A DNA stretch of 64,000 bases from Lepidodermella squamata (GCA_047495785.1 JBLDXI010000020.1:682001-746000); one strand, 5' to 3'; shown: positions 1 through 64,000, counted from the stretch's first letter. Translations and numbers: made by a program. Notes: generated by a model from the sequence alone, not told the origin.

Positions 1-358
1 CAAACTTGTATGCAAGAGAGAACTTTTCCGCACTATTTTACACTAACTTTTAGCCGATCATGCCTTTAATTCTCTTATTGTGCTTCACTGCTATAGAAAA
101 AAACGGACGCTGAACGCAATTCTGGCGAAACTGTTGTTTATCCTTCTTCTGACATGAAATCGCTTCTATCAAAATTTTTATGATGAATTTGCCTATATTC
201 TTATATTGGAAAGTTGAATGAATCATTGAAGAGAGAGAAATTTGCATAATAGCTGCGAAAAATAAACTGCTTTCTAACGATATCGTGTTTTTTTTAAAGA
301 AATAATGTAAAAATTCCAGCTTGGAAAAACGGAAATGAACCAAAGAATGATTTTGTAC

Positions 359-3300
359 TCACCTTCGTCTTCGAGATCGCCGTTTTTGCCGATCTTTCAG
401 AGGAGTACCCAGCTTCATAGTAGGCCCCCTCGCCGCACGTTCGCCGTTGATAGTCACACCGACGGAACAGGCGCTATCCGGCGTCGCGCCCTCCTTCGCC
501 GAGTTGAAGCAGGTGTTAACCGTGCTGGTTTGAATGCTTTTCACCTTGGGACCCAGGTCGGCAGACGTGTCTGTCGATCGGTCCGTCTGAAACTGCATAG
601 AGCTGCACGCAACAGTTCTGTTATGCTGCTGGGTAGCCGAAGTAGCCCGATTGACTACTTCAGGGCCCTCGGTAACCGTACCCATGTTGTGAAGCTGTAC
701 TGTACTTGTGTTCATCGACTTATCACAGAGCGTGTCCATTGGCAACGATATCTGCTTCACCGTCGCGTTAGACGGTGGCTGTTTGACAGGCAAATCAGAG
801 GCTGCGTTATTGGCGTCCAGCGAAAGAGCCTGCTGCTGGAGCCTGTTAATAAAGCGGTCATCTTGCCCGTCAATAGTCCACCGCCTTAACTCGAGCTGAG
901 GCTTTGTAGCAGCTTTTGGTGAATTAGATTCAGTTGGCATAAAAATCTGAGGCACTTGCGCCAGAGGTTGAACAGCAAAGTTTGATGGCGAGCCATTCGA
1001 GCTGTTCAAATTGCGGTTAGATGCTGAAACAACCTCGGCCAATCTTGCAGCTCCCTCGGCGTAGCTACCGTCACCTCCATCATGTGACGTTGTGATAGAC
1101 CCAACCTTTTCTAATCTTAATCGGTAGCCCTTGAGAACGCAGGCGCCAGTCACAACGACGTAGACCAGTAAAAGAACTACGACTCCGATAACTATTACGA
1201 CTGGTAACACCCAGTCTGGAGTCTTCATTGGCACTGGCTCGAGACGAGGCTCCTCAGCCGGCTTCTCCGACGCGTCATCCGTATCATTCTGATATAAATT
1301 GTCGATGATGATTCGATAGTCATGTTCGTTCACAGGCCTAATCGCTTCAATCTGAAACAAAGTTCCACAAAATCATCAAACCGAAGCTAGTTCCAAGCGA
1401 AAATTACCGGAAGTCCTGCCGCAGCACTGAGCTCAATGGGAGAAACAGAAAGCATGATTTCGCGAACATGGCGGCCCGATATCGTATGCTTTGACAAGTG
1501 GCTTTTCATCGTGTGATTTCTCAGATTACGCGGATGCATCGCAGCTCCGAAGGTTACATTCAAATGCGTTATCGTCGTACTAGACTCTGCTTTGTCTGGG
1601 ATAGAAATGCCGAACACCTATTGTTAGTACGAATGTATTTCAATAAGTTTTGATGAATCATTTAAATTTTTACCTCAATAATCGGATTCGTCATTCTAAC
1701 AATGCGTTTCAGTTCAATCAAAGTATTGTCATCGAATCGATTATAACGATTCAGAGCGCTAGTAAAGGCGTTCTGAATTCCTTGTTGCAGCAGATTAGTG
1801 AGTTGCTTCTTCGTGAAAATGGCAGTTACGTGAACGTGCATCCTAACTTTAGCCACGTTCAAATTGACCATTGGGATGAGCGTGACATTTTCGAACGTTG
1901 AATTACCCGCAGGGGTAGACGTGGTTGTTACAGTTGTTGAACTAGAAATGGTTGTATTTCTATCAAACGCCGTAGTTCCAACACTGGTCGACGGCGGCGA
2001 TGAAGACATAAAAGGCGAAGTTGAGTTTTCCGACCGTAGACTATCAGCAGTAGTGAAATAAATAGCCGTCACTGTCTCAACCTTTTCTCCACTAGAACTG
2101 TTCCAACTCGTCACATTTCCGAACATTTCTGACGGTGTTGTAGTGGTCAAGTTCCAGAAAGCAGTAGCGGTTGATTCTGTAACAGTCTCGTTGCGTTGCT
2201 CAGGTGGAAGGGTTGTGATATCAGAAAAATTTCCCAGACCAACCCTTGAAGTCGTAGCTAAAATCTCACTGCTTGTTGTTGCAACAGTCGAATTCACTGT
2301 CGTCGTTGAGTTTATACTGCTCGTACTTGAAGGCGACGATGCTAAGGTTGGAGTTAACGTCGTCGACAAGTTTTCAACGGCAGTAGTTGGATGAGTATTG
2401 GGAGAATTTAAACCAGAAGTTGATGGAGGTAATATTGAGCTTGCAGCAGTTGTAGGATGCGAAGTTGAACCATCAGTGATAGTTAAGGTGGAGTAGTAAG
2501 TCACAGACTTAGTTGTTAACGTTGAGCTAGAGCCACTCGATGTAGTTATCGCGGCTGATGATGTGACACCTACATTCGTATCATTTGTAACTAAGCAAGG
2601 ATTGTTCGTTGTAGTGGTAATTGTCGTCGACGTCATTGTCGTAGTTTCAGATGTCGTACTCGTAAAAATTGGCGTAGTTCCGTTACAAAAAATCGGCCCT
2701 ATAAACACTGCTGGACGAGTAGAACGCTGATGGGTCGATGACCCGTCGACAACCGTGGTCAGCTTAGTTGAAGAAGAAGTAGAATCGGTCCGTAAAGTCT
2801 CAGTTTTAGGTGTCCAATGTGCGGTGCGGTCCACTGACTCAGAGGGCGTTGCAAATGTTGGCGTCTCCTGAGTCGCTGGAAGCAAATCAGCGCGATCTTC
2901 AGGCGAAATCAGGTCAGACGTCGATAAAGAAGCGATAGATCGATCATCATCTGACACTGTGGCAATGTTAAACCGACTTGTTGGCGACGTCGATGGCGTA
3001 ATAGTAACCGAAGTTGTACTGGTTTTATCTTGAGATGTGGATAAAACAGTTTCTGAATTGTAGTACTCAGTTTGATCGTAATCTCCCATATTTTCGTTGT
3101 AATCTATCGGTATAGATGATGGTGACTTGTCAATATAGCCGCCCCAACCTGACCCAGGGTTGACGAATTCGAAAGCGTCCTCGTCAGTCCCATCGAGAAA
3201 TTTTAGCCGAAACACAGAAGCATCGCGCCGACGAGGACGAACTATGAAGCCATCAGATGCTGTTCGTTGAAGTTTATCGCGAGCTTTTGCTTTCCGCGTT

Positions 3301-3521
3301 GCGTTCTTCCGATCTCTGATCACGTGACCATTGTGGAGTGGAATCAAGCTGAGAACTGCATAGTCTGAAATGAGTAAAAAAGGCTTTAACTCTGATTTCC
3401 TACGACCAAATCGCTCCAATAAAATGATCAGATGAACTCTTCCAGGCATTTTTTTCGGGCAAAATGTCAACTTACCAAAAATTAAGTTGCAGATCAGCAA
3501 TTTTATTATGAGGAAATGCAT
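359..3521 (-). CDS. Mucin-like, Ser/Thr-rich single-pass type I membrane protein with a possible SEA-like juxtamembrane domain (multi-exon; 3' end may continue below 359)
   Basis: Hydrophobic N-terminus MHFLIIKLLICNLIF. Long S/T-rich tract with many N-x-S/T sites. GT-AG introns join ORFs 1662-3521, 1387-1617 and 359-1360 in frame. TM segment WVLPVVIVIGVVVLLLVYVVVTGACVL is followed by KGYR. A donor-like AG|GTGAGT sits at ~362. Confidence 0.7.
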
Positions 3522-6500
3522 TTAGCTGGAAATCCAAGTTGCAATTGATAACGATTTTCGAGCATTATTCAGCGAGCCGAGTCAAATAAAATACACCGAT
3601 TAGGCAGCCACTTGTCGCACTGATAGATGCTAGTTGTATGTCCCTGTATTTAGCATGAATTTTTTCTTATAAAACTCTATATATAAAGTGTAGAATTGAC
3701 GCACTGAATGTAAACAAATTTCCGCTGGCGGGCAAAAATCGCCAGGTAGCAAATTGAATTTTTGGCAAAGTAATGCGCAGCTATTACGAGTTGTTGACAA
3801 CAAAAAATCGGCCAGCATGCACCTTTTAGTCACTAAATACACGTTTCGGCGCTAAAATAAGGACTTATTACTACTAATAATAAGTATTAACAATAACAGC
3901 TGTTGGTACATCAATATCGTTATTAGTTAGGAGTAGAAGCAGTGACAAGAAGAGTCTATTACCTGCGTGCGGCACTGCGCCGCAACAAATTCGCCAAAGC
4001 CTCGAGCGCGCACAACCACGCGAAATGATGCGTGTAGAGAAGATTAGGCCTCTGGTTGAAATGCGATCCCCGACGGACTGCTATTATGATGGGCCTTTAC
4101 TTGGCTAGCGATCGTCGCACTCCGCGCCGAGGTGCTATTATCGATGTTATTATTGCTGTTGTAGCTGCTAGTAGGTGCGCGCTAGTTTTGGCGTCACAGG
4201 CCAGGTGAAACCGAGCGATTTGCGTGCAAGACTTGGCCAGCTATAGCGCCAAGGGGTAATCAGGCTTAATAGAGTCGCGCCAAGTTATGGCCAAGCCTTA
4301 AAATGCGTTCTCTTCTGCCGAGTGATATTATTAAAATTTCGGCTGAGAGACATCGTTCCGCGGATCTAGCATGTTTAATCATTTAATCCTTGTCTTATCC
4401 ATTGCATGTTTGACGATTGATTTTCGCAAGACCACCACTAGATGATTAATAAGGGGCTAACAAGCCATGGTGGTGCCGCCGAACACGCTAATCAACATTA
4501 TTACAAAGGTAAACTCAGCAGTTGTAGATGGCTAATAGAAATAATCAAAAATTCGCAAAAATATTGCGGAATGTGGCCCGAAAACTGCCGTTTAATGTAT
4601 TGCGTGTTTTGCGATCGAGGCTCGAGCGTCGGCCGGACTGAATATTTTATTAATTACAGTAACAAATGCCTATTGGGTGTGGTGCAACAATACGTAGCAA
4701 ACTGGCATTGGATATTCAAGCGAAAACACGGAGCGATCGACAAAAGCTTTGAACAACTGCTTTTTGATACTCAGCGACCGTTTCTTTGCGGGTTAGTATA
4801 CATCCGCATACATGTGAGCGCACATTAATTTTAAATTATAGTAAATGGTCTCGGGTATGGGGTCCTTAAATTTGGGAAACGTCAAAACACATGAATATTT
4901 TGTTGCGAAGGAAATGGAAAGAGCAAGCGGCCCAGCATTCTTCGCTAATTCTCTTCGTAAAAGGATGCCAGTGCAAGCTAATAAAATACCTACAGCGTTT
5001 ATCATCTGACAGCACTCAAATGATGTGCGAGTTCGGAAGGGACTTGTTAAATCGGTGAATATAGGTATAAGCTATATTGTTTTGTTATGATCCTGCTAAT
5101 TTTTGTTGAATACGACATAGCGCTGGGCGCGCCATCACAAAAACAAGATTTTGCAGCGCATTGGGCAAGAAAGTGTACGTACTCGGGCTGTATAAATCGG
5201 ATGAGAAGTCTCGCTGGCGGCTGAAAGCAAAATCGCACAGCTACGCGGCCTTTGATGGCCGAGTCAAATCAATCAATCTATTATTCTTGGCCAGAAGAAA
5301 AATAAAAACAAAACAAATGAACAGCTAAAAGTGCGATGACGACGGGCCACACAATAACAAAGGATGCCTGGGTGCAACAAACACGCGCGACCAATAAATG
5401 TTTCTTGCATTTACCTATACATTTGTTGCGCCGCAATTTTTGCGCGTCGTGAAAAAAGCACGCAAATATTTCTAGCTTGCCTCTCAGAAACAACAATGCT
5501 CTTTGTAAGTTACATGGCTCGCTAAGCTAATCATTCGATTAAAAGTTCCCACCGGTAGCTTGTTAGCTGTTGATTTATACAAGTTCATAACCAGCCGATA
5601 TTGGTCGATTCATTATTATTGCATTTCCCCTCTCAAACACCGGGCGCCTCCATGATTAATTTTAGCCCTTCCGTAGACAAATGAAGCAAAAATAAGTATG
5701 CCGTGATTTTTTTCATTTTCTTTATCGCAGACCGCACAATTGTCGCTGCAAACTTGTCAACGGATAGCCTTTCCTGTATAGCACGGCCACCCGAAACGTT
5801 GTTGACTAAAATTATTCGAGCTCTATAATAAAGCTAGTAAAATAACAATAACATGGTGGTTTTACAACGAATTCGCGTGAACATGTTACAACTGTTAGCC
5901 GGGCGGAAGTATATTTCGAGTGTTTATTCCTGATGCAGAAAAATGAATGAATTTCAACTCAGATACGTGATTTTATATCGCGAACTCAATAATTACGTCT
6001 TTATTATTGTTCAAAGCTTTCCAAGAAAGTGTTAGAACCGTGTGTACGAAATAGGAGCTCATCGATAACGGCATTTGCAGCATGATGTTCGTTTTTAGCT
6101 GCGAGGATTCTGAAAGAAACAGAATAACTTCGGCGACCCAAATACTTCATATTCTCACAAACTTCTAATTCACTATAATTAGTTGACGAGTGAACAATAC
6201 GCAGTGATGTTCCTAGCAGCATCAGCCGGACTTTCTGTTTAGCCCATGGGCTATAAAATTCAGCTGCGGGCGAGCGAAACAAGTTTCAGCTGAGTTTTTC
6301 GATTCGTGCTCAGAAAACAACCTGAAAATAATTCAGAATTTTTCGGTAGCATTGCTGATCGGATCTGCATATCCCACAACCCAGCAATTTTTCAAATTAG
6401 CAGATGTGATTCAGATCCATTTTGACAATTATCAGCGTCGAAAACCAAGATTCAAACAGACCAACAACATTTTTTCAAGTTTATATCAAGGCAAATGTAA

Positions 6501-6666
6501 AGTTGAGATGTTTCATGCTCCACAAAACAAATTGAATAGCAGGGAGTAAGTACCTGAAGTCACATATTACTATATGATACATTGTGTGATCACCTTTTGC
6601 TATGTGCATGACTTATCCGTACAAAAGTATTGGAGAAAAAAATTAGAACGCTCGAGTGGTCACACA

Positions 6667-6697
<31 letters not shown>

Positions 6698-6700
6698 GGG
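6667..6700 (+). repeat. Short interstitial telomeric repeat (TTAGGG)n with variants
   Basis: AGGG-TTAGGG-TTTAGGG-TTAGGG-TTAGGG-TTGGG read directly from the sequence. Confidence 0.9.
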
Positions 6701-7187
6701 TCACAATGTAACTGTGATACGCACGAAGTTATAGAGGAAAGCAATTTGAGTACGCAATTTACACGACCTGTGGCTGAAGAGAGGCGTTCCTTCGCTCGGC
6801 CTTCATTTTGATAATAGCGTCGTGTTTGTCCCGTTCGCACTGGAAATTCAGCGTGAAGTAGCAGGCAGCCCGATCTTCGATGGGAGCAGGTTCCACCACT
6901 GGGTGCCCTTCGCTGCTGGCCTAGGGCGAGCCTGCACAACGGCTTGACGTACTTCCCAGTGGCAGCGCTTCGAGTGATGTGGGTTGGTTCTTGACTAGCA
7001 ACGAGAGGCCTCGGGGTCTCTCAAAATCCCTGTTGCCCCAGGGTTGTGGCCAGATGGACCAATCGTTAGCCTTGCAGATTCACAATCTCGCAATCTCAAT
7101 ACACAATTTATTTCAAGAAGCCTTGGGGGGTTAAGCCAAGTGATGGGAAAAGCCGAAAATTATGCAAATTCGGCGAAAATTTCCATG

Positions 7188-7208
7188 GTGACCTGTGACC
7201 TGTGACCT
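7188..7208. promoter_or_regulatory. (GTGACCT)3, i.e. two overlapping DR1-type nuclear-receptor elements upstream of NDUFAF5/Ras
   Basis: The minus strand reads AGGTCA-C-AGGTCA-C-AGGTCA. It lies ~220 bp upstream of a 5'UTR splice donor at 7424. Confidence 0.4.
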
Positions 7209-7674
7209 GACTGAGCCGATCGGCGCGACGCGGACGAATCGCTGACAAAATCTCTGGCACGCGAAAGCCGCATTTCTGATAATAATATTAAAATTAATTT
7301 ACTCATTAAACTTTTGCACTGGAAATGCTGCTTTTTGTAAATGACCTTCGCGTCCTGCCGACCGCGAAAAAATGCGGTTCAAAAAGTAGTTTTTTGTTCG
7401 AAGTTTTCGAAGTGGGTTAGTAGGTAAGGCCGATCGTTTAGTTGAGGAAAGGTTCAGACTGCAATTCATCGAGGTTCTAAAGTTGTGTGTTGCGTGTATC
7501 TATAATTCCATTTAATTTTTAAACTCCAGTCTTCTCGCGGACATGGAGTGATACATAATTTAACTCTGCTGTCATTGATGTTATCCGGATAATGTACTCG
7601 TTCGTCGTTGGTTGGAGAAGTTGTCATATTTCGTCTGTTCTCATTGACGTTTTTAGCTGGTTCCTGATTTATTA

Positions 7675-8709
7675 ATGTCACTTTACTTGGCTAAGGCATT
7701 ATCATCACCATTTGGCAATCATACTTCGAGATCATTGAGAAGACTGAAATCCACAACCGCTGCCCCTGCGCAAAAGATCTTCGATCATGAGAACAAACAG
7801 AACCAACGTAGGATCGCAGCTATAAACGCTGCTAAGCAACCCAAAGGAGTCGAGACTTTCGATTATCTTAAGAATGAGGTCGGATGGCGTTTGGCCGACC
7901 GCATATTTGATGTAAAGAGAACGTTCACTCATGGACTGGAAATTGCTGCTGGTAGGGGTCATGTTTCTCGACATCTGGATAGTGACGCCGTCGATTTCAT
8001 TTACCTGGTTGATCCGGTTAAGGAAATGCTTGATCAGCGATCTAAGCCCAAGGAACTTAATGTTGCCCACCAAGACGTTCTTGTCGGTGACGATCGATTT
8101 CTCGGATATTTGCGTGACTCCAGTCTTGATCTGGTCGTTTCATGCCTTTCGATGCATTGGGTGAATGACTTACGCGCTGCATTTCGTGAAAGCCTGCGTG
8201 TTCTGCGGCCTGACGGAGTATTCTTAGGAGCTATGTTTTGCTCGGACACTCTATTCGAGCTAAGATCTGCACTGCAGCAAGCAGAAATGGATACACGCAA
8301 TTCGTATACTGCAAGAATATCTCCGTTTGTTAGGCCCGAGGACATTGCTTCCCTGCTAAATCTTGCGGGGTTTAATCTTGTCACATTGGACTGTGACGAA
8401 TTTCGTATAGGTTACCCTTCAGCCATGGAGCTCATGCGTGATTTACACGGGATGGGTGAACAGAATTGCGGCATAAATCGCCGCCTTAATTTAACTAGAC
8501 CAATCTTGAAAACGGCGTGTGACATTTATCGAGAAATGTACTCCGACTCAGCCGATGGCTCGATACCTGCCACTTTTCAAGTTGTTTACTGGATCGGGTG
8601 GAAACCTGATCCGACTCAGCCTCTTCCAGCGAAACGAGGCTCTGCGAATTTTTCTTTGAAAGACATCGGGAAATTAACTGGCGATGAACTGCCTTTGAAG
8701 CCACTATAA
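7675..8709 (+). CDS. NDUFAF5: NADH dehydrogenase complex I assembly factor 5 (SAM-dependent arginine hydroxylase), intronless CDS
   Basis: Mitochondrial-type presequence. Family motifs [61 protein letters not shown] and [28 protein letters not shown]. Confidence 0.93.
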
Positions 8710-8777
8710 GAAATACTGTTTATTCTAATCATTTTTTGCTAATTAGTCATTTTAAATCGTTGAGTCTCCCTGTTCGC

Positions 8778-9891
8778 ATGTCTATTGGTGAGTATAAAAT
8801 TGTCGTTGTTGGAGATGGCGGAGTAGGAAAAAGTGCCCTAACTATTCAGCTGATAAAAAATCAGTATGTTTACATTGAAAAATTGCTAAGAACTGGAACA
8901 CATTATTTTCTCTAGATTCGTCGAAGAATACGATCCGACCATCGAAGATTCTTATCGGAAACAAGCAGTTGTCGATGGAACTACCTGCGTGTTAGGTAAA
9001 CGAGCAATTTTCGAGGCAATCCTGAATGTCCTGACTTCTTTTAATTACAGATATATTGGATACCGCGGGTCAAGAAGATTACAGGTAACAATTCTATGTT
9101 ATTTAAATAGGCTAATTGGTTCTAAGGATTTCTCGCTGAATAAATGACGAAGGTTTGATAGCTAGTTATCACCATTGCGCTAGTTTTCGGGCGCTGAGTT
9201 TCTCTTTACCGTAGATATAGCTTTTTTGTGTCAACTAAGCATAATTTGAATTCAGTTTGTTATTTTCACTGATGTTTTGTTAGAAGAAGTTCATACTTTA
9301 CGGAAACTTGACAGATTTCGCTTTGCTATTTCTTACAGCGCTCTCAGAGATCAGCATATGAGATCTGGCGAAGGTTTCCTTTGTGTATTCGCTGTCAACA
9401 ATGCAAAATCATTCGAATCAATACCAGCATATAGAGAAAACGTAATATAATCGTCCCGCAATGGTTTTTGTTAAAATAATTTTCTCTTTAGATCAAGCGA
9501 GTTCGTGATTCAGACTCAGATCGAATCCCCATGATCAGTGAGCTGATAGATTATTTCTTTGAAAAATCATAATTTTTATTTTGTTCAATAGTCGTCGGCA
9601 ACAAAATCGACTTAACAGCACGTGTTGATAGCTCCAGAGCCGCAGCCTTGGCAGCTTCTTACCAATGTCCGTATGTGGAAACATCTGCGAGAACTCGCGC
9701 AGGGGTTGAAGAAGCTTTTTATTCCCTCGTTCGTGAAATCCGAAAATATGTAAGTTCTCAATTTTTCGACGCAGATAAACAAGAAATTATTGTTAAATTT
9801 GAATTTCTAGCGAGACTCGGCGCCAAACAATCGCAAGGACTCGAAACCTGGAAAGCGGCCAAAATCTGAGAAAAAATGCTCGCTTTCTTAA
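8778..9891 (+). CDS. Ras-family small GTPase (7 exons) with C-terminal CAAX (CSLS)
   Basis: Spliced translation: [45 protein letters not shown].../[29 protein letters not shown]...VGNKIDL...[24 protein letters not shown]/...KKCSLS*. G1-G5 boxes and the Ras effector loop YDPTIEDSY are intact. Confidence 0.93.
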
Positions 9892-10774
9892 GGAGATGAA
9901 TCTAAACAAAACTTGCCAGTACGCTTTAATATTGTTGTTAATTTCTGGGGAACTTTCGATATTACGGCAAGTGCTTCTCAGTATTACCTGATTGCATATT
10001 TTCAAGCGAGACAATCTGGTTGAGCAACGCAGTCTGATCACTGGTGGGCGATTGATGAAGGGAACTGCACTATTTTGTTCTTTATCTGTTCATGGCCTGT
10101 CGAATGTTATTCCGGCATAGCAATTTTAAAATTCATCGTTATTTATTGTGTGATTGTTCACTTCATACTACGAAAAATCTACGAAGCCTAGAACATATGT
10201 AAAAAATTATTTTCCTCTGACCAATATTCATTTTCTTATGCGATCAAATATATGTATCGGCATTTTATTATGTAACTTTCCATTTTCTGCCAACTTGATA
10301 AACGCAATAGCATGGCTTGAGGGCACTGCGTACTTTCCTCGTTTCCTACCGCTTACTTTCCAGCTCTGTCGGGATGTTGCAATACTGAAGAGATAAGATT
10401 TTTTCGTGAAAAAAATGGAAAATAAAAATGTGAAAGGTGAAAATGGAAAGGCCTCCTTGTTTGGCAATTGAATGGATGGCGTCTAACTAGAGTTTTGCTC
10501 CGCGTTTTTGCACCGCGACATTCATTTTATCACGTTTTTAATAATATTTGGCGCCATCGGAATTCGCATCGCGTCCATTTCATTAGACCGGGAACGTCGC
10601 TAAGGATTCACGCGCTCGATTTATTGATCGTTTTCACATCATTCCATAATTCTATTTTCTCTACGGTTGCGTGTGAAAGTTGTCTAGTCAGCTGTCAACA
10701 CGGACATGCGCATATTGACGTGAAAAGATGCCAGTCGTAGAGTGATGATAATGAAAATACAAGGCGCAACAATG

Positions 10775-13554
10775 TTAGAAAATCAGTGGGATTTTTCTAG
10801 CCTCAGGTGTTATCATAGCAGTGCCAGCTTTGCATTGAAATGCTTTTCCGAATTCCTCCATGAGCGCAACAGCGCCATTAACACTTGGGGAAAGGACATT
10901 GTACGAGTTGGAAAACAAAATGCAGTGAACTTACTGGATGAACTCAGGCATAACTCCACCGAAAATAGTACGCCATGCATAAGAGTAACTAGTGTAATCT
11001 GCGCAATGGCTCTAAAAGTTGAATAACAAGCAATAAAAATCCGCAGAATAGTTTTGAACTAACCGATGCATAGGAGTAGAAAAACATTTGCTCCGAATTT
11101 CCATGAGCGATCGTGGGTAGCGCCTTTTCGGTTATCCTTTTCTCAGCCAAGTACCGCTTGTAAGCCTAATAACCGAAATAAAAAACCATGAAGACCGATG
11201 GGACTAAAAACCCACCGTGTAAGCTTGTCTCAAGCCTCCGGTTTCAGCTATCGCGAAAGTTGAATACGTCGTCACATTCACATGTGGTTTCTTTGTTCGA
11301 CAAAGTTAGGAAAACTTGAAAAGCCGCAAATATGACCTACCAATTCGGCTGGCACAATCGTGTCATAAAAGTCGATTACACTTTGTTTGAGGGGGTTATA
11401 ATTGTCCCAAGTTTTCTGCGTCCACCAGCGAGTTTTCGCGTAGTTGGCGTCGTATAGTTGGCCTAAAATATTTCATATTAAAAACTATTTCGAAGAACCC
11501 TTCTCTTCATACCATCTTCGTCTATTGCTTTGAGCAGAGTCGAAGCTATCCACGAGCCAAGACCGCCGAAATTCAAATAAGCCGGGTAGTTCGGTGAGAC
11601 TAGCGGCTCTTGTAGAATCCCAGCCGGTATCAACACTTCATTCCACCTCGCGTAGTAGTCGATATGCACTTCATATAACTCGGTCCTCCAATGGTCGTAA
11701 GGGTTCGAGCCTTTCGTAAGCTGCCGAATTTCCTGTTGGCGCAAAATTTCTGTGAGTGCCTTGACGTTTGCAAAGTGATCAGTTGACGTAATTGAAACGG
11801 CGCCGTAGATCGCTGTCATTTCATTCGCAATCGCGTCGTCATTGATCCACGATGCTGGTTTCCCGATTTTGAACTGTACCTTGGCCAGCTTGGCAAGTGC
11901 TGCCGTTCTTGTATCATCGTCCATCCATTTCAATTTTGCTAATTCATCAGTGAGGGATTTCCTCACCATTTGGCTGACCTCTTGAACTGGCTTTTCCTCA
12001 TCGCGGCGGTAGAATTTCGCGACGTACAGGGCGCTGAGCGTTTTCGGCATCGCGTAGTCAACATACGACATACACAACTGCCAATCATCCGGGAACTCGT
12101 TGGCTTGGTGGAAAATTGCGAGATACGTTTGATATAGATGATTGTACTCGTAGTTCAAGTCCGGCATCCAATAGAAAGCGATACGGAACGCGAAAAAATT
12201 GTTCATTTTACGTCTGAAATAAGGATCACTCGTGCTAAACGAGCGCAAAATCTGCGAAACTGCCGACGAGTAGGAGTACGAAGCCCGGCGCAAGAAGAAA
12301 TGCTCTACTATCGGGGTGTCTCGGTTCAAGCGAAACTTATTGTCAGTGTAAACTCCGATCAGATTTTCCCAATCGACAAAGCTGTTTCCAGGTTGATCGC
12401 GGAACGCGCTGTAATTGAACACCTTGTGACTATTGCTCACATAGTTGCCGTAAACCTGACTGAGCTGTTGAAGATGAAATGAACTAGTTATTCATGGGAT
12501 TTTTGGGGCAATTTTATAAAAATACCATAACAGGCGTTCGAAACCTGGCTGTAACATTTATTACGTCATCTGCAAACTGATTGATTCGAGCTTGAACAGC
12601 CCGATCTGTCGTATTGGTCCCGTTATCCCGGGCCAAAAAAGTTCCCAGGGTTTGCAGGAAGGTTCGGAACGTCCTAGTTTTCTTGGTATCCAGTCCAAAC
12701 ATGTTTTGCCAGTGGAAAATCGGACTGCTATCATGAGAAATTTCCAGCAAATTTTTTGTTACATCATTAGCCCGTGGCACGGGTTCAAGGCGGAAGAACA
12801 CAAAATTTTGGTCAAGAGACGTGGCTCGCATTGCAGCCTGCCAGTCGAAATCGCTGACACGAGATGGGTCCGATACATACCAGGCTGTACCGAGTTGCTT
12901 CTGTAGCCTGGATATGAGCGGGTTTGGATTATTGCGAGTGTCGTAGCTCATCGCGCGTTGGTATTGATTGATGCAAGCCTGATAGAAATTGTTCACCATG
13001 CGAGCTACTTCGTACATGTGACCCCACTGGGTTCGAAGCGGCGGTGAAGCGATGATGTCTTGCAAGCGTTCTCGATTCCGATCATACATCGTCGTCAAGA
13101 CTTGAAAAGTTTTCAATTGTCATTTTTATAAAAATTGACAAATTTCCCGAAAAGTTACCTGAGGTTTCCGATTCGTAAGCTTTGAACGGATGCTGCCAGG
13201 CGAAATTTCCACAGGCTCTGTCGTAGAAATTTTCGCATGGGTCTATAGACTCGTCCATGTTACCCATCAACCACGCAGCAGCTTCCATGCATTCCGCGCT
13301 TACGCACCTGCCTTTGATTCTAGCCGCATTATTAGGCACTAAATTATTGAATATAAGCGATTATATTTGAAGTGTTAATTATATAAGGGACATGTACCGA
13401 CGTAATTGGCGAAATATTCCGAGTGCAAGACCCCAAAAATGATCACAAATGGTACCAGTAGGGCACTGAAAAATGTCTTTATTGTCAATACGTTTTTCGA
13501 AGCTCTTTCCTCATACCTGGCTATCACGGCGATACATTCGGATCTGCTCAGCAT
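10775..13554 (-). CDS. Neprilysin/M13-like type II membrane protein A (subtype 1), predicted catalytically inactive
   Basis: Short N-terminal tail and TM segment, then C.S.EC...DPCENFYDRACG, WMDDDTR.AA..K, N...PAGILQ, LNFGGLG and the C-terminal F.C motif. HExxH is replaced by STLLK (11529-11543) and ENIAD by FAIAE. The exons join without stops. Confidence 0.85.
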
Positions 13555-13863
13555 TTTCGGCAAATTATGAGCGGAAAACTTATTTTTATTCGACGAGTTC
13601 AAAGATGAAAACTCGGTTATACTGTTATACCAAAATGTTGCGTCGGGCTCTCGATTTCCTAAATTTATTCAGAATTTTTAGATATTTCACGCGCCGGACC
13701 TGCACAGTTTCATGCGGGTGGGATGCAGGTTGTCATGCTTGAATTACAGTTACAGCAAAAACATATCCTAACCTAAATTTGAGCGTGTTAATGGTCGAGA
13801 TTTCGCTCTTCAACCGTGAGAGGTGCTCAGTACAACTTTCAACCCTAACCTGCAGATCGGCTA

Positions 13864-16800
13864 ATGGACTCTGCAACGGCAACTATAAGTGCCACAGGCG
13901 ATGCTGTTCGCATTCATATCGCTAACCCGGTAAGAAAAAAGCTTTGGCTAAAAATAAGGCAACTGATTTTTTATTATGCCCTAATTATGGACATTTTTAA
14001 AAAGATCCAACAATTAGAACATTTTTCAACTTTTATCAGGATGCGCCAACAGTGGACACTAGCAGTGGGAGTCCGGTTCCAGGCGCTGAACCGCAAATAC
14101 TATCGCCGCCGCAAATCGACATTTTCCCCCTCGCATCGGGCCTGTCCAGATTCGGTGTCCTTTTCAGGCGAGAAGTCATCTCGCCAATTCAGCGTTTTTT
14201 CAGCAACGCGTCTGAAATTAAGATCGAGCCACCATCGTTACCACACTCGCACAGCAGTTTTTCTGTGCGAGAATATGGCCTGATCATTCTAGCATTCGCG
14301 CTTGGAATAACGGCTGTCGCTCTCATAATTTCAGTTGGCGTCGATCACTCGCACGTTTTCGCCAACATTATTTCACCGCCAGTTGTTGGAAATGACGTTT
14401 GCGTCGACTATAATTGCTACAAATCGTCAGCGTTGATGCAAAAGCGGATGAACACGTCGATTTCGCCGTGTCACAATTTCTATCAATACGCATGCGGCGG
14501 CTGGATTTCATCGCAACTGCTGTCCGACGACCGACAAGAGCTGACAATCATCAGTCAAATGATGCGAGACAACGTGCATAGGTTGAAAGACGTGATTCTA
14601 GAAGAGCTCGACGATTATCGCGACGTTTCATGGGCCTACGAGAAAAAGGTTCAGAGTTACTACAAAACTTGTATCGACGCGTATACATCAACAATTGTCT
14701 CCATTTTGGCCAACCCACTTCTCGACGAAATTCGAAAAATGGGTGGCTGGTATGTCTTGGGTTCATACAGCTCGTTCAATCGAACCCAGGCCCACGCTAA
14801 TGTTCTTGGCCACGATAATCTAGTTGATGTTTTCTTCTATTACGATATCGAACCTCTGGATCAACAGCATCTATACCATTTCATCACAGTTCGTTCACTG
14901 AAAGGAACCATTTCAGAAAATTAATTTTGTTTTATACAGATTGAAGAAGATTGGATGTTGCCACTGCCGTATCTTCGATGGTCGAGAAGTGAGGTATATA
15001 GGATTCATTTTTAATTTTTTAACCGACAGCTCATTCTCGAATAACTTAGATGGTAAATGCTTACCGGGAATTCGTGCGAAAAGTTGGCGATCTTATTGCG
15101 AGGGATGCCTCTGTCAGAGATGATCAATTGAGCTTCCGTCTTGATACCTTTGTTGATGACGTCACTGCCGTAGAGCGAGCTCTGGCGAAAATTCAACGCG
15201 TATGCAAGTTGTCTTCAAAGCATTTTTCAATATTTTCCTTCTTTTAGGACAACGAAAAAGAGATCTCGAATCCCAAGTCGACTGTCCGTTCTATCGCACA
15301 GATGCAACAAATGTACCCAGGGGTACTCAGTAAAGCATAAAATTGAACTAATTTTAACAATTTCCGTGTATTAATAGTTCCGCTGGCTGTACTATTTCCG
15401 AGCCTGTCTAGCCGAGGCGGACAGTTCGGCGCTCAACTCCCGGACAAGTGTGATAGTCAAGACCCCTAAAATTCTCAAAGCTGTCTCGGACCTTGTTGGC
15501 GGCACGACGTTTACCCGCCGCCAGTTGAACAACTACCTTGTCTGGCGGTTGGTTTACGCCAGGCTGCCCGAAATGCCCTATCGTTACAACCACCTTTGGC
15601 TGGACTGGTCGGAGCGAGTTCGAGGACGCACGCTGAAATACCAACCGATTTGGTCGGTTTGCTTCCAACGCGTCATCAACTACATGTCAGATGCAGTGGG
15701 CGGGTTATTCGCTCGTAATCATTTCACCCACTATGATAAGGCGGAACTTCACCAAATGGTCGAAAATACGCGAACCTCTGTTATAAACGAAGTTCAGAAA
15801 CTACCTTGGATGTAAGTGTTTGAGCTACCCTAAGAGCATTAGTAACTCAATCTAACAGGGATGACTCGACCCGATCGAATGCTACTGAGAAACTGTACCA
15901 CGTTATCGAAAAAATCGGATTCCCTGATCACATGGATACCGAGTTGAACATGCAAAATGCCTTGGATTATCTTTATATGAACGTAATACATCTGATCATC
16001 TATGTAAACTTCGCATAGCTTTTATTCAACATTTCCAGGTTGAGATGACCGATTTCGATCATTTCCAAAATTCGCAAAATTTGCGACAGCATTGGCGCAA
16101 ACAAATGGTCCAAATTTTCAACGACGGACGTGACTGGTACAGCGACTGGAGAGAAACGCCAATCTATTCAACCAAGGCGACTTACTTCTATCCGTGGAAT
16201 GAAATGATAGTTCCAGCTGGTTTACTCCAGTTTCCCATTTATTCCGCCATAAATCCAACAATGTACCGCGTTCAAACCTATGGCTCAGTTGCAGTTCGAC
16301 TCGCGAAAGCTTACATTTTTGCGATTGATGAGCGCGGTTCTTGGTTCAGCAAGTTCGGGGACTACCCCGATGACTGGTGGTCAAACCACACCTACTACCG
16401 TTATTTGCCCCTTAAAAAATGCCTCAGCGATTTCTATTCCAAGGTAGAGACGAAGCCTGTAGCTATCGATGGTGAACCGCAGCCGGTAAGCGTAAATTTT
16501 GGGTTGTATTTCCTACGTAAAAAAATGTACATTATAAAAGCAAAAGCTTGACGATGCAGATATTTACACCATGCAAGCAATCGTCGATATTGGGGCACTT
16601 AGGAATGCATTCGTTGCGTACAAAAGTCCAGATGTTCAAAACGATCCAACGACGCAGAAGGAGACAATGATTCCCGGAGTTCCAGCTTCTTCAAGAGATG
16701 AATACTTCTTCCTGTCCTATGCCCAGGTTAGAATTAATCTAATCTTATTATTTTTGGTTTCGAAATATTCTAAATGTTTCATAGACAATGTGTGCAGCTC

Positions 16801-16964
16801 GAACTGACAAGAAAACAGCCTTGAACATGGCGATAATGCATTGGCTACCAGAAGAGCAAGCGATAAACAGCGCATTGGCTCAACTGAAAGAATTCAGCGA
16901 CGTTTTCAAATGCCCAGTTGGAACGCCGATGAATCCGAGAGACCGATGCGAAATGATTTTCTAA
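13864..16964 (+). CDS. Neprilysin/M13-like type II membrane protein B (subtype 2), predicted catalytically inactive
   Basis: Exon 1 is 13864-13929. TM segment YGLIILAFALGITAVALIISVGV, then CVDYNC...SPCHNFYQYACGGW, NNYLVWR, WNEMIVPAGLLQ, FFLSYAQ and FSDVFKCPVGTPMNPRDRCEMIF*. HExxH is replaced by KAYIF (16306-16320). Confidence 0.87.
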
Positions 16965-17198
16965 ACTTTTTACTGGTTCCCTTCCTAAATGACCCCGTGT
17001 AATATCGTCTGGCCCATATTTAGTTTTTAGTGGAATAAAAAATTTATTTCCATAAGCCGATTTTGAACTCAACAACCCCTATATAGGTTAGCTTCCATGA
17101 TGCTGCTCTTGATTTTTTTTTTCTTTAAGCTTCGAATCACAACAGAGCTATGAACAGTTATTAACGTTAACGAGGATGGTTTTTTGAGGCGCATTTTC

Positions 17199-19973
17199 TC
17201 AGAAGATTACAGCCAGTTGCTCGGGCGGGGGTACCATTCGCTGTTTTGCTTCGCACGCGAAAACCTTGGCGAAATTACTGTACTGAGCAACACCGCCATC
17301 AACGCTACGTACAGATACAAAAAAATCAAGTCGAGAAGCACTTAGAGTTCAAGAAACTTACTGCATGAAAGTTGGCATGAATCCAAGAAGTCTGACGTTG
17401 TTAATGGCAGATTCGCTGGTCCAAGAATCACAATGGCCCTGTAAAGCATGAGACTCAGTTTTCAATATTGGCTAATCAAGTGACAAGCAAACTTACACCA
17501 GCGTATGCGTAGTAGAAGTTCTTTTCGATGTTTCCGTGTGACAACAGTGGAAGCTCCTCCACCTCGGAAAGCACAACTGAGAAAAATTAAATGAAATAAA
17601 TTGGTTTGACACGGATAAATCTCACCATCATCGTCCTTGTCAGCTTGTCGTTCCATATGTTTCTGGTAAGCAGCATGAGCAATGTGAATTCCTCCAGTTT
17701 CTCGAATACCATACGGAACGTAAGAATCCACATTGATGCGTTGTTGCTGGTTTAATCAAACAAAATAATTTTAATTCGATTAACAGAGAATAGTTGCTTA
17801 CGATGACATAGGGAGTAGTAGTGTTGTAGTAGATGGTAACGGCTACTTTGAGCTTTTCGTAACTTTCCATCGTGGCTTTGGACCACAGCGGATTTTTATT
17901 GTCGTGATTTTCGTCCATAAGTTGACCCATCTCATCAATAGCTTGGATCATGGCACTTGCGATCCAACTACCAAAAGCGCCGTAGTTCATATAGGCCGGG
18001 TAACGTGGGTGGAAGATGGGTTCTTGCAAAATGCCAGCTGGGATGAGGATTTCGTTCCACAGGGCGTAGTACTCGATATGGGTATCATACATTTCAACGC
18101 GCCAATCGTCGATAGGATTGAATGCATCGGGGCCGTCCTTCAATTTGCGCAGATCTTCGTTGATCCTGACTTGGATCAATTGGTTGACGTTGCCAAGATG
18201 GTCGTCCACCTTCAGGTTGATCTTATAATTGGCAATTTTTTGACATCTCTCATCTTAATTTCAAAATAGAAACTTACGCCTTTGTAGTGGCGTTCCATCT
18301 CCTTAGCGATTTCTTCGTCTGAGGTCCAGGTTGAAGGCTTGCCGATCTTGAACTGAATAGCCAACAATTTGCGCTTGACGTTATCCTTTGTCTTCTGATC
18401 CATCCATGTGTAGGTATCAACCGCTTCGAGCATTGAAGCGTTCAAGTTATGTTGGATGCGACGAATAGCACGTTCACTCTCGTCCTGGAAGTACTCTGAT
18501 ACGTAGAGAGCAGACAGTGCCTTCGGCATGTCGACATTCATGAGCTCAAGGCATCGCTCCCAATCTGGCGGGAATTCAACTTGCTTAAAGGCGAGGCTGT
18601 AGTACTCGCGGTAAAGGTGATTGTACTCGTAGCTCAAATGCTGGAATAAATTCATCATTATTTTATATTATTTTGTATTTATACAATTTTACCGGCATCC
18701 AGTAGAAGGCGATGCGGAAAGCGAAGTAATTGTTCATTGAACGCTTGAAATCGAATTCATTCGATTTCTTTGCTCTCATAAGAGCAGCCAGGGCTTCCTT
18801 TGTGTACATGATGGGCGAGTTGACGTGCTCAACAACCATTTGATTGCCAGTCAGGGTCAGGCCAGAGTAGGCTTTCACGAAGGCGTCCAAGTCCATGCCC
18901 GTGCCAACCGCGGCTTTGTAAGAAGTCCATTCGTAGGTTTTACGGTTGTTTTCATTTGTACGATAAATTTCAGCGACGTGAACAGCTGGCTCCAAAATGC
19001 TGTTGATGTAAACAACATCTTCGACGAATTGGTTCAGTTTCGACACGTAGTTCTTCTCGTCGAGGCCGTGGTCACGAACCAGCAGCTTGCCAATGTCCTT
19101 GACAACAGTTCTGAAAGCAAAGTAAGAGTCCCAGCCTTCGTGATTCTGAGCCCACTGGAACGACGGCGATTCGTCGTGCAAGAATTCGATCAAGTGCTTG
19201 CTTTTCTCGCCTGGTGCCAAGGTTGGTTGCATTTTGAAGATGACGAAATTTTGATCTTTCGCAGTCAATTGAAGCGACAGCTCCCAGTCGTAGTTGTTGA
19301 CGTTGGTGTTGGCATCAACGACCCACCATCCCTGACCGAGTTGCAGCTTAATCTTGTCGATCAACGGGTTTTTACCCGGTTCATACTGATACGCCCTTTG
19401 GTATTGATCGATGCAAGCGGTGTAGTAGTAATTCGCTCGTTTCGCCGTGTTGTCCAGCGCGCCCCATTGGCCGGCTTTGAACGGCGTTTGAACAATGCTG
19501 TGCAGCCGCATTCTGTTGACTTCCTTCATCTGCGAAAGTACGTTAGCCTCGCGGGATGACGTCGACGAGACTGGGAAGCGTTGCGAATAATTGAAGCACG
19601 CATGATCGTAGAAATGCTCGCAGGCGTCGATTTTGTCGTTGATGTTGCCACCGAGCCATATCGCTGCGTCGAGACATTCCGGCGTTATGCAACGGTTCGC
19701 AGCCTCGGTAGCCGCACCTTTCATTAAATTCGTGTAAAATATAACATTTTTTCATCAATTTTTTTCTTACTGAGATCGGCAGATAAATCATTGTGATACA
19801 CGGCCAAACCAGCGATAGCTCCGGTAAAAACGATGCTGAAAATACGAAAAATGATGATACTTGAGTAAAGCCCGAAATTGTAATATTAACCCGAAAATCA
19901 CAGAGATCCACTCTCGAGATGTCAAAAATCCGCTGACCTTCTGCACGGAAATCGTTACGTCAAGAGAAGACAT
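17199..19973 (-). CDS. Neprilysin/M13-like type II membrane protein C (subtype 1, paralogue of A), predicted catalytically inactive
   Basis: Shares MNN(Y/F)FAFRIAFYWMP, MPK.LSALYV and WNE.LIPAGILQEP with gene A, plus the N-terminal intron phases. HExxH is replaced by SAMIQ (17943-17957). Confidence 0.87.
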
Positions 19974-20522
19974 TATTCGAGCTTAACGCCTAAACGCCAA
20001 TAAGGAAGTGATACTGTCTAATTTTTTAGTTGATAATTGGGTATAGGAAGGGTTCAAAGTTGTCGGTGGAATTTGTCGGTTTAATTTCAGCGAAGTAGAC
20101 CCGCCCCTTTATCTTCCCGTTTGGCTCTGCCGTTTTGTTGGCTTAGATGTAGGCGAGCGGCGTTCTGTTTTATCACATTCAACTTACACGTGAATTGCGC
20201 GTTTTTTTTCGAACAAAGATAACGAAGAACGCAACGGCGAAACGAAAAATAACCTGCTGCGTGTTAGATAAAAGGGCGGCCCAGTAAAATTTGACGCGTT
20301 AGCTCAACTTTATCTCCGCTAATTGCAGCTTGGACTTTGTACAACTGTCTTCTCGCTAATATAGCCAAAATTGATAAAGCAACGCAAAACTGCGACAGTA
20401 TTTGCTCTCTGTTCCTCGAAAAAATTCTTCCGGCCGCGCCACATTGGTTCATCCCAGTTTGAACTGACAAAAATATATCAAGTCGATCTTATACTTTTAG
20501 GTGGCATAAAGGCTTTTGAAAA
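19974..20522. promoter_or_regulatory. Putative bidirectional promoter of M13-like genes C and D with clustered GATA sites and GC boxes
   Basis: Seven WGATAA sites (either strand) at 20031, 20109, 20170, 20217, 20266, 20310 and 20372. Inverted composite motif CCGCCCCTTTATCT (20101-20114) / AGATAAAAGGGCGG (20266-20279). Confidence 0.6.
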
Positions 20523-23430
20523 ATGGCAGTGAACGGTGACAGTGTTCGCATTCAAATTTCCAAAGTAAATTGAAATCCTTTTGTAAACGTGCAAGGCATC
20601 ATTTAAACATATTTCAAGGATGAGGGTGCTGATAGCGGCGAGAACAGGACGTCGATCGGTTCCACATCCGGGAATTCTTTTCAGGCGTCCAACTTTTTGC
20701 AGGGCCAACTTGGAGCGTTATCCAACAAAAGCCTCAGCCTTGCCGGACGGCAAGTAACTTATCGTGAAGTCATCTTCATCGCCGTTACAGTCATCCTTGG
20801 TGCAACAGCGCTGGGTCTTCTGATTAGCACAAGTAAGTATCGTGTTGCTAATTCATCGCTATCGAAAATCTTAATCTAACCTGTTCACAGTTATGACTGG
20901 TCAAGAACTAGACTCTAAGAACGAGAAGCGGCACTGTGTTGACTACGACTGCTACAAGTCAGCCGCTGAGATGCAACGCAAGTACAACGCGTCCATCGAT
21001 GCTTGCGACAACTTCTATCAGTACTCATGCGGTCAATGGGTCAGTAAGCAAAAGCTGCTCGGAAACGAACGTCAGCGAACAATTCTAGGCGAGCTGGAGG
21101 TTGAGAACTTGAAGCGGTTGAACGACGCTATCATGGGTGACGTCGATCCGCTCCGCCGCGTCGACTGGGCTTTCGAGCACAAACTGCAGCGCGTCTACCA
21201 AACCTGCTTGGACCAATACCAAATGACAAATACTTACCAGGACAACAACCCGGTTGTAGCCGAGATCAACAAAATGAATGGCTCGTACATTTTCGGACCT
21301 TCCCTATTCGACCCGTCTAAATTCAACTGGGCTGTGGCTCATCGTGAAACTCTTGGAACTGATAACTGGATTGACGTAAATTCGACAATTGTGCGATAAT
21401 GAAAAATATAATACATTAATTTCAGGTTCTATTTTTTTGGGATATCGAACCATGGGATCAACAGCACTCTGCCTACTACATCACGGTAAGGCTTACAGCA
21501 CTTTCATCTCTCTTATTAGTTGAATAAATCGAAATCTTAGGTTGGGGCTGACATTACCCCGTTCCCATTCTGGAAATGGTCCGATGCGGTAATTTTCTTC
21601 CATTAACCCAGTGAATCCAATTTAATTTGAGTATTTCCAGCTCCTCCCCGAATACAAAACCTTCCTCACCAATGTTGCTAAGCTTCTGGCCCGTGATGCT
21701 ACTGTAAACGACAAAAACCTGAACCAACGCATTACCGACTTCGTCAACGACGTCATCGCCGTCGAATCCGTCATTGTCAAGGCTCAGCAAGCGAATGAGG
21801 TTGAACTTCAGGGCGGCCAGCCGTCTTATTTGATGACCCTGGGGAGACTGCAATCGTCCTATTCTATTGCCTCCGGTTTCAGCTGGGTCCAATACTTCAA
21901 GTCGGTCATGCAGGAAACGACGCGACCTATCGATAGCTTGACACTGACAGCCGTTAAAACGCCCAAAATTCTAGCTGCAATCACCTCAGGCTTCAAGGCT
22001 GGAATCTTCGGCCCCCAACAGTGGAACAACTACCTAGTTTGGCGTTTGACCTTCGCCTGGCTTCCCGATATGTCCTTTGAATACAACCACCTATATCTGA
22101 GATGGCTTGCGGCACTGAATGGCGAGGCGACTGAATACAAGCCAAGCTGGACTTACTGCATGGAAAGCACCCAACGATACATGCGCGACGCCCTGGATGG
22201 TGTCTACGTCCGCCGCCATTTCACTCGCCTCGACAAGGATGAAATCAACGCATTGTCTGAGAACCTTCGTACCTCTGTTTCCAAAGAAGTCGCAACTCTT
22301 GACTGGATGCAAGTTTCAGAATCATTCTAAATCAGCGCTTCTTAACGTTTTTCATTATTTCAGGGACGAAGAAACTCGCAACACCGCGTCAGAAAAAGTC
22401 GCTGCGACAATGGAAAAACTCGGCTTCCCTGATGCCTACTATTCGGAAATTTCACTCCAGAATGTGCTGGACTTCGCCTACAAGGACATCAATATGACTA
22501 CCAATCACTTCACAAATGTGCAGCAACTGCGCCAGCACCACCGCAAGGAGTTCGTCGACATGTAAAAACCATGAGTTTTTATGTATATGGCATAAAGACA
22601 TTGAATTTCCCAATAGATACACCTACGCCCGCGACCCAGCTGCTGATTGGCGCGAGACTCCGTTGTACTCAACGCGGGCCACCTACTTCTACCCGTGGAA
22701 TGAGATGATCGTACCAGCCGGTCTCTTGCAATTCCCGATTTTCTCTGCCGCCAATCCGGCCATGTACCGAGTTCAAACATACGGCTCAACTGGTTTCTTG
22801 CTTGCACGCGGCTACCTCTACGGTCTCGATGAATCCGGCAGGTATTTCGACAAGAACGGCAACTACATTCAAGACACGAAAGATAACACCTGGTGGAGCG
22901 AGACTTCGAAGAACAACTACGTTAGCAGGAAGCAGTGCGTCACCGACTGGTACCAGCAGGTCCAAACTGATCTCTTGACGTTGGACGATGGCACCAAGCT
23001 GCATAAAAAGCTTCAAGACCCGGCTACCTACGCTAGGCGAGCAATTGTTGACCTCGGAGCCCTGCGAAACGCCTACACAGCTTACCTCAGCCCGTCTGTT
23101 CAAACTGAAGACTACGACATGAAAGAGCTGTATTTGCCCGGAGTAACTGCTCAATCAAAGAGGGAATACTTCTTCCTAGCTTTCGCTCAGGTAAATGATA
23201 TAATCTAATGGCCATTTCAAAAATTCCGTAAATTATTTTAATTCCAGTCTCACTGCGCTGTTCGCCATGATCAAGTTACTTACAATTTGATGAATGAGCA
23301 ATCGCAGTGGCTGCCTGAAGAACTCATGGTCAATAACCTGCTGATGCAATTGCCTGAATTCTCTGACGTTTTCAAGTGTTCAAGTGGATCTAAGATGAAT
23401 CCTGGCAACGTTTGCAAGTCGCTATTCTAA
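20523..23430 (+). CDS. Neprilysin/M13-like type II membrane protein D (subtype 2, paralogue of B), predicted catalytically inactive
   Basis: Exon 1 is 20523-20564 (MAVNGDSVRIQISK). Shares DWRETP.YST.ATYFYPWNEMIVPAGLLQFPI and MYRVQTYGS with gene B. HExxH is replaced by RGYLY (22807-22821). Ends FSDVFKCSSGSKMNPGNVCKSLF*. Confidence 0.87.
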
Positions 23431-23664
23431 ACCTCGGTAATAACCAGCCATTCAAGCGAAAGAGGACACGAGAACCATATTGCCTATGATATTGTTTCGA
23501 ATCTTTAAAAATGAGGCGGAAAATTGAAAATTGATTGAGCTTCGTGATTCGAGTAAAACTTTTTTACGCAAGAGTCACACCAGACCATACCAAAGTCGCA
23601 TTTATTGAATAAACAACAAGAGTGAAAAAATGACAAATAAAACAACTAGAAGTGGTCTTCAAAT

Positions 23665-25119
23665 TTAAGTTAGCTGCTCTATCTGATTAGCGATCCGGCG
23701 CCACTCGTCGAGCAGGCGCTGAAATTGTTCACGCTCGCGTTTTATGACATTAGGAGCTTTCTTCTTTTGCTTCGAGGCAGACAGTCGCTGATAGCTTTCT
23801 TCGACTTCAGCTTCAAGACTCGCCAATTGAGTTCGAAGTGGAACCACCTGCGTAGCTGATTTGGCTAAAGCTCCGAGGGATGCCAGCATGGCGCGGTTTG
23901 ACTCGCTTGTTGTTTTCAGCTCTTCCTGGCAACGAATCAGCTCGGTGGAAACTTCGTCCTTTTTACGTTTATTCGGCGAACTCAGACAATGACGGTTGTT
24001 CTGAACATCGTCGCTGCCGTCATCAGATGACGATTCAGATTCGCTTGAATCGAAAATATCTACAAAATAGAGTAATGGTCATAAGAATTTTAAACGGAGA
24101 AATCAGCAGCTGTTACCGTGCTTTTCAAGGATTCTCTTTACCCGCCGCTCCAATGCCACGGTGTTGCCTATATCCAGAGCTCTAGCGAGAGCCATACTGG
24201 AAGGAGGCGGGCCGCAAATTCCATCGGCCGATGTGCTTGTTGAGAATTGGTCAGTGGAAGAAGGTGAATCCGCCGCATAATTATCTTCGAGAAGTGCTGC
24301 GACTAAGCGCCGCGTTAGCGGTCCAAGGTTAGTATTAACCTGCCCTTTTGATTTTGGTCCATTGGCGGATGTCACTGAGCTGGCACTTCGTAACGATGTT
24401 GGCTTGCCCACTTGAGGTGATTTACATCTAGCTGTATCGTTAAGGTAGCTAGCGATACTATCTTCGATGACTTTTACTACAGACTGAGGTACTTCGCTGC
24501 AATACGGCTCAATGCTGAGCCAAAATTTATCGACGGCTTTGCTGTGAAGTAAGCGAGCGGTCTCCAAACTGGGGGTTTTAGGAGCCGGTTGATTGAGGCC
24601 TGCAGAATCAGATGATTTGCCAAAGCGTGATTTTGATGAACCCACAGCAATTGACAATGGTTGCTGGCGGTTTGATGACGATTTTGAGCGTTTCTTGAGT
24701 GGCGAGACATCTTCCAGCTTCAATTGTTTTGCTTTCCCCGTGGCAGGCTTTGACACCTTCAGATTTTCTCATAAATCACTGATACTCGGCTGCAGTCAAA
24801 ATTCAAACCTTTCCACTGGATTTAGAAGGAACAGCTGCGCCGGATTCACAAATAGCCAAGTCTTCTTGAAGCGACTTTATGCGTGCTACTGACGCGGACA
24901 GCAATATTTCCAGATCAACTCGAATGTTGTCGATCTCGTCGACAAGGAAATGGCCATCTTGGCGAGAAAGGGCTAAATAACATAGACATGTGTGGAATCT
25001 CTCAAAACTCGGAAAATTTCGAATAAATTACCATGCTTGAGATGAGGACATTCTCGATCAAAATCAACAACGTCAATTTCAACTTCCTCGTTTGAACTTC
25101 CTCCCGATTTCCCTTTCAT
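23665..25119 (-). CDS. TADA3: Transcriptional adaptor 3 (SAGA/ATAC subunit Ada3)
   Basis: Motifs IDNIRVDLEILLS, KFWLSIEPYCSEV and LGPLTRRLVAALLEDN, and a C-terminal coiled coil. Multi-exon. Confidence 0.8.
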
Positions 25120-25449
25120 TCGCAATTAACCACCTAAAATATATGCGATGAATACATCATACATGATGTTTAGAAACCTGTCGACAAACAATAACATAAG
25201 CCAGCACACAGCATGCAGCAAATGCTCATTGGAAGCTTGAGATCTTGTAATAAATAAGAGAAGACCGACTATCGGCAAAAAGTAATAAAAAGAGAGGACA
25301 GAGGACCGCCGTTACAGAGTTGCAGAAGTCCTGTAAGTCTTGGTTGGAAGTTTCTTGGGCGGATGCTATCCTGAATCAAAATATCGATGCACATATGAAC
25401 ATTGAACAGAAGCGGGGCAGGAGCTGTTAATTCTGCTGTCAAAGTTTAA

Positions 25450-25565
25450 AGTAGCTCCTCTGAGAGTAGCTAACCAAAAAGCCAATTACTCTAAGAGTAG
25501 AGGTACTTATTCTCCTCCGAGAGGAGGCTACTATTAGAGGAACCTACTCTTACAGTAGCTCCTAC
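25450..25565. repeat. Degenerate cluster of (G)AGTAGCT(A/C)CTC-like palindromic motifs
   Basis: agtagctcctct, gagagtagcta, ctctaagagtag, gagaggaggctacta, ctactcttacagtagctcct all fall within ~115 bp. Confidence 0.4.
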
Positions 25566-26580
25566 ATCACGAAATAGCAATCGGTCTGAGAAGATAACGA
25601 GTTATACCACAGTCCTCTCTAGCGTTCCCCATCTGCACCGGCTTCCGGCTCCCTTCACGGAGGAGTAAACCTCTTCGCTGCTTTTCTCCTTCGCTCTTCG
25701 GCGGCATCCTTTGCAGCTTGCAGCGTTACAACCGAAAGCAGGCGGCGCGCGGGGACAATCTTTTTGGCGCCACAATTGCTGTACGTGTTAACATTTTGCA
25801 TTTCACGTACATTTATATTCAAAATATGGCATTCGATGTGCATTGTCAGTAATTGATGATCAACGAGCATAATGATTACGTTAATTTCAATTCGAGCATT
25901 TCTTGGCGGTTAGCGGGCGTCAATAATCTTGACGACTTCTTTGGGGACAGTACCTTTGCTTGCCGTTTCAACGTTGTATCGCGAGTTTTACTTTCTTGTT
26001 TTCTGTTTTGTTTTCAATTTCTGTATCTAGCGTATCTAGCGATCTGTCGCTAGAACTCATCGCTGCTTTAAGCTTAGATAGATTTTCGCTCTTACATGAA
26101 GGATAGCGAGAAAAATTTGGGAGCGAGAAGCGAGACGTGTTCGATGGGTTGATGTGCCTTGTACCTATCGCCTGTACCGTTGTTGCGCGGAAAGCAACAA
26201 TGGTACAGCGCTCATATCAACCGCGGTTCATTTAGTGTCTAGTGCCTGACCTGTGAATTTAAATTATGTGTTGAGCTTTCTACTGACTAACTGAAATTTG
26301 AATCGTGGATGTGATTGATGATTGATCTATTTAAATAATTGCCACTCGATCTGAAGCGCGACTGGGATTCCCCCTTTCATTTTCCAATTCTGCGATAAAT
26401 ATTAACTAGTATACTTCATCGTCTATCGTCGACTTCAATGGAGAACGTCTCGCGCATGAAATGCGGCTTTAGACGTTCTCTCAACTCTAAAGTCTACCCA
26501 GTCAGTGTGATCCGTGTCGTATATGTTTAAATGTTGCTAATTTTGTTAGTATTTAACTTTAATCTCTGCTAAGATAAGTC

Positions 26581-28438
26581 ATGGCTCTTGCTATCGGAGG
26601 TGAACGTACTACTGGTGCCACAGTCCGCACTCAAAACGGTAAGCATTTTCAATATTGGTCAATAATTTTGAAACGTATTTTGTAGTCATTGCTGCTACTG
26701 CCATCGCCAACATCGTGAAAACCAGCCTTGGGCCGGTTGGCTTGGATAAAATGATGGTCGATGAAGTTGGAGTAAGTTGTCTGAAAACTTTTGGAGGATT
26801 GAACATTGAATATCTAATACTTCTCAGGATGTTACAATTACCAACGATGGAGCCACCATTTTGAAGCTACTGGAGGTCGAACATCCCGCGGCCAAAATTC
26901 TGGTCGATCTGGCTCAGCTACAGGATCAGGAAATTGGTGATGGAACTACATCTGTAGTGATTATTGCTGCTGAATTGCTGAAAAATGCCGAAGAATTGAT
27001 TAAATTCAATATTCACCCTACTACTATCATTTCTGGATACCGTCTCGCTTGTAAAGAGGCTTGCCGTTATATCCAGGAACAGCTCACTACTGAAGTCCTC
27101 GAATCCAACACCGATCTTCTGCTGTCTGCGGCGAAGACCAGCATGGCCAGCAAGCTCATCAACACCGACTCTGATTTCTTTGCTAACATGGCAGTTGAGG
27201 CTTGCCTCGCCGTTAAAATCCCGGATGCCTTCAAGCCAAGACAGGTGAGTGAGAAATGGGTTCGTATACGGGGATGAAAAATTCTTGTAATTTTAGGTGA
27301 AATATCCTGTCAAGTCGATCAATATTCTGAAAGCCCATGGCAAGAGTGTTCGCGAAACTCAGTTCGTTCGCGGTTACGCTTTGAATTGTACCGTTGCCTC
27401 ACAGCTGATGCCAAAGTCTATCGTTGGGGCCAAGATCGCTCTCCTGGACTTCAGCTTGTCAAAGATCAAGCTACCCCTTGGAATCCAAGTCATCGTCAAT
27501 GATCCTGAGAAGCTCGAGGCTATCAAGCAGCGCGAAGCCAATATTACCAAAGAGCGCATCGAGAAGATCTTGTCCGCCGGAACCAACGTTGTGTTGACCA
27601 CGGGTGGCATTGACGATCTGTGCCTGAAGTACTTCGTCGAGAAAGGCGTCATGGCTGTTCGTCGCTGCAAGAAGGCTGATCTGAAGCGTATCGCCAAGGC
27701 CACTGGTGGACATTTGCTGGTTTCGCTGTCGAATATGGAGGGCGATGAGTCCTTTGACGCTAGCTTGCTAGGTGAAGCCGAACGTGTTGGACAAGAATAC
27801 GTCGGTGATAACGAGTGCATTTTCATCCATGGAACCAAAGCTCGCAAGGCTGCGTCGATCATCATTCGTGGTGCAAACGATATCATGCTTGACGAGGCTG
27901 AGCGGTCGCTGCACGATGCTCTTTGCGTCATTAAGCGAGTTTTGGAATCCGGCACCGTTGTCGCTGGTGGTGGTTGTGTTGAAGCTGCCGCTTCTGTCTA
28001 CTTGGAAAACTTGGCCACTTCTCTGGCCAGCCGCGAACAGCTCGCCGTTGCTGAATTCGCCAATGCATTGCTTTGCATTCCCAAGCAGCTGGCGGTCAAC
28101 GCCGCTTTGGATGCCACTGATTTGGTTGCCCGCCTGCGCTCTGCCCACTACGCTGCTCAGGTAACTGCTCTTACTGACTTCTCATCCCGTTATTTATAAT
28201 TACCTATCACTTTTAGACCAAGCCTGAACAGTCGGGTATGAACAAGTGGTTCGGCTTGGACTTGCAAACTGGCACCATCCGTGACAACCGTGCTGCCGGT
28301 GTTTTCGAGCCCGCCATTTCGAAGATCAAGAGCCTGCGCTTTGCCACCGAGGCTGCCATTACTATTCTTCGCATTGACGACTTGATCAAGTTGGAACCGG
28401 AGAAGAAGGGCAGGGGCCGTGGCGATGAGGATTATTAA
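26581..28438 (+). CDS. TCP1: T-complex protein 1 subunit alpha (CCT1)
   Basis: [64 protein letters not shown] and [24 protein letters not shown]. Five short introns. Confidence 0.96.
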
Positions 28439-28882
28439 ATTCATCGCTCCAAACTCAACAACGAGGCAATTTCTCAGCACTAGTTTTCTTGCGTTTTGAG
28501 TGTTCATTTGTGTTTGCCGCAATTAACGAGAGAATTGATCGTTGAATACAGAACTTTAGTCATGTGGAAGAGCTGCTGTTGAACGCTCCTTCGTAAATTA
28601 GTTGAAAATATATAAGTAAACATCTGTGATGCATGTGTATCAAGTCGAAACAGTAAAACATGACCAGAAAGATGTGCACGAATCTTATATAGTGCTTTGA
28701 AAGCCAATGCAAAATAATGTGATCGATTTCTTGAAATACCCTTCAAATAAATTCACGATGCGCAATTAGTGGTAACTTTTTATTTCATTTGTGTACGAAG
28801 GTGATATCACAATTGTTTACAAAATATGTTCGTTAGTAGACGAACAGCGATCGCCGGTGATAAGTGACCAGTTCGAAATTCG

Positions 28883-30249
28883 CTAGTACTGGAAAGGAGT
28901 GGATTCAGATGCTCTTGCCGTAATTTGATCGTCCAAGCTTCGCTGTATGAAATCACATTACTAATTATAGTTGAATATCAGTAAATAGATAATACCAGTT
29001 CTTCTCTGCACTTCTCCAGCTCAGCACGAGCGGCATCAACGTTCTACAGAAAAGAGTAACGGATTCGAGAGGTCCCTGAAATCACTAAAAAAATTACCGG
29101 TGGCAAGTTGTGAAAAGCTTCCAGCTCAGTCTTGAGGGAAGACACCTTGGCTTGAAGTTCGTCCAACTTTTTGCGTCTTTCACATAAGCTCTCATGCGAC
29201 AAGTCATCGTGAAATCCCGCTTGAAGCAGCGTGTTCTGTAAGAGAAAAAGACTGTAGGAATAATAATACTTCAAAGACGACAAACCATGCAGTTGTCGAT
29301 TGATTCCATATATTGAGAGCATTTCCGAGTGAAAAAATCATGTTTGCCCTCGCTTTCTGCTGCATCCTCTGCAAGTTGAGCAGCTTTCGATTTAACCTCC
29401 TCTTGAAGCCTGCAGCAACGTCGTCAATGAATTATGAAGTATTTATCATTGGAGAATTCAAAATTTTAACCTTTTAAGCTGAAACTGGACTGTCATTTGA
29501 GACTGATGAAGCTCAGCTAGCCGATTTTCAGCGTCTTCCATTGAGAGCGCGGAAAGATTCCACTGAAATTGCTTGTTGTTAATTTCAGACAAGGCTATAA
29601 GCATTCTGTACGAGGAGGAGGAGGAAGTAATGAATAACATAGATTGTTAATAGGTTGTAAAATAAGGCTTGTCCTATAGTTACCTAATTAGACTCAACAA
29701 TTGACCCCTGATAATTAGTCGCACGAATATATTGTTTACTATTTAGCTAGCCTTTTCGGCCTAGCCAAGTGCCTGGACTAACACGAAATGAGAACTATTT
29801 GGTTTTCGCATGAACTTCAGGTTCGGCCTAATTTGGGGCTTCGCGGTGAATTTATGACTCACTTGGGAAGTGATGGCTCGTTAACGCCCAGCGTCGCTCC
29901 TACGGAAGCCAAAAAGTTGATGTCTGATTGTGCTGTGGCAGATAAATCTTCGAACTTGAGACCGATGGTCGAGAGCAGTTCTGTCGTTTCTTTTACTAAT
30001 GTTCAAAATTATTGGAATAGGCTTTCAGCAATAAAATCAAAACAAACCGAACTTTTCTTGCTCTTGATTGCAACGCCTGCCGTGGGGAACAGTGACGTCC
30101 ATAAGAAGTGCATCAGTTTCAGCGATAACTTTCGCTACCAGGGAAGCAACATCGCTTGAGCTCACAGTGGAAGATTCGGCCTGTGAGAGATCTTTGCTAG
30201 TGGCGATAGCATCAGAATCATTGTCAGGTTGGCTGGCTTGGCTAAGCAT
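28883..30249 (-). CDS. HAUS1: HAUS augmin-like complex subunit 1-like (start codon uncertain)
   Basis: The spliced product contains LSTIGLKFEDLSATAQSDINFLASVGATLGV and GFHDDLSHESL...LKTELEAFHNLPP/NVDAARAELEKCREEL. This resembles the remembered HAUS1 C-terminus (SLSHQSL...LESYLDLMPNPSLA...EEAKREL). Confidence 0.7.
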
Positions 30250-30767
30250 TAATAATAATTTGGCAAAATATAAATCAGTTGCAACTAGAAAATAGCAGAG
30301 AAATGCGATTAAGTAGTCGCCAAAATAGAATCGATTATGGGCGTTTAGCATCAGGCCACAGTTAACCCCTGATAGCAGGCTTGAGTTCTTTCTTATCTCA
30401 AATTGCGGGCCCTTCTTAGGACCTTCAAAGCATAGAGAAAAAAGGCTTTACGCTCCTTAACATCTGCCATCGAAGGCGGGAATAGCTCGATTGGCTGCCG
30501 TGGTTGAATCGGCGCCCCGTACATGGGCGGCGGGTATATCATAGATGAGCGTCTTTTTCGCAACATTATTTTTTAGTTTTGGGAGTTGACGCTCAACTAG
30601 TTTGCGCCGGATTGGGATTCGAGCCTGCAGCATGGTTCTGAGGGCAAGGGATGACCTGGGAACAGTCGCTCGTAACTCGAATTTTTTGGCAGAGATGATA
30701 CAGCCGTGTACAAATGCAAAAAATATAGCTGAGAGTTCATCGCATCCTGCTCGATCAGAGCGCAGCG

Positions 30768-31604
30768 TGTAAAATTTGTGCTTTTCACCATTAATTTCGG
30801 AACTTTAACCATCAAACCCGAAAATTAAAATTTCACCATTATTTATCTAGAGCTAAGGCCAACGAAACGGAAACCGCCATCAATTTACCGTACTGCCCGA
30901 AACTACAGGGTGTTCAAGAAATAATATCTAATCTAATTATAGAATGAACTTTAACCAGACAGCACGCGATACGAATTTTCAAATTTTGAAAGAAATTAGA
31001 CGACGTGTTACTCGAGTTTTTGAACTAGTTCAAAAACACGTCTTTCTTCAATAGTTTCGCGCCAATATTCAGTCATTTTTAGGGACAAAGTATTTGAACC
31101 TTTGAACCTGAAAAATTGAAGTTTAGTAAGTTCAGTAAGACGAGCAAGAAAATGCGTGCCCAGTTCAACAGATGTCACTCGTTCAAAGTTCAATGCTAAA
31201 TATAGCTAGCCATTATTTCTTGAACACCCTGTAATGTCAGCCTCAAATAAATGTCTGGTTATGGATATTTTAATTTTAGGACCCTCTTTTCTGAGCGTTT
31301 CTCCGTGATTCCGTAAAGTTTGGTTGCTGGGTCGTGATTTTTAATTTTGGCAATACGGTAGGTACTTTTTCCAACATCCAACAAAATTGATTTTCTCTAC
31401 AACAAACCTCCGATAACTACCCGCTGATTTAGTCGTTGGCATATGTTCTTAAATTGATGGCAATTTTCGTTTCTTTGGCGAAAGCTCAAAATTTGATGAC
31501 AGGAAACCCGAAATCGATGATGAAATCAGAGTTTTCGGAATTAATTGCGAAAGTCTCAGAATTGATTGTGAAAACTCCGAAATTGATGGTAGGAAAATTT
31601 ACAC
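30768..31604. mobile_element. Old degenerate foldback/DNA-transposon relic with ~21-bp subterminal repeats in inverted orientation; hosts the mariner MITE
   Basis: The reverse complement of 30768-30825 (..GATGGTTAAAGTTCCGAAATTAATGGTGAAAAG..AAATTTTACAC) resembles 31560-31604 (..GATTGTGAAAACTCCGAAATTGATGGTAGGAAAATTTACAC). A ~21-bp tandem array spans 31440-31600. Confidence 0.5.
30906..31231. mobile_element. Tc1/mariner-type MITE (326 bp)
   Basis: Perfect 20-bp TIRs CAGGGTGTTCAAGAAATAAT (30906-30925 / 31212-31231) flanked by TA on both sides. Confidence 0.88.
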
Positions 31605-31931
31605 CCAAAAGCTATACGCCTGTAACAGAAAATGCGACAAACAAATGTTTGTGCAAACTTCCGCTATCAGTTTTCAGGTCAAAGTAGCAAGAAGAAATGA
31701 AAAAGATGGAGCAAATGGAAACGTCGACATCGATCGGTACCTATGGGTTAGGGGTACGATTAAGTACTAACTAAGCCGTAAGCCGGTGCCGCTAACGATT
31801 CATATGTTGGTTTCTCTGCTCATTGAGCTTTCGGAACATGGAGTATGGCCGCCAAACCACCAAAGCCCTGGATCTGTGGCTGCAGGTTTATCCGTGTCAG
31901 AAGGTCGAAATCAAAGGTCTGGACACTTTTA

Positions 31932-32311
31932 TAGGAAAACAAGCGGGCCGTTGTAGGAAACGGAGCCAAATCATTAGAACTGCACAGAATGAGCATAGAA
32001 AGCGTGGTTTTCGCTTTGAAGCTGAGTCTAGACGATTCGAAGATCGACGATTTTCATTGCAAAACAATAACATCGGCTTCGAGGGTGAACATTGGGCAAA
32101 TGACAACATCATAGGTTTTCTTCTGTTTTGCTTATTTGCGACCTAGCTCCCCTCTCTGCAAAACTAAGTAGCAAGTAGTGTCTTATTCGAAAGACGGCTC
32201 ATCTCCGTAGCGCAGATTCCTTCCCATTGTCACTATCAAGTGAGTTTCGTATGCTCAAACTTAACTATGATGGTTTCGTTCCTTTCCTACAAACCCTGGC
32301 CTGCTTTCCTA
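31932..32311. mobile_element. Degenerate inverted-repeat element (probable old MITE)
   Basis: Left arm TAGGAAAACAAGC..TTGTAGGAAACGGAGC..ATCAT..TGAGCATAGAAA. Reverse complement of the right arm TAGGAAAGCAGGC..TTGTAGGAAAGGAAC..ATCAT..TGAGCATACGAAA. Confidence 0.5.
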
Positions 32312-33996
32312 CCCGGATTCCTACAAAACGATTCCGGTGCGAAGCGCGAAGTCGCATCAAATTTGAATTTTGGCGCTAAATGACTAATTCAATTTTCTGT
32401 AAAAATAAATTTTAAATGTAAATTGACAGATTAAATGATTGAATGAATATTAAGTTCAAGACATTTGGGGTTTGGGCGCTAACGAAAGTTCCATTTTTCG
32501 GTGCATTTTGTGGTCAGCTGGGACGAGTCTCACCGTTGCTGTTCATCCAGATTGTCGGGGTTTGATCGAAAATAGAAAACTAACTGCAAATCAACTGCCA
32601 GTTAGCAGCTGTTCAAGCTATGTCTTCCTTGCCTTTCAGCCTTTCAAGGATGGTCCCGACGCACAAGCGAAAGCACTCGATAAGCGGCTTCAGTCGCCTA
32701 GGAGGCGAAAGATCAACTCGAACATTATTACTTATTGATACCAAAATAACAGCTTGCTAAGTTTTTAATAATATAATTTTGGGCATATATGGCTGCTGGG
32801 TGGCCATCAAATATAATTCTCCGCTTGTCTCGTTGAATGCAGCTATTAAACTAATCAGAGTGGATGACTTGAATACATGGCCCTTCAAAACATCGCTACC
32901 GCGCGACATGGGCTTTAAACTCTAACCTGACCATCATGCCGGATCGAGTTAGGTCGTAGCTTGCAGAAGATCGAGAGAAGATCCGTCTTAGATGAGCCCT
33001 ACATTTTAATATGAATCAATTTGGAAAATACACTTGACTACCTCTTTTTATGGTTTATGGGAATGAAGCAAGTAAATTTGCATGCGCTTTCAAAAATAGT
33101 AGATTAATTGCTGTCGACATTACATTTTACATTTTAATGACATCTTAGACACATCTTTCGTTCATGTAAGCCGCGTGTAAGTTAGAAGTGTTACGATGCA
33201 TTTACGTTGCATCCTGGTTATGTGTACTTGCAATCAAAGACACTTCTTTACATCATGCAAAATTCATCGTTAATGATTCTTACATAACGGAGTATTCATA
33301 TGAGATACATGTTTCATCGTAAATTATCGAAGACGAGACTTAAATGACCTCAGCTACATGACATCTACATTGTTATAAGTTGTGGACAGTTTTTTTCTTG
33401 GAACGGCTACCCGAAAATTTTCTTTAATGCTTTTTTATGCTGTTACTAAACCGGTATAAAAATTTGATTTAATTGTTGTGTCAGCGATAATTTTCGACAG
33501 TTATATTTAGTTAAGGACATACGTTTCTTACATTCAATACTGCTCTTCATTTTGAGAATAAGTTTTGGCTTGACGCACGCGTAGCTGAATTTTCGCTGTA
33601 CACTTTTTCTGCGCGGTCTCGGTCTATTTTCATTCTTTATCTAAATGTTATTGCTGCACTGCTGCAACAGGCTGCACTGTAAGAAGCGTAACGCGCTAGT
33701 AGAGCATTGTTTTTATCAAAGTAGTGTGTTAAAATATGAATTCGGTGAAATTTCAAAGTAGTAACCCGTTAAGAACTTATTTTCTTTCCGATTCGTCAAT
33801 TCAACGCGCTACTTTTGATTAATCGCGTAGCGCACTTCTACTTAATTAAATAACGCACTATACTTTTCACAATGTGGGAACATGTGCATTTTATATTTAG
33901 AAGTCTCGTAATTATTTTTATTTTTTATATTTCAAAAATTCGCCAATTCGATGGCAATATCATGCATGCAATATTTCAGGTGGCCTTTTTGATATA

Positions 33997-34417
33997 CTGT
34001 ATATCTACTAATTTTCGGTGGTCACTAATTTTCGGTTTTGGAGATTTCGGACCTGTACTTTTAATTTCGGTGGATTTGAATTCGGTTTGAGAGTTGATCC
34101 TGAGAAAAAATTCAAAATTAGTCACTTTAAAATTGATTTCAGTGCTTCGATTTCGTGTTTTTACACGCTATGAGGAGATCACTGCTTCAGCAGCGTCAAT
34201 GTCTGCTGCTTCCAATATCCTTACTACCTAAAATTGTAGGTAACACAAATTTGGCACATTTTACCCTACTTTACAATGATGAAGCTGAATTGTAGAAAAG
34301 AACAATAAATTGGCCGAATTTATTTTCGGTGATTTTGAATTCGGTGTTTCCTCAAAAACACCGAATTCAAAGATCAAACCGAAAATTAGTGACCACCGAA
34401 AAATAGTAGATATACAG
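33997..34417. mobile_element. Tc1/mariner-superfamily (Tc2/pogo-like termini) MITE (421 bp)
   Basis: 42-bp TIRs CTGTATATCTACTAATTTTCGGTGGTCACTAATTTTCGGTTT with one mismatch (33997-34038 / 34376-34417). TA flanks both ends. Internal TTCGGT subrepeats. Confidence 0.88.
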
Positions 34418-37400
34418 TAATGTGTAATTGCTAAGCTATTCAAGTGGAAAATGCTAGACACAATATATTATGCATTATTGATTATCAAATCTTCCTTCAC
34501 TTGACATCAATTTTTGTATACCCATTGGTAACATGATCTGTTTTCTTTTAAAATGGACGCTTAACACAAACAACCGAAAAAGAACTCGGTCATTCTTTCA
34601 TAAAGCTGAAGCGAAGCATGAAACCTGGTTCATTTTTCAATGAAAAGACATTTTTCTATTAATGTGGCTGTCTATTAATTTTTGTTGAATAGAATTCTAG
34701 TCGTCTCTTTATTTGATACGCTATATGTTGAAAATGCCTAAGATATCTAGTTCCCACCGACATCTTGCACCCATGTTCTTAACTTTTCCGTTTTTAACAT
34801 GCTGTCAAAAAATCTAAATTGCGAAATAACCGCAATTTTAATATCGCATATTTAATAGCATTTTGGGGAGGGTTTTTCGCTGTTTAGTCGCTTTCGCCGT
34901 TATGTCGGTTTCGGTGTTCTGCGCACTCGCTGTTTTGACGTCCTACCGTCATTCATATTTATTTTGTATTCATTTTTATTGGAACTAATCTGTGTGAATT
35001 GTGACATGATATTTATCATCAATTATTGTTTTACAGTGCGCTGCAATTTGTGGAAGGCTAGGCATGCAAATAATTTAGAACCTCACGCCATTTCGTCGAG
35101 ATAATATTTAACCATCCAATTCGTGAGATCTAATGAGAATAATTGTGTCCTGATGATCGCGTGTAAGTCTGCGTTTTTGTTGGTAAAAATTTCTTCTTGA
35201 GCCATAAATTTCACAATCATATCTTAGTTTTCTAATTTTTAAAATTGGAGAAGATAACGGTTAATATAGCTTTCTGTTCTGATTAACAGCTGCTCAATTT
35301 CTCGCGGAACACATTCCATGTCTCGGCGCCGATTGCTGATAGTTGTGATATTAATTCTATATATCGTTGCATCGCTTTTAAACTTTAAAATTCATTGATT
35401 TCTTGACGAACTGCGCATTTGAAGCTAAGCTTTTCAGATTAATGCAGATATCAACAACTTTTCGTCTTTTGATAATTTCCGGATGCAGTTTGAGTTTTTG
35501 AAATGACTAGAAGTATTTTTGTCTAGAAGTAATCACTGTAAAACTACTTGAGCGGAAAGCATGGGTCGTTAGATACGTCGTCGGATCGAGATAAAATTCC
35601 GGTATTATCTGATGGAATATCAATCGCCACTTCAATCGGCGCTTCGACGGACACGCTTATAATTTTTTAAATTCTTGTTTGTTTTGGGAAAAAGAACTGG
35701 TAAAATAACAGCCTATAATCAGTAACCAGCCCTTATTGAAATAACCGCATGTAATGAAGAATTTGCTTTACGGTCGGCTGTCATTCTGGCGAGATTTTAA
35801 TTTTTCTACCTGCTTTGTTTAAATCGCGGCGTAGCGTAATATTTACCATGGTTGTTGCGATTTTCTATTTGCTAGAAAATGCACCAAACTGCTACCCCGT
35901 ATTTATACGCGGCTCGCATTTCACGCAAGCGATGGACGAATTTAGAATATAAATTGAGCGACGGCTTCGTTCATTTTATCCGTCCATCTATCTGTCTACG
36001 CGCTGCGTCAGATCACAGGCTCCGCAGAAGCGTGCTGCCGCTGCAGTCTTGAGCGTTAGCGCCGAACCTCATGTATAGGCATACGTATATACGTTTACAT
36101 GGCGCGTGTCGCCTGCTAGTCAATAATTTCATGTGCCTTGCTTATCACACCTCTCGTTTGCTCGTTCTTTGCTCGCGCGTGTTTTTTTCATAGCTAACCG
36201 TTGATTTTTCTATATTGCGCATCGCAATCAGAATTTTAATATATAAACCAATACAATATGAAACTGTCTAAGCAACTGACTAGTGATTGCTCCTTTTTTG
36301 CTTTATTAATATCGATTGACACTGTAAGCCTTGTATTTTGTATCGCACAGGGTGTAAGGCTGAAATGAGATTTATAAATTTTACTTCTGCCGTACTTTTT
36401 ATGATCTTCAAACGGCAAAGCTCATCGATCGATTTTTTGTGTATATTTCATAATCTTTGACAAGCTGCTTATTGCTAGTAAAACGATGCCATATATATAC
36501 AATGGTACGTGAAGCTTTACGCCACCAAAGAGACGGGTGCCTAGGGTACCTGTATGCTTCATCCGACCTCGTGCTCACGTGTCCGATTCATGAATTCTTT
36601 ATTATTGAATTAGGATGCCATGCGGTGATGCCTCAGACGAAATAGTGTCGCCTTTGTTGTAGCAGGGCACTACTAAATGCTCCGGCTCGCGCGGCTTTGC
36701 CTGTCGCCCATTCGTTTTTTGCGGCTTATTATTAGGTGCATTCTTGCCGTCATTTCCATTTTTTATCGTTAACTAGTGATGATACGATGTTTCATTTTAT
36801 GCGCCGCTACTATTGCGCCGGCGACGGCGACCACTACTATTATTATGCTCGTTCGTTCATTCTTTTTTCTGCTTTGGCCCGGATCCCGGATCTCCCACCG
36901 CCCATTTTCGAATAAAGATGTATGGAAAATATTGATCCATTAATATTTGGGGTACTCTTCTCCCTCGATTTTTTTGCGTTGATAAGCGGTATATATATAT
37001 GTGTGTGTACATTTATACATTGTTCATGTGTGTATGTATACAAAAAAGTTCAAACACATTTTTTATAGCGCACTTGGTTTTATTCTTTATTTCCAATATA
37101 TTTACTACTATTCTAACGGCAGTTCGAATTCCATTATTACTTCGTTTGCACTTACTTATGTCTCGTATCGTCAATATTGTACGATATTTTTTTACGAGAT
37201 TCTAATTTCTAACTATGGCGTAATACTAACATAATTTTGGTTTTGTCTCAAGTCCTATATTGATATGTATGCGGGCACGGAGGAACGGAAAATGTTCAAA
37301 AATAAGTCTATCATAATCTTGAATAAAAATTTGCCGTTCGGTGCGCGTATCGGCTGAGGAACTCAAGACTAGCATCGGCTATGTAATGACAAAGCCCGTA

Positions 37401-37719
37401 CTCCGGAACCTCTTCACGACTAACTAAATTTCAGAGCCATTTTCATTGAAAAATATATACATCGATTTCTTCTTTTTATAGTTTATTTTTTATTTAGTTT
37501 GTAATCCATAAAACTCAACGAAACCAATTTATGAGACACGCCTGGGGCGGTGTCTAGTTGATGTTAGCGAGAAACGTTGCCACCGGCCCTCCCAAAACAA
37601 GGCATCAGAGATAATGTATACTGTTTCAAAGAGCAGCTAGCCTGCGACAAAATTCCAACACCACCGCAGACCTTATTTTTGCTTCGACTTCGAGCGGCAA
37701 ATTCAATAATCAAAACGAG

Positions 37720-40700
37720 ATGGATCCGTCAACTTTGTCCGGCTCTGGTTCTGGTGCTTCGGGCGGCGCGGCGTCTAACAGCGGATCGATCACCGGCTCG
37801 GGCTCCTCGAGCAACGAGCCCGAACTGTTTCGCTTTAAAGGGCATGTGTTTTTGCGGCGAACCTATCACAAGCCAACGTATTGCCACTACTGCGGTGATC
37901 TTTTGTGGGGCCTCATGAACCAAGGATTTTCTTGTATCATTTGCAATATGGTATCGCACGAACGATGTATGCGAGGCCACTGTCTATCGCCGTGTGCAAC
38001 ATTGCTTCAAACTACAATAAAAGTAAGATTTTCGCTCAACTTGGCAGCTGTATTAGTTAGCGCTACTTATTGATTTAATGACTAGACGGATTATTTTTAA
38101 TCTAATTATTAGTATTCTTACAAGCCTTGTACTTATTGGAACAAAGAAGTCATTTCATTAATTAATCGTTAGAGATGGGCATATTTTATGACAAGTAATT
38201 AGGTAATAAAGGGCATTTTTATTACGTGGGCAGACTGAAAAATTGCCCGACAAATGAAGATGAATTGCTTCAACACCCAACTTAAATATTACCTTTATTT
38301 TCAGATGCCAGCTCCTCATGCTTTCCTGGAAACAAAAACCGGTAAAAGAAAATTGTTCTGCTCGGTGTGCCGCCGTAGGATCGTCGATCGAATGCTACTT
38401 CAATGTGAACGTGGGTTTTTTACTCGAATCTTGTCGCTGATTATTCACTTTGCAATATTCACAGTGTGTGAGACTTATGTTCATTGCGATTGCCACAGAT
38501 CTGCTTTGAACAACTGCCGTTTGTTTTATTCGGCAGCTCCTGCTGATCGTGGAACTTCGGTGAGAGAAGGTCTATTTATAGAATATTGATCTTGACCAAT
38601 TATTTTTTCATAGGAGCAAGTTTTACCCGCGTCTGCTACTCATGTTTGGCGTGAGGGAAATTTGCCGACCTCGTCCAAATGTGCCGCATGCAACAAAACC
38701 TGTGCTTCGACTGACTGTTTTTCCGGACTTCGCTGTGAATCGTGCCAATTAACTGTAGGTTGACCAAATTCTCGAGAGTCCAATACTGACTGTTTCCTTG
38801 AAGGTTCATTCTTACTGCAAATCTCTTGTTGTGCAAGACTGTGACTACGGTCCCCTATCTGCGAGTATATTGAACCCAGCCGCTGTTTTTATCCCACCCG
38901 CCGTAATTAACGATTTCAAGTCTCAAATTGCTCCACGAAAGGGCTCTGTCTGTAAGTACCATCTACCATCTCATATCACCACCGAATTTTTTCTATCAAA
39001 TTATTTCCAGCTTTCATCGTCGCTCCTGAAGAAGATTCGGGTCCTAGCAGTGAGCCGCCATCTCGCCTGGACGAAGACTCACCCCTATCGTCTCCAACTA
39101 GGGCCGATTTTAAGCATCGGTTCACTGAAGAGCAAGAAGTTTTCATATATGATGGGCGAGAAGCGTTGCGTCGTGGAAATCGGAAACAGCTCTTCATTAC
39201 ACAAACAACAACCGTTCTTTCGGCTCTAGTAAGACCTTACTGAATAGCCTGTTCAATAATTGAAATAATATCCATAATTAAGGATGGCGCCCTTCGTGCA
39301 TTCACAATATCAGATGATCCTTCCAAGTATGAATTTCTGATTGTGAACGGTATGGGTATTCGTTTTTTTTAAGTTGGATTCTTGCAATTGATGTATTTTT
39401 GTTAGCTGACATGGTGCCTGGACGCGTCGTCGATCCGACCAGCCCGCTGTTTTGCCAGCTACCGTTCTTCACGCGGGCCAATTCACAGGGCTCATCAGGC
39501 CACGCAGCATCATCGCTGCCTGCTCAGCCGGGCAGTCTCGAATCCAGCGGCGGACTTTCTAGCTCTTTGGCTACTGGCGCGGCAGCGAGCAGTAGCGCAG
39601 GGCTCGCATTTCCTGAGGCTGTTCATTTGCTCCTGAAACGTCGCTCATCCGAAGCTGGTTTTGTCACTTTTTACGCAGATTGGATCAAGTACATATTGAT
39701 ACAGCCCTTGAAAACTGATTATATAGTTTTTGCTTTACAGAAGCGATGCAGGTACCCGCTCAGTGTTTTGCACGTCTAAAATGACAGTGGCAGATGCAAT
39801 TCAAGTCGTACTGAGGAAATTTGATCTTCCCGTAAGTTTTTTCTAAACTCACGTATGCCATTTCACCAGTTGTATTACTCATTGAATTAAAGATTCATAG
39901 TGTTAACATTCAACTTAATTTAATGCGATTAACTTCAACAATATATAGGTATATAGAGCAAAATAACGAATGCACTAAAAATTCGAAAACGATTTACAAT
40001 GTCTGCCGGAGTTGAATTTCGCTAGATGAACTATAAGGATATTTTAGAAAGTTTTGTACTGTAACATCTCCTAGCCAAGGGTGCAGCACATTTTGTCGAG
40101 AGATAGGCGTGGGTTCTTTTTGCGCCCGAGTAGTGCCGCCAGTTGTGACGGCTGCTGTAGATCGACTTCCTGAGCTGCGTCTTTCGGGGCGCGTTGGCGA
40201 ATGATTTTGCCGCTTGAACCACCAGCTGAGCTATCTAGAGATGCAATAAAGTCATTTTCTGCCGATTGAAATTTGCGGCGGCCTTTTAAAACAAATCCAA
40301 ATTATTTAGGAGGCATAATTTCAATATTATTACCTTTCCCTGTTCGTGTCTCCTTTGCGCCAAAGGCAGAGTCAATCGCCATGGCGGCAACGATGAAGGC
40401 TAGAAGCAAAGTCGCTCGGACCATTTTTTAATAAAAAATTAATACTAAGATAAAACACAAAGCTGATAAGAACAGCAAGTGCGCAATTTGGAATTCAGTG
40501 TTAAATGATGTTTTCTCATTCCAGAATGTTTCGCCCTCGGACTATGTACTCCGGCTGGTATCACTTGAAGCCACTAAGGACCGCGAGGAAATACTTATTC
40601 CACAGAAGGAAATACTATGGGGTTATTTGGAAAATCTACATAACGTAAGATTTTTGGCAAGATAATTTGAGTAGAATTAATTGTAAATTTCCATTGCAGG

Positions 40701-43099
40701 CATCTTTGAGTAGTGCGTTTTTGAGCCGAGTCTACGTGGGCCCTGTGTCGGACTTGATAGGTGACTACCCTGTATCGGTTTTCGTGGGCAATCTACCGTC
40801 TGGGCGATCGCAGCGTGAGTACGAGTCGGCAATTGGACGGAAGCTAGGAGCAGGTAAGAAAACATCAGAAATGATAACTAAGATGAACTGAAACGTATGA
40901 CTAAATTGACCACGAATTGCCGTAATGAGAAATTCGTTCAAAGTGTTTGCGGGGTGTGCGCAGCTATTTCCCTAGAGGCATTAATTTTATCAGCCGCGCT
41001 GATGTATCATCGCTCCCCGCAAGGATTTGCCAAATCGGCCGTGCCAGTAAAGGGTGTGACTAATTGTGCCCTGAAACGATGAAAAATTCCGCTGAACATC
41101 AGTGTAGTGGGGTGTAAAAATGAACTGCTAATTTTAATCAAATATTGCGGGGAGGCGTGGTTCCTTGTTGACTTACTTCTTAGTATACTGAGATATTTGT
41201 TTTTCGTTATCGAGCAGCTAATCGCTGGTTGTCGATCGAAACCATCTACTACGAGCATGGAGCAATCGTGTTAACGTTTCCGAACGCTACCTCTGCCATC
41301 AACGCGGTTAAGCTGTTGCGCGATGCCCCCGTGCCGTCGAACTTCAGCGCGACATCCGGCGCTGCGGGCGTCGTGACACAGAACGTCGGCGGTGGATTAT
41401 TGACGCAAACTAACAGCAATAGTACGGCTAATATCAGCGGCAGTGCGGCGGCAAGCGGTACAGGCTCGACGAGTGGCGATGCGCCGCCGGCACCGCAGCA
41501 GCAGCAACAACTCATGTCCCATGCCAGTTCAACCGGCAATACTGCAATAGATCCGGCTGCGGTCGAAAAATCGGATAAGCGACTCATATGCATGTGTCTA
41601 CCACGAATTAAGGTTAGCGTAATATACACGATCATTCATAAAATGAATTGTCTAGACTCTAATTAATCGATTTCGCTATCAGTATCCGGAGTAAATTATT
41701 CAAAATCCTCATGGGATTATTTTTCAAAATTGATCAAAACAATCTGTGAAGAAATTGATTAAAAATGACCATTTCTCATATTTTTTATTGTTTTTTTGCC
41801 AGCCTTCGTCGGCTTTCAGCGAAAACGTCCCGGTTTTAGTTCTTGTTAACACGCGATCAGGAGGCTGCCAGGGCGTAGAACTCGTCCGCAACTTCCGGCT
41901 CCTTCTCAACCCGTGCCAGGTGTTTTCGATCGAACAGGGCGGGCCGTTGCCAGCGCTTCACGCGTTTCGCGAGCTGCCCAGCTATCGAATCTTGTGCTGC
42001 GGAGGCGATGGCACCGTCGGCTGGGTGCTATCGTGCCTCGACAACGTCTCACAGGAATCGGCGTGCCAGTCACCGCCAGTCGCCGTCATGCCGCTCGGCA
42101 CCGGCAACGACCTGGCGCGTGTGCTGAACTGGGGCGCCGGCTTCACGGTGGGCGAACCGCTCGTCGACCTCCTAGCCGATGTGATGTGCGCGGATGCAGT
42201 TAATTTCGACCGGTGGACGATTTCTATTGCGCCCTCGGAGTCGACCGTCGCCCCGGCGTCGTCACGCATGCCTGCTAACGTCATTTCGATGACAAAACAG
42301 AGCGCCGAGGACAGTTCAAGCGTGCTGCTCATGAACAACTACTTCGGCATCGGCATCGACGCTGAAGTTGCTCTTGGTTTTCACAAGCTGCGCGAGGAAC
42401 AACCCGACAAGTTCAAGACCCGCTTCCACAACAAGGGCGTGTACTTGAAAATGGGCCTCCTTAAAATAATAGGCCGCAACGACAGCACTGATTTGCATAA
42501 ACTGATTCGCGTTGACGTCGACGGGCGAACGATTGAACTGCCGCCGCTTGAAGGCGTCGTCATTCTCAACATCAATTGCTGGGGCTCTGGCTGTGATATG
42601 TGGGGTGGCGAGCGGTCGTCGACCTTCAGTAAGCCTAGCTATGACGACGGCCTGCTCGAGGTTGTCGGCGTCAGCGGGGTCGTGCATCTCGGCCAAATTC
42701 AATCTGGCATCCGGTCGGCGATTCGCCTGGCCCAGGGTGAGCACATTCACATTACTCTGCTTCAAGATCTTCCCGTGCAAGTCGACGGCGAGCCGTGGCT
42801 GCAACCAGCTGGCCACATCAACGTCAGGCGATCGGCCCTACGCGTTAGTTTTATGCCAGTTTCCAGTTCCCTATAAAATAGCCATTTTTGTTTTTCAGGC
42901 TGTTATGCTGAAACGTGTAAAGCGTAAAATGCTGCGTCGTAACACCGAGCCGCCAAGTCAACCCGGTTCAGCTGCCCAAGGCGGTCGCGGAGGTAGTGCA
43001 GCAGGAGGAGGAGGAGCATCAAGTTCCGCCAACCCCTCGCTGCCGGTTGTTGCCGCTCTAACCTCGTCTGCGGAAGAATCATCGGGAGAAACAAAATAA
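37720..43099 (+). CDS. DGKQ: Diacylglycerol kinase theta (three C1 domains, RA/RRM-like region, DAGK catalytic and accessory domains)
   Basis: C1 domain HVFLRRTYHKPTYCHYCGDLLWGL..QG..C..C...HERC, two more C1 domains (HAF..CSVC; HVWREGNLP..SKC..C), SVFVGNLP, PVLVLVNTRSGGCQG, CCGGDGTVGWVL, PLGTGNDLARVL, MNNYFGIGIDA and PVQVDGEPW. Confidence 0.92.
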
Positions 43100-44476
43100 C
43101 GAATGCATCGAAAGTTTATTTTTAATTGCGCTAGCTTTACAATTTATTATTTACACAATTATTATATAACTGAATCATATTTTAACAAATTTTCCCAACT
43201 TCGCGTCATTGCTGTTAATATGCCATTCTTTGTTATGTTCAATATTCGGTTGATAAAAATTGGCAAGAATCTTGACATGCGGGTGTTGGCCTTGTTCTGC
43301 TGGCGGAACTTGGCTCGTGCCTGCCTGCAAGATTTGGCTCAATTTTTTAACTCGGCGTTTGCTCGAATGATAACTACTTTACTGAGTGCTTTTCTGACCT
43401 ATCATCCAGTTGATGGAGTCGATTTTATTTTCTAAAATCGAGTGAAATTTCCAACTTCAAGTGAAATGAGCAGGCAACTAGTAACGCGCGATTTTCCTGT
43501 CATCTTCAAGGCTGTTGTTTTTAAACTTTCGAATTTTTAATTGATGAGCTGTTCTGAGAACGTACCTATTTCTACCGTTTCAATATCCAGTTATACATTT
43601 ATTAATAGTATATGCTATACTAAAAATTACAACTGATGTCCAATTTCGAAATGATACGTTTCATCTTTGTTATGTGTTTGCAAATTTCGGCGATATCTAT
43701 GTTTTTGATATTTTATTTGTTCTCTGTGTCATCATTTAATCTCAATTTCAAGCTTTAGACTGAGCCAAAAACTTCAATTTTCAGCCACGGATACCTAGTT
43801 GCAATCTTGCCCGGGTTACCTGATCACAAATTAAAGAATCTTATAGCCAATATGAATGAAAAATGATGCGAATTTTCGAAGCCAAGAATCTGTTAAATAT
43901 GACTGCCAACGAATTCTAACATATCGGTTGTGTTCCGATTGATGAGATGAGATCTAATTAGGCCAACGAGTTCAAGTTTAGTGAACACAACGGTTACTAT
44001 TATGAGAATTATGACGGTGATTTAACAAGCCACTGAATCCATAAGGTTAATATATTTACATCGAAATATCTCTATTCCATTTTCACTCCGTTGTTTCTGA
44101 TTTCCCTGTTATAGCTGAATGTTTTCCATGTTAACAAATCTGCATTCTTGTGAAATCTGATAATTTCTTGTTTCCTTGTGCCACATACCTGTTATAAATG
44201 TCTATTTTTTGTCTATTTTTTATGCGATATATGTTAATTGTTGATCTGTTGAAACGTTGCATTTTATCTGATATGTTTAGTGACGAGAGATATACAAATT
44301 GAATAAATTTGAATTTCGGAAGTGACACTTTTTTTAATTATCAGGAACCCACTCATAAATGACGATAGGTCTTCAGTCTACGCCGGTTTCGAATACAATG
44401 TATTCAAAGCAGTCATTCTTTATTCGGAATAAATTACTTCTCTATTTACTAGAGCGGCTAACAAAGCTGAGAATTC

Positions 44477-45013
44477 TCAGCCGATTACACAACAAACCAT
44501 ATTTAGGGATATCTTTTCCAAAGCCGGTTCAGTTGTGGACGTTTCCAGAAGCAATGGGACTGTCGGTTCCGTTTTTCCAACCGTTTTGGATTTTGCAGGT
44601 TTTGTCGATTTCTGCTTCGATTCAGATTCTGCTGGCTTTTTTCCGGCAACGTTGGAAGCGAGATTCGTGCGTATTGTGCTGATTACTAGAGAGTTGTTGA
44701 CTTTGCGCCTATCGTTATAGGCCAACAAAGTCAGGTTCTGTCGCCTCACTTTTCTAATTGGCGCTGAACTACGTCTCGCCGAGCTCATCGGTTTCGACGA
44801 GTTGGTTGTAGCAGGTGGAATTTCAGGGGATACCTCGCTCAGCTTTCGAAATTCACTCTGTGGAAATCGATCCGGGAAGTCGAATAGCTCGTAATATTGA
44901 ATCGCAAATTTCGAATGATGGCCTGGCGAAGGGAGCCAATATGCTGATGTCGGCTTGGTAGTGCATAATAACTCGCAATAAGAAACAAGAAATAATGTTA
45001 AAATGATCAACAT
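44477..45013 (-). CDS. Hypothetical secreted S/T/K-rich protein (orphan; exon structure uncertain)
   Basis: ATG at 45013 starts a signal-peptide-like MLIILTLFLVSYC in a ~178-codon open frame. No recognisable domain. Confidence 0.35.
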   Translation of the reverse strand: MLIILTLFLVSYCELLCTTKPTSAYWLPSPGHHSKFAIQYYELFDFPDRFPQSEFRKLSEVSPEIPPATTNSSKPMSSARRSSAPIRKVRRQNLTLLAYNDRRKVNNSLVISTIRTNLASNVAGKKPAESESKQKSTKPAKSKTVGKTEPTVPLLLETSTTEPALEKISLNMVCCVIG

Positions 45014-45052
45014 TTTATGCGTAAAATCTACGCGGAAATTTAGCAAAGCATT

Positions 45053-45403
45053 TCATATAATCTGAAATTCATATAATCTGGTGTTCATTGCGAGAAGCGA
45101 GAGGAACACCGAATTAACGTAGGAGGAATGTGAAGCAACGGATGCGGATGACGGAAGCTGACACCGATTATATAAGGTATAAGTGAATTTCGCTTTTACA
45201 ACACCATCAACTTGCAAGAAATGCGAAGCGCAGTTTGCAGTTTCATTCCTTCGAGATAAAAAATCGAAAATAGAACCTTGGAAGTAGATAGCAATAAAAA
45301 AGTATTGAACTTGGAGACTTGTAACAGAAAGCATCAATTTTTCAATTAAAGGTGCGATTTTTCGCCCACAAGTAGCCGTGCAGTTATAGAAATACCTTGT
45401 CAT
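45053..45403 (-). CDS. Possible hypothetical Cys-containing protein or exon(s)
   Basis: 116-aa ORF with several Cys, a possible short in-frame intron and a hydrophobic end. No recognisable family. Confidence 0.2.
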   Translation of the reverse strand: MTRYFYNCTATCGRKIAPLIEKLMLSVTSLQVQYFFIAIYFQGSIFDFLSRRNETANCASHFLQVDGVVKAKFTYTLYNRCQLPSSASVASHSSYVNSVFLSLLAMNTRLYEFQII

Positions 45404-47666
45404 GGGATATCAGGCCATTTCTATGTTAACTAAGAAGAATGAGATGCGAGCAAAGATTATTGATTGGCCGATGATTAGACAAGTGCGAAGGTCAGCAAAT
45501 TATTTTATATGAATCCAATGCCAAAAAAGTAATCATCCAAGAAGGTCAAAGAAAGCTATGAAGGACCAAGAATAACAAAAAAACTTCACAAGCGCTAAAT
45601 TTCAGCGTTTCAAATTAATGCAGACGCTCGATAATTCAAACGCAAATCGACTAGTAAAAGCGCATTTGACCTGCGGCAGAAAAAAAGTCGAATGCGCAAT
45701 TTAATTAAGCTGGCAATCGATTAAATTCAGCCTTTGGACTGATGCCTCACGAGACAGCAGTCCATGTGAATCACTTTTCACGCAGAAAGTTGTCCGTATC
45801 GCCTGTTTCGCTAGAGCCAGTACTATAAACTAAAATATGAGGCCTTGTTTCGCAGATGATTTGTTTACTGTCCACAGTGTCGCGATCAGCTGATCCTAGC
45901 ATTCTGTATAAAAATCGGCGCCGTAAATAGTGTCAAGCCGCCTGAAAGGTAGAAAAGGCGAATGGGTCACATGGACTCGAAGTAGCAGAATAGATGTCAG
46001 CTTTGCTACCAACGTTTCAGAGGTGGTACAAAAGCTGAAGAACCAAGAGAACCTTGAAAATACTCTTTAAAGAATAATGATTAATACTCCGCCCATAGAC
46101 GCTAGGTACTGCATAATATCCTCCTTATGGCGTCATCAGCGCACTGCCGTTGACAGGCGCAACTCTGGTGGGGAACAGAAGCGTGTGGAATATGCAGTCT
46201 CTAGTGTATTTTTGTTATTATTTTCATAATTATTGATCGATTTACTTGCTTGGAGGTGATGATAACATGTTAACAAAATTCTGTATCGAAATTGACCGAA
46301 ATCTCAATAGAGAAATTGTGAATGGACATGGACATGAGGTGTCATGACACCTAGCTTGGCTTCAGCCGAGTATTGCTGGGAAATGTAACAAATTTGGTTG
46401 GATGAAATGAGGTTATCTGCATAACAATCGAAACACGTAATTTTTGCTCCTAGTCTGGCGATGAAGCGATTGAAAAATCATCCTAAGGCGAACAACAACT
46501 CAGAAGACTGCCTGCGTGCCTTGGTGGAAAACAGATGACATTTGGCTTTGTATGCGAGTAGATTATTGCTCTCCTAAAAAATGAAGCAGCCCCTTATGTT
46601 GCATCATCAGCTGGTTCAAGAAGTAGAATATAGTTATAATCAGGCTCTGAAATCCTATCCCTTTCAAGTCCCGAGTCAAGAGTCCTCCGCAAAGCATCGA
46701 ATCCTGACACGCTTCGAGCGTTCCAGTATTCTTGGCTTATTGCGCCATGTCTCCTATTAAACAAGCACATGGTTTGTCTTGAATTAAGGAGAAATCTTTG
46801 GATGTTGGATGAAGAGACGAAGTGGGGGAGCGAGAGAAAGAAAGAAGGAAGGGTGGGAAAAGAAGAAAAAAAACGAGACATTTTATAGGATCAACTGCGG
46901 CCAGTTTATAGTCGCAGGACTCTATAATATATTTTATATATCAATTATATAAAGTACCCGGTTACTTTTAAAAATTATAGAAATATGAACATTTTCTTGT
47001 TTCTTGTCACCGGGTTCCGCAGCGTCTCGGGTTGCCCTTCCGCGAACGCTAGTTGAGAGGCTCCGGAGTCTATGTCTGCCTGTTGCTGTATGCTACGTGG
47101 TGCCCAATTTCATGCTTGATGCTAAAGGTAAGAAGTTAAATGGTAAATGGTAAATGGTTTAGCAAGATTTCCCATGGAACTCCACGCCCCCTCTTCAATC
47201 CTCGGCCAATTAGCTTGTCAGCGTTCACTGTTGACCCTTGACTGCCACCTACCTTTAACCTCTTGTGCGAATAAGGCGTAAGACTTGAGAGCTTTACGAA
47301 ATAGCTCTCTTCTCTGTCCCTAACACTATCTCGTCGCGTGGATCTTTCATCTTCCCTGTAGGATGCATTCAGAGCCTTGTTTGTGGCTATTCTTGATCGT
47401 TAATCGTTAGCACAAGTAATAACATCGTCAAAGCTAAACTCAGCGTGTGGCTCGTGACTTGATTACCGCTGAATGTGATATATTTTTCCAGAAAGCAGAA
47501 AGCAGACGTATATTCTAACTTCTTCTATTTATCTCAGTCCACAGTTATCTTTTGCACTCTTTGCGCCTTGATCGCTTATGCCCTCGCCTTTGTCTAGCCA
47601 ATTGATAATTTTGTATGTTTTCGATTGATAGGATTTTAATTTTTAAATTGGGCAGCTGCTTTGAAA

Positions 47667-49568
47667 ATGATGGACGGAAGGTAGGATTCGGTTTGCGCTA
47701 CTGGCATGTCATTCAGTTCACAATTTTTATATTACAGCCACGGCTCCGATGACGAAGAAAGCTCGGGGGAGCAGGGTGAAGAAAGAGGAAGGAGTGCGCG
47801 CGAAAATCATTGTGAAATTGAACGCCGTCGTCGCAATAAGATGACCCAATATATTACCGAGTTATCGGAGCTGATTCCTGAATGTACTACGACCCAGCAT
47901 AAAAAACTAGACAAGCTTACTATTCTGCGGTTGGCAGTTACTCACATGAAAAAGTTACAGAACAGCAACAGTGTTGGTGGACGGCCATCATTTTTAACTG
48001 ACCAAGAACTCAAGTTTTTGCTGCTCGAGGCTGCAGATGGCTTTCTGTTCGTCGTTCATTTGTCCAGCGGGCGATTTATTTACGTGTCAGACACTGTCAC
48101 TCCTGTTCTTGGAGTCCTTCCCTCTGAATGGTACACCGGTTCGATTTACGACCAGGTTCATCCCGAAGACGTCCGAAAAGTACAAGAGCAAATGTCTATA
48201 ACTGAGGGTCATCGCGTTTTGGATTTAAAAACTGGAACTATCAAAAAAGAGTCGCATCAAACTCAAATGAGGATGGGTTTAGGATGGAGACGTAGCTTTG
48301 TTTGTCGATTCCGCGTTGGACCTCATCAGTTACCAACAAGTGCTAATTCATCGGGCGCGGGTTCTGCCACCAATTCGCATGTTGCGAGATCTCGATCTAG
48401 AGCGGCTGTCGAAGGACCTGATGGCGCTCAATACGCTGTTGTGCACGTATCAGGTCAACTGAAAAGCTATCACGGTGCAGGCCCCGACGATGTTTATGGT
48501 AATGGAGGAAATGGTTCAAACGCTGATGGTACCAACGGCACTGGCAATAATCATGTTTTGGTTGCCGTGGCAAGGTTGCAAGTGACAAGTCTTCCCGATT
48601 CCATGACAAACGGCGACAGCTCGCGATTTACGACTCGTCATAGTGCAGCGATGTCTGAAGAGTCACTTCTGACTTTCGCTGATCAACAAATGACTAATGC
48701 ATTAGGCTGGATGCCTCAAGAATTGCTCGGAAAGAACTTTCTTCGCGAGTTTATCGCGCCAGAAAGTCAAGCTGAATTTCAAGCGGCTTGGGAAGCAGTT
48801 TTTCACGAAAAAAGTCAGCACACGGTGTACAACGTCAATATTATCTCAAAATCAGGGCAAAGAGTTCCATTAAATATCAACATCGAAGCCTTCCTGAACC
48901 CATATTCGGAAGAGATGGAATTCATTATATGTACACATACGAACCCTCTTGAATCGCTTCGCACCGGGAACGGGTTGCAGGCCCCTCTCTACCCCCAGAT
49001 GGTCGAATCAGCTGGCGGAAGTGCAAGTGGTGCTGCAGGAACTACATCGGCCGCTGCTTTGTTACAGTTAGCCCGTCCAACAGTGATTGCTCCAAATCAA
49101 CAGGTTGGTGGCTACCAACAGGCCGGTCAAGGTCAACCTCAAGCGCAAGGCTCCTCTGGCGCTGGTTATTATCCGAGCACTATCGGACCACTGTCATTTC
49201 AACAACCTCAACATACAGCTTGGGTTAGCTACTTTTTTAATTTTACGTACACAAGTAAATTAATCTTGTAAAATTTCAAGGCTGCAACTCAGGCCCAAAT
49301 GACGAGTCAAGATCACTATTTGTCCGTCCCTCAGTTGCCAAACGCAGCGAACTGGTTCTTCAGCAACAACTCTTCTGCTGGAGCAGGTGCCAATGGCGTC
49401 GACCCTGCCTCTGTTTACGGTCAAAATCAGGACGAACTGGTCGCGTGGCCACCGCCGGTTGTTGGCGGAGAAACTGCAGCAGGCGCTGCTGCTTATCGTC
49501 AGCAAACGCAACAGAGTGGAGACTATTCGACGCAAATGAATCGAAGCAATCCTGATCTGCAATATTAA
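47667..49568 (+). CDS. ARNT: Aryl hydrocarbon receptor nuclear translocator (bHLH-PAS; ARNT/Tango)
   Basis: ARENHCEIERRRRNKMTQYITELS, KLDKLTILRLAV, PSFLTDQELK.L.LEAADGFLFVV, RVLDLKTGTIKKESHQ and AFLNPYSEEMEFIICT. First coding exon 47667-47680. Confidence 0.95.
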
Positions 49569-50395
49569 ACGATCTTTTCAACGTTGAGATATTACTATTC
49601 GTTCATAGTCTAACCTTGGGAGCTTTTAACTGTTATATTCTTTTAGCATGTCGACCGAAAGTTAATCACGAGGGTTTTTCGTTCGCAGCATGGTGTTTCG
49701 TTTTCTCGTCAAATGATCTGATACATTATGTTTTAATTTGCATGTCCTGAAATTTCTCCAAGCTGCTTGCTTACCTGCTTGAGTAGTTTCTTGCTCACGC
49801 CGAGCTATAATTTTAATTTTTCAACAACCAGCAGACCAATCATTGAAATATTAATCCACGGTGTTTTTTATCTCAATAACGTTCGAATTCACAAAAGGCT
49901 GCTAAGTATACCCGCAAAATCTATATAATTTTTCAGGCTGATATCACGTGAAACGTTGTGCTAATTTTAAGACACTGCTTCCACGTCGACTTCATTTTTC
50001 GTGAAGGACGAGCTTGTTTTGGTTTCAATGTGCGTCCTACTTCTCTCAGTTTTCTTGTATTACAAACTTGCCACAAATGTTTAAAATTTAGCCCATTCTA
50101 TTCATTCATTTGTTTTAGCTATTGTCTTGGTTCTTAAGCGTTGTAAATTCTTGATTGATTTCGCGTTGTGTAAAATTGATCGGCAGTTGTGTCATCGGTA
50201 GTTGACTTTCTTCGATTTCTTACGGCTGTTTGTCTCGTGTCATCACCATGACCAAATAATTTTACGACGTTTGTTGACATTTGATATCTTTATGCTAAAG
50301 ATGGCGAAATACAAGCTCAGTCTTTAAAATATCGATTTTTCTTCATTTTTAGAGACATCTAATTTATTTAGTTTTCGCGACATCAAATCAGAAAA

Positions 50396-52155
<1,760 letters not shown>

Positions 52156-52906
52156 ATGTGGAGAGGCGAAATTCAATTGGCTCAAGCTCCCACTATCCAA
52201 TCTTTTTTTGGTTTCCTCGTGTAACACAAACTCCTTGTTGGCAGTTTTCTCAGTGCTAATTCAGTCGGCGTTAGCAAGTATTAAAGTGCATTCCAGCAAT
52301 TTTTAGGCCAGCTGGTGGATGGGTTATCATTATTCACCTTAATCTTCGAATGACTGATAAGGTTTTTTCGGACAAGAAACGACTGCTTCAATGACGGTGA
52401 AATTCGGCAATTTGCAAACTCATCCAAGACGTTGATTGGCAGACGTTGGCTGCGTAAACTTCGTTAATTTATTCCAGTTTTTGGTTGATCTATAAAACAC
52501 TAGACCTAATTTATACTTATGTTTTCTATAATTTTTCATTATCACTTGAAAATATAGATGCCAAAAAGTTATTTTCTGCTATGATCACTTGGCTGACATG
52601 AAAGTGAGTGCTTTGCCCCGCAGAGAATCGCTTTGGGTTGTTCAAAATGTGGCGTATTGTTATCTCTAAGAAGAAAAATTGGCTAATTTATTGAAAATAT
52701 CAGTGCAAAATCAGAACCTTTTTACACTGTCTGTCACAATTATTTGTCGCAACATATTTTTTGTATAAATCTGTGTAAAAAAGGCGAGTGACGTAAATTA
52801 TAATAAATATTAAAAGGTTATCTCATAAAATAACAAATGCATTTCTATACTTTTTTTTAGGAATTTAAAGCTGGTATATTTTTGAAAAATTCTCTGAAGT
52901 TGCTGA

Positions 52907-54880
<1,974 letters not shown>

Positions 54881-55686
54881 TAAAATTCATTGCGATTTCC
54901 GTTTTTTTACAAGAAAGTGGTCGCGTAATTGCGAAAAATCGTGCGCTTGTTTACTTGCTTGGCTGGTGATGTAAGGCTTAGCCACATGGTAAGACGGCGA
55001 AAGATTATATACCACTACTGCTACTACAGCTTTGCCCGAGTGCACACGCTATTTGTGTAGGTGCCTTCATATACAACAAGATGTGAAAACACGGCCAGCG
55101 TAGCAAACACGGGCCTGCTCAACTCGATTAAATTTAATGATCTATTAGAGAAGCGTAGGCATCATCCAACACATGTGGCCTAAATTGTGATGCGTTCTCT
55201 TTTCCGACTCTAATAAATTCTCTGACATATCATTGTCTGTTGCTAATAGTAAGCCCCTGGCTCATTATTTCCAACGGAACCATCGTAATTAAATGGCTAA
55301 ACTCTCTTGATGGCCTCAATAAATTTCAGTATCGCGATATATTTCTTCCATCATAGCCTCGATGATATGTCCCGAGCGGCACGACACGAGCATAAAAAAT
55401 GTTGTAAATTTTCGTCTAGTAAATTAAAATATTTCTTAACTATCGCAGACTGTGCTATATTTAATAACTGTTCAAGTCAAATGATAACTAGTGCCTGAGA
55501 ATGACCGACACCGTTGATGTTATTATTGTTTTGTTGTATTCGACAACACACTTCCTTCACAAAACATCTATGATATGCAAATCATTATGAGAAACATTGA
55601 TTGAAAGATGAAGTTTTTTGTGTATAAAAAGGAGAGAAGTTTTTACTAAATTTCTTGAATTTTGTAGATCTTTTTTTACCGTGGAA

Positions 55687-56507
55687 ATGTTACGAAGCTT
55701 GACAGCGAAAATTGCTGGTCTATCTGTTGGCTTCGGCCATAAGATGATTCACTCCACCCCGGCTGTAGCGACTACTTGGCGTGAGTTGGATATGAATACG
55801 AGTGATCGAAAGCGGCTTCGCGATAAACTTGGCAGTGCGGATGCGGCGGAGGCGAGGCAAGTCGATTCTATGGCGGCGCCTATTGTAGTCGATCCAACTC
55901 TTACACCCACAGCCGCGAAATCGTACTGGTTTCCGGACGAACACACAAATTCGCTAATGATCGAAGGTGTAAAATATGACGAACTACCGATCGTGCACTT
56001 GAAAGCGACGAAAAACAACACAATCGTTACGCTAACCGACCACAAAGGGCTCATCATATGTCAACGTAGTGCCGTTAGTTCTATTCAAATTCTATGTTGT
56101 ATTCTTTCATGTTTTTTGTAATGCATTTGAACTTGCCGCAGGGAACCGAGGGTTTCGTCAATGCGAAGAAAGGAACTAATATCGCCGGCCAAGCGGCTGG
56201 TTCCGCCATGGCTTTCGTAAGCTCACATCAGCTGAATATATTTTGGGGTGAATTTTGTGTTTTTTCCACTAGCGCGCGATTGATAAGGGTATAAAATATG
56301 TTCGTGTCGTCGTGCGTGGTATCGGGCCTGGTCGTTTCGTAAGCCTCTGTGTAAACTTGCTCTTCGTTGTATGCTTTGTGTTTTGTTTCACAGTCGTCTA
56401 TTAAAGGTCTACAGTTGTCGGGCCTGACTGTTGTGTCGATTACCGATCGAACGCCTAATCTTATGAATCCCAATGCGCGGCGGCCCAAGAAAGCGCGAAG
56501 GGTTTGA
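55687..56507 (+). CDS. MRPS11: Mitochondrial ribosomal protein S11 (uS11m)
   Basis: Presequence, then YDELPIVHLKATKNNTIVTLTD, GTEGFVNAKKGTNIAGQAA, VRVVVRGIGPGR, GL.VVSITDRTP and RPKKARRV*. Confidence 0.93.
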
Positions 56508-57229
56508 AGCTCAATCCTCAGATCAATCTAGTCGTTTTCTTAAACAGCGGCAACAAAGACGGTTTCTTGTTTTTGATAATAAAATGCCCGTATCGCGAAC
56601 ACTTGTCCTCAGTAACCCAGCAGACTTGTGTTTACCCAAGAGCCGAAATTATCGTTATCATCACCTCTCACTTGCGAGGCCGTGCGTTTTATAAGGTAGC
56701 GCTTACTCCATTGTGCAATTGCGGTAGTTCTTGTTTGCAACTGCGGTGACTTCTTATTTGCATATTTAGCCGCTCTCGCCAGGGCAATCACCAAGCATTA
56801 AAAGTGTTGCTGCTGCTGCCACTGCGTTCAATTCTTCTCAAACATTTCTTCGCTGTACGGACGAGTCGAGGGGAAGGCTCAGTATTGTAGTAGCCAAAAC
56901 CGTCGTAATAAACTGCCACAGCTGCTGTTACTACGAAACCATCTTCATGCCTGCTTGTTGTTGCATCAACGCGCGCTATACAGGCAGCGAAGAAAGGTTC
57001 ACCTTCTCATCATCATCAAAGGCCTTGTATATGTGAAAATAATAATAGCCGTGTTTTAAGGTGGCTTATGCGCTCCGTAGTTGCTAGACATCTCGCGCCG
57101 GCCAAGCCAAACTCACTGTGACAACTCTCTTTGTACCTCGATACCTGCGTAACTTTTTGTTACCTTATTGTAGGCCTTACAAAATACTATTCAAGTCCGG
57201 TTTTAATTGTCTGTAATCAGCTCATCGAC

Positions 57230-58292
57230 ATGCCGAAAGCTAAGCGCGATAAGAAAGGTAAATATTGCTCAGTTAGTGACTACCTATTGAAATAATGTCT
57301 CTCGCCGTTGACAGTTTCTCTCACCAAGACCAAGAAAAAGGGTCTAGACTTGAAACGCGACCTCATTGAAGAGGCAAGTTTTTAATTTCTCGTTATTTTT
57401 TTGTATAAAATTTCTTATCATTACAGATCCGAAAATGCTGCGACACCTACAAACATTTATTTGTATTTTCCATCGAAAATATGCGAAACAATAAGCTCAA
57501 GGAATGGCGGTTAGACTGGAAAGCTGATTCAAGACTTTTCCTTGGCAAAAACAACGTCATGGCCTTTGCGTTGGGGCGTAAACCCGAAGATGAATATCGC
57601 GATGGATTACATCAGATTGCGAAATTGCTATCCGGAACTGTCGGATTGCTGTTCACAAAAAAGCCTAAAAAGGAAGTTATCCAGTAAGTTTATGGTACGC
57701 CGCTTTACCATCCTGTCTGAACTGTTTTTTCTCAGGTTTTGCCGAGAATTTTCTTCGCCTGATTTCGCAAAATCAGGTTTTGTTGCGACTCAAACAGTAG
57801 TCATTTCACCCGGACCTCTGAATCAGTTCAGCCACGCTCTTCAGCCCCATTTACAGCAGCTTGGAATGCCTTGCGCGCTGAAACGAGGCATCATCACCTT
57901 GGAGCAAGAGTTCACAGTGTGCAAACGTGGCAAGCCCTTGACCCCTGAACAGGCTCGAATTTTGGTATGCAAACTTTTCATTCTAACCCACCGATCTGTT
58001 TTTGACAAAATGTCTACCTTAATAGAAATTGTTTGGTCATCAAATGGCTCAATTCCGCATTCATTTGGTTGCTGCGTGGTCAAGCGATGGTGCTTTTGAA
58101 ACTTTCCAAGCCGTTAAGGAGGCGCCAATTACTAAGAAACTAGTTTTAACCGGTGACGTCGACGGCAAGCCAATCGAAGCCGATTCGATGATGGAAGATC
58201 AGGACGATGACGACGACGTAGATGAAAACAGTGGTGCTGCGCTCAAGATGGAGGACGATAGCGATAGCGATTCAGTTGTTGAGTCTGATTGA
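57230..58292 (+). CDS. MRTO4: mRNA turnover protein 4 homologue (ribosome biogenesis)
   Basis: [50 protein letters not shown] and [13 protein letters not shown], with an acidic tail. Includes a GC-AG intron at 57374-57426. Confidence 0.95.
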
Positions 58293-58542
58293 AAGAAAAA
58301 AAATCAAAGAAAATTACCCGCTCAAGTCAAATTTGTCATTTGATTATAAAAAAACGTCTTTTAATCCAAATTTCATGCGCTAATTATTTTTTTTATATAT
58401 TTTGTATAGAATTTTAGCGCTAAAGAAAATATGCTCGATGGTTCATTAGGTGTGAGACTCGTCATCATCTCTACTAAAACAGTTTCTAACTTCATAACCG
58501 CTATTTTTGTATGACATTGGCGTGCTTGCGGCAGCTCTAGCT

Positions 58543-61153
58543 ATGGTTTCGCTCGAAAGTGACAAGTCATACCGACTGACACCGGTGTCCGATTTGGGCG
58601 ACATCGACGGTGACGGAAAGCTGTACATTCACGTGAAATTTACCGATTCGTCTTTCAAGGCAATTGAAGAGTACGCCGCACGCGTTTTCTCGGCGAAAAA
58701 AGCGCTCGGCCAAAACACTAATCTTTCGATAGAATTTAACGAAACCGGCGATTTAGGGGTTTGTTGTCTGAGAAGCTTATGCAGAATGTTTTCAATTGTT
58801 GTCGCGTTTACAGCATTTTGATGTGCCCACTGGGGGTGACAAGTCGTCGGCGGGTAGCAACGTTCGTCGCTTTCAATTCGGTCTGGCGCCCCTTGCGGGC
58901 GGCACGGAGAGCGGCAGCGCCTCATTCGAGTGCTTTCAACAGAAGAAAATGTCAGTCTTAACACCGCCGAGGCTGTGTTTCTCTTAATTTATTTGTGTGT
59001 GAGTAGGAGCGACAGTCTAGCGGCGTACGGCTCTTTCGCCAAGCGTCTGATAGTCAAGGCGCAGGAGGACGTGTTCGATGCGACTCGAGAGAAAATGGCC
59101 GCCGTGCAAGAAGAGTCCGAGAAGAATAAGGCGCGAGAAATCAACGCGAGCGGGTCCAGTTCGCTGAAACACCGCCGGGCGACGTCTCTCGGCCAATCGT
59201 CGGCGCCATCGCGGCCGTCTGCTGTGGCGAGTGCCGCTGCTCAGGCCACTAGTGCGGCTATGTTGTCCGATGCGGCGTCCTTGGCCAAGAAAAAAGCGAT
59301 GGAGCGGCATCAGCAAATGGCTAAATCTATATCTTCCAGTGGCTCATCGGGCTCAACCGTGCAGCAACAGCCACAACACTCGCTAAGGTAGATTTTTTAA
59401 ACTGTTGCATCAGAATTTTGAAAAATTAGGCTATTTTGAATTCTTATTTTGTCATTATCGCTGATTCTTATCATGTCCTATTGTTAATTTCAGAGAGCGG
59501 GTATTATATTCTCTGGCGGTGAAGCCTCAAACGGAGTCGCAGTTGATAACGGGCCTGAAATTGGGGCAGCGCGATCAACTTGACCTGGTGCCGATTCTCA
59601 AGCAACTATGTCACCCCGTGAGCCATAGTCAAAGCCAGAGCCAAGGCGGCAACGCCACTTATCACCTGCGGCGCGAGTCATTTGCTGACGTTAAATACGA
59701 CCATCCACTGATCACTTCGCACGAAGACAAGATGGCTATTCGACGGTGGGTGTTTCATTTGATTAAGGTGGATTTTGTTATTTTAATTTAATTTTTACAG
59801 GAACGCCGCCGCGGCCTCGAACCCTAGCAATGCTCAACAAAACCAAAAGCCTCAACGGCCAGCGCCTGTTAGTCAAGAAGACGCGGCCCCGGCGAAGCAG
59901 CGGAGGCTCGGCGACGGCCAGGCGCCGTCGAATCGGGTGTCGCTGCCGGTGTTGCCGTCATCGCAGCCAAAGGTCTCGTCGAACGCTATCTCGGCGGCGC
60001 CGGTCAATAATAAAACGCGACCGACGGTTGTTGGGGGCGGTTCTTACCAGCCAAATAGAGCGAACGGCCTCGTAAACTCAGCCACTAGTGCTAATAACCA
60101 TAAGAATACTGGCCACGCACCCAATAATACTAATAGTACCAATAGAAGTTCGCCAGTCAGTGCCGACTACTCTTCCGGTGGCAACAACAGTCGCGCTCAA
60201 GGTATGCTTTTTTCTTTTCAATTTGTCATTTCTAGTGTAACCGATTGATCACCTTTGAACATAAAATTGTTGGATGTTCTCTTTTTGGAGCAAAAAAAGA
60301 TACTGAACCTACCATCTTCAGAATGAATACATAAAAAACAGCAACAATTAAGGAAAAATCGCAGCAATAATTTGAAATAACTCAAATTTGATGCAATCCG
60401 TCTGCACGTTCAAGCTCATTTTCAGCTTGAACTTTTTATTTGGGCGCTTATGCAGGAGGCGTTCCCCACGTGTTACGGCATTTGTGTAATATATTGAAGT
60501 TATTGTCTAGTGATGTTTTCGTAATTTTGCTGTTTTTTTTGGATGTATTCTGAAGATGTTACATGGGCGTAATGAAACTTCACTGAAGCCAAAAAAATTA
60601 AGTTGATTCAAAATTATAGATGACTGATTTGCTAAACCAACTCGGGTTTTTATTTCAACATGAAAGTTAAATTTTTGCCTTTATTTTAGAATCGAGAAAT
60701 ATGAACGATTTTGGCGTGTCGTCTAGTGCAAGCAACAGTGCCAGCAGCAGCCCGGAGATCCCGGTTATCCAGACGCGCGAGCAGCGGTCAGCAATGAAAG
60801 CTGACTTCATGACCAAGTATAGCGAGTACCGCAAGCTGCACGACGCCTTATCGGAGAAAACCGCGTTTTTCCGCGACATGCGTCCGCAACTCGACGCGTG
60901 CGACCCCAATTCTGAGCGATACCGCACGCTTGAGGAGTCGATTCGCGAGGCGTACCAGAAACTGCAAGACGACGAGTCTTACGTGGCGGCAAAGAGCAAG
61001 CTCGACGAACTCCACCTCACCCTTGCCCGCATCAAGCAGGCGATCGAGGACTTCGACGGGGCTTCCACAAATGCCAGCACTGGCGGCTCACAACCACCCT
61101 CGTCCTCCTCAACCTCCTCCTCGCCCGCCGTCACGCTAGGGTCTGCTCTGTGA
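58543..61153 (+). CDS. ELL: RNA polymerase II elongation factor ELL
   Basis: N-terminal IHVKFTDSSFKAIEEY, SFECFQQ, IVKAQEDVFDATREKM.AVQEE and LRERVLYSLAVKP. C-terminal occludin/ELL domain IQTREQR...KADF..KYSEYRKLH...L.RIKQ.IEDFD. Confidence 0.88.
60313..60558. mobile_element. Degenerate foldback/MITE in the last ELL intron
   Basis: Left arm CATCTTCAGAAT..AAAAAACAGCAACAATTAAGGAAAAATC..CAATAATTTGAAATA. Reverse complement of the right arm CATCTTCAGAAT..AAAAAAACAGCAAAATTACGAAAACATC..CAATAACTTCAATATA. Confidence 0.6.
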
Positions 61154-62678
61154 TTGATGGCTCTGAAAAGCCGCCCCAACAGCGTACAATTAATGAAAAG
61201 GGACCTTCTTATTGATGAAAGCAAATTATGATTCCTATAATGTGTACCTAGTGTGTTTATTGTAGCCTGAAGGAAAAAAAATCACGTGGCAATTATGTGA
61301 CCCGCTGTCGATTCTGAGGTTCTGATGAAAACTCGTGTGAAATCGCTGCATGGTTGGTGTTGGCGGCCATTTTCGTTTGTTTCACGTATAATCTCCCTTC
61401 CAAACGGTGAAGCTATTAAAAATATACCGATGCGTCATGCCCCTTCGTAAGTGGTTAACTGCGTTGATTGGGGACGGTTGCCTGTAGACCTGATCTCCCG
61501 TAGATGACCGCCAATATTTCATGCCAAGTTGCGATTGATCTAACTGCTTTGTTCACAACCGCGATGAAAAAAAAACGATAAAACGAAAAAAATATAATAA
61601 TATGTGTTTGCGACAGAAATATATTGAAGAGCATTTGAAAAATGAATATCGCTAGTTTTCTCTGTTTTTTGCTCTCGCTCTCTTTCTCTCATTAAAACAA
61701 AACACTGTCTTCGTTCTTGGTGGTGATGATTTTTGCCTTGAAATAAGATTGAAATTATTCGAAAATTTTGTTACCTTTTAAATGCGTGGAGAGTCCTGCG
61801 ATAATAAATAACCCGCAAATCATACCATCTCAGCTGAGCTAGAATTTAGAAGTGATGAGATAAATTTATTTGGTGATGACTTATTGATGACGGCTGTGGC
61901 TACACCTGATTTCCCTAGAAATTCGCGTTCCAGCTGGTGAGCTCTCCTCTTATCGTAGCAAGAGTTGATTTACGCAATCATTCCTACGTACCATGGCTAT
62001 CCCTGCCGTGCGTGTTCTCTGTGGACCTATCTCTCTCTATCTCTCTACAACAAAATGATCGTTCGTTCGTCATGCGTTTGATTCTTTATAATAACGATAA
62101 AGCTATATTCAAACAACAACAAAGTAAATCATAATAAAAGACGAAATCAATGTTGCGAAATCTACCTGTTTCTACTAAAAAAACCGTCGGAGAGTTTCGT
62201 GATGAATACTACGTGAAATGAAGCTTTAAAAGCTTGATAAAGCCTGAGAATTTGGCGGCTTTTATAGGCCCGGTCCAGGAATCGGTGCCAGAGCGCCACG
62301 TGGTCGCTCATAGAAGCACGCGACTCGAGAAAAAAATCGCAACATGACGCCATAAATTTGCAAAAAGTTGATTGTTGATACGCGTCTCGAATACGGTTAC
62401 TGTTTGTTCATGCTTGTCTCCAGTAAAACAGATTCCATCGGAATTTCTGGAAACCGGACTTTCGAAATAGCCTATTTCGGCAGATTCACCAATGCGATTG
62501 AAAATTTGATCACCGGCATCAAGGTATTTTTGGTGCATTTCAAGAAATTTACGGAATGAAAGCAGTTTCATTTGGCCCACGCATATTTATTTAATAATTA
62601 GTCACCATTGTAATTATAATGAATTGTACAAGCTTGTAATTGAAATATTTAGAGGATGACTAGTCACGCGTCTATTGT

Positions 62679-63230
62679 TCAGTTAGACAAAAGCTCGAGT
62701 TGAGCAGTCAGTTGAGCAGACGTAGCACTTTCACTGGTGTCGATCGCCAACAAAATGTTGCGAAAATCTGAGATGAGCTGGCCGATTTCTCGGTTCACGA
62801 TATCAAGGTCAGCTTTCAGCGTGAAATACTCCACCGTATTTTCGCGATGCTCGGCGAGACACTTGTCAAACATGGGCGGAGCTCTCTGGTCCGTTTTCTC
62901 AGCCGTCTTCAATTTAGATAAAATCTTCACGCAATCACCGTCGGCATTAGGCGCCATGATGTGAATGCGGGAGCAGAGATCAGCCAGTTGCAAAAATGAT
63001 AAATCGATGTGGTTGCGGAACTCCTGGATTCGAACCGTGCGCTCCTCCAAATTCCGCATAGTTTCATTAGCCGGGGTCTGGAAAAAATATCGTTAAAATT
63101 TGACTTGAAAACTTAACAAAAAATTGCATACAATTTGAAGTTGGTGAAGAAATCGCATCAAATCCGTTGTGATATTCAGCGAAATTTCCTGAGCCTTCGA
63201 GCACATGTCAGCCAGCGTTTGGTCAGGCAT
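62679..63230 (-). CDS. MED30: Mediator subunit 30
   Basis: Two exons (63230-63132, 63077-62679). LADMC..AQE..., ERTVRIQE..., DQRAPPMF and NREIGQLISDFRNILLAID resemble remembered MED30 (ASLCRIGQE; DDRAGPPRF; NQQLKQIMDQLRNLIWDIN). Confidence 0.75.
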
Positions 63231-63375
63231 TTTTTAAATTACTAGAGAACAAATAAATAGATTTATTGCTTTTTGAGCCCAATAATAATTATCTATCACC
63301 CAACAACCAGTTGCATAGAAAGAGATTGCACAAGAAAGAACTAAATAGTCAACCTTTAAAAAACGAAAGCATCTT

Positions 63376-64000
63376 TTACCGTGTCATGGCAACAACATTT
63401 GGCAATTTTTTAAATCGATGTTTGATAGCAAGAAAATGATTATTTATAAAGGTAAAAATCCACGAAAATTGAGCTCCATAACGAGCGAACAGAGCGAATA
63501 AAACAGAAACAGCGATTCTTAACACCGCCAAATAGGCGATAGTTATATACCAAGAAACCACGCGGTAACGATCGCGGTTAAATAGGACAAACATGGTCAT
63601 GGTCATCGAGTTGCGATCAAGCAGGCCGAAAGTGTAACCCGTTGTTGGGGCTCGACTACCACCCAACCACCAGAGCTGCGAGAGATACGACACAGGTGGG
63701 ATGAGAATATGCGGCTGGGTTCCGCCACGGCCGCCTCCGTCAGTAGCACTCGGCAAGCGGAACGAGACTGAATCTAATTCATTTCTACAAATATGAATTC
63801 AATAAAATCTGATAAAAAAAAGGGTATTTTAGCTTACTCGAGAGTGACCCAACGCACTATTGGAGCTAGTGGCTGGCCTCCTGCTCCGAGGGTCAAACAG
63901 TTACTGCAAAGCATGATGCCGAAATCGGCCGAAACAGAAATCACAGCATGAGGTGCAAAGTCTCGAACAATTTCCACGCCCGCTTTACTGATGTAGCCAT
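63376..64000 (-). CDS. 3' part of a probable MPPE1/Cdc1-like metallophosphoesterase with a C-terminal TM segment (runs off the window)
   Basis: IVRDFAPHAVIS, HILIPPVSY...GYTFGLLD...FVLFNRDRY followed by a TM helix. This resembles the C-terminal EITVPTCSY...GYG...LWLP.R+TM pattern of this family. Donor GTAAGC at ~63837. Confidence 0.45.

What the first reader, a model, noticed from the sequence alone, without database searches (positions are those of the whole stretch)
10775..23430. Duplicated head-to-head cassette of two catalytically dead neprilysin subtypes: candidate two-component pseudo-peptidase system
Seen: four intact M13-fold type II membrane genes arranged <-A B-> <-C D->. A resembles C and B resembles D far more than the partners resemble each other, so the divergent pair was duplicated as a unit. 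It kept its geometry (ATG-to-ATG gaps of 309 and 549 bp) despite heavy divergence. All four lack HExxH (STLLK, KAYIF, SAMIQ, RGYLY), the third zinc ligand Glu of ENIAD (F, Q, Y, R), the NAFY substrate motif and the C-terminal His/Arg of the HSP...R motif. The structural Cys and PAG(I/L)LQ core are retained. Established: these residues are essential for M13 catalysis, and single inactive neprilysin-like proteins are known (e.g. Drosophila Nepl genes). Inference: obligate co-expression of two non-enzymatic subtypes suggests a heterodimeric cell-surface receptor, peptide or ligand-binding protein, or uptake complex. I do not recognise such a paired system as described.
Basis: partly seen in the sequence, partly recalled or inferred. 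Interest (0 to 1): 0.9.

Follow-up and report, generated by a model that had tools for sequence, protein, structure and literature searches.

The report
Paired dead neprilysin-like membrane genes
Four intact, expressed genes for neprilysin-like surface proteins that have lost their enzyme machinery sit as two head-to-head pairs, an arrangement kept in a distant relative; this suggests, without proving, that the two subtypes work together.

Summary
Window 10775-23430 carries four intact, intron-containing M13 (neprilysin/ECE) type II membrane genes laid out <-A B-> <-C D->. They encode 782, 853, 779 and 823 aa. A pairs with C and B with D, each clade at SH-aLRT 100. All four lack HExxH, the third zinc ligand, the NAFY Asn and the C-terminal His/Arg.

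- C and D are transcribed and spliced in three RNA-type libraries.
- An unnamed relative on a 36-kb metagenome contig has the same four genes in the same order and orientation. Protein identity is 47-63%, synonymous sites are saturated (pS 0.79-0.90) and pN is 0.25-0.35, so selection is strongly purifying.
- Loss of activity is not new to this locus. Both subtypes nest in a well-supported bilaterian clade in which 32 of 33 sampled members lack HExxH. It includes molluscs, annelid, nemertean, brachiopod, amphioxus, priapulid and flatworms, and its members are auto-annotated "ECE-like".
- The head-to-head subtype pair is seen only here and in the relative.
- Functional coupling has indirect support only: conserved geometry (309 vs 306 bp), partner-matched evolutionary rates and pair-wise RNA detection. 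A heterodimer is untested.

I read this as a new variant of a known kind, of moderate interest.

The parts
10775..13554 (-). Gene A. A/C-type dead M13 type II membrane protein, 782 aa, 9 exons. Short cytoplasmic tail of about 26 aa. Signal anchor at aa 27-44 (13423-13476).
   Evidence: Pfam. Paralogue-guided splicing. Intact CDS. Orthologue A' is 60% identical.
11529..11543 (-). Former HExxH site of A, now STLLK. The NAFY site at 11655-11666 reads HIDY. The ENIAD site at 11243-11257 reads FAIAE.
13555..13863 (.). A-B divergent intergenic region, 309 bp from ATG to ATG. Candidate bidirectional promoter.
   Evidence: The orthologous spacer in L001 is 306 bp. No conserved motif is detectable.
13864..16964 (+). 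Gene B. B/D-type dead M13 type II membrane protein, 853 aa, 10 exons. About 100-aa cytoplasmic tail starting with a conserved ..GD(S/A)V.I.I motif. Signal anchor at aa 101-121 (14274-14336).
   Evidence: Pfam. Splicing guided by D. Intact CDS. Orthologue B' is 63% identical.
16306..16320 (+). Former HExxH site of B, now KAYIF. The NAFY site at 16174-16185 reads KATY. The ENIAD site at 16574-16588 reads QAIVD.
17199..19973 (-). Gene C. A/C-type, 779 aa, 9 exons. The mRNA 5' end lies near 20015, marked by a SMART cDNA adaptor.
   Evidence: Spliced contigs of X2, X3 and X4 give six of the eight introns as joints. The 17439-17496 junction is set by a loose end whose letters lie at 17408-17437, and 17305-17361 is inferred. 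Intact CDS.
17943..17957 (-). Former HExxH site of C, now SAMIQ. The NAFY site at 18069-18080 reads HIEY. The ENIAD site at 17699-17713 reads YGIRE.
19974..20522 (.). C-D divergent intergenic region, 549 bp from ATG to ATG. The C cDNA 5' end is at about 20015. The D cDNA 5' end is at about 20491. A spliced-leader acceptor TTTTAG ends at 20500.
20523..23430 (+). Gene D. B/D-type, 823 aa, 9 exons. About 64-aa cytoplasmic tail. Signal anchor at aa 65-86.
   Evidence: All 8 introns are seen as joints in spliced contigs, including a GC-AG intron at 22309-22363. Intact CDS.
22807..22821 (+). Former HExxH site of D, now RGYLY. The NAFY site at 22675-22686 reads RATY. The ENIAD site at 23038-23052 reads RAIVD.

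Best explanation
SHOWN. The locus encodes four non-catalytic members of the M13 (neprilysin/ECE) fold. Each is a type II membrane protein with a large ectodomain. They come in two anciently diverged subtypes: A/C has a short tail and has lost one disulfide, and B/D has a long conserved cytoplasmic tail and keeps all ten cysteines. Each A/C-type gene lies head-to-head with a B/D-type gene across 0.3-0.55 kb. The pair was duplicated as a unit, and the whole cassette is kept under purifying selection in a second species.

INFERRED (most likely mechanism). Each divergent pair is driven from a shared bidirectional promoter, so one subunit of each subtype is made in the same cells. The ectodomains keep the closed M13 cavity and bind a small peptide or other ligand without cutting it. 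The former active-site strand and helix is the best-conserved block in both subtypes, which fits this. The two subtypes then act together at the cell surface as a binding, sequestering or receptor unit, most simply a hetero-oligomer. In that unit the B/D partner would supply the cytoplasmic tail for trafficking or signalling. A/B and C/D would be two diverged versions of the unit, possibly with different ligands or tissues.
For: - Dead catalytic sites are confirmed against active M13 proteins and human neprilysin.
- All CDSs are intact.
- C and D are spliced and present together in RNA-type libraries X2, X3 and X4.
- X3 also holds 43% of the A-B words. X2 holds C and D but less than 5% of the A-B words, so detection goes pair by pair.
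- The same gene order and orientation occurs on metagenome contig L001: D' 5729-8479(-), C' 8917-11523(+), B' 11740-14879(-), A' 15186-18070(+).
- All eight genes are retained although pS is saturated at 0.79-0.90 and pN is 0.25-0.35.
- The A-B spacer is 309 bp against 306 bp in the relative, although its sequence is unalignable.
- Synteny breaks on both sides of the NDUFAF5-Ras-A-B-C-D block.
- Partners evolve at matched rates. dN is 0.31 for A and 0.30 for B, against 0.48 for C and 0.44 for D. Ortholog path lengths are 0.63/0.56 against 1.16/0.98.
- The ex-active-site block is the most conserved. The invariant fraction there is 0.67 in B/D against 0.29 overall, and 0.43-0.48 in A/C against 0.26 overall.
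- There is precedent for a surface M13 pseudopeptidase acting without catalysis in Gone early (PMC4242634), and for two dead metalloprotease paralogues forming a surface heterodimer in ADAM1/ADAM2 (PMC11266112).
Against: - There is no direct evidence of physical interaction or of same-cell expression, because the RNA libraries are bulk.
- No conserved unpaired cysteine exists for a covalent dimer.
- No motif is shared among the four intergenic regions above chance.
- Only two genomes carry the subtypes, so 'never unpaired' rests on n=2.
- Rate matching rests on two pairs and could reflect shared expression level or regional effects.
- Members of the same dead clade in Macrostomum and Owenia are not paired with another M13 within 10 kb, so the clade as such does not need a linked partner.
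- No heteromer made of two M13 subunits is known to me.
Confidence: 0.4

Rival explanations
1. The four are independent pseudopeptidases and the layout is a historical relic. An inverted tandem duplication of one dead M13 gene made the head-to-head pair, and a later segmental duplication copied it. Each protein now works on its own or as a homodimer, for example as a ligand trap or adhesion/communication protein like Gone early. The arrangement persists only because small blocks and bidirectional promoters are slow to break.
For: - The tree is exactly what two successive duplications predict.
- The neighbouring NDUFAF5 and Ras genes are also still syntenic, so part of the conservation is plain microsynteny.
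- No shared regulatory motif is detectable.
- No cysteine is available for a covalent heterodimer.
- Dead-clade members elsewhere are unpaired.
- The known M13 assemblies that I recall (my own knowledge, not checked here) are homodimers or Kell-XK.
Against: - The pair survived a very old subtype split (cross-type identity 23-30%), a second duplication and a speciation with saturated dS, with no loss among eight genes.
- The spacer length is kept at 309 against 306 bp.
- Partner-matched rates and pair-wise RNA detection are not predicted by full independence.
Confidence: 0.4
2. They regulate the genome's many active, secreted neprilysins or their peptide substrates. They would act as membrane-tethered decoys that compete for neuropeptides, or as inhibitors or chaperones of active M13 enzymes, with no need for an A/B complex.
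For: - Earlier first-stage notes report several clusters of secreted neprilysins with peptide and GPCR genes in this genome (unchecked).
- The pseudopeptidase review lists regulation of active cousins as a common role (PMC11266112).
- The conserved ex-active-site block fits retained peptide binding.
Against: - No linkage to active neprilysins, peptide genes or GPCRs was found in this window.
- The substrate-anchoring Asn of NAFY and the C-terminal Arg are replaced, so canonical substrate docking is altered.
- The idea does not explain the paired layout.
Confidence: 0.12
3. They are still peptidases that use migrated or unconventional catalytic residues.
For: Some annotated pseudoenzymes have turned out to be active (general knowledge; PMC10211241 abstract, seen). 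The fold and the PAG(I/L)LQ core are kept.
Against: - All three zinc ligands, the catalytic Glu, the Asp of ExxxD (in A/C it is Glu), the transition-state His and the substrate Asn/Arg are replaced.
- The replacements differ between subtypes, and no compensating His/Glu cluster appears in the motif helix.
- The same holds for 32 of 33 clade members.
Confidence: 0.03

Closest known systems
Neprilysin / endothelin-converting enzyme family (MEROPS M13; Pfam PF05649 + PF01431)
   Same: Same two-domain architecture, type II membrane topology, PAG(I/L)LQ core and most structural cysteines. phmmer E-values to human neprilysin chains are 1e-19 for the A piece and 1e-13 for the D piece.
   Different: Every catalytic and zinc-binding residue is replaced, along with the NAFY Asn and the C-terminal His/Arg. 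The A/C type has also lost one disulfide. These are non-peptidase homologues.
Bilaterian clade of HExxH-less 'ECE-like' proteins. Examples: Owenia CAH1786331.1, Tubulanus XP_074652410.1, Patella XP_050410954.1, Branchiostoma CAH1233091.1, Lingula XP_013399075.1, Priapulus XP_014663367.1, Schistosoma japonicum CAX72645.1, Macrostomum PAA64008.1.
   Same: A/C and B/D both nest inside this clade, which has SH-aLRT 100 (quick tree) or 99 (31 rows; 97 with the long-branch P0119 included) under the mixture model. They share the loss of HExxH, ENIAD Glu, NAFY Asn and HSP His. They sit closest to the trematode members (91 and 97), though all of these are long branches.
   Different: Elsewhere the genes are annotated as single, unlinked loci. 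Macrostomum and Owenia have no M13 neighbour within 10 kb. Here two subtypes at 23-30% identity are fixed as head-to-head pairs. I found no functional study of the clade in the searchable literature.
Drosophila Gone early (Goe, CG9634) and the Drosophila Nepl genes
   Same: Goe is a type II membrane M13 homologue that lacks HExxH and ExxA/GD. It has a long cytoplasmic domain (129 aa, compare about 100 aa in B) and acts at the cell surface without peptidase activity (PMC4242634; PMC11266112). Inactive Nepl proteins are expressed and conserved (PMC2259306; PMC8223033).
   Different: Goe works as a single gene with no reported partner subtype or bidirectional pairing. Orthology with the clade described here could not be tested, because no tool gave me the Goe sequence.
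Fertilin (ADAM1/ADAM2), a heterodimer of two inactive metalloprotease-family paralogues
   Same: It is a functional analogue of the proposed mechanism. Two catalytically dead paralogues of a membrane metalloprotease family form a cell-surface heterodimer that binds rather than cleaves (PMC11266112).
   Different: The fold family differs (M12 adamalysin, type I membrane), the genes are not divergently paired, and binding goes through disintegrin domains. The resemblance is one of logic only.
Kell-XK complex and the ECE-1 homodimer
   Same: These are the M13 proteins known to work as covalent membrane complexes. Kell-XK is covered in the background section of PMC2259306. The ECE-1 disulfide dimer is from my own knowledge.
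   Different: Both are catalytically competent. Kell's partner is a multipass transporter-like protein, not an M13 protein. A-D have an even number of conserved cysteines and no candidate intermolecular Cys.

Membership tests
Peptidase family M13 (fold / homology) | Peptidase_M13_N (PF05649) followed by Peptidase_M13 (PF01431) | tested here: met
   All four genes have pieces above Pfam gathering scores for one or both domains. The order is N domain then C domain in the spliced models.
Peptidase family M13 (fold / homology) | Type II membrane topology: short N-terminal cytoplasmic part, one signal-anchor helix, large ectodomain | tested here: met
   Single hydrophobic stretches of 18-22 residues lie near the N terminus: A aa 27-44, B 101-121, C 22-41, D 65-86. 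These were read directly from the sequence, and no dedicated TM predictor was available.
Peptidase family M13 (active enzyme) | HExxH zinc-binding / catalytic motif | tested here: not met
   The site reads STLLK, KAYIF, SAMIQ and RGYLY. The orthologues read STIIN, KAYIH, IASVR and RGYLY.
Peptidase family M13 (active enzyme) | Third zinc ligand Glu in ExxxD (ENIAD) | tested here: not met
   Glu is replaced by F, Q, Y and R in A, B, C and D. The Asp position is E in A/C and D in B/D.
Peptidase family M13 (active enzyme) | Substrate-binding Asn of NAFY, and the His/Arg of the C-terminal HSP..R | tested here: not met
   NAFY reads HIDY, KATY, HIEY and RATY. His is replaced by V, W, F and W, and Arg by H, A, H and M.
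Peptidase family M13 (fold / homology) | Conserved ectodomain disulfide cysteines | tested here: inconclusive
   B/D keep all 10 cysteines shared with an active neprilysin-like reference. A/C keep 8 and have lost both partners of one pair.
Bilaterian HExxH-less 'ECE-like' clade | Monophyly with the inactive spiralian, amphioxus and priapulid proteins to the exclusion of active M13 | tested here: met
   A 33-row clade has SH-aLRT 100 under LG+G4. Under LG+C20 PMSF, with an active outgroup, a 31-row clade has support 99 and the 32-row clade that adds the long-branch P0119 has 97. The careful bootstrap search was not finished.
Gone early (Goe) orthologue group | Orthology to Drosophila CG9634 | not testable with these tools
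   The Goe sequence was not retrievable. A word-indexed search from the priapulid clade member returned no arthropod dead M13.
   This holds for 4 of 4 pairs in the two genomes that have the subtypes. No further genomes were found, so n=2.
   C and D are co-detected in X2, X3 and X4. A-B is detected in X3 only. All libraries are bulk, and contigs cannot give expression levels.
No conserved free Cys was found.

The most novel reading that the evidence does not exclude
The divergent pairs encode an obligate hetero-oligomeric cell-surface complex built from two different dead M13 subunits. An A/C-type ectodomain would combine with a B/D-type ectodomain that carries a signalling or trafficking tail. 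The complex would bind a peptide ligand in the old protease cavity, giving a receptor or uptake unit evolved from a neuropeptidase. It would be the first two-component pseudo-M13 system, and a clue to the function of the unstudied bilaterian dead-M13 clade.
Probability: 0.25. Interest if true: 0.7.

Novelty: new variant of a known kind. Interest (0 to 1): 0.5.

Why it matters
Inactive M13 homologues are common in invertebrate genomes, yet the 2024 pseudopeptidase review lists only one with a studied function, Drosophila Gone early (PMC11266112).

This locus adds two things. First, the dead genes here belong to an old clade that spans molluscs, annelids, a nemertean, a brachiopod, flatworms, a priapulid and amphioxus. 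No vertebrate member appeared among the sampled sequences. That points to a conserved non-proteolytic function that has not been looked for. Second, in one lineage two subtypes are locked into divergent pairs that survived duplication and long divergence with matched rates. This gives a concrete, testable hypothesis that dead neuropeptidases act as paired binding subunits.

If that proves true, it would show a neuropeptide-degrading ectoenzyme being turned into a peptide-binding receptor or scavenger. If it proves false, the locus remains a clean example of long-term retention of a bidirectional gene pair.

Tried and rejected
1. Decaying pseudogenes. Rejected, because all four CDSs are intact, spliced and transcribed, and pN is far below the saturated pS.
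2. Shared promoter motifs. Exact k-mers (7-10 nt, either strand) and blastn-short among the four intergenic regions of both species gave nothing above shuffled controls. At this divergence the test has little power.
3. More relatives to test 'never unpaired'. The exhaustive representative search with the A exon found only the two ORF clusters of one metagenome organism. The word-indexed search with the D exon found only the B' exon of that same organism. Two scans of JGI metagenome contigs, one per subtype, found none.
4. Pairing elsewhere in the dead clade. The Macrostomum and Owenia members have no M13 neighbour within 10 kb. Trematode and mollusc loci were not examined, because their genes and introns are too large for the 10-kb flank.
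5. Link to Drosophila Gone early. A search from the priapulid member returned mainly bacterial and active M13 proteins. The one ant hit keeps HEVNH. This question stays unresolved.
6. Organism identity. The NDUFAF5 protein has no named hit above 49% identity, and run names are coded. The dead-M13 tree places the genes next to trematodes, but on long branches. I leave the organism unnamed. It is a spliced-leader trans-splicing bilaterian with introns of about 50-60 nt.
7. Covalent heterodimer. No conserved odd cysteine exists.
8. Full-length searches, structure prediction and multimer modelling of A-D. Not done, because spliced proteins have no reference and long sequences may not be typed.
9. 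The careful bootstrap tree did not finish in the time limit. SH-aLRT values from the quick searches are reported instead.

Full report
WHAT IS THERE

The window is eukaryotic, with GT-AG introns of mostly about 50-60 nt. ORF pieces between 10.7 and 23.4 kb hit Pfam Peptidase_M13_N and Peptidase_M13. A tblastn of these pieces against the whole window shows four M13 genes and no others. A resembles C at 37-51% per HSP and B resembles D at 45-55%. Cross-type identity is 23-35%.

I built spliced models. For C and D the introns come mostly from public data. Laying four runs on 17440-23430 showed that X1 is genomic and that X2, X3 and X4 are spliced (RNA-derived) contigs. They skip six C introns and eight D introns with canonical ends, including one GC-AG intron in D. 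C's seventh intron (17439-17496) is set by a loose end whose letters lie at 17408-17437. The last one (17305-17361) was placed from canonical splice signals and reading-frame continuity into the C-terminal exon. A and B were spliced by a paralogue-guided search and by a small spliced-alignment program.

All four give one uninterrupted CDS:
- A: 10775-13554 (-), 782 aa.
- B: 13864-16964 (+), 853 aa.
- C: 17199-19973 (-), 779 aa.
- D: 20523-23430 (+), 823 aa.

Each protein has one N-terminal hydrophobic anchor. The A/C type has a short tail of about 20-26 aa. The B/D type has a long one (about 100 and 64 aa) that starts with a conserved ..GD(S/A)V.I.I.. motif.

DEAD ACTIVE SITES

I aligned the proteins with active M13 proteins and compared them with human neprilysin chains by phmmer.
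- The HExxH site reads STLLK, KAYIF, SAMIQ and RGYLY.
- The Glu of ENIAD is F, Q, Y and R.
- The Asn of NAFY is H, K, H and R.
- The His and Arg of the C-terminal HSP..R are replaced.
- PAG(I/L)LQ is kept.

B/D keep all ten cysteines shared with an active reference. A/C have coherently lost both cysteines of one disulfide. No subtype has a conserved odd cysteine.

EXPRESSION

C and D are present as spliced contigs in X2, X3 and X4. Adaptor sequences place the cDNA 5' ends near 20015 for C and 20491 for D. One X3 contig joins a foreign 24-nt leader to D at the TTTTAG acceptor that ends at 20500. This agrees with earlier notes that this animal trans-splices a spliced leader.

X3 also holds 43% of the sampled words of the A-B stretch, roughly its exonic share. 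X2 holds less than 5% of them. Detection therefore goes pair by pair, but only in bulk libraries, and contigs cannot rank expression.

A SECOND SPECIES WITH THE SAME CASSETTE

An exhaustive phmmer search of 1.84 billion representatives with A's 320-aa exon found only two close hits, at 69% and 46% identity. Both lie on one 35,981-bp ENA metagenome contig. Spliced alignment of A-D to that contig (L001) recovers four orthologues laid out <-D' C'-> <-B' A'->, which is the same order and orientation.
- Identities are A-A' 60%, B-B' 63%, C-C' 47% and D-D' 50%.
- The orthologues are dead at the same sites.
- Synonymous differences are saturated (pS 0.79-0.90) while pN is 0.25-0.35, so selection is clearly purifying.
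- NDUFAF5 and a Ras-like gene next to A are also syntenic. Similarity stops beyond NDUFAF5 on one side and beyond D on the other.
- The A-B spacer is 309 bp against 306 bp, and the C-D spacer is 549 against 437 bp. No sequence motif is shared above chance.

No other relative of either subtype turned up in the 5.8-billion-cluster collection or in JGI metagenomes.

PHYLOGENY

I built a 106-row tree from A-D, their four orthologues and 98 single-domain representatives. A+A'+C+C' and B+B'+D+D' are each supported at SH-aLRT 100. Both lie in a 33-row clade, also at 100, in which 32 members lack HExxH.

The named members of that clade are molluscs, the annelid Owenia, the nemertean Tubulanus, the brachiopod Lingula, amphioxus, Priapulus, Macrostomum and trematodes. 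All are auto-annotated as ECE-like.

A mixture-model tree with an active outgroup supports the dead clade at 99 (31 rows) and at 97 when the long-branch P0119 is included. It groups A/C, B/D and the trematode pair at 97, though all three are long branches.

Loss of activity is therefore ancient and shared. What is special to this locus is the paired two-subtype arrangement. The Macrostomum and Owenia members have no M13 neighbour within 10 kb.

WHAT SPEAKS FOR COUPLING

- The pair persisted through a very old subtype split, a unit duplication and a deep speciation, with eight of eight genes intact.
- The A-B spacer length is kept.
- Partners have matched rates. dN is 0.31 and 0.30 for A and B, against 0.48 and 0.44 for C and D. 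Ortholog path lengths are 0.63/0.56 against 1.16/0.98.
- RNA detection is pair-wise.
- The most conserved block in both subtypes is the former active-site strand and helix. That fits retained binding in the M13 cavity.

WHAT SPEAKS AGAINST COUPLING OR IS MISSING

No interaction data exist and no covalent-link cysteine is present. No promoter motif was found, only two genomes carry the subtypes, and the RNA is bulk. A purely historical explanation also fits the tree equally well: an inverted duplication, then a segmental duplication, then passive microsynteny.

LITERATURE

- Inactive M13 homologues are known in Drosophila expansions (PMC2259306, PMC8223033).
- Nepl15 has a metabolic role (PMC7822871, abstract only).
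- Gone early is a type II membrane M13 pseudopeptidase with a 129-aa cytoplasmic domain that acts in germ-cell communication (PMC4242634).
- A 2024 review lists Goe as the only studied M13 pseudopeptidase. It describes ADAM1/ADAM2 as a heterodimer of dead metalloprotease paralogues (PMC11266112).
- I found nothing on the bilaterian dead clade or on paired M13 subtypes.

VERDICT

The genes are real, expressed, selected, non-catalytic M13 surface proteins of two subtypes held in conserved divergent pairs. That they form a two-component complex is a reasonable hypothesis, to which I give about 0.25-0.4, but it is untested. The rival that the layout is a relic is about equally likely. Novelty is that of a new variant of a known kind, and interest is moderate.

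Noticed in passing
window 20491-20500: D's mRNA appears to be spliced-leader trans-spliced. An X3 contig carries 24 foreign letters (ending ...GAATTTGATTTGTGTCTA) joined at the TTTTAG acceptor that ends at 20500, 22 nt upstream of the ATG. The letters are not found elsewhere in the window. An X2 cDNA instead starts at 20491 with a T7/GGG adaptor.
   Followed up: partly
window 22309-22363; L001 12856-12910: D has an RNA-confirmed GC-AG intron right after ..LDWM. The intron at the same position in B' of the relative also starts with GC (GCAAGT). B has GT there (15812-15858).
   Followed up: no
window 7675-9774; L003 12504-14258: NDUFAF5 (a single 344-aa ORF, 67% identical to the relative's copy) and a Ras-like gene are syntenic with the metagenome contig. 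Similarity ends immediately beyond them. No named NDUFAF5 exceeds 49% identity, so the lineage is poorly sampled.
   Followed up: partly
window 50535-51233, 52913-53713, 53987-54883: Two separate ORFs each carry SRP54 N and GTPase domains, and a third carries the SRP54 signal-peptide-binding domain. This may be a tandem duplication or a partial copy of SRP54.
   Followed up: no
P0007/P0021 (Physella), P0008/P0028 (Owenia): Molluscs and the annelid Owenia each carry two diverged paralogues of the dead-M13 clade at unlinked or distant loci. One Logan transcript in the clade (P0012) still has HELIH but lacks the ENIAD Glu. Repeated retention of two dead paralogues in several phyla may be worth a look.
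   Followed up: partly
window 1662-3521 (-) and 359-1360 (-): Long ORFs of 619 and 333 aa have no Pfam match.
   Followed up: no
window 27297-28199, 41746-42876, 47706-49271: Ordinary neighbours: a CCT/TCP-1 chaperonin subunit exon, a diacylglycerol kinase, and a bHLH-PAS transcription factor in a 521-aa ORF.
   Followed up: no
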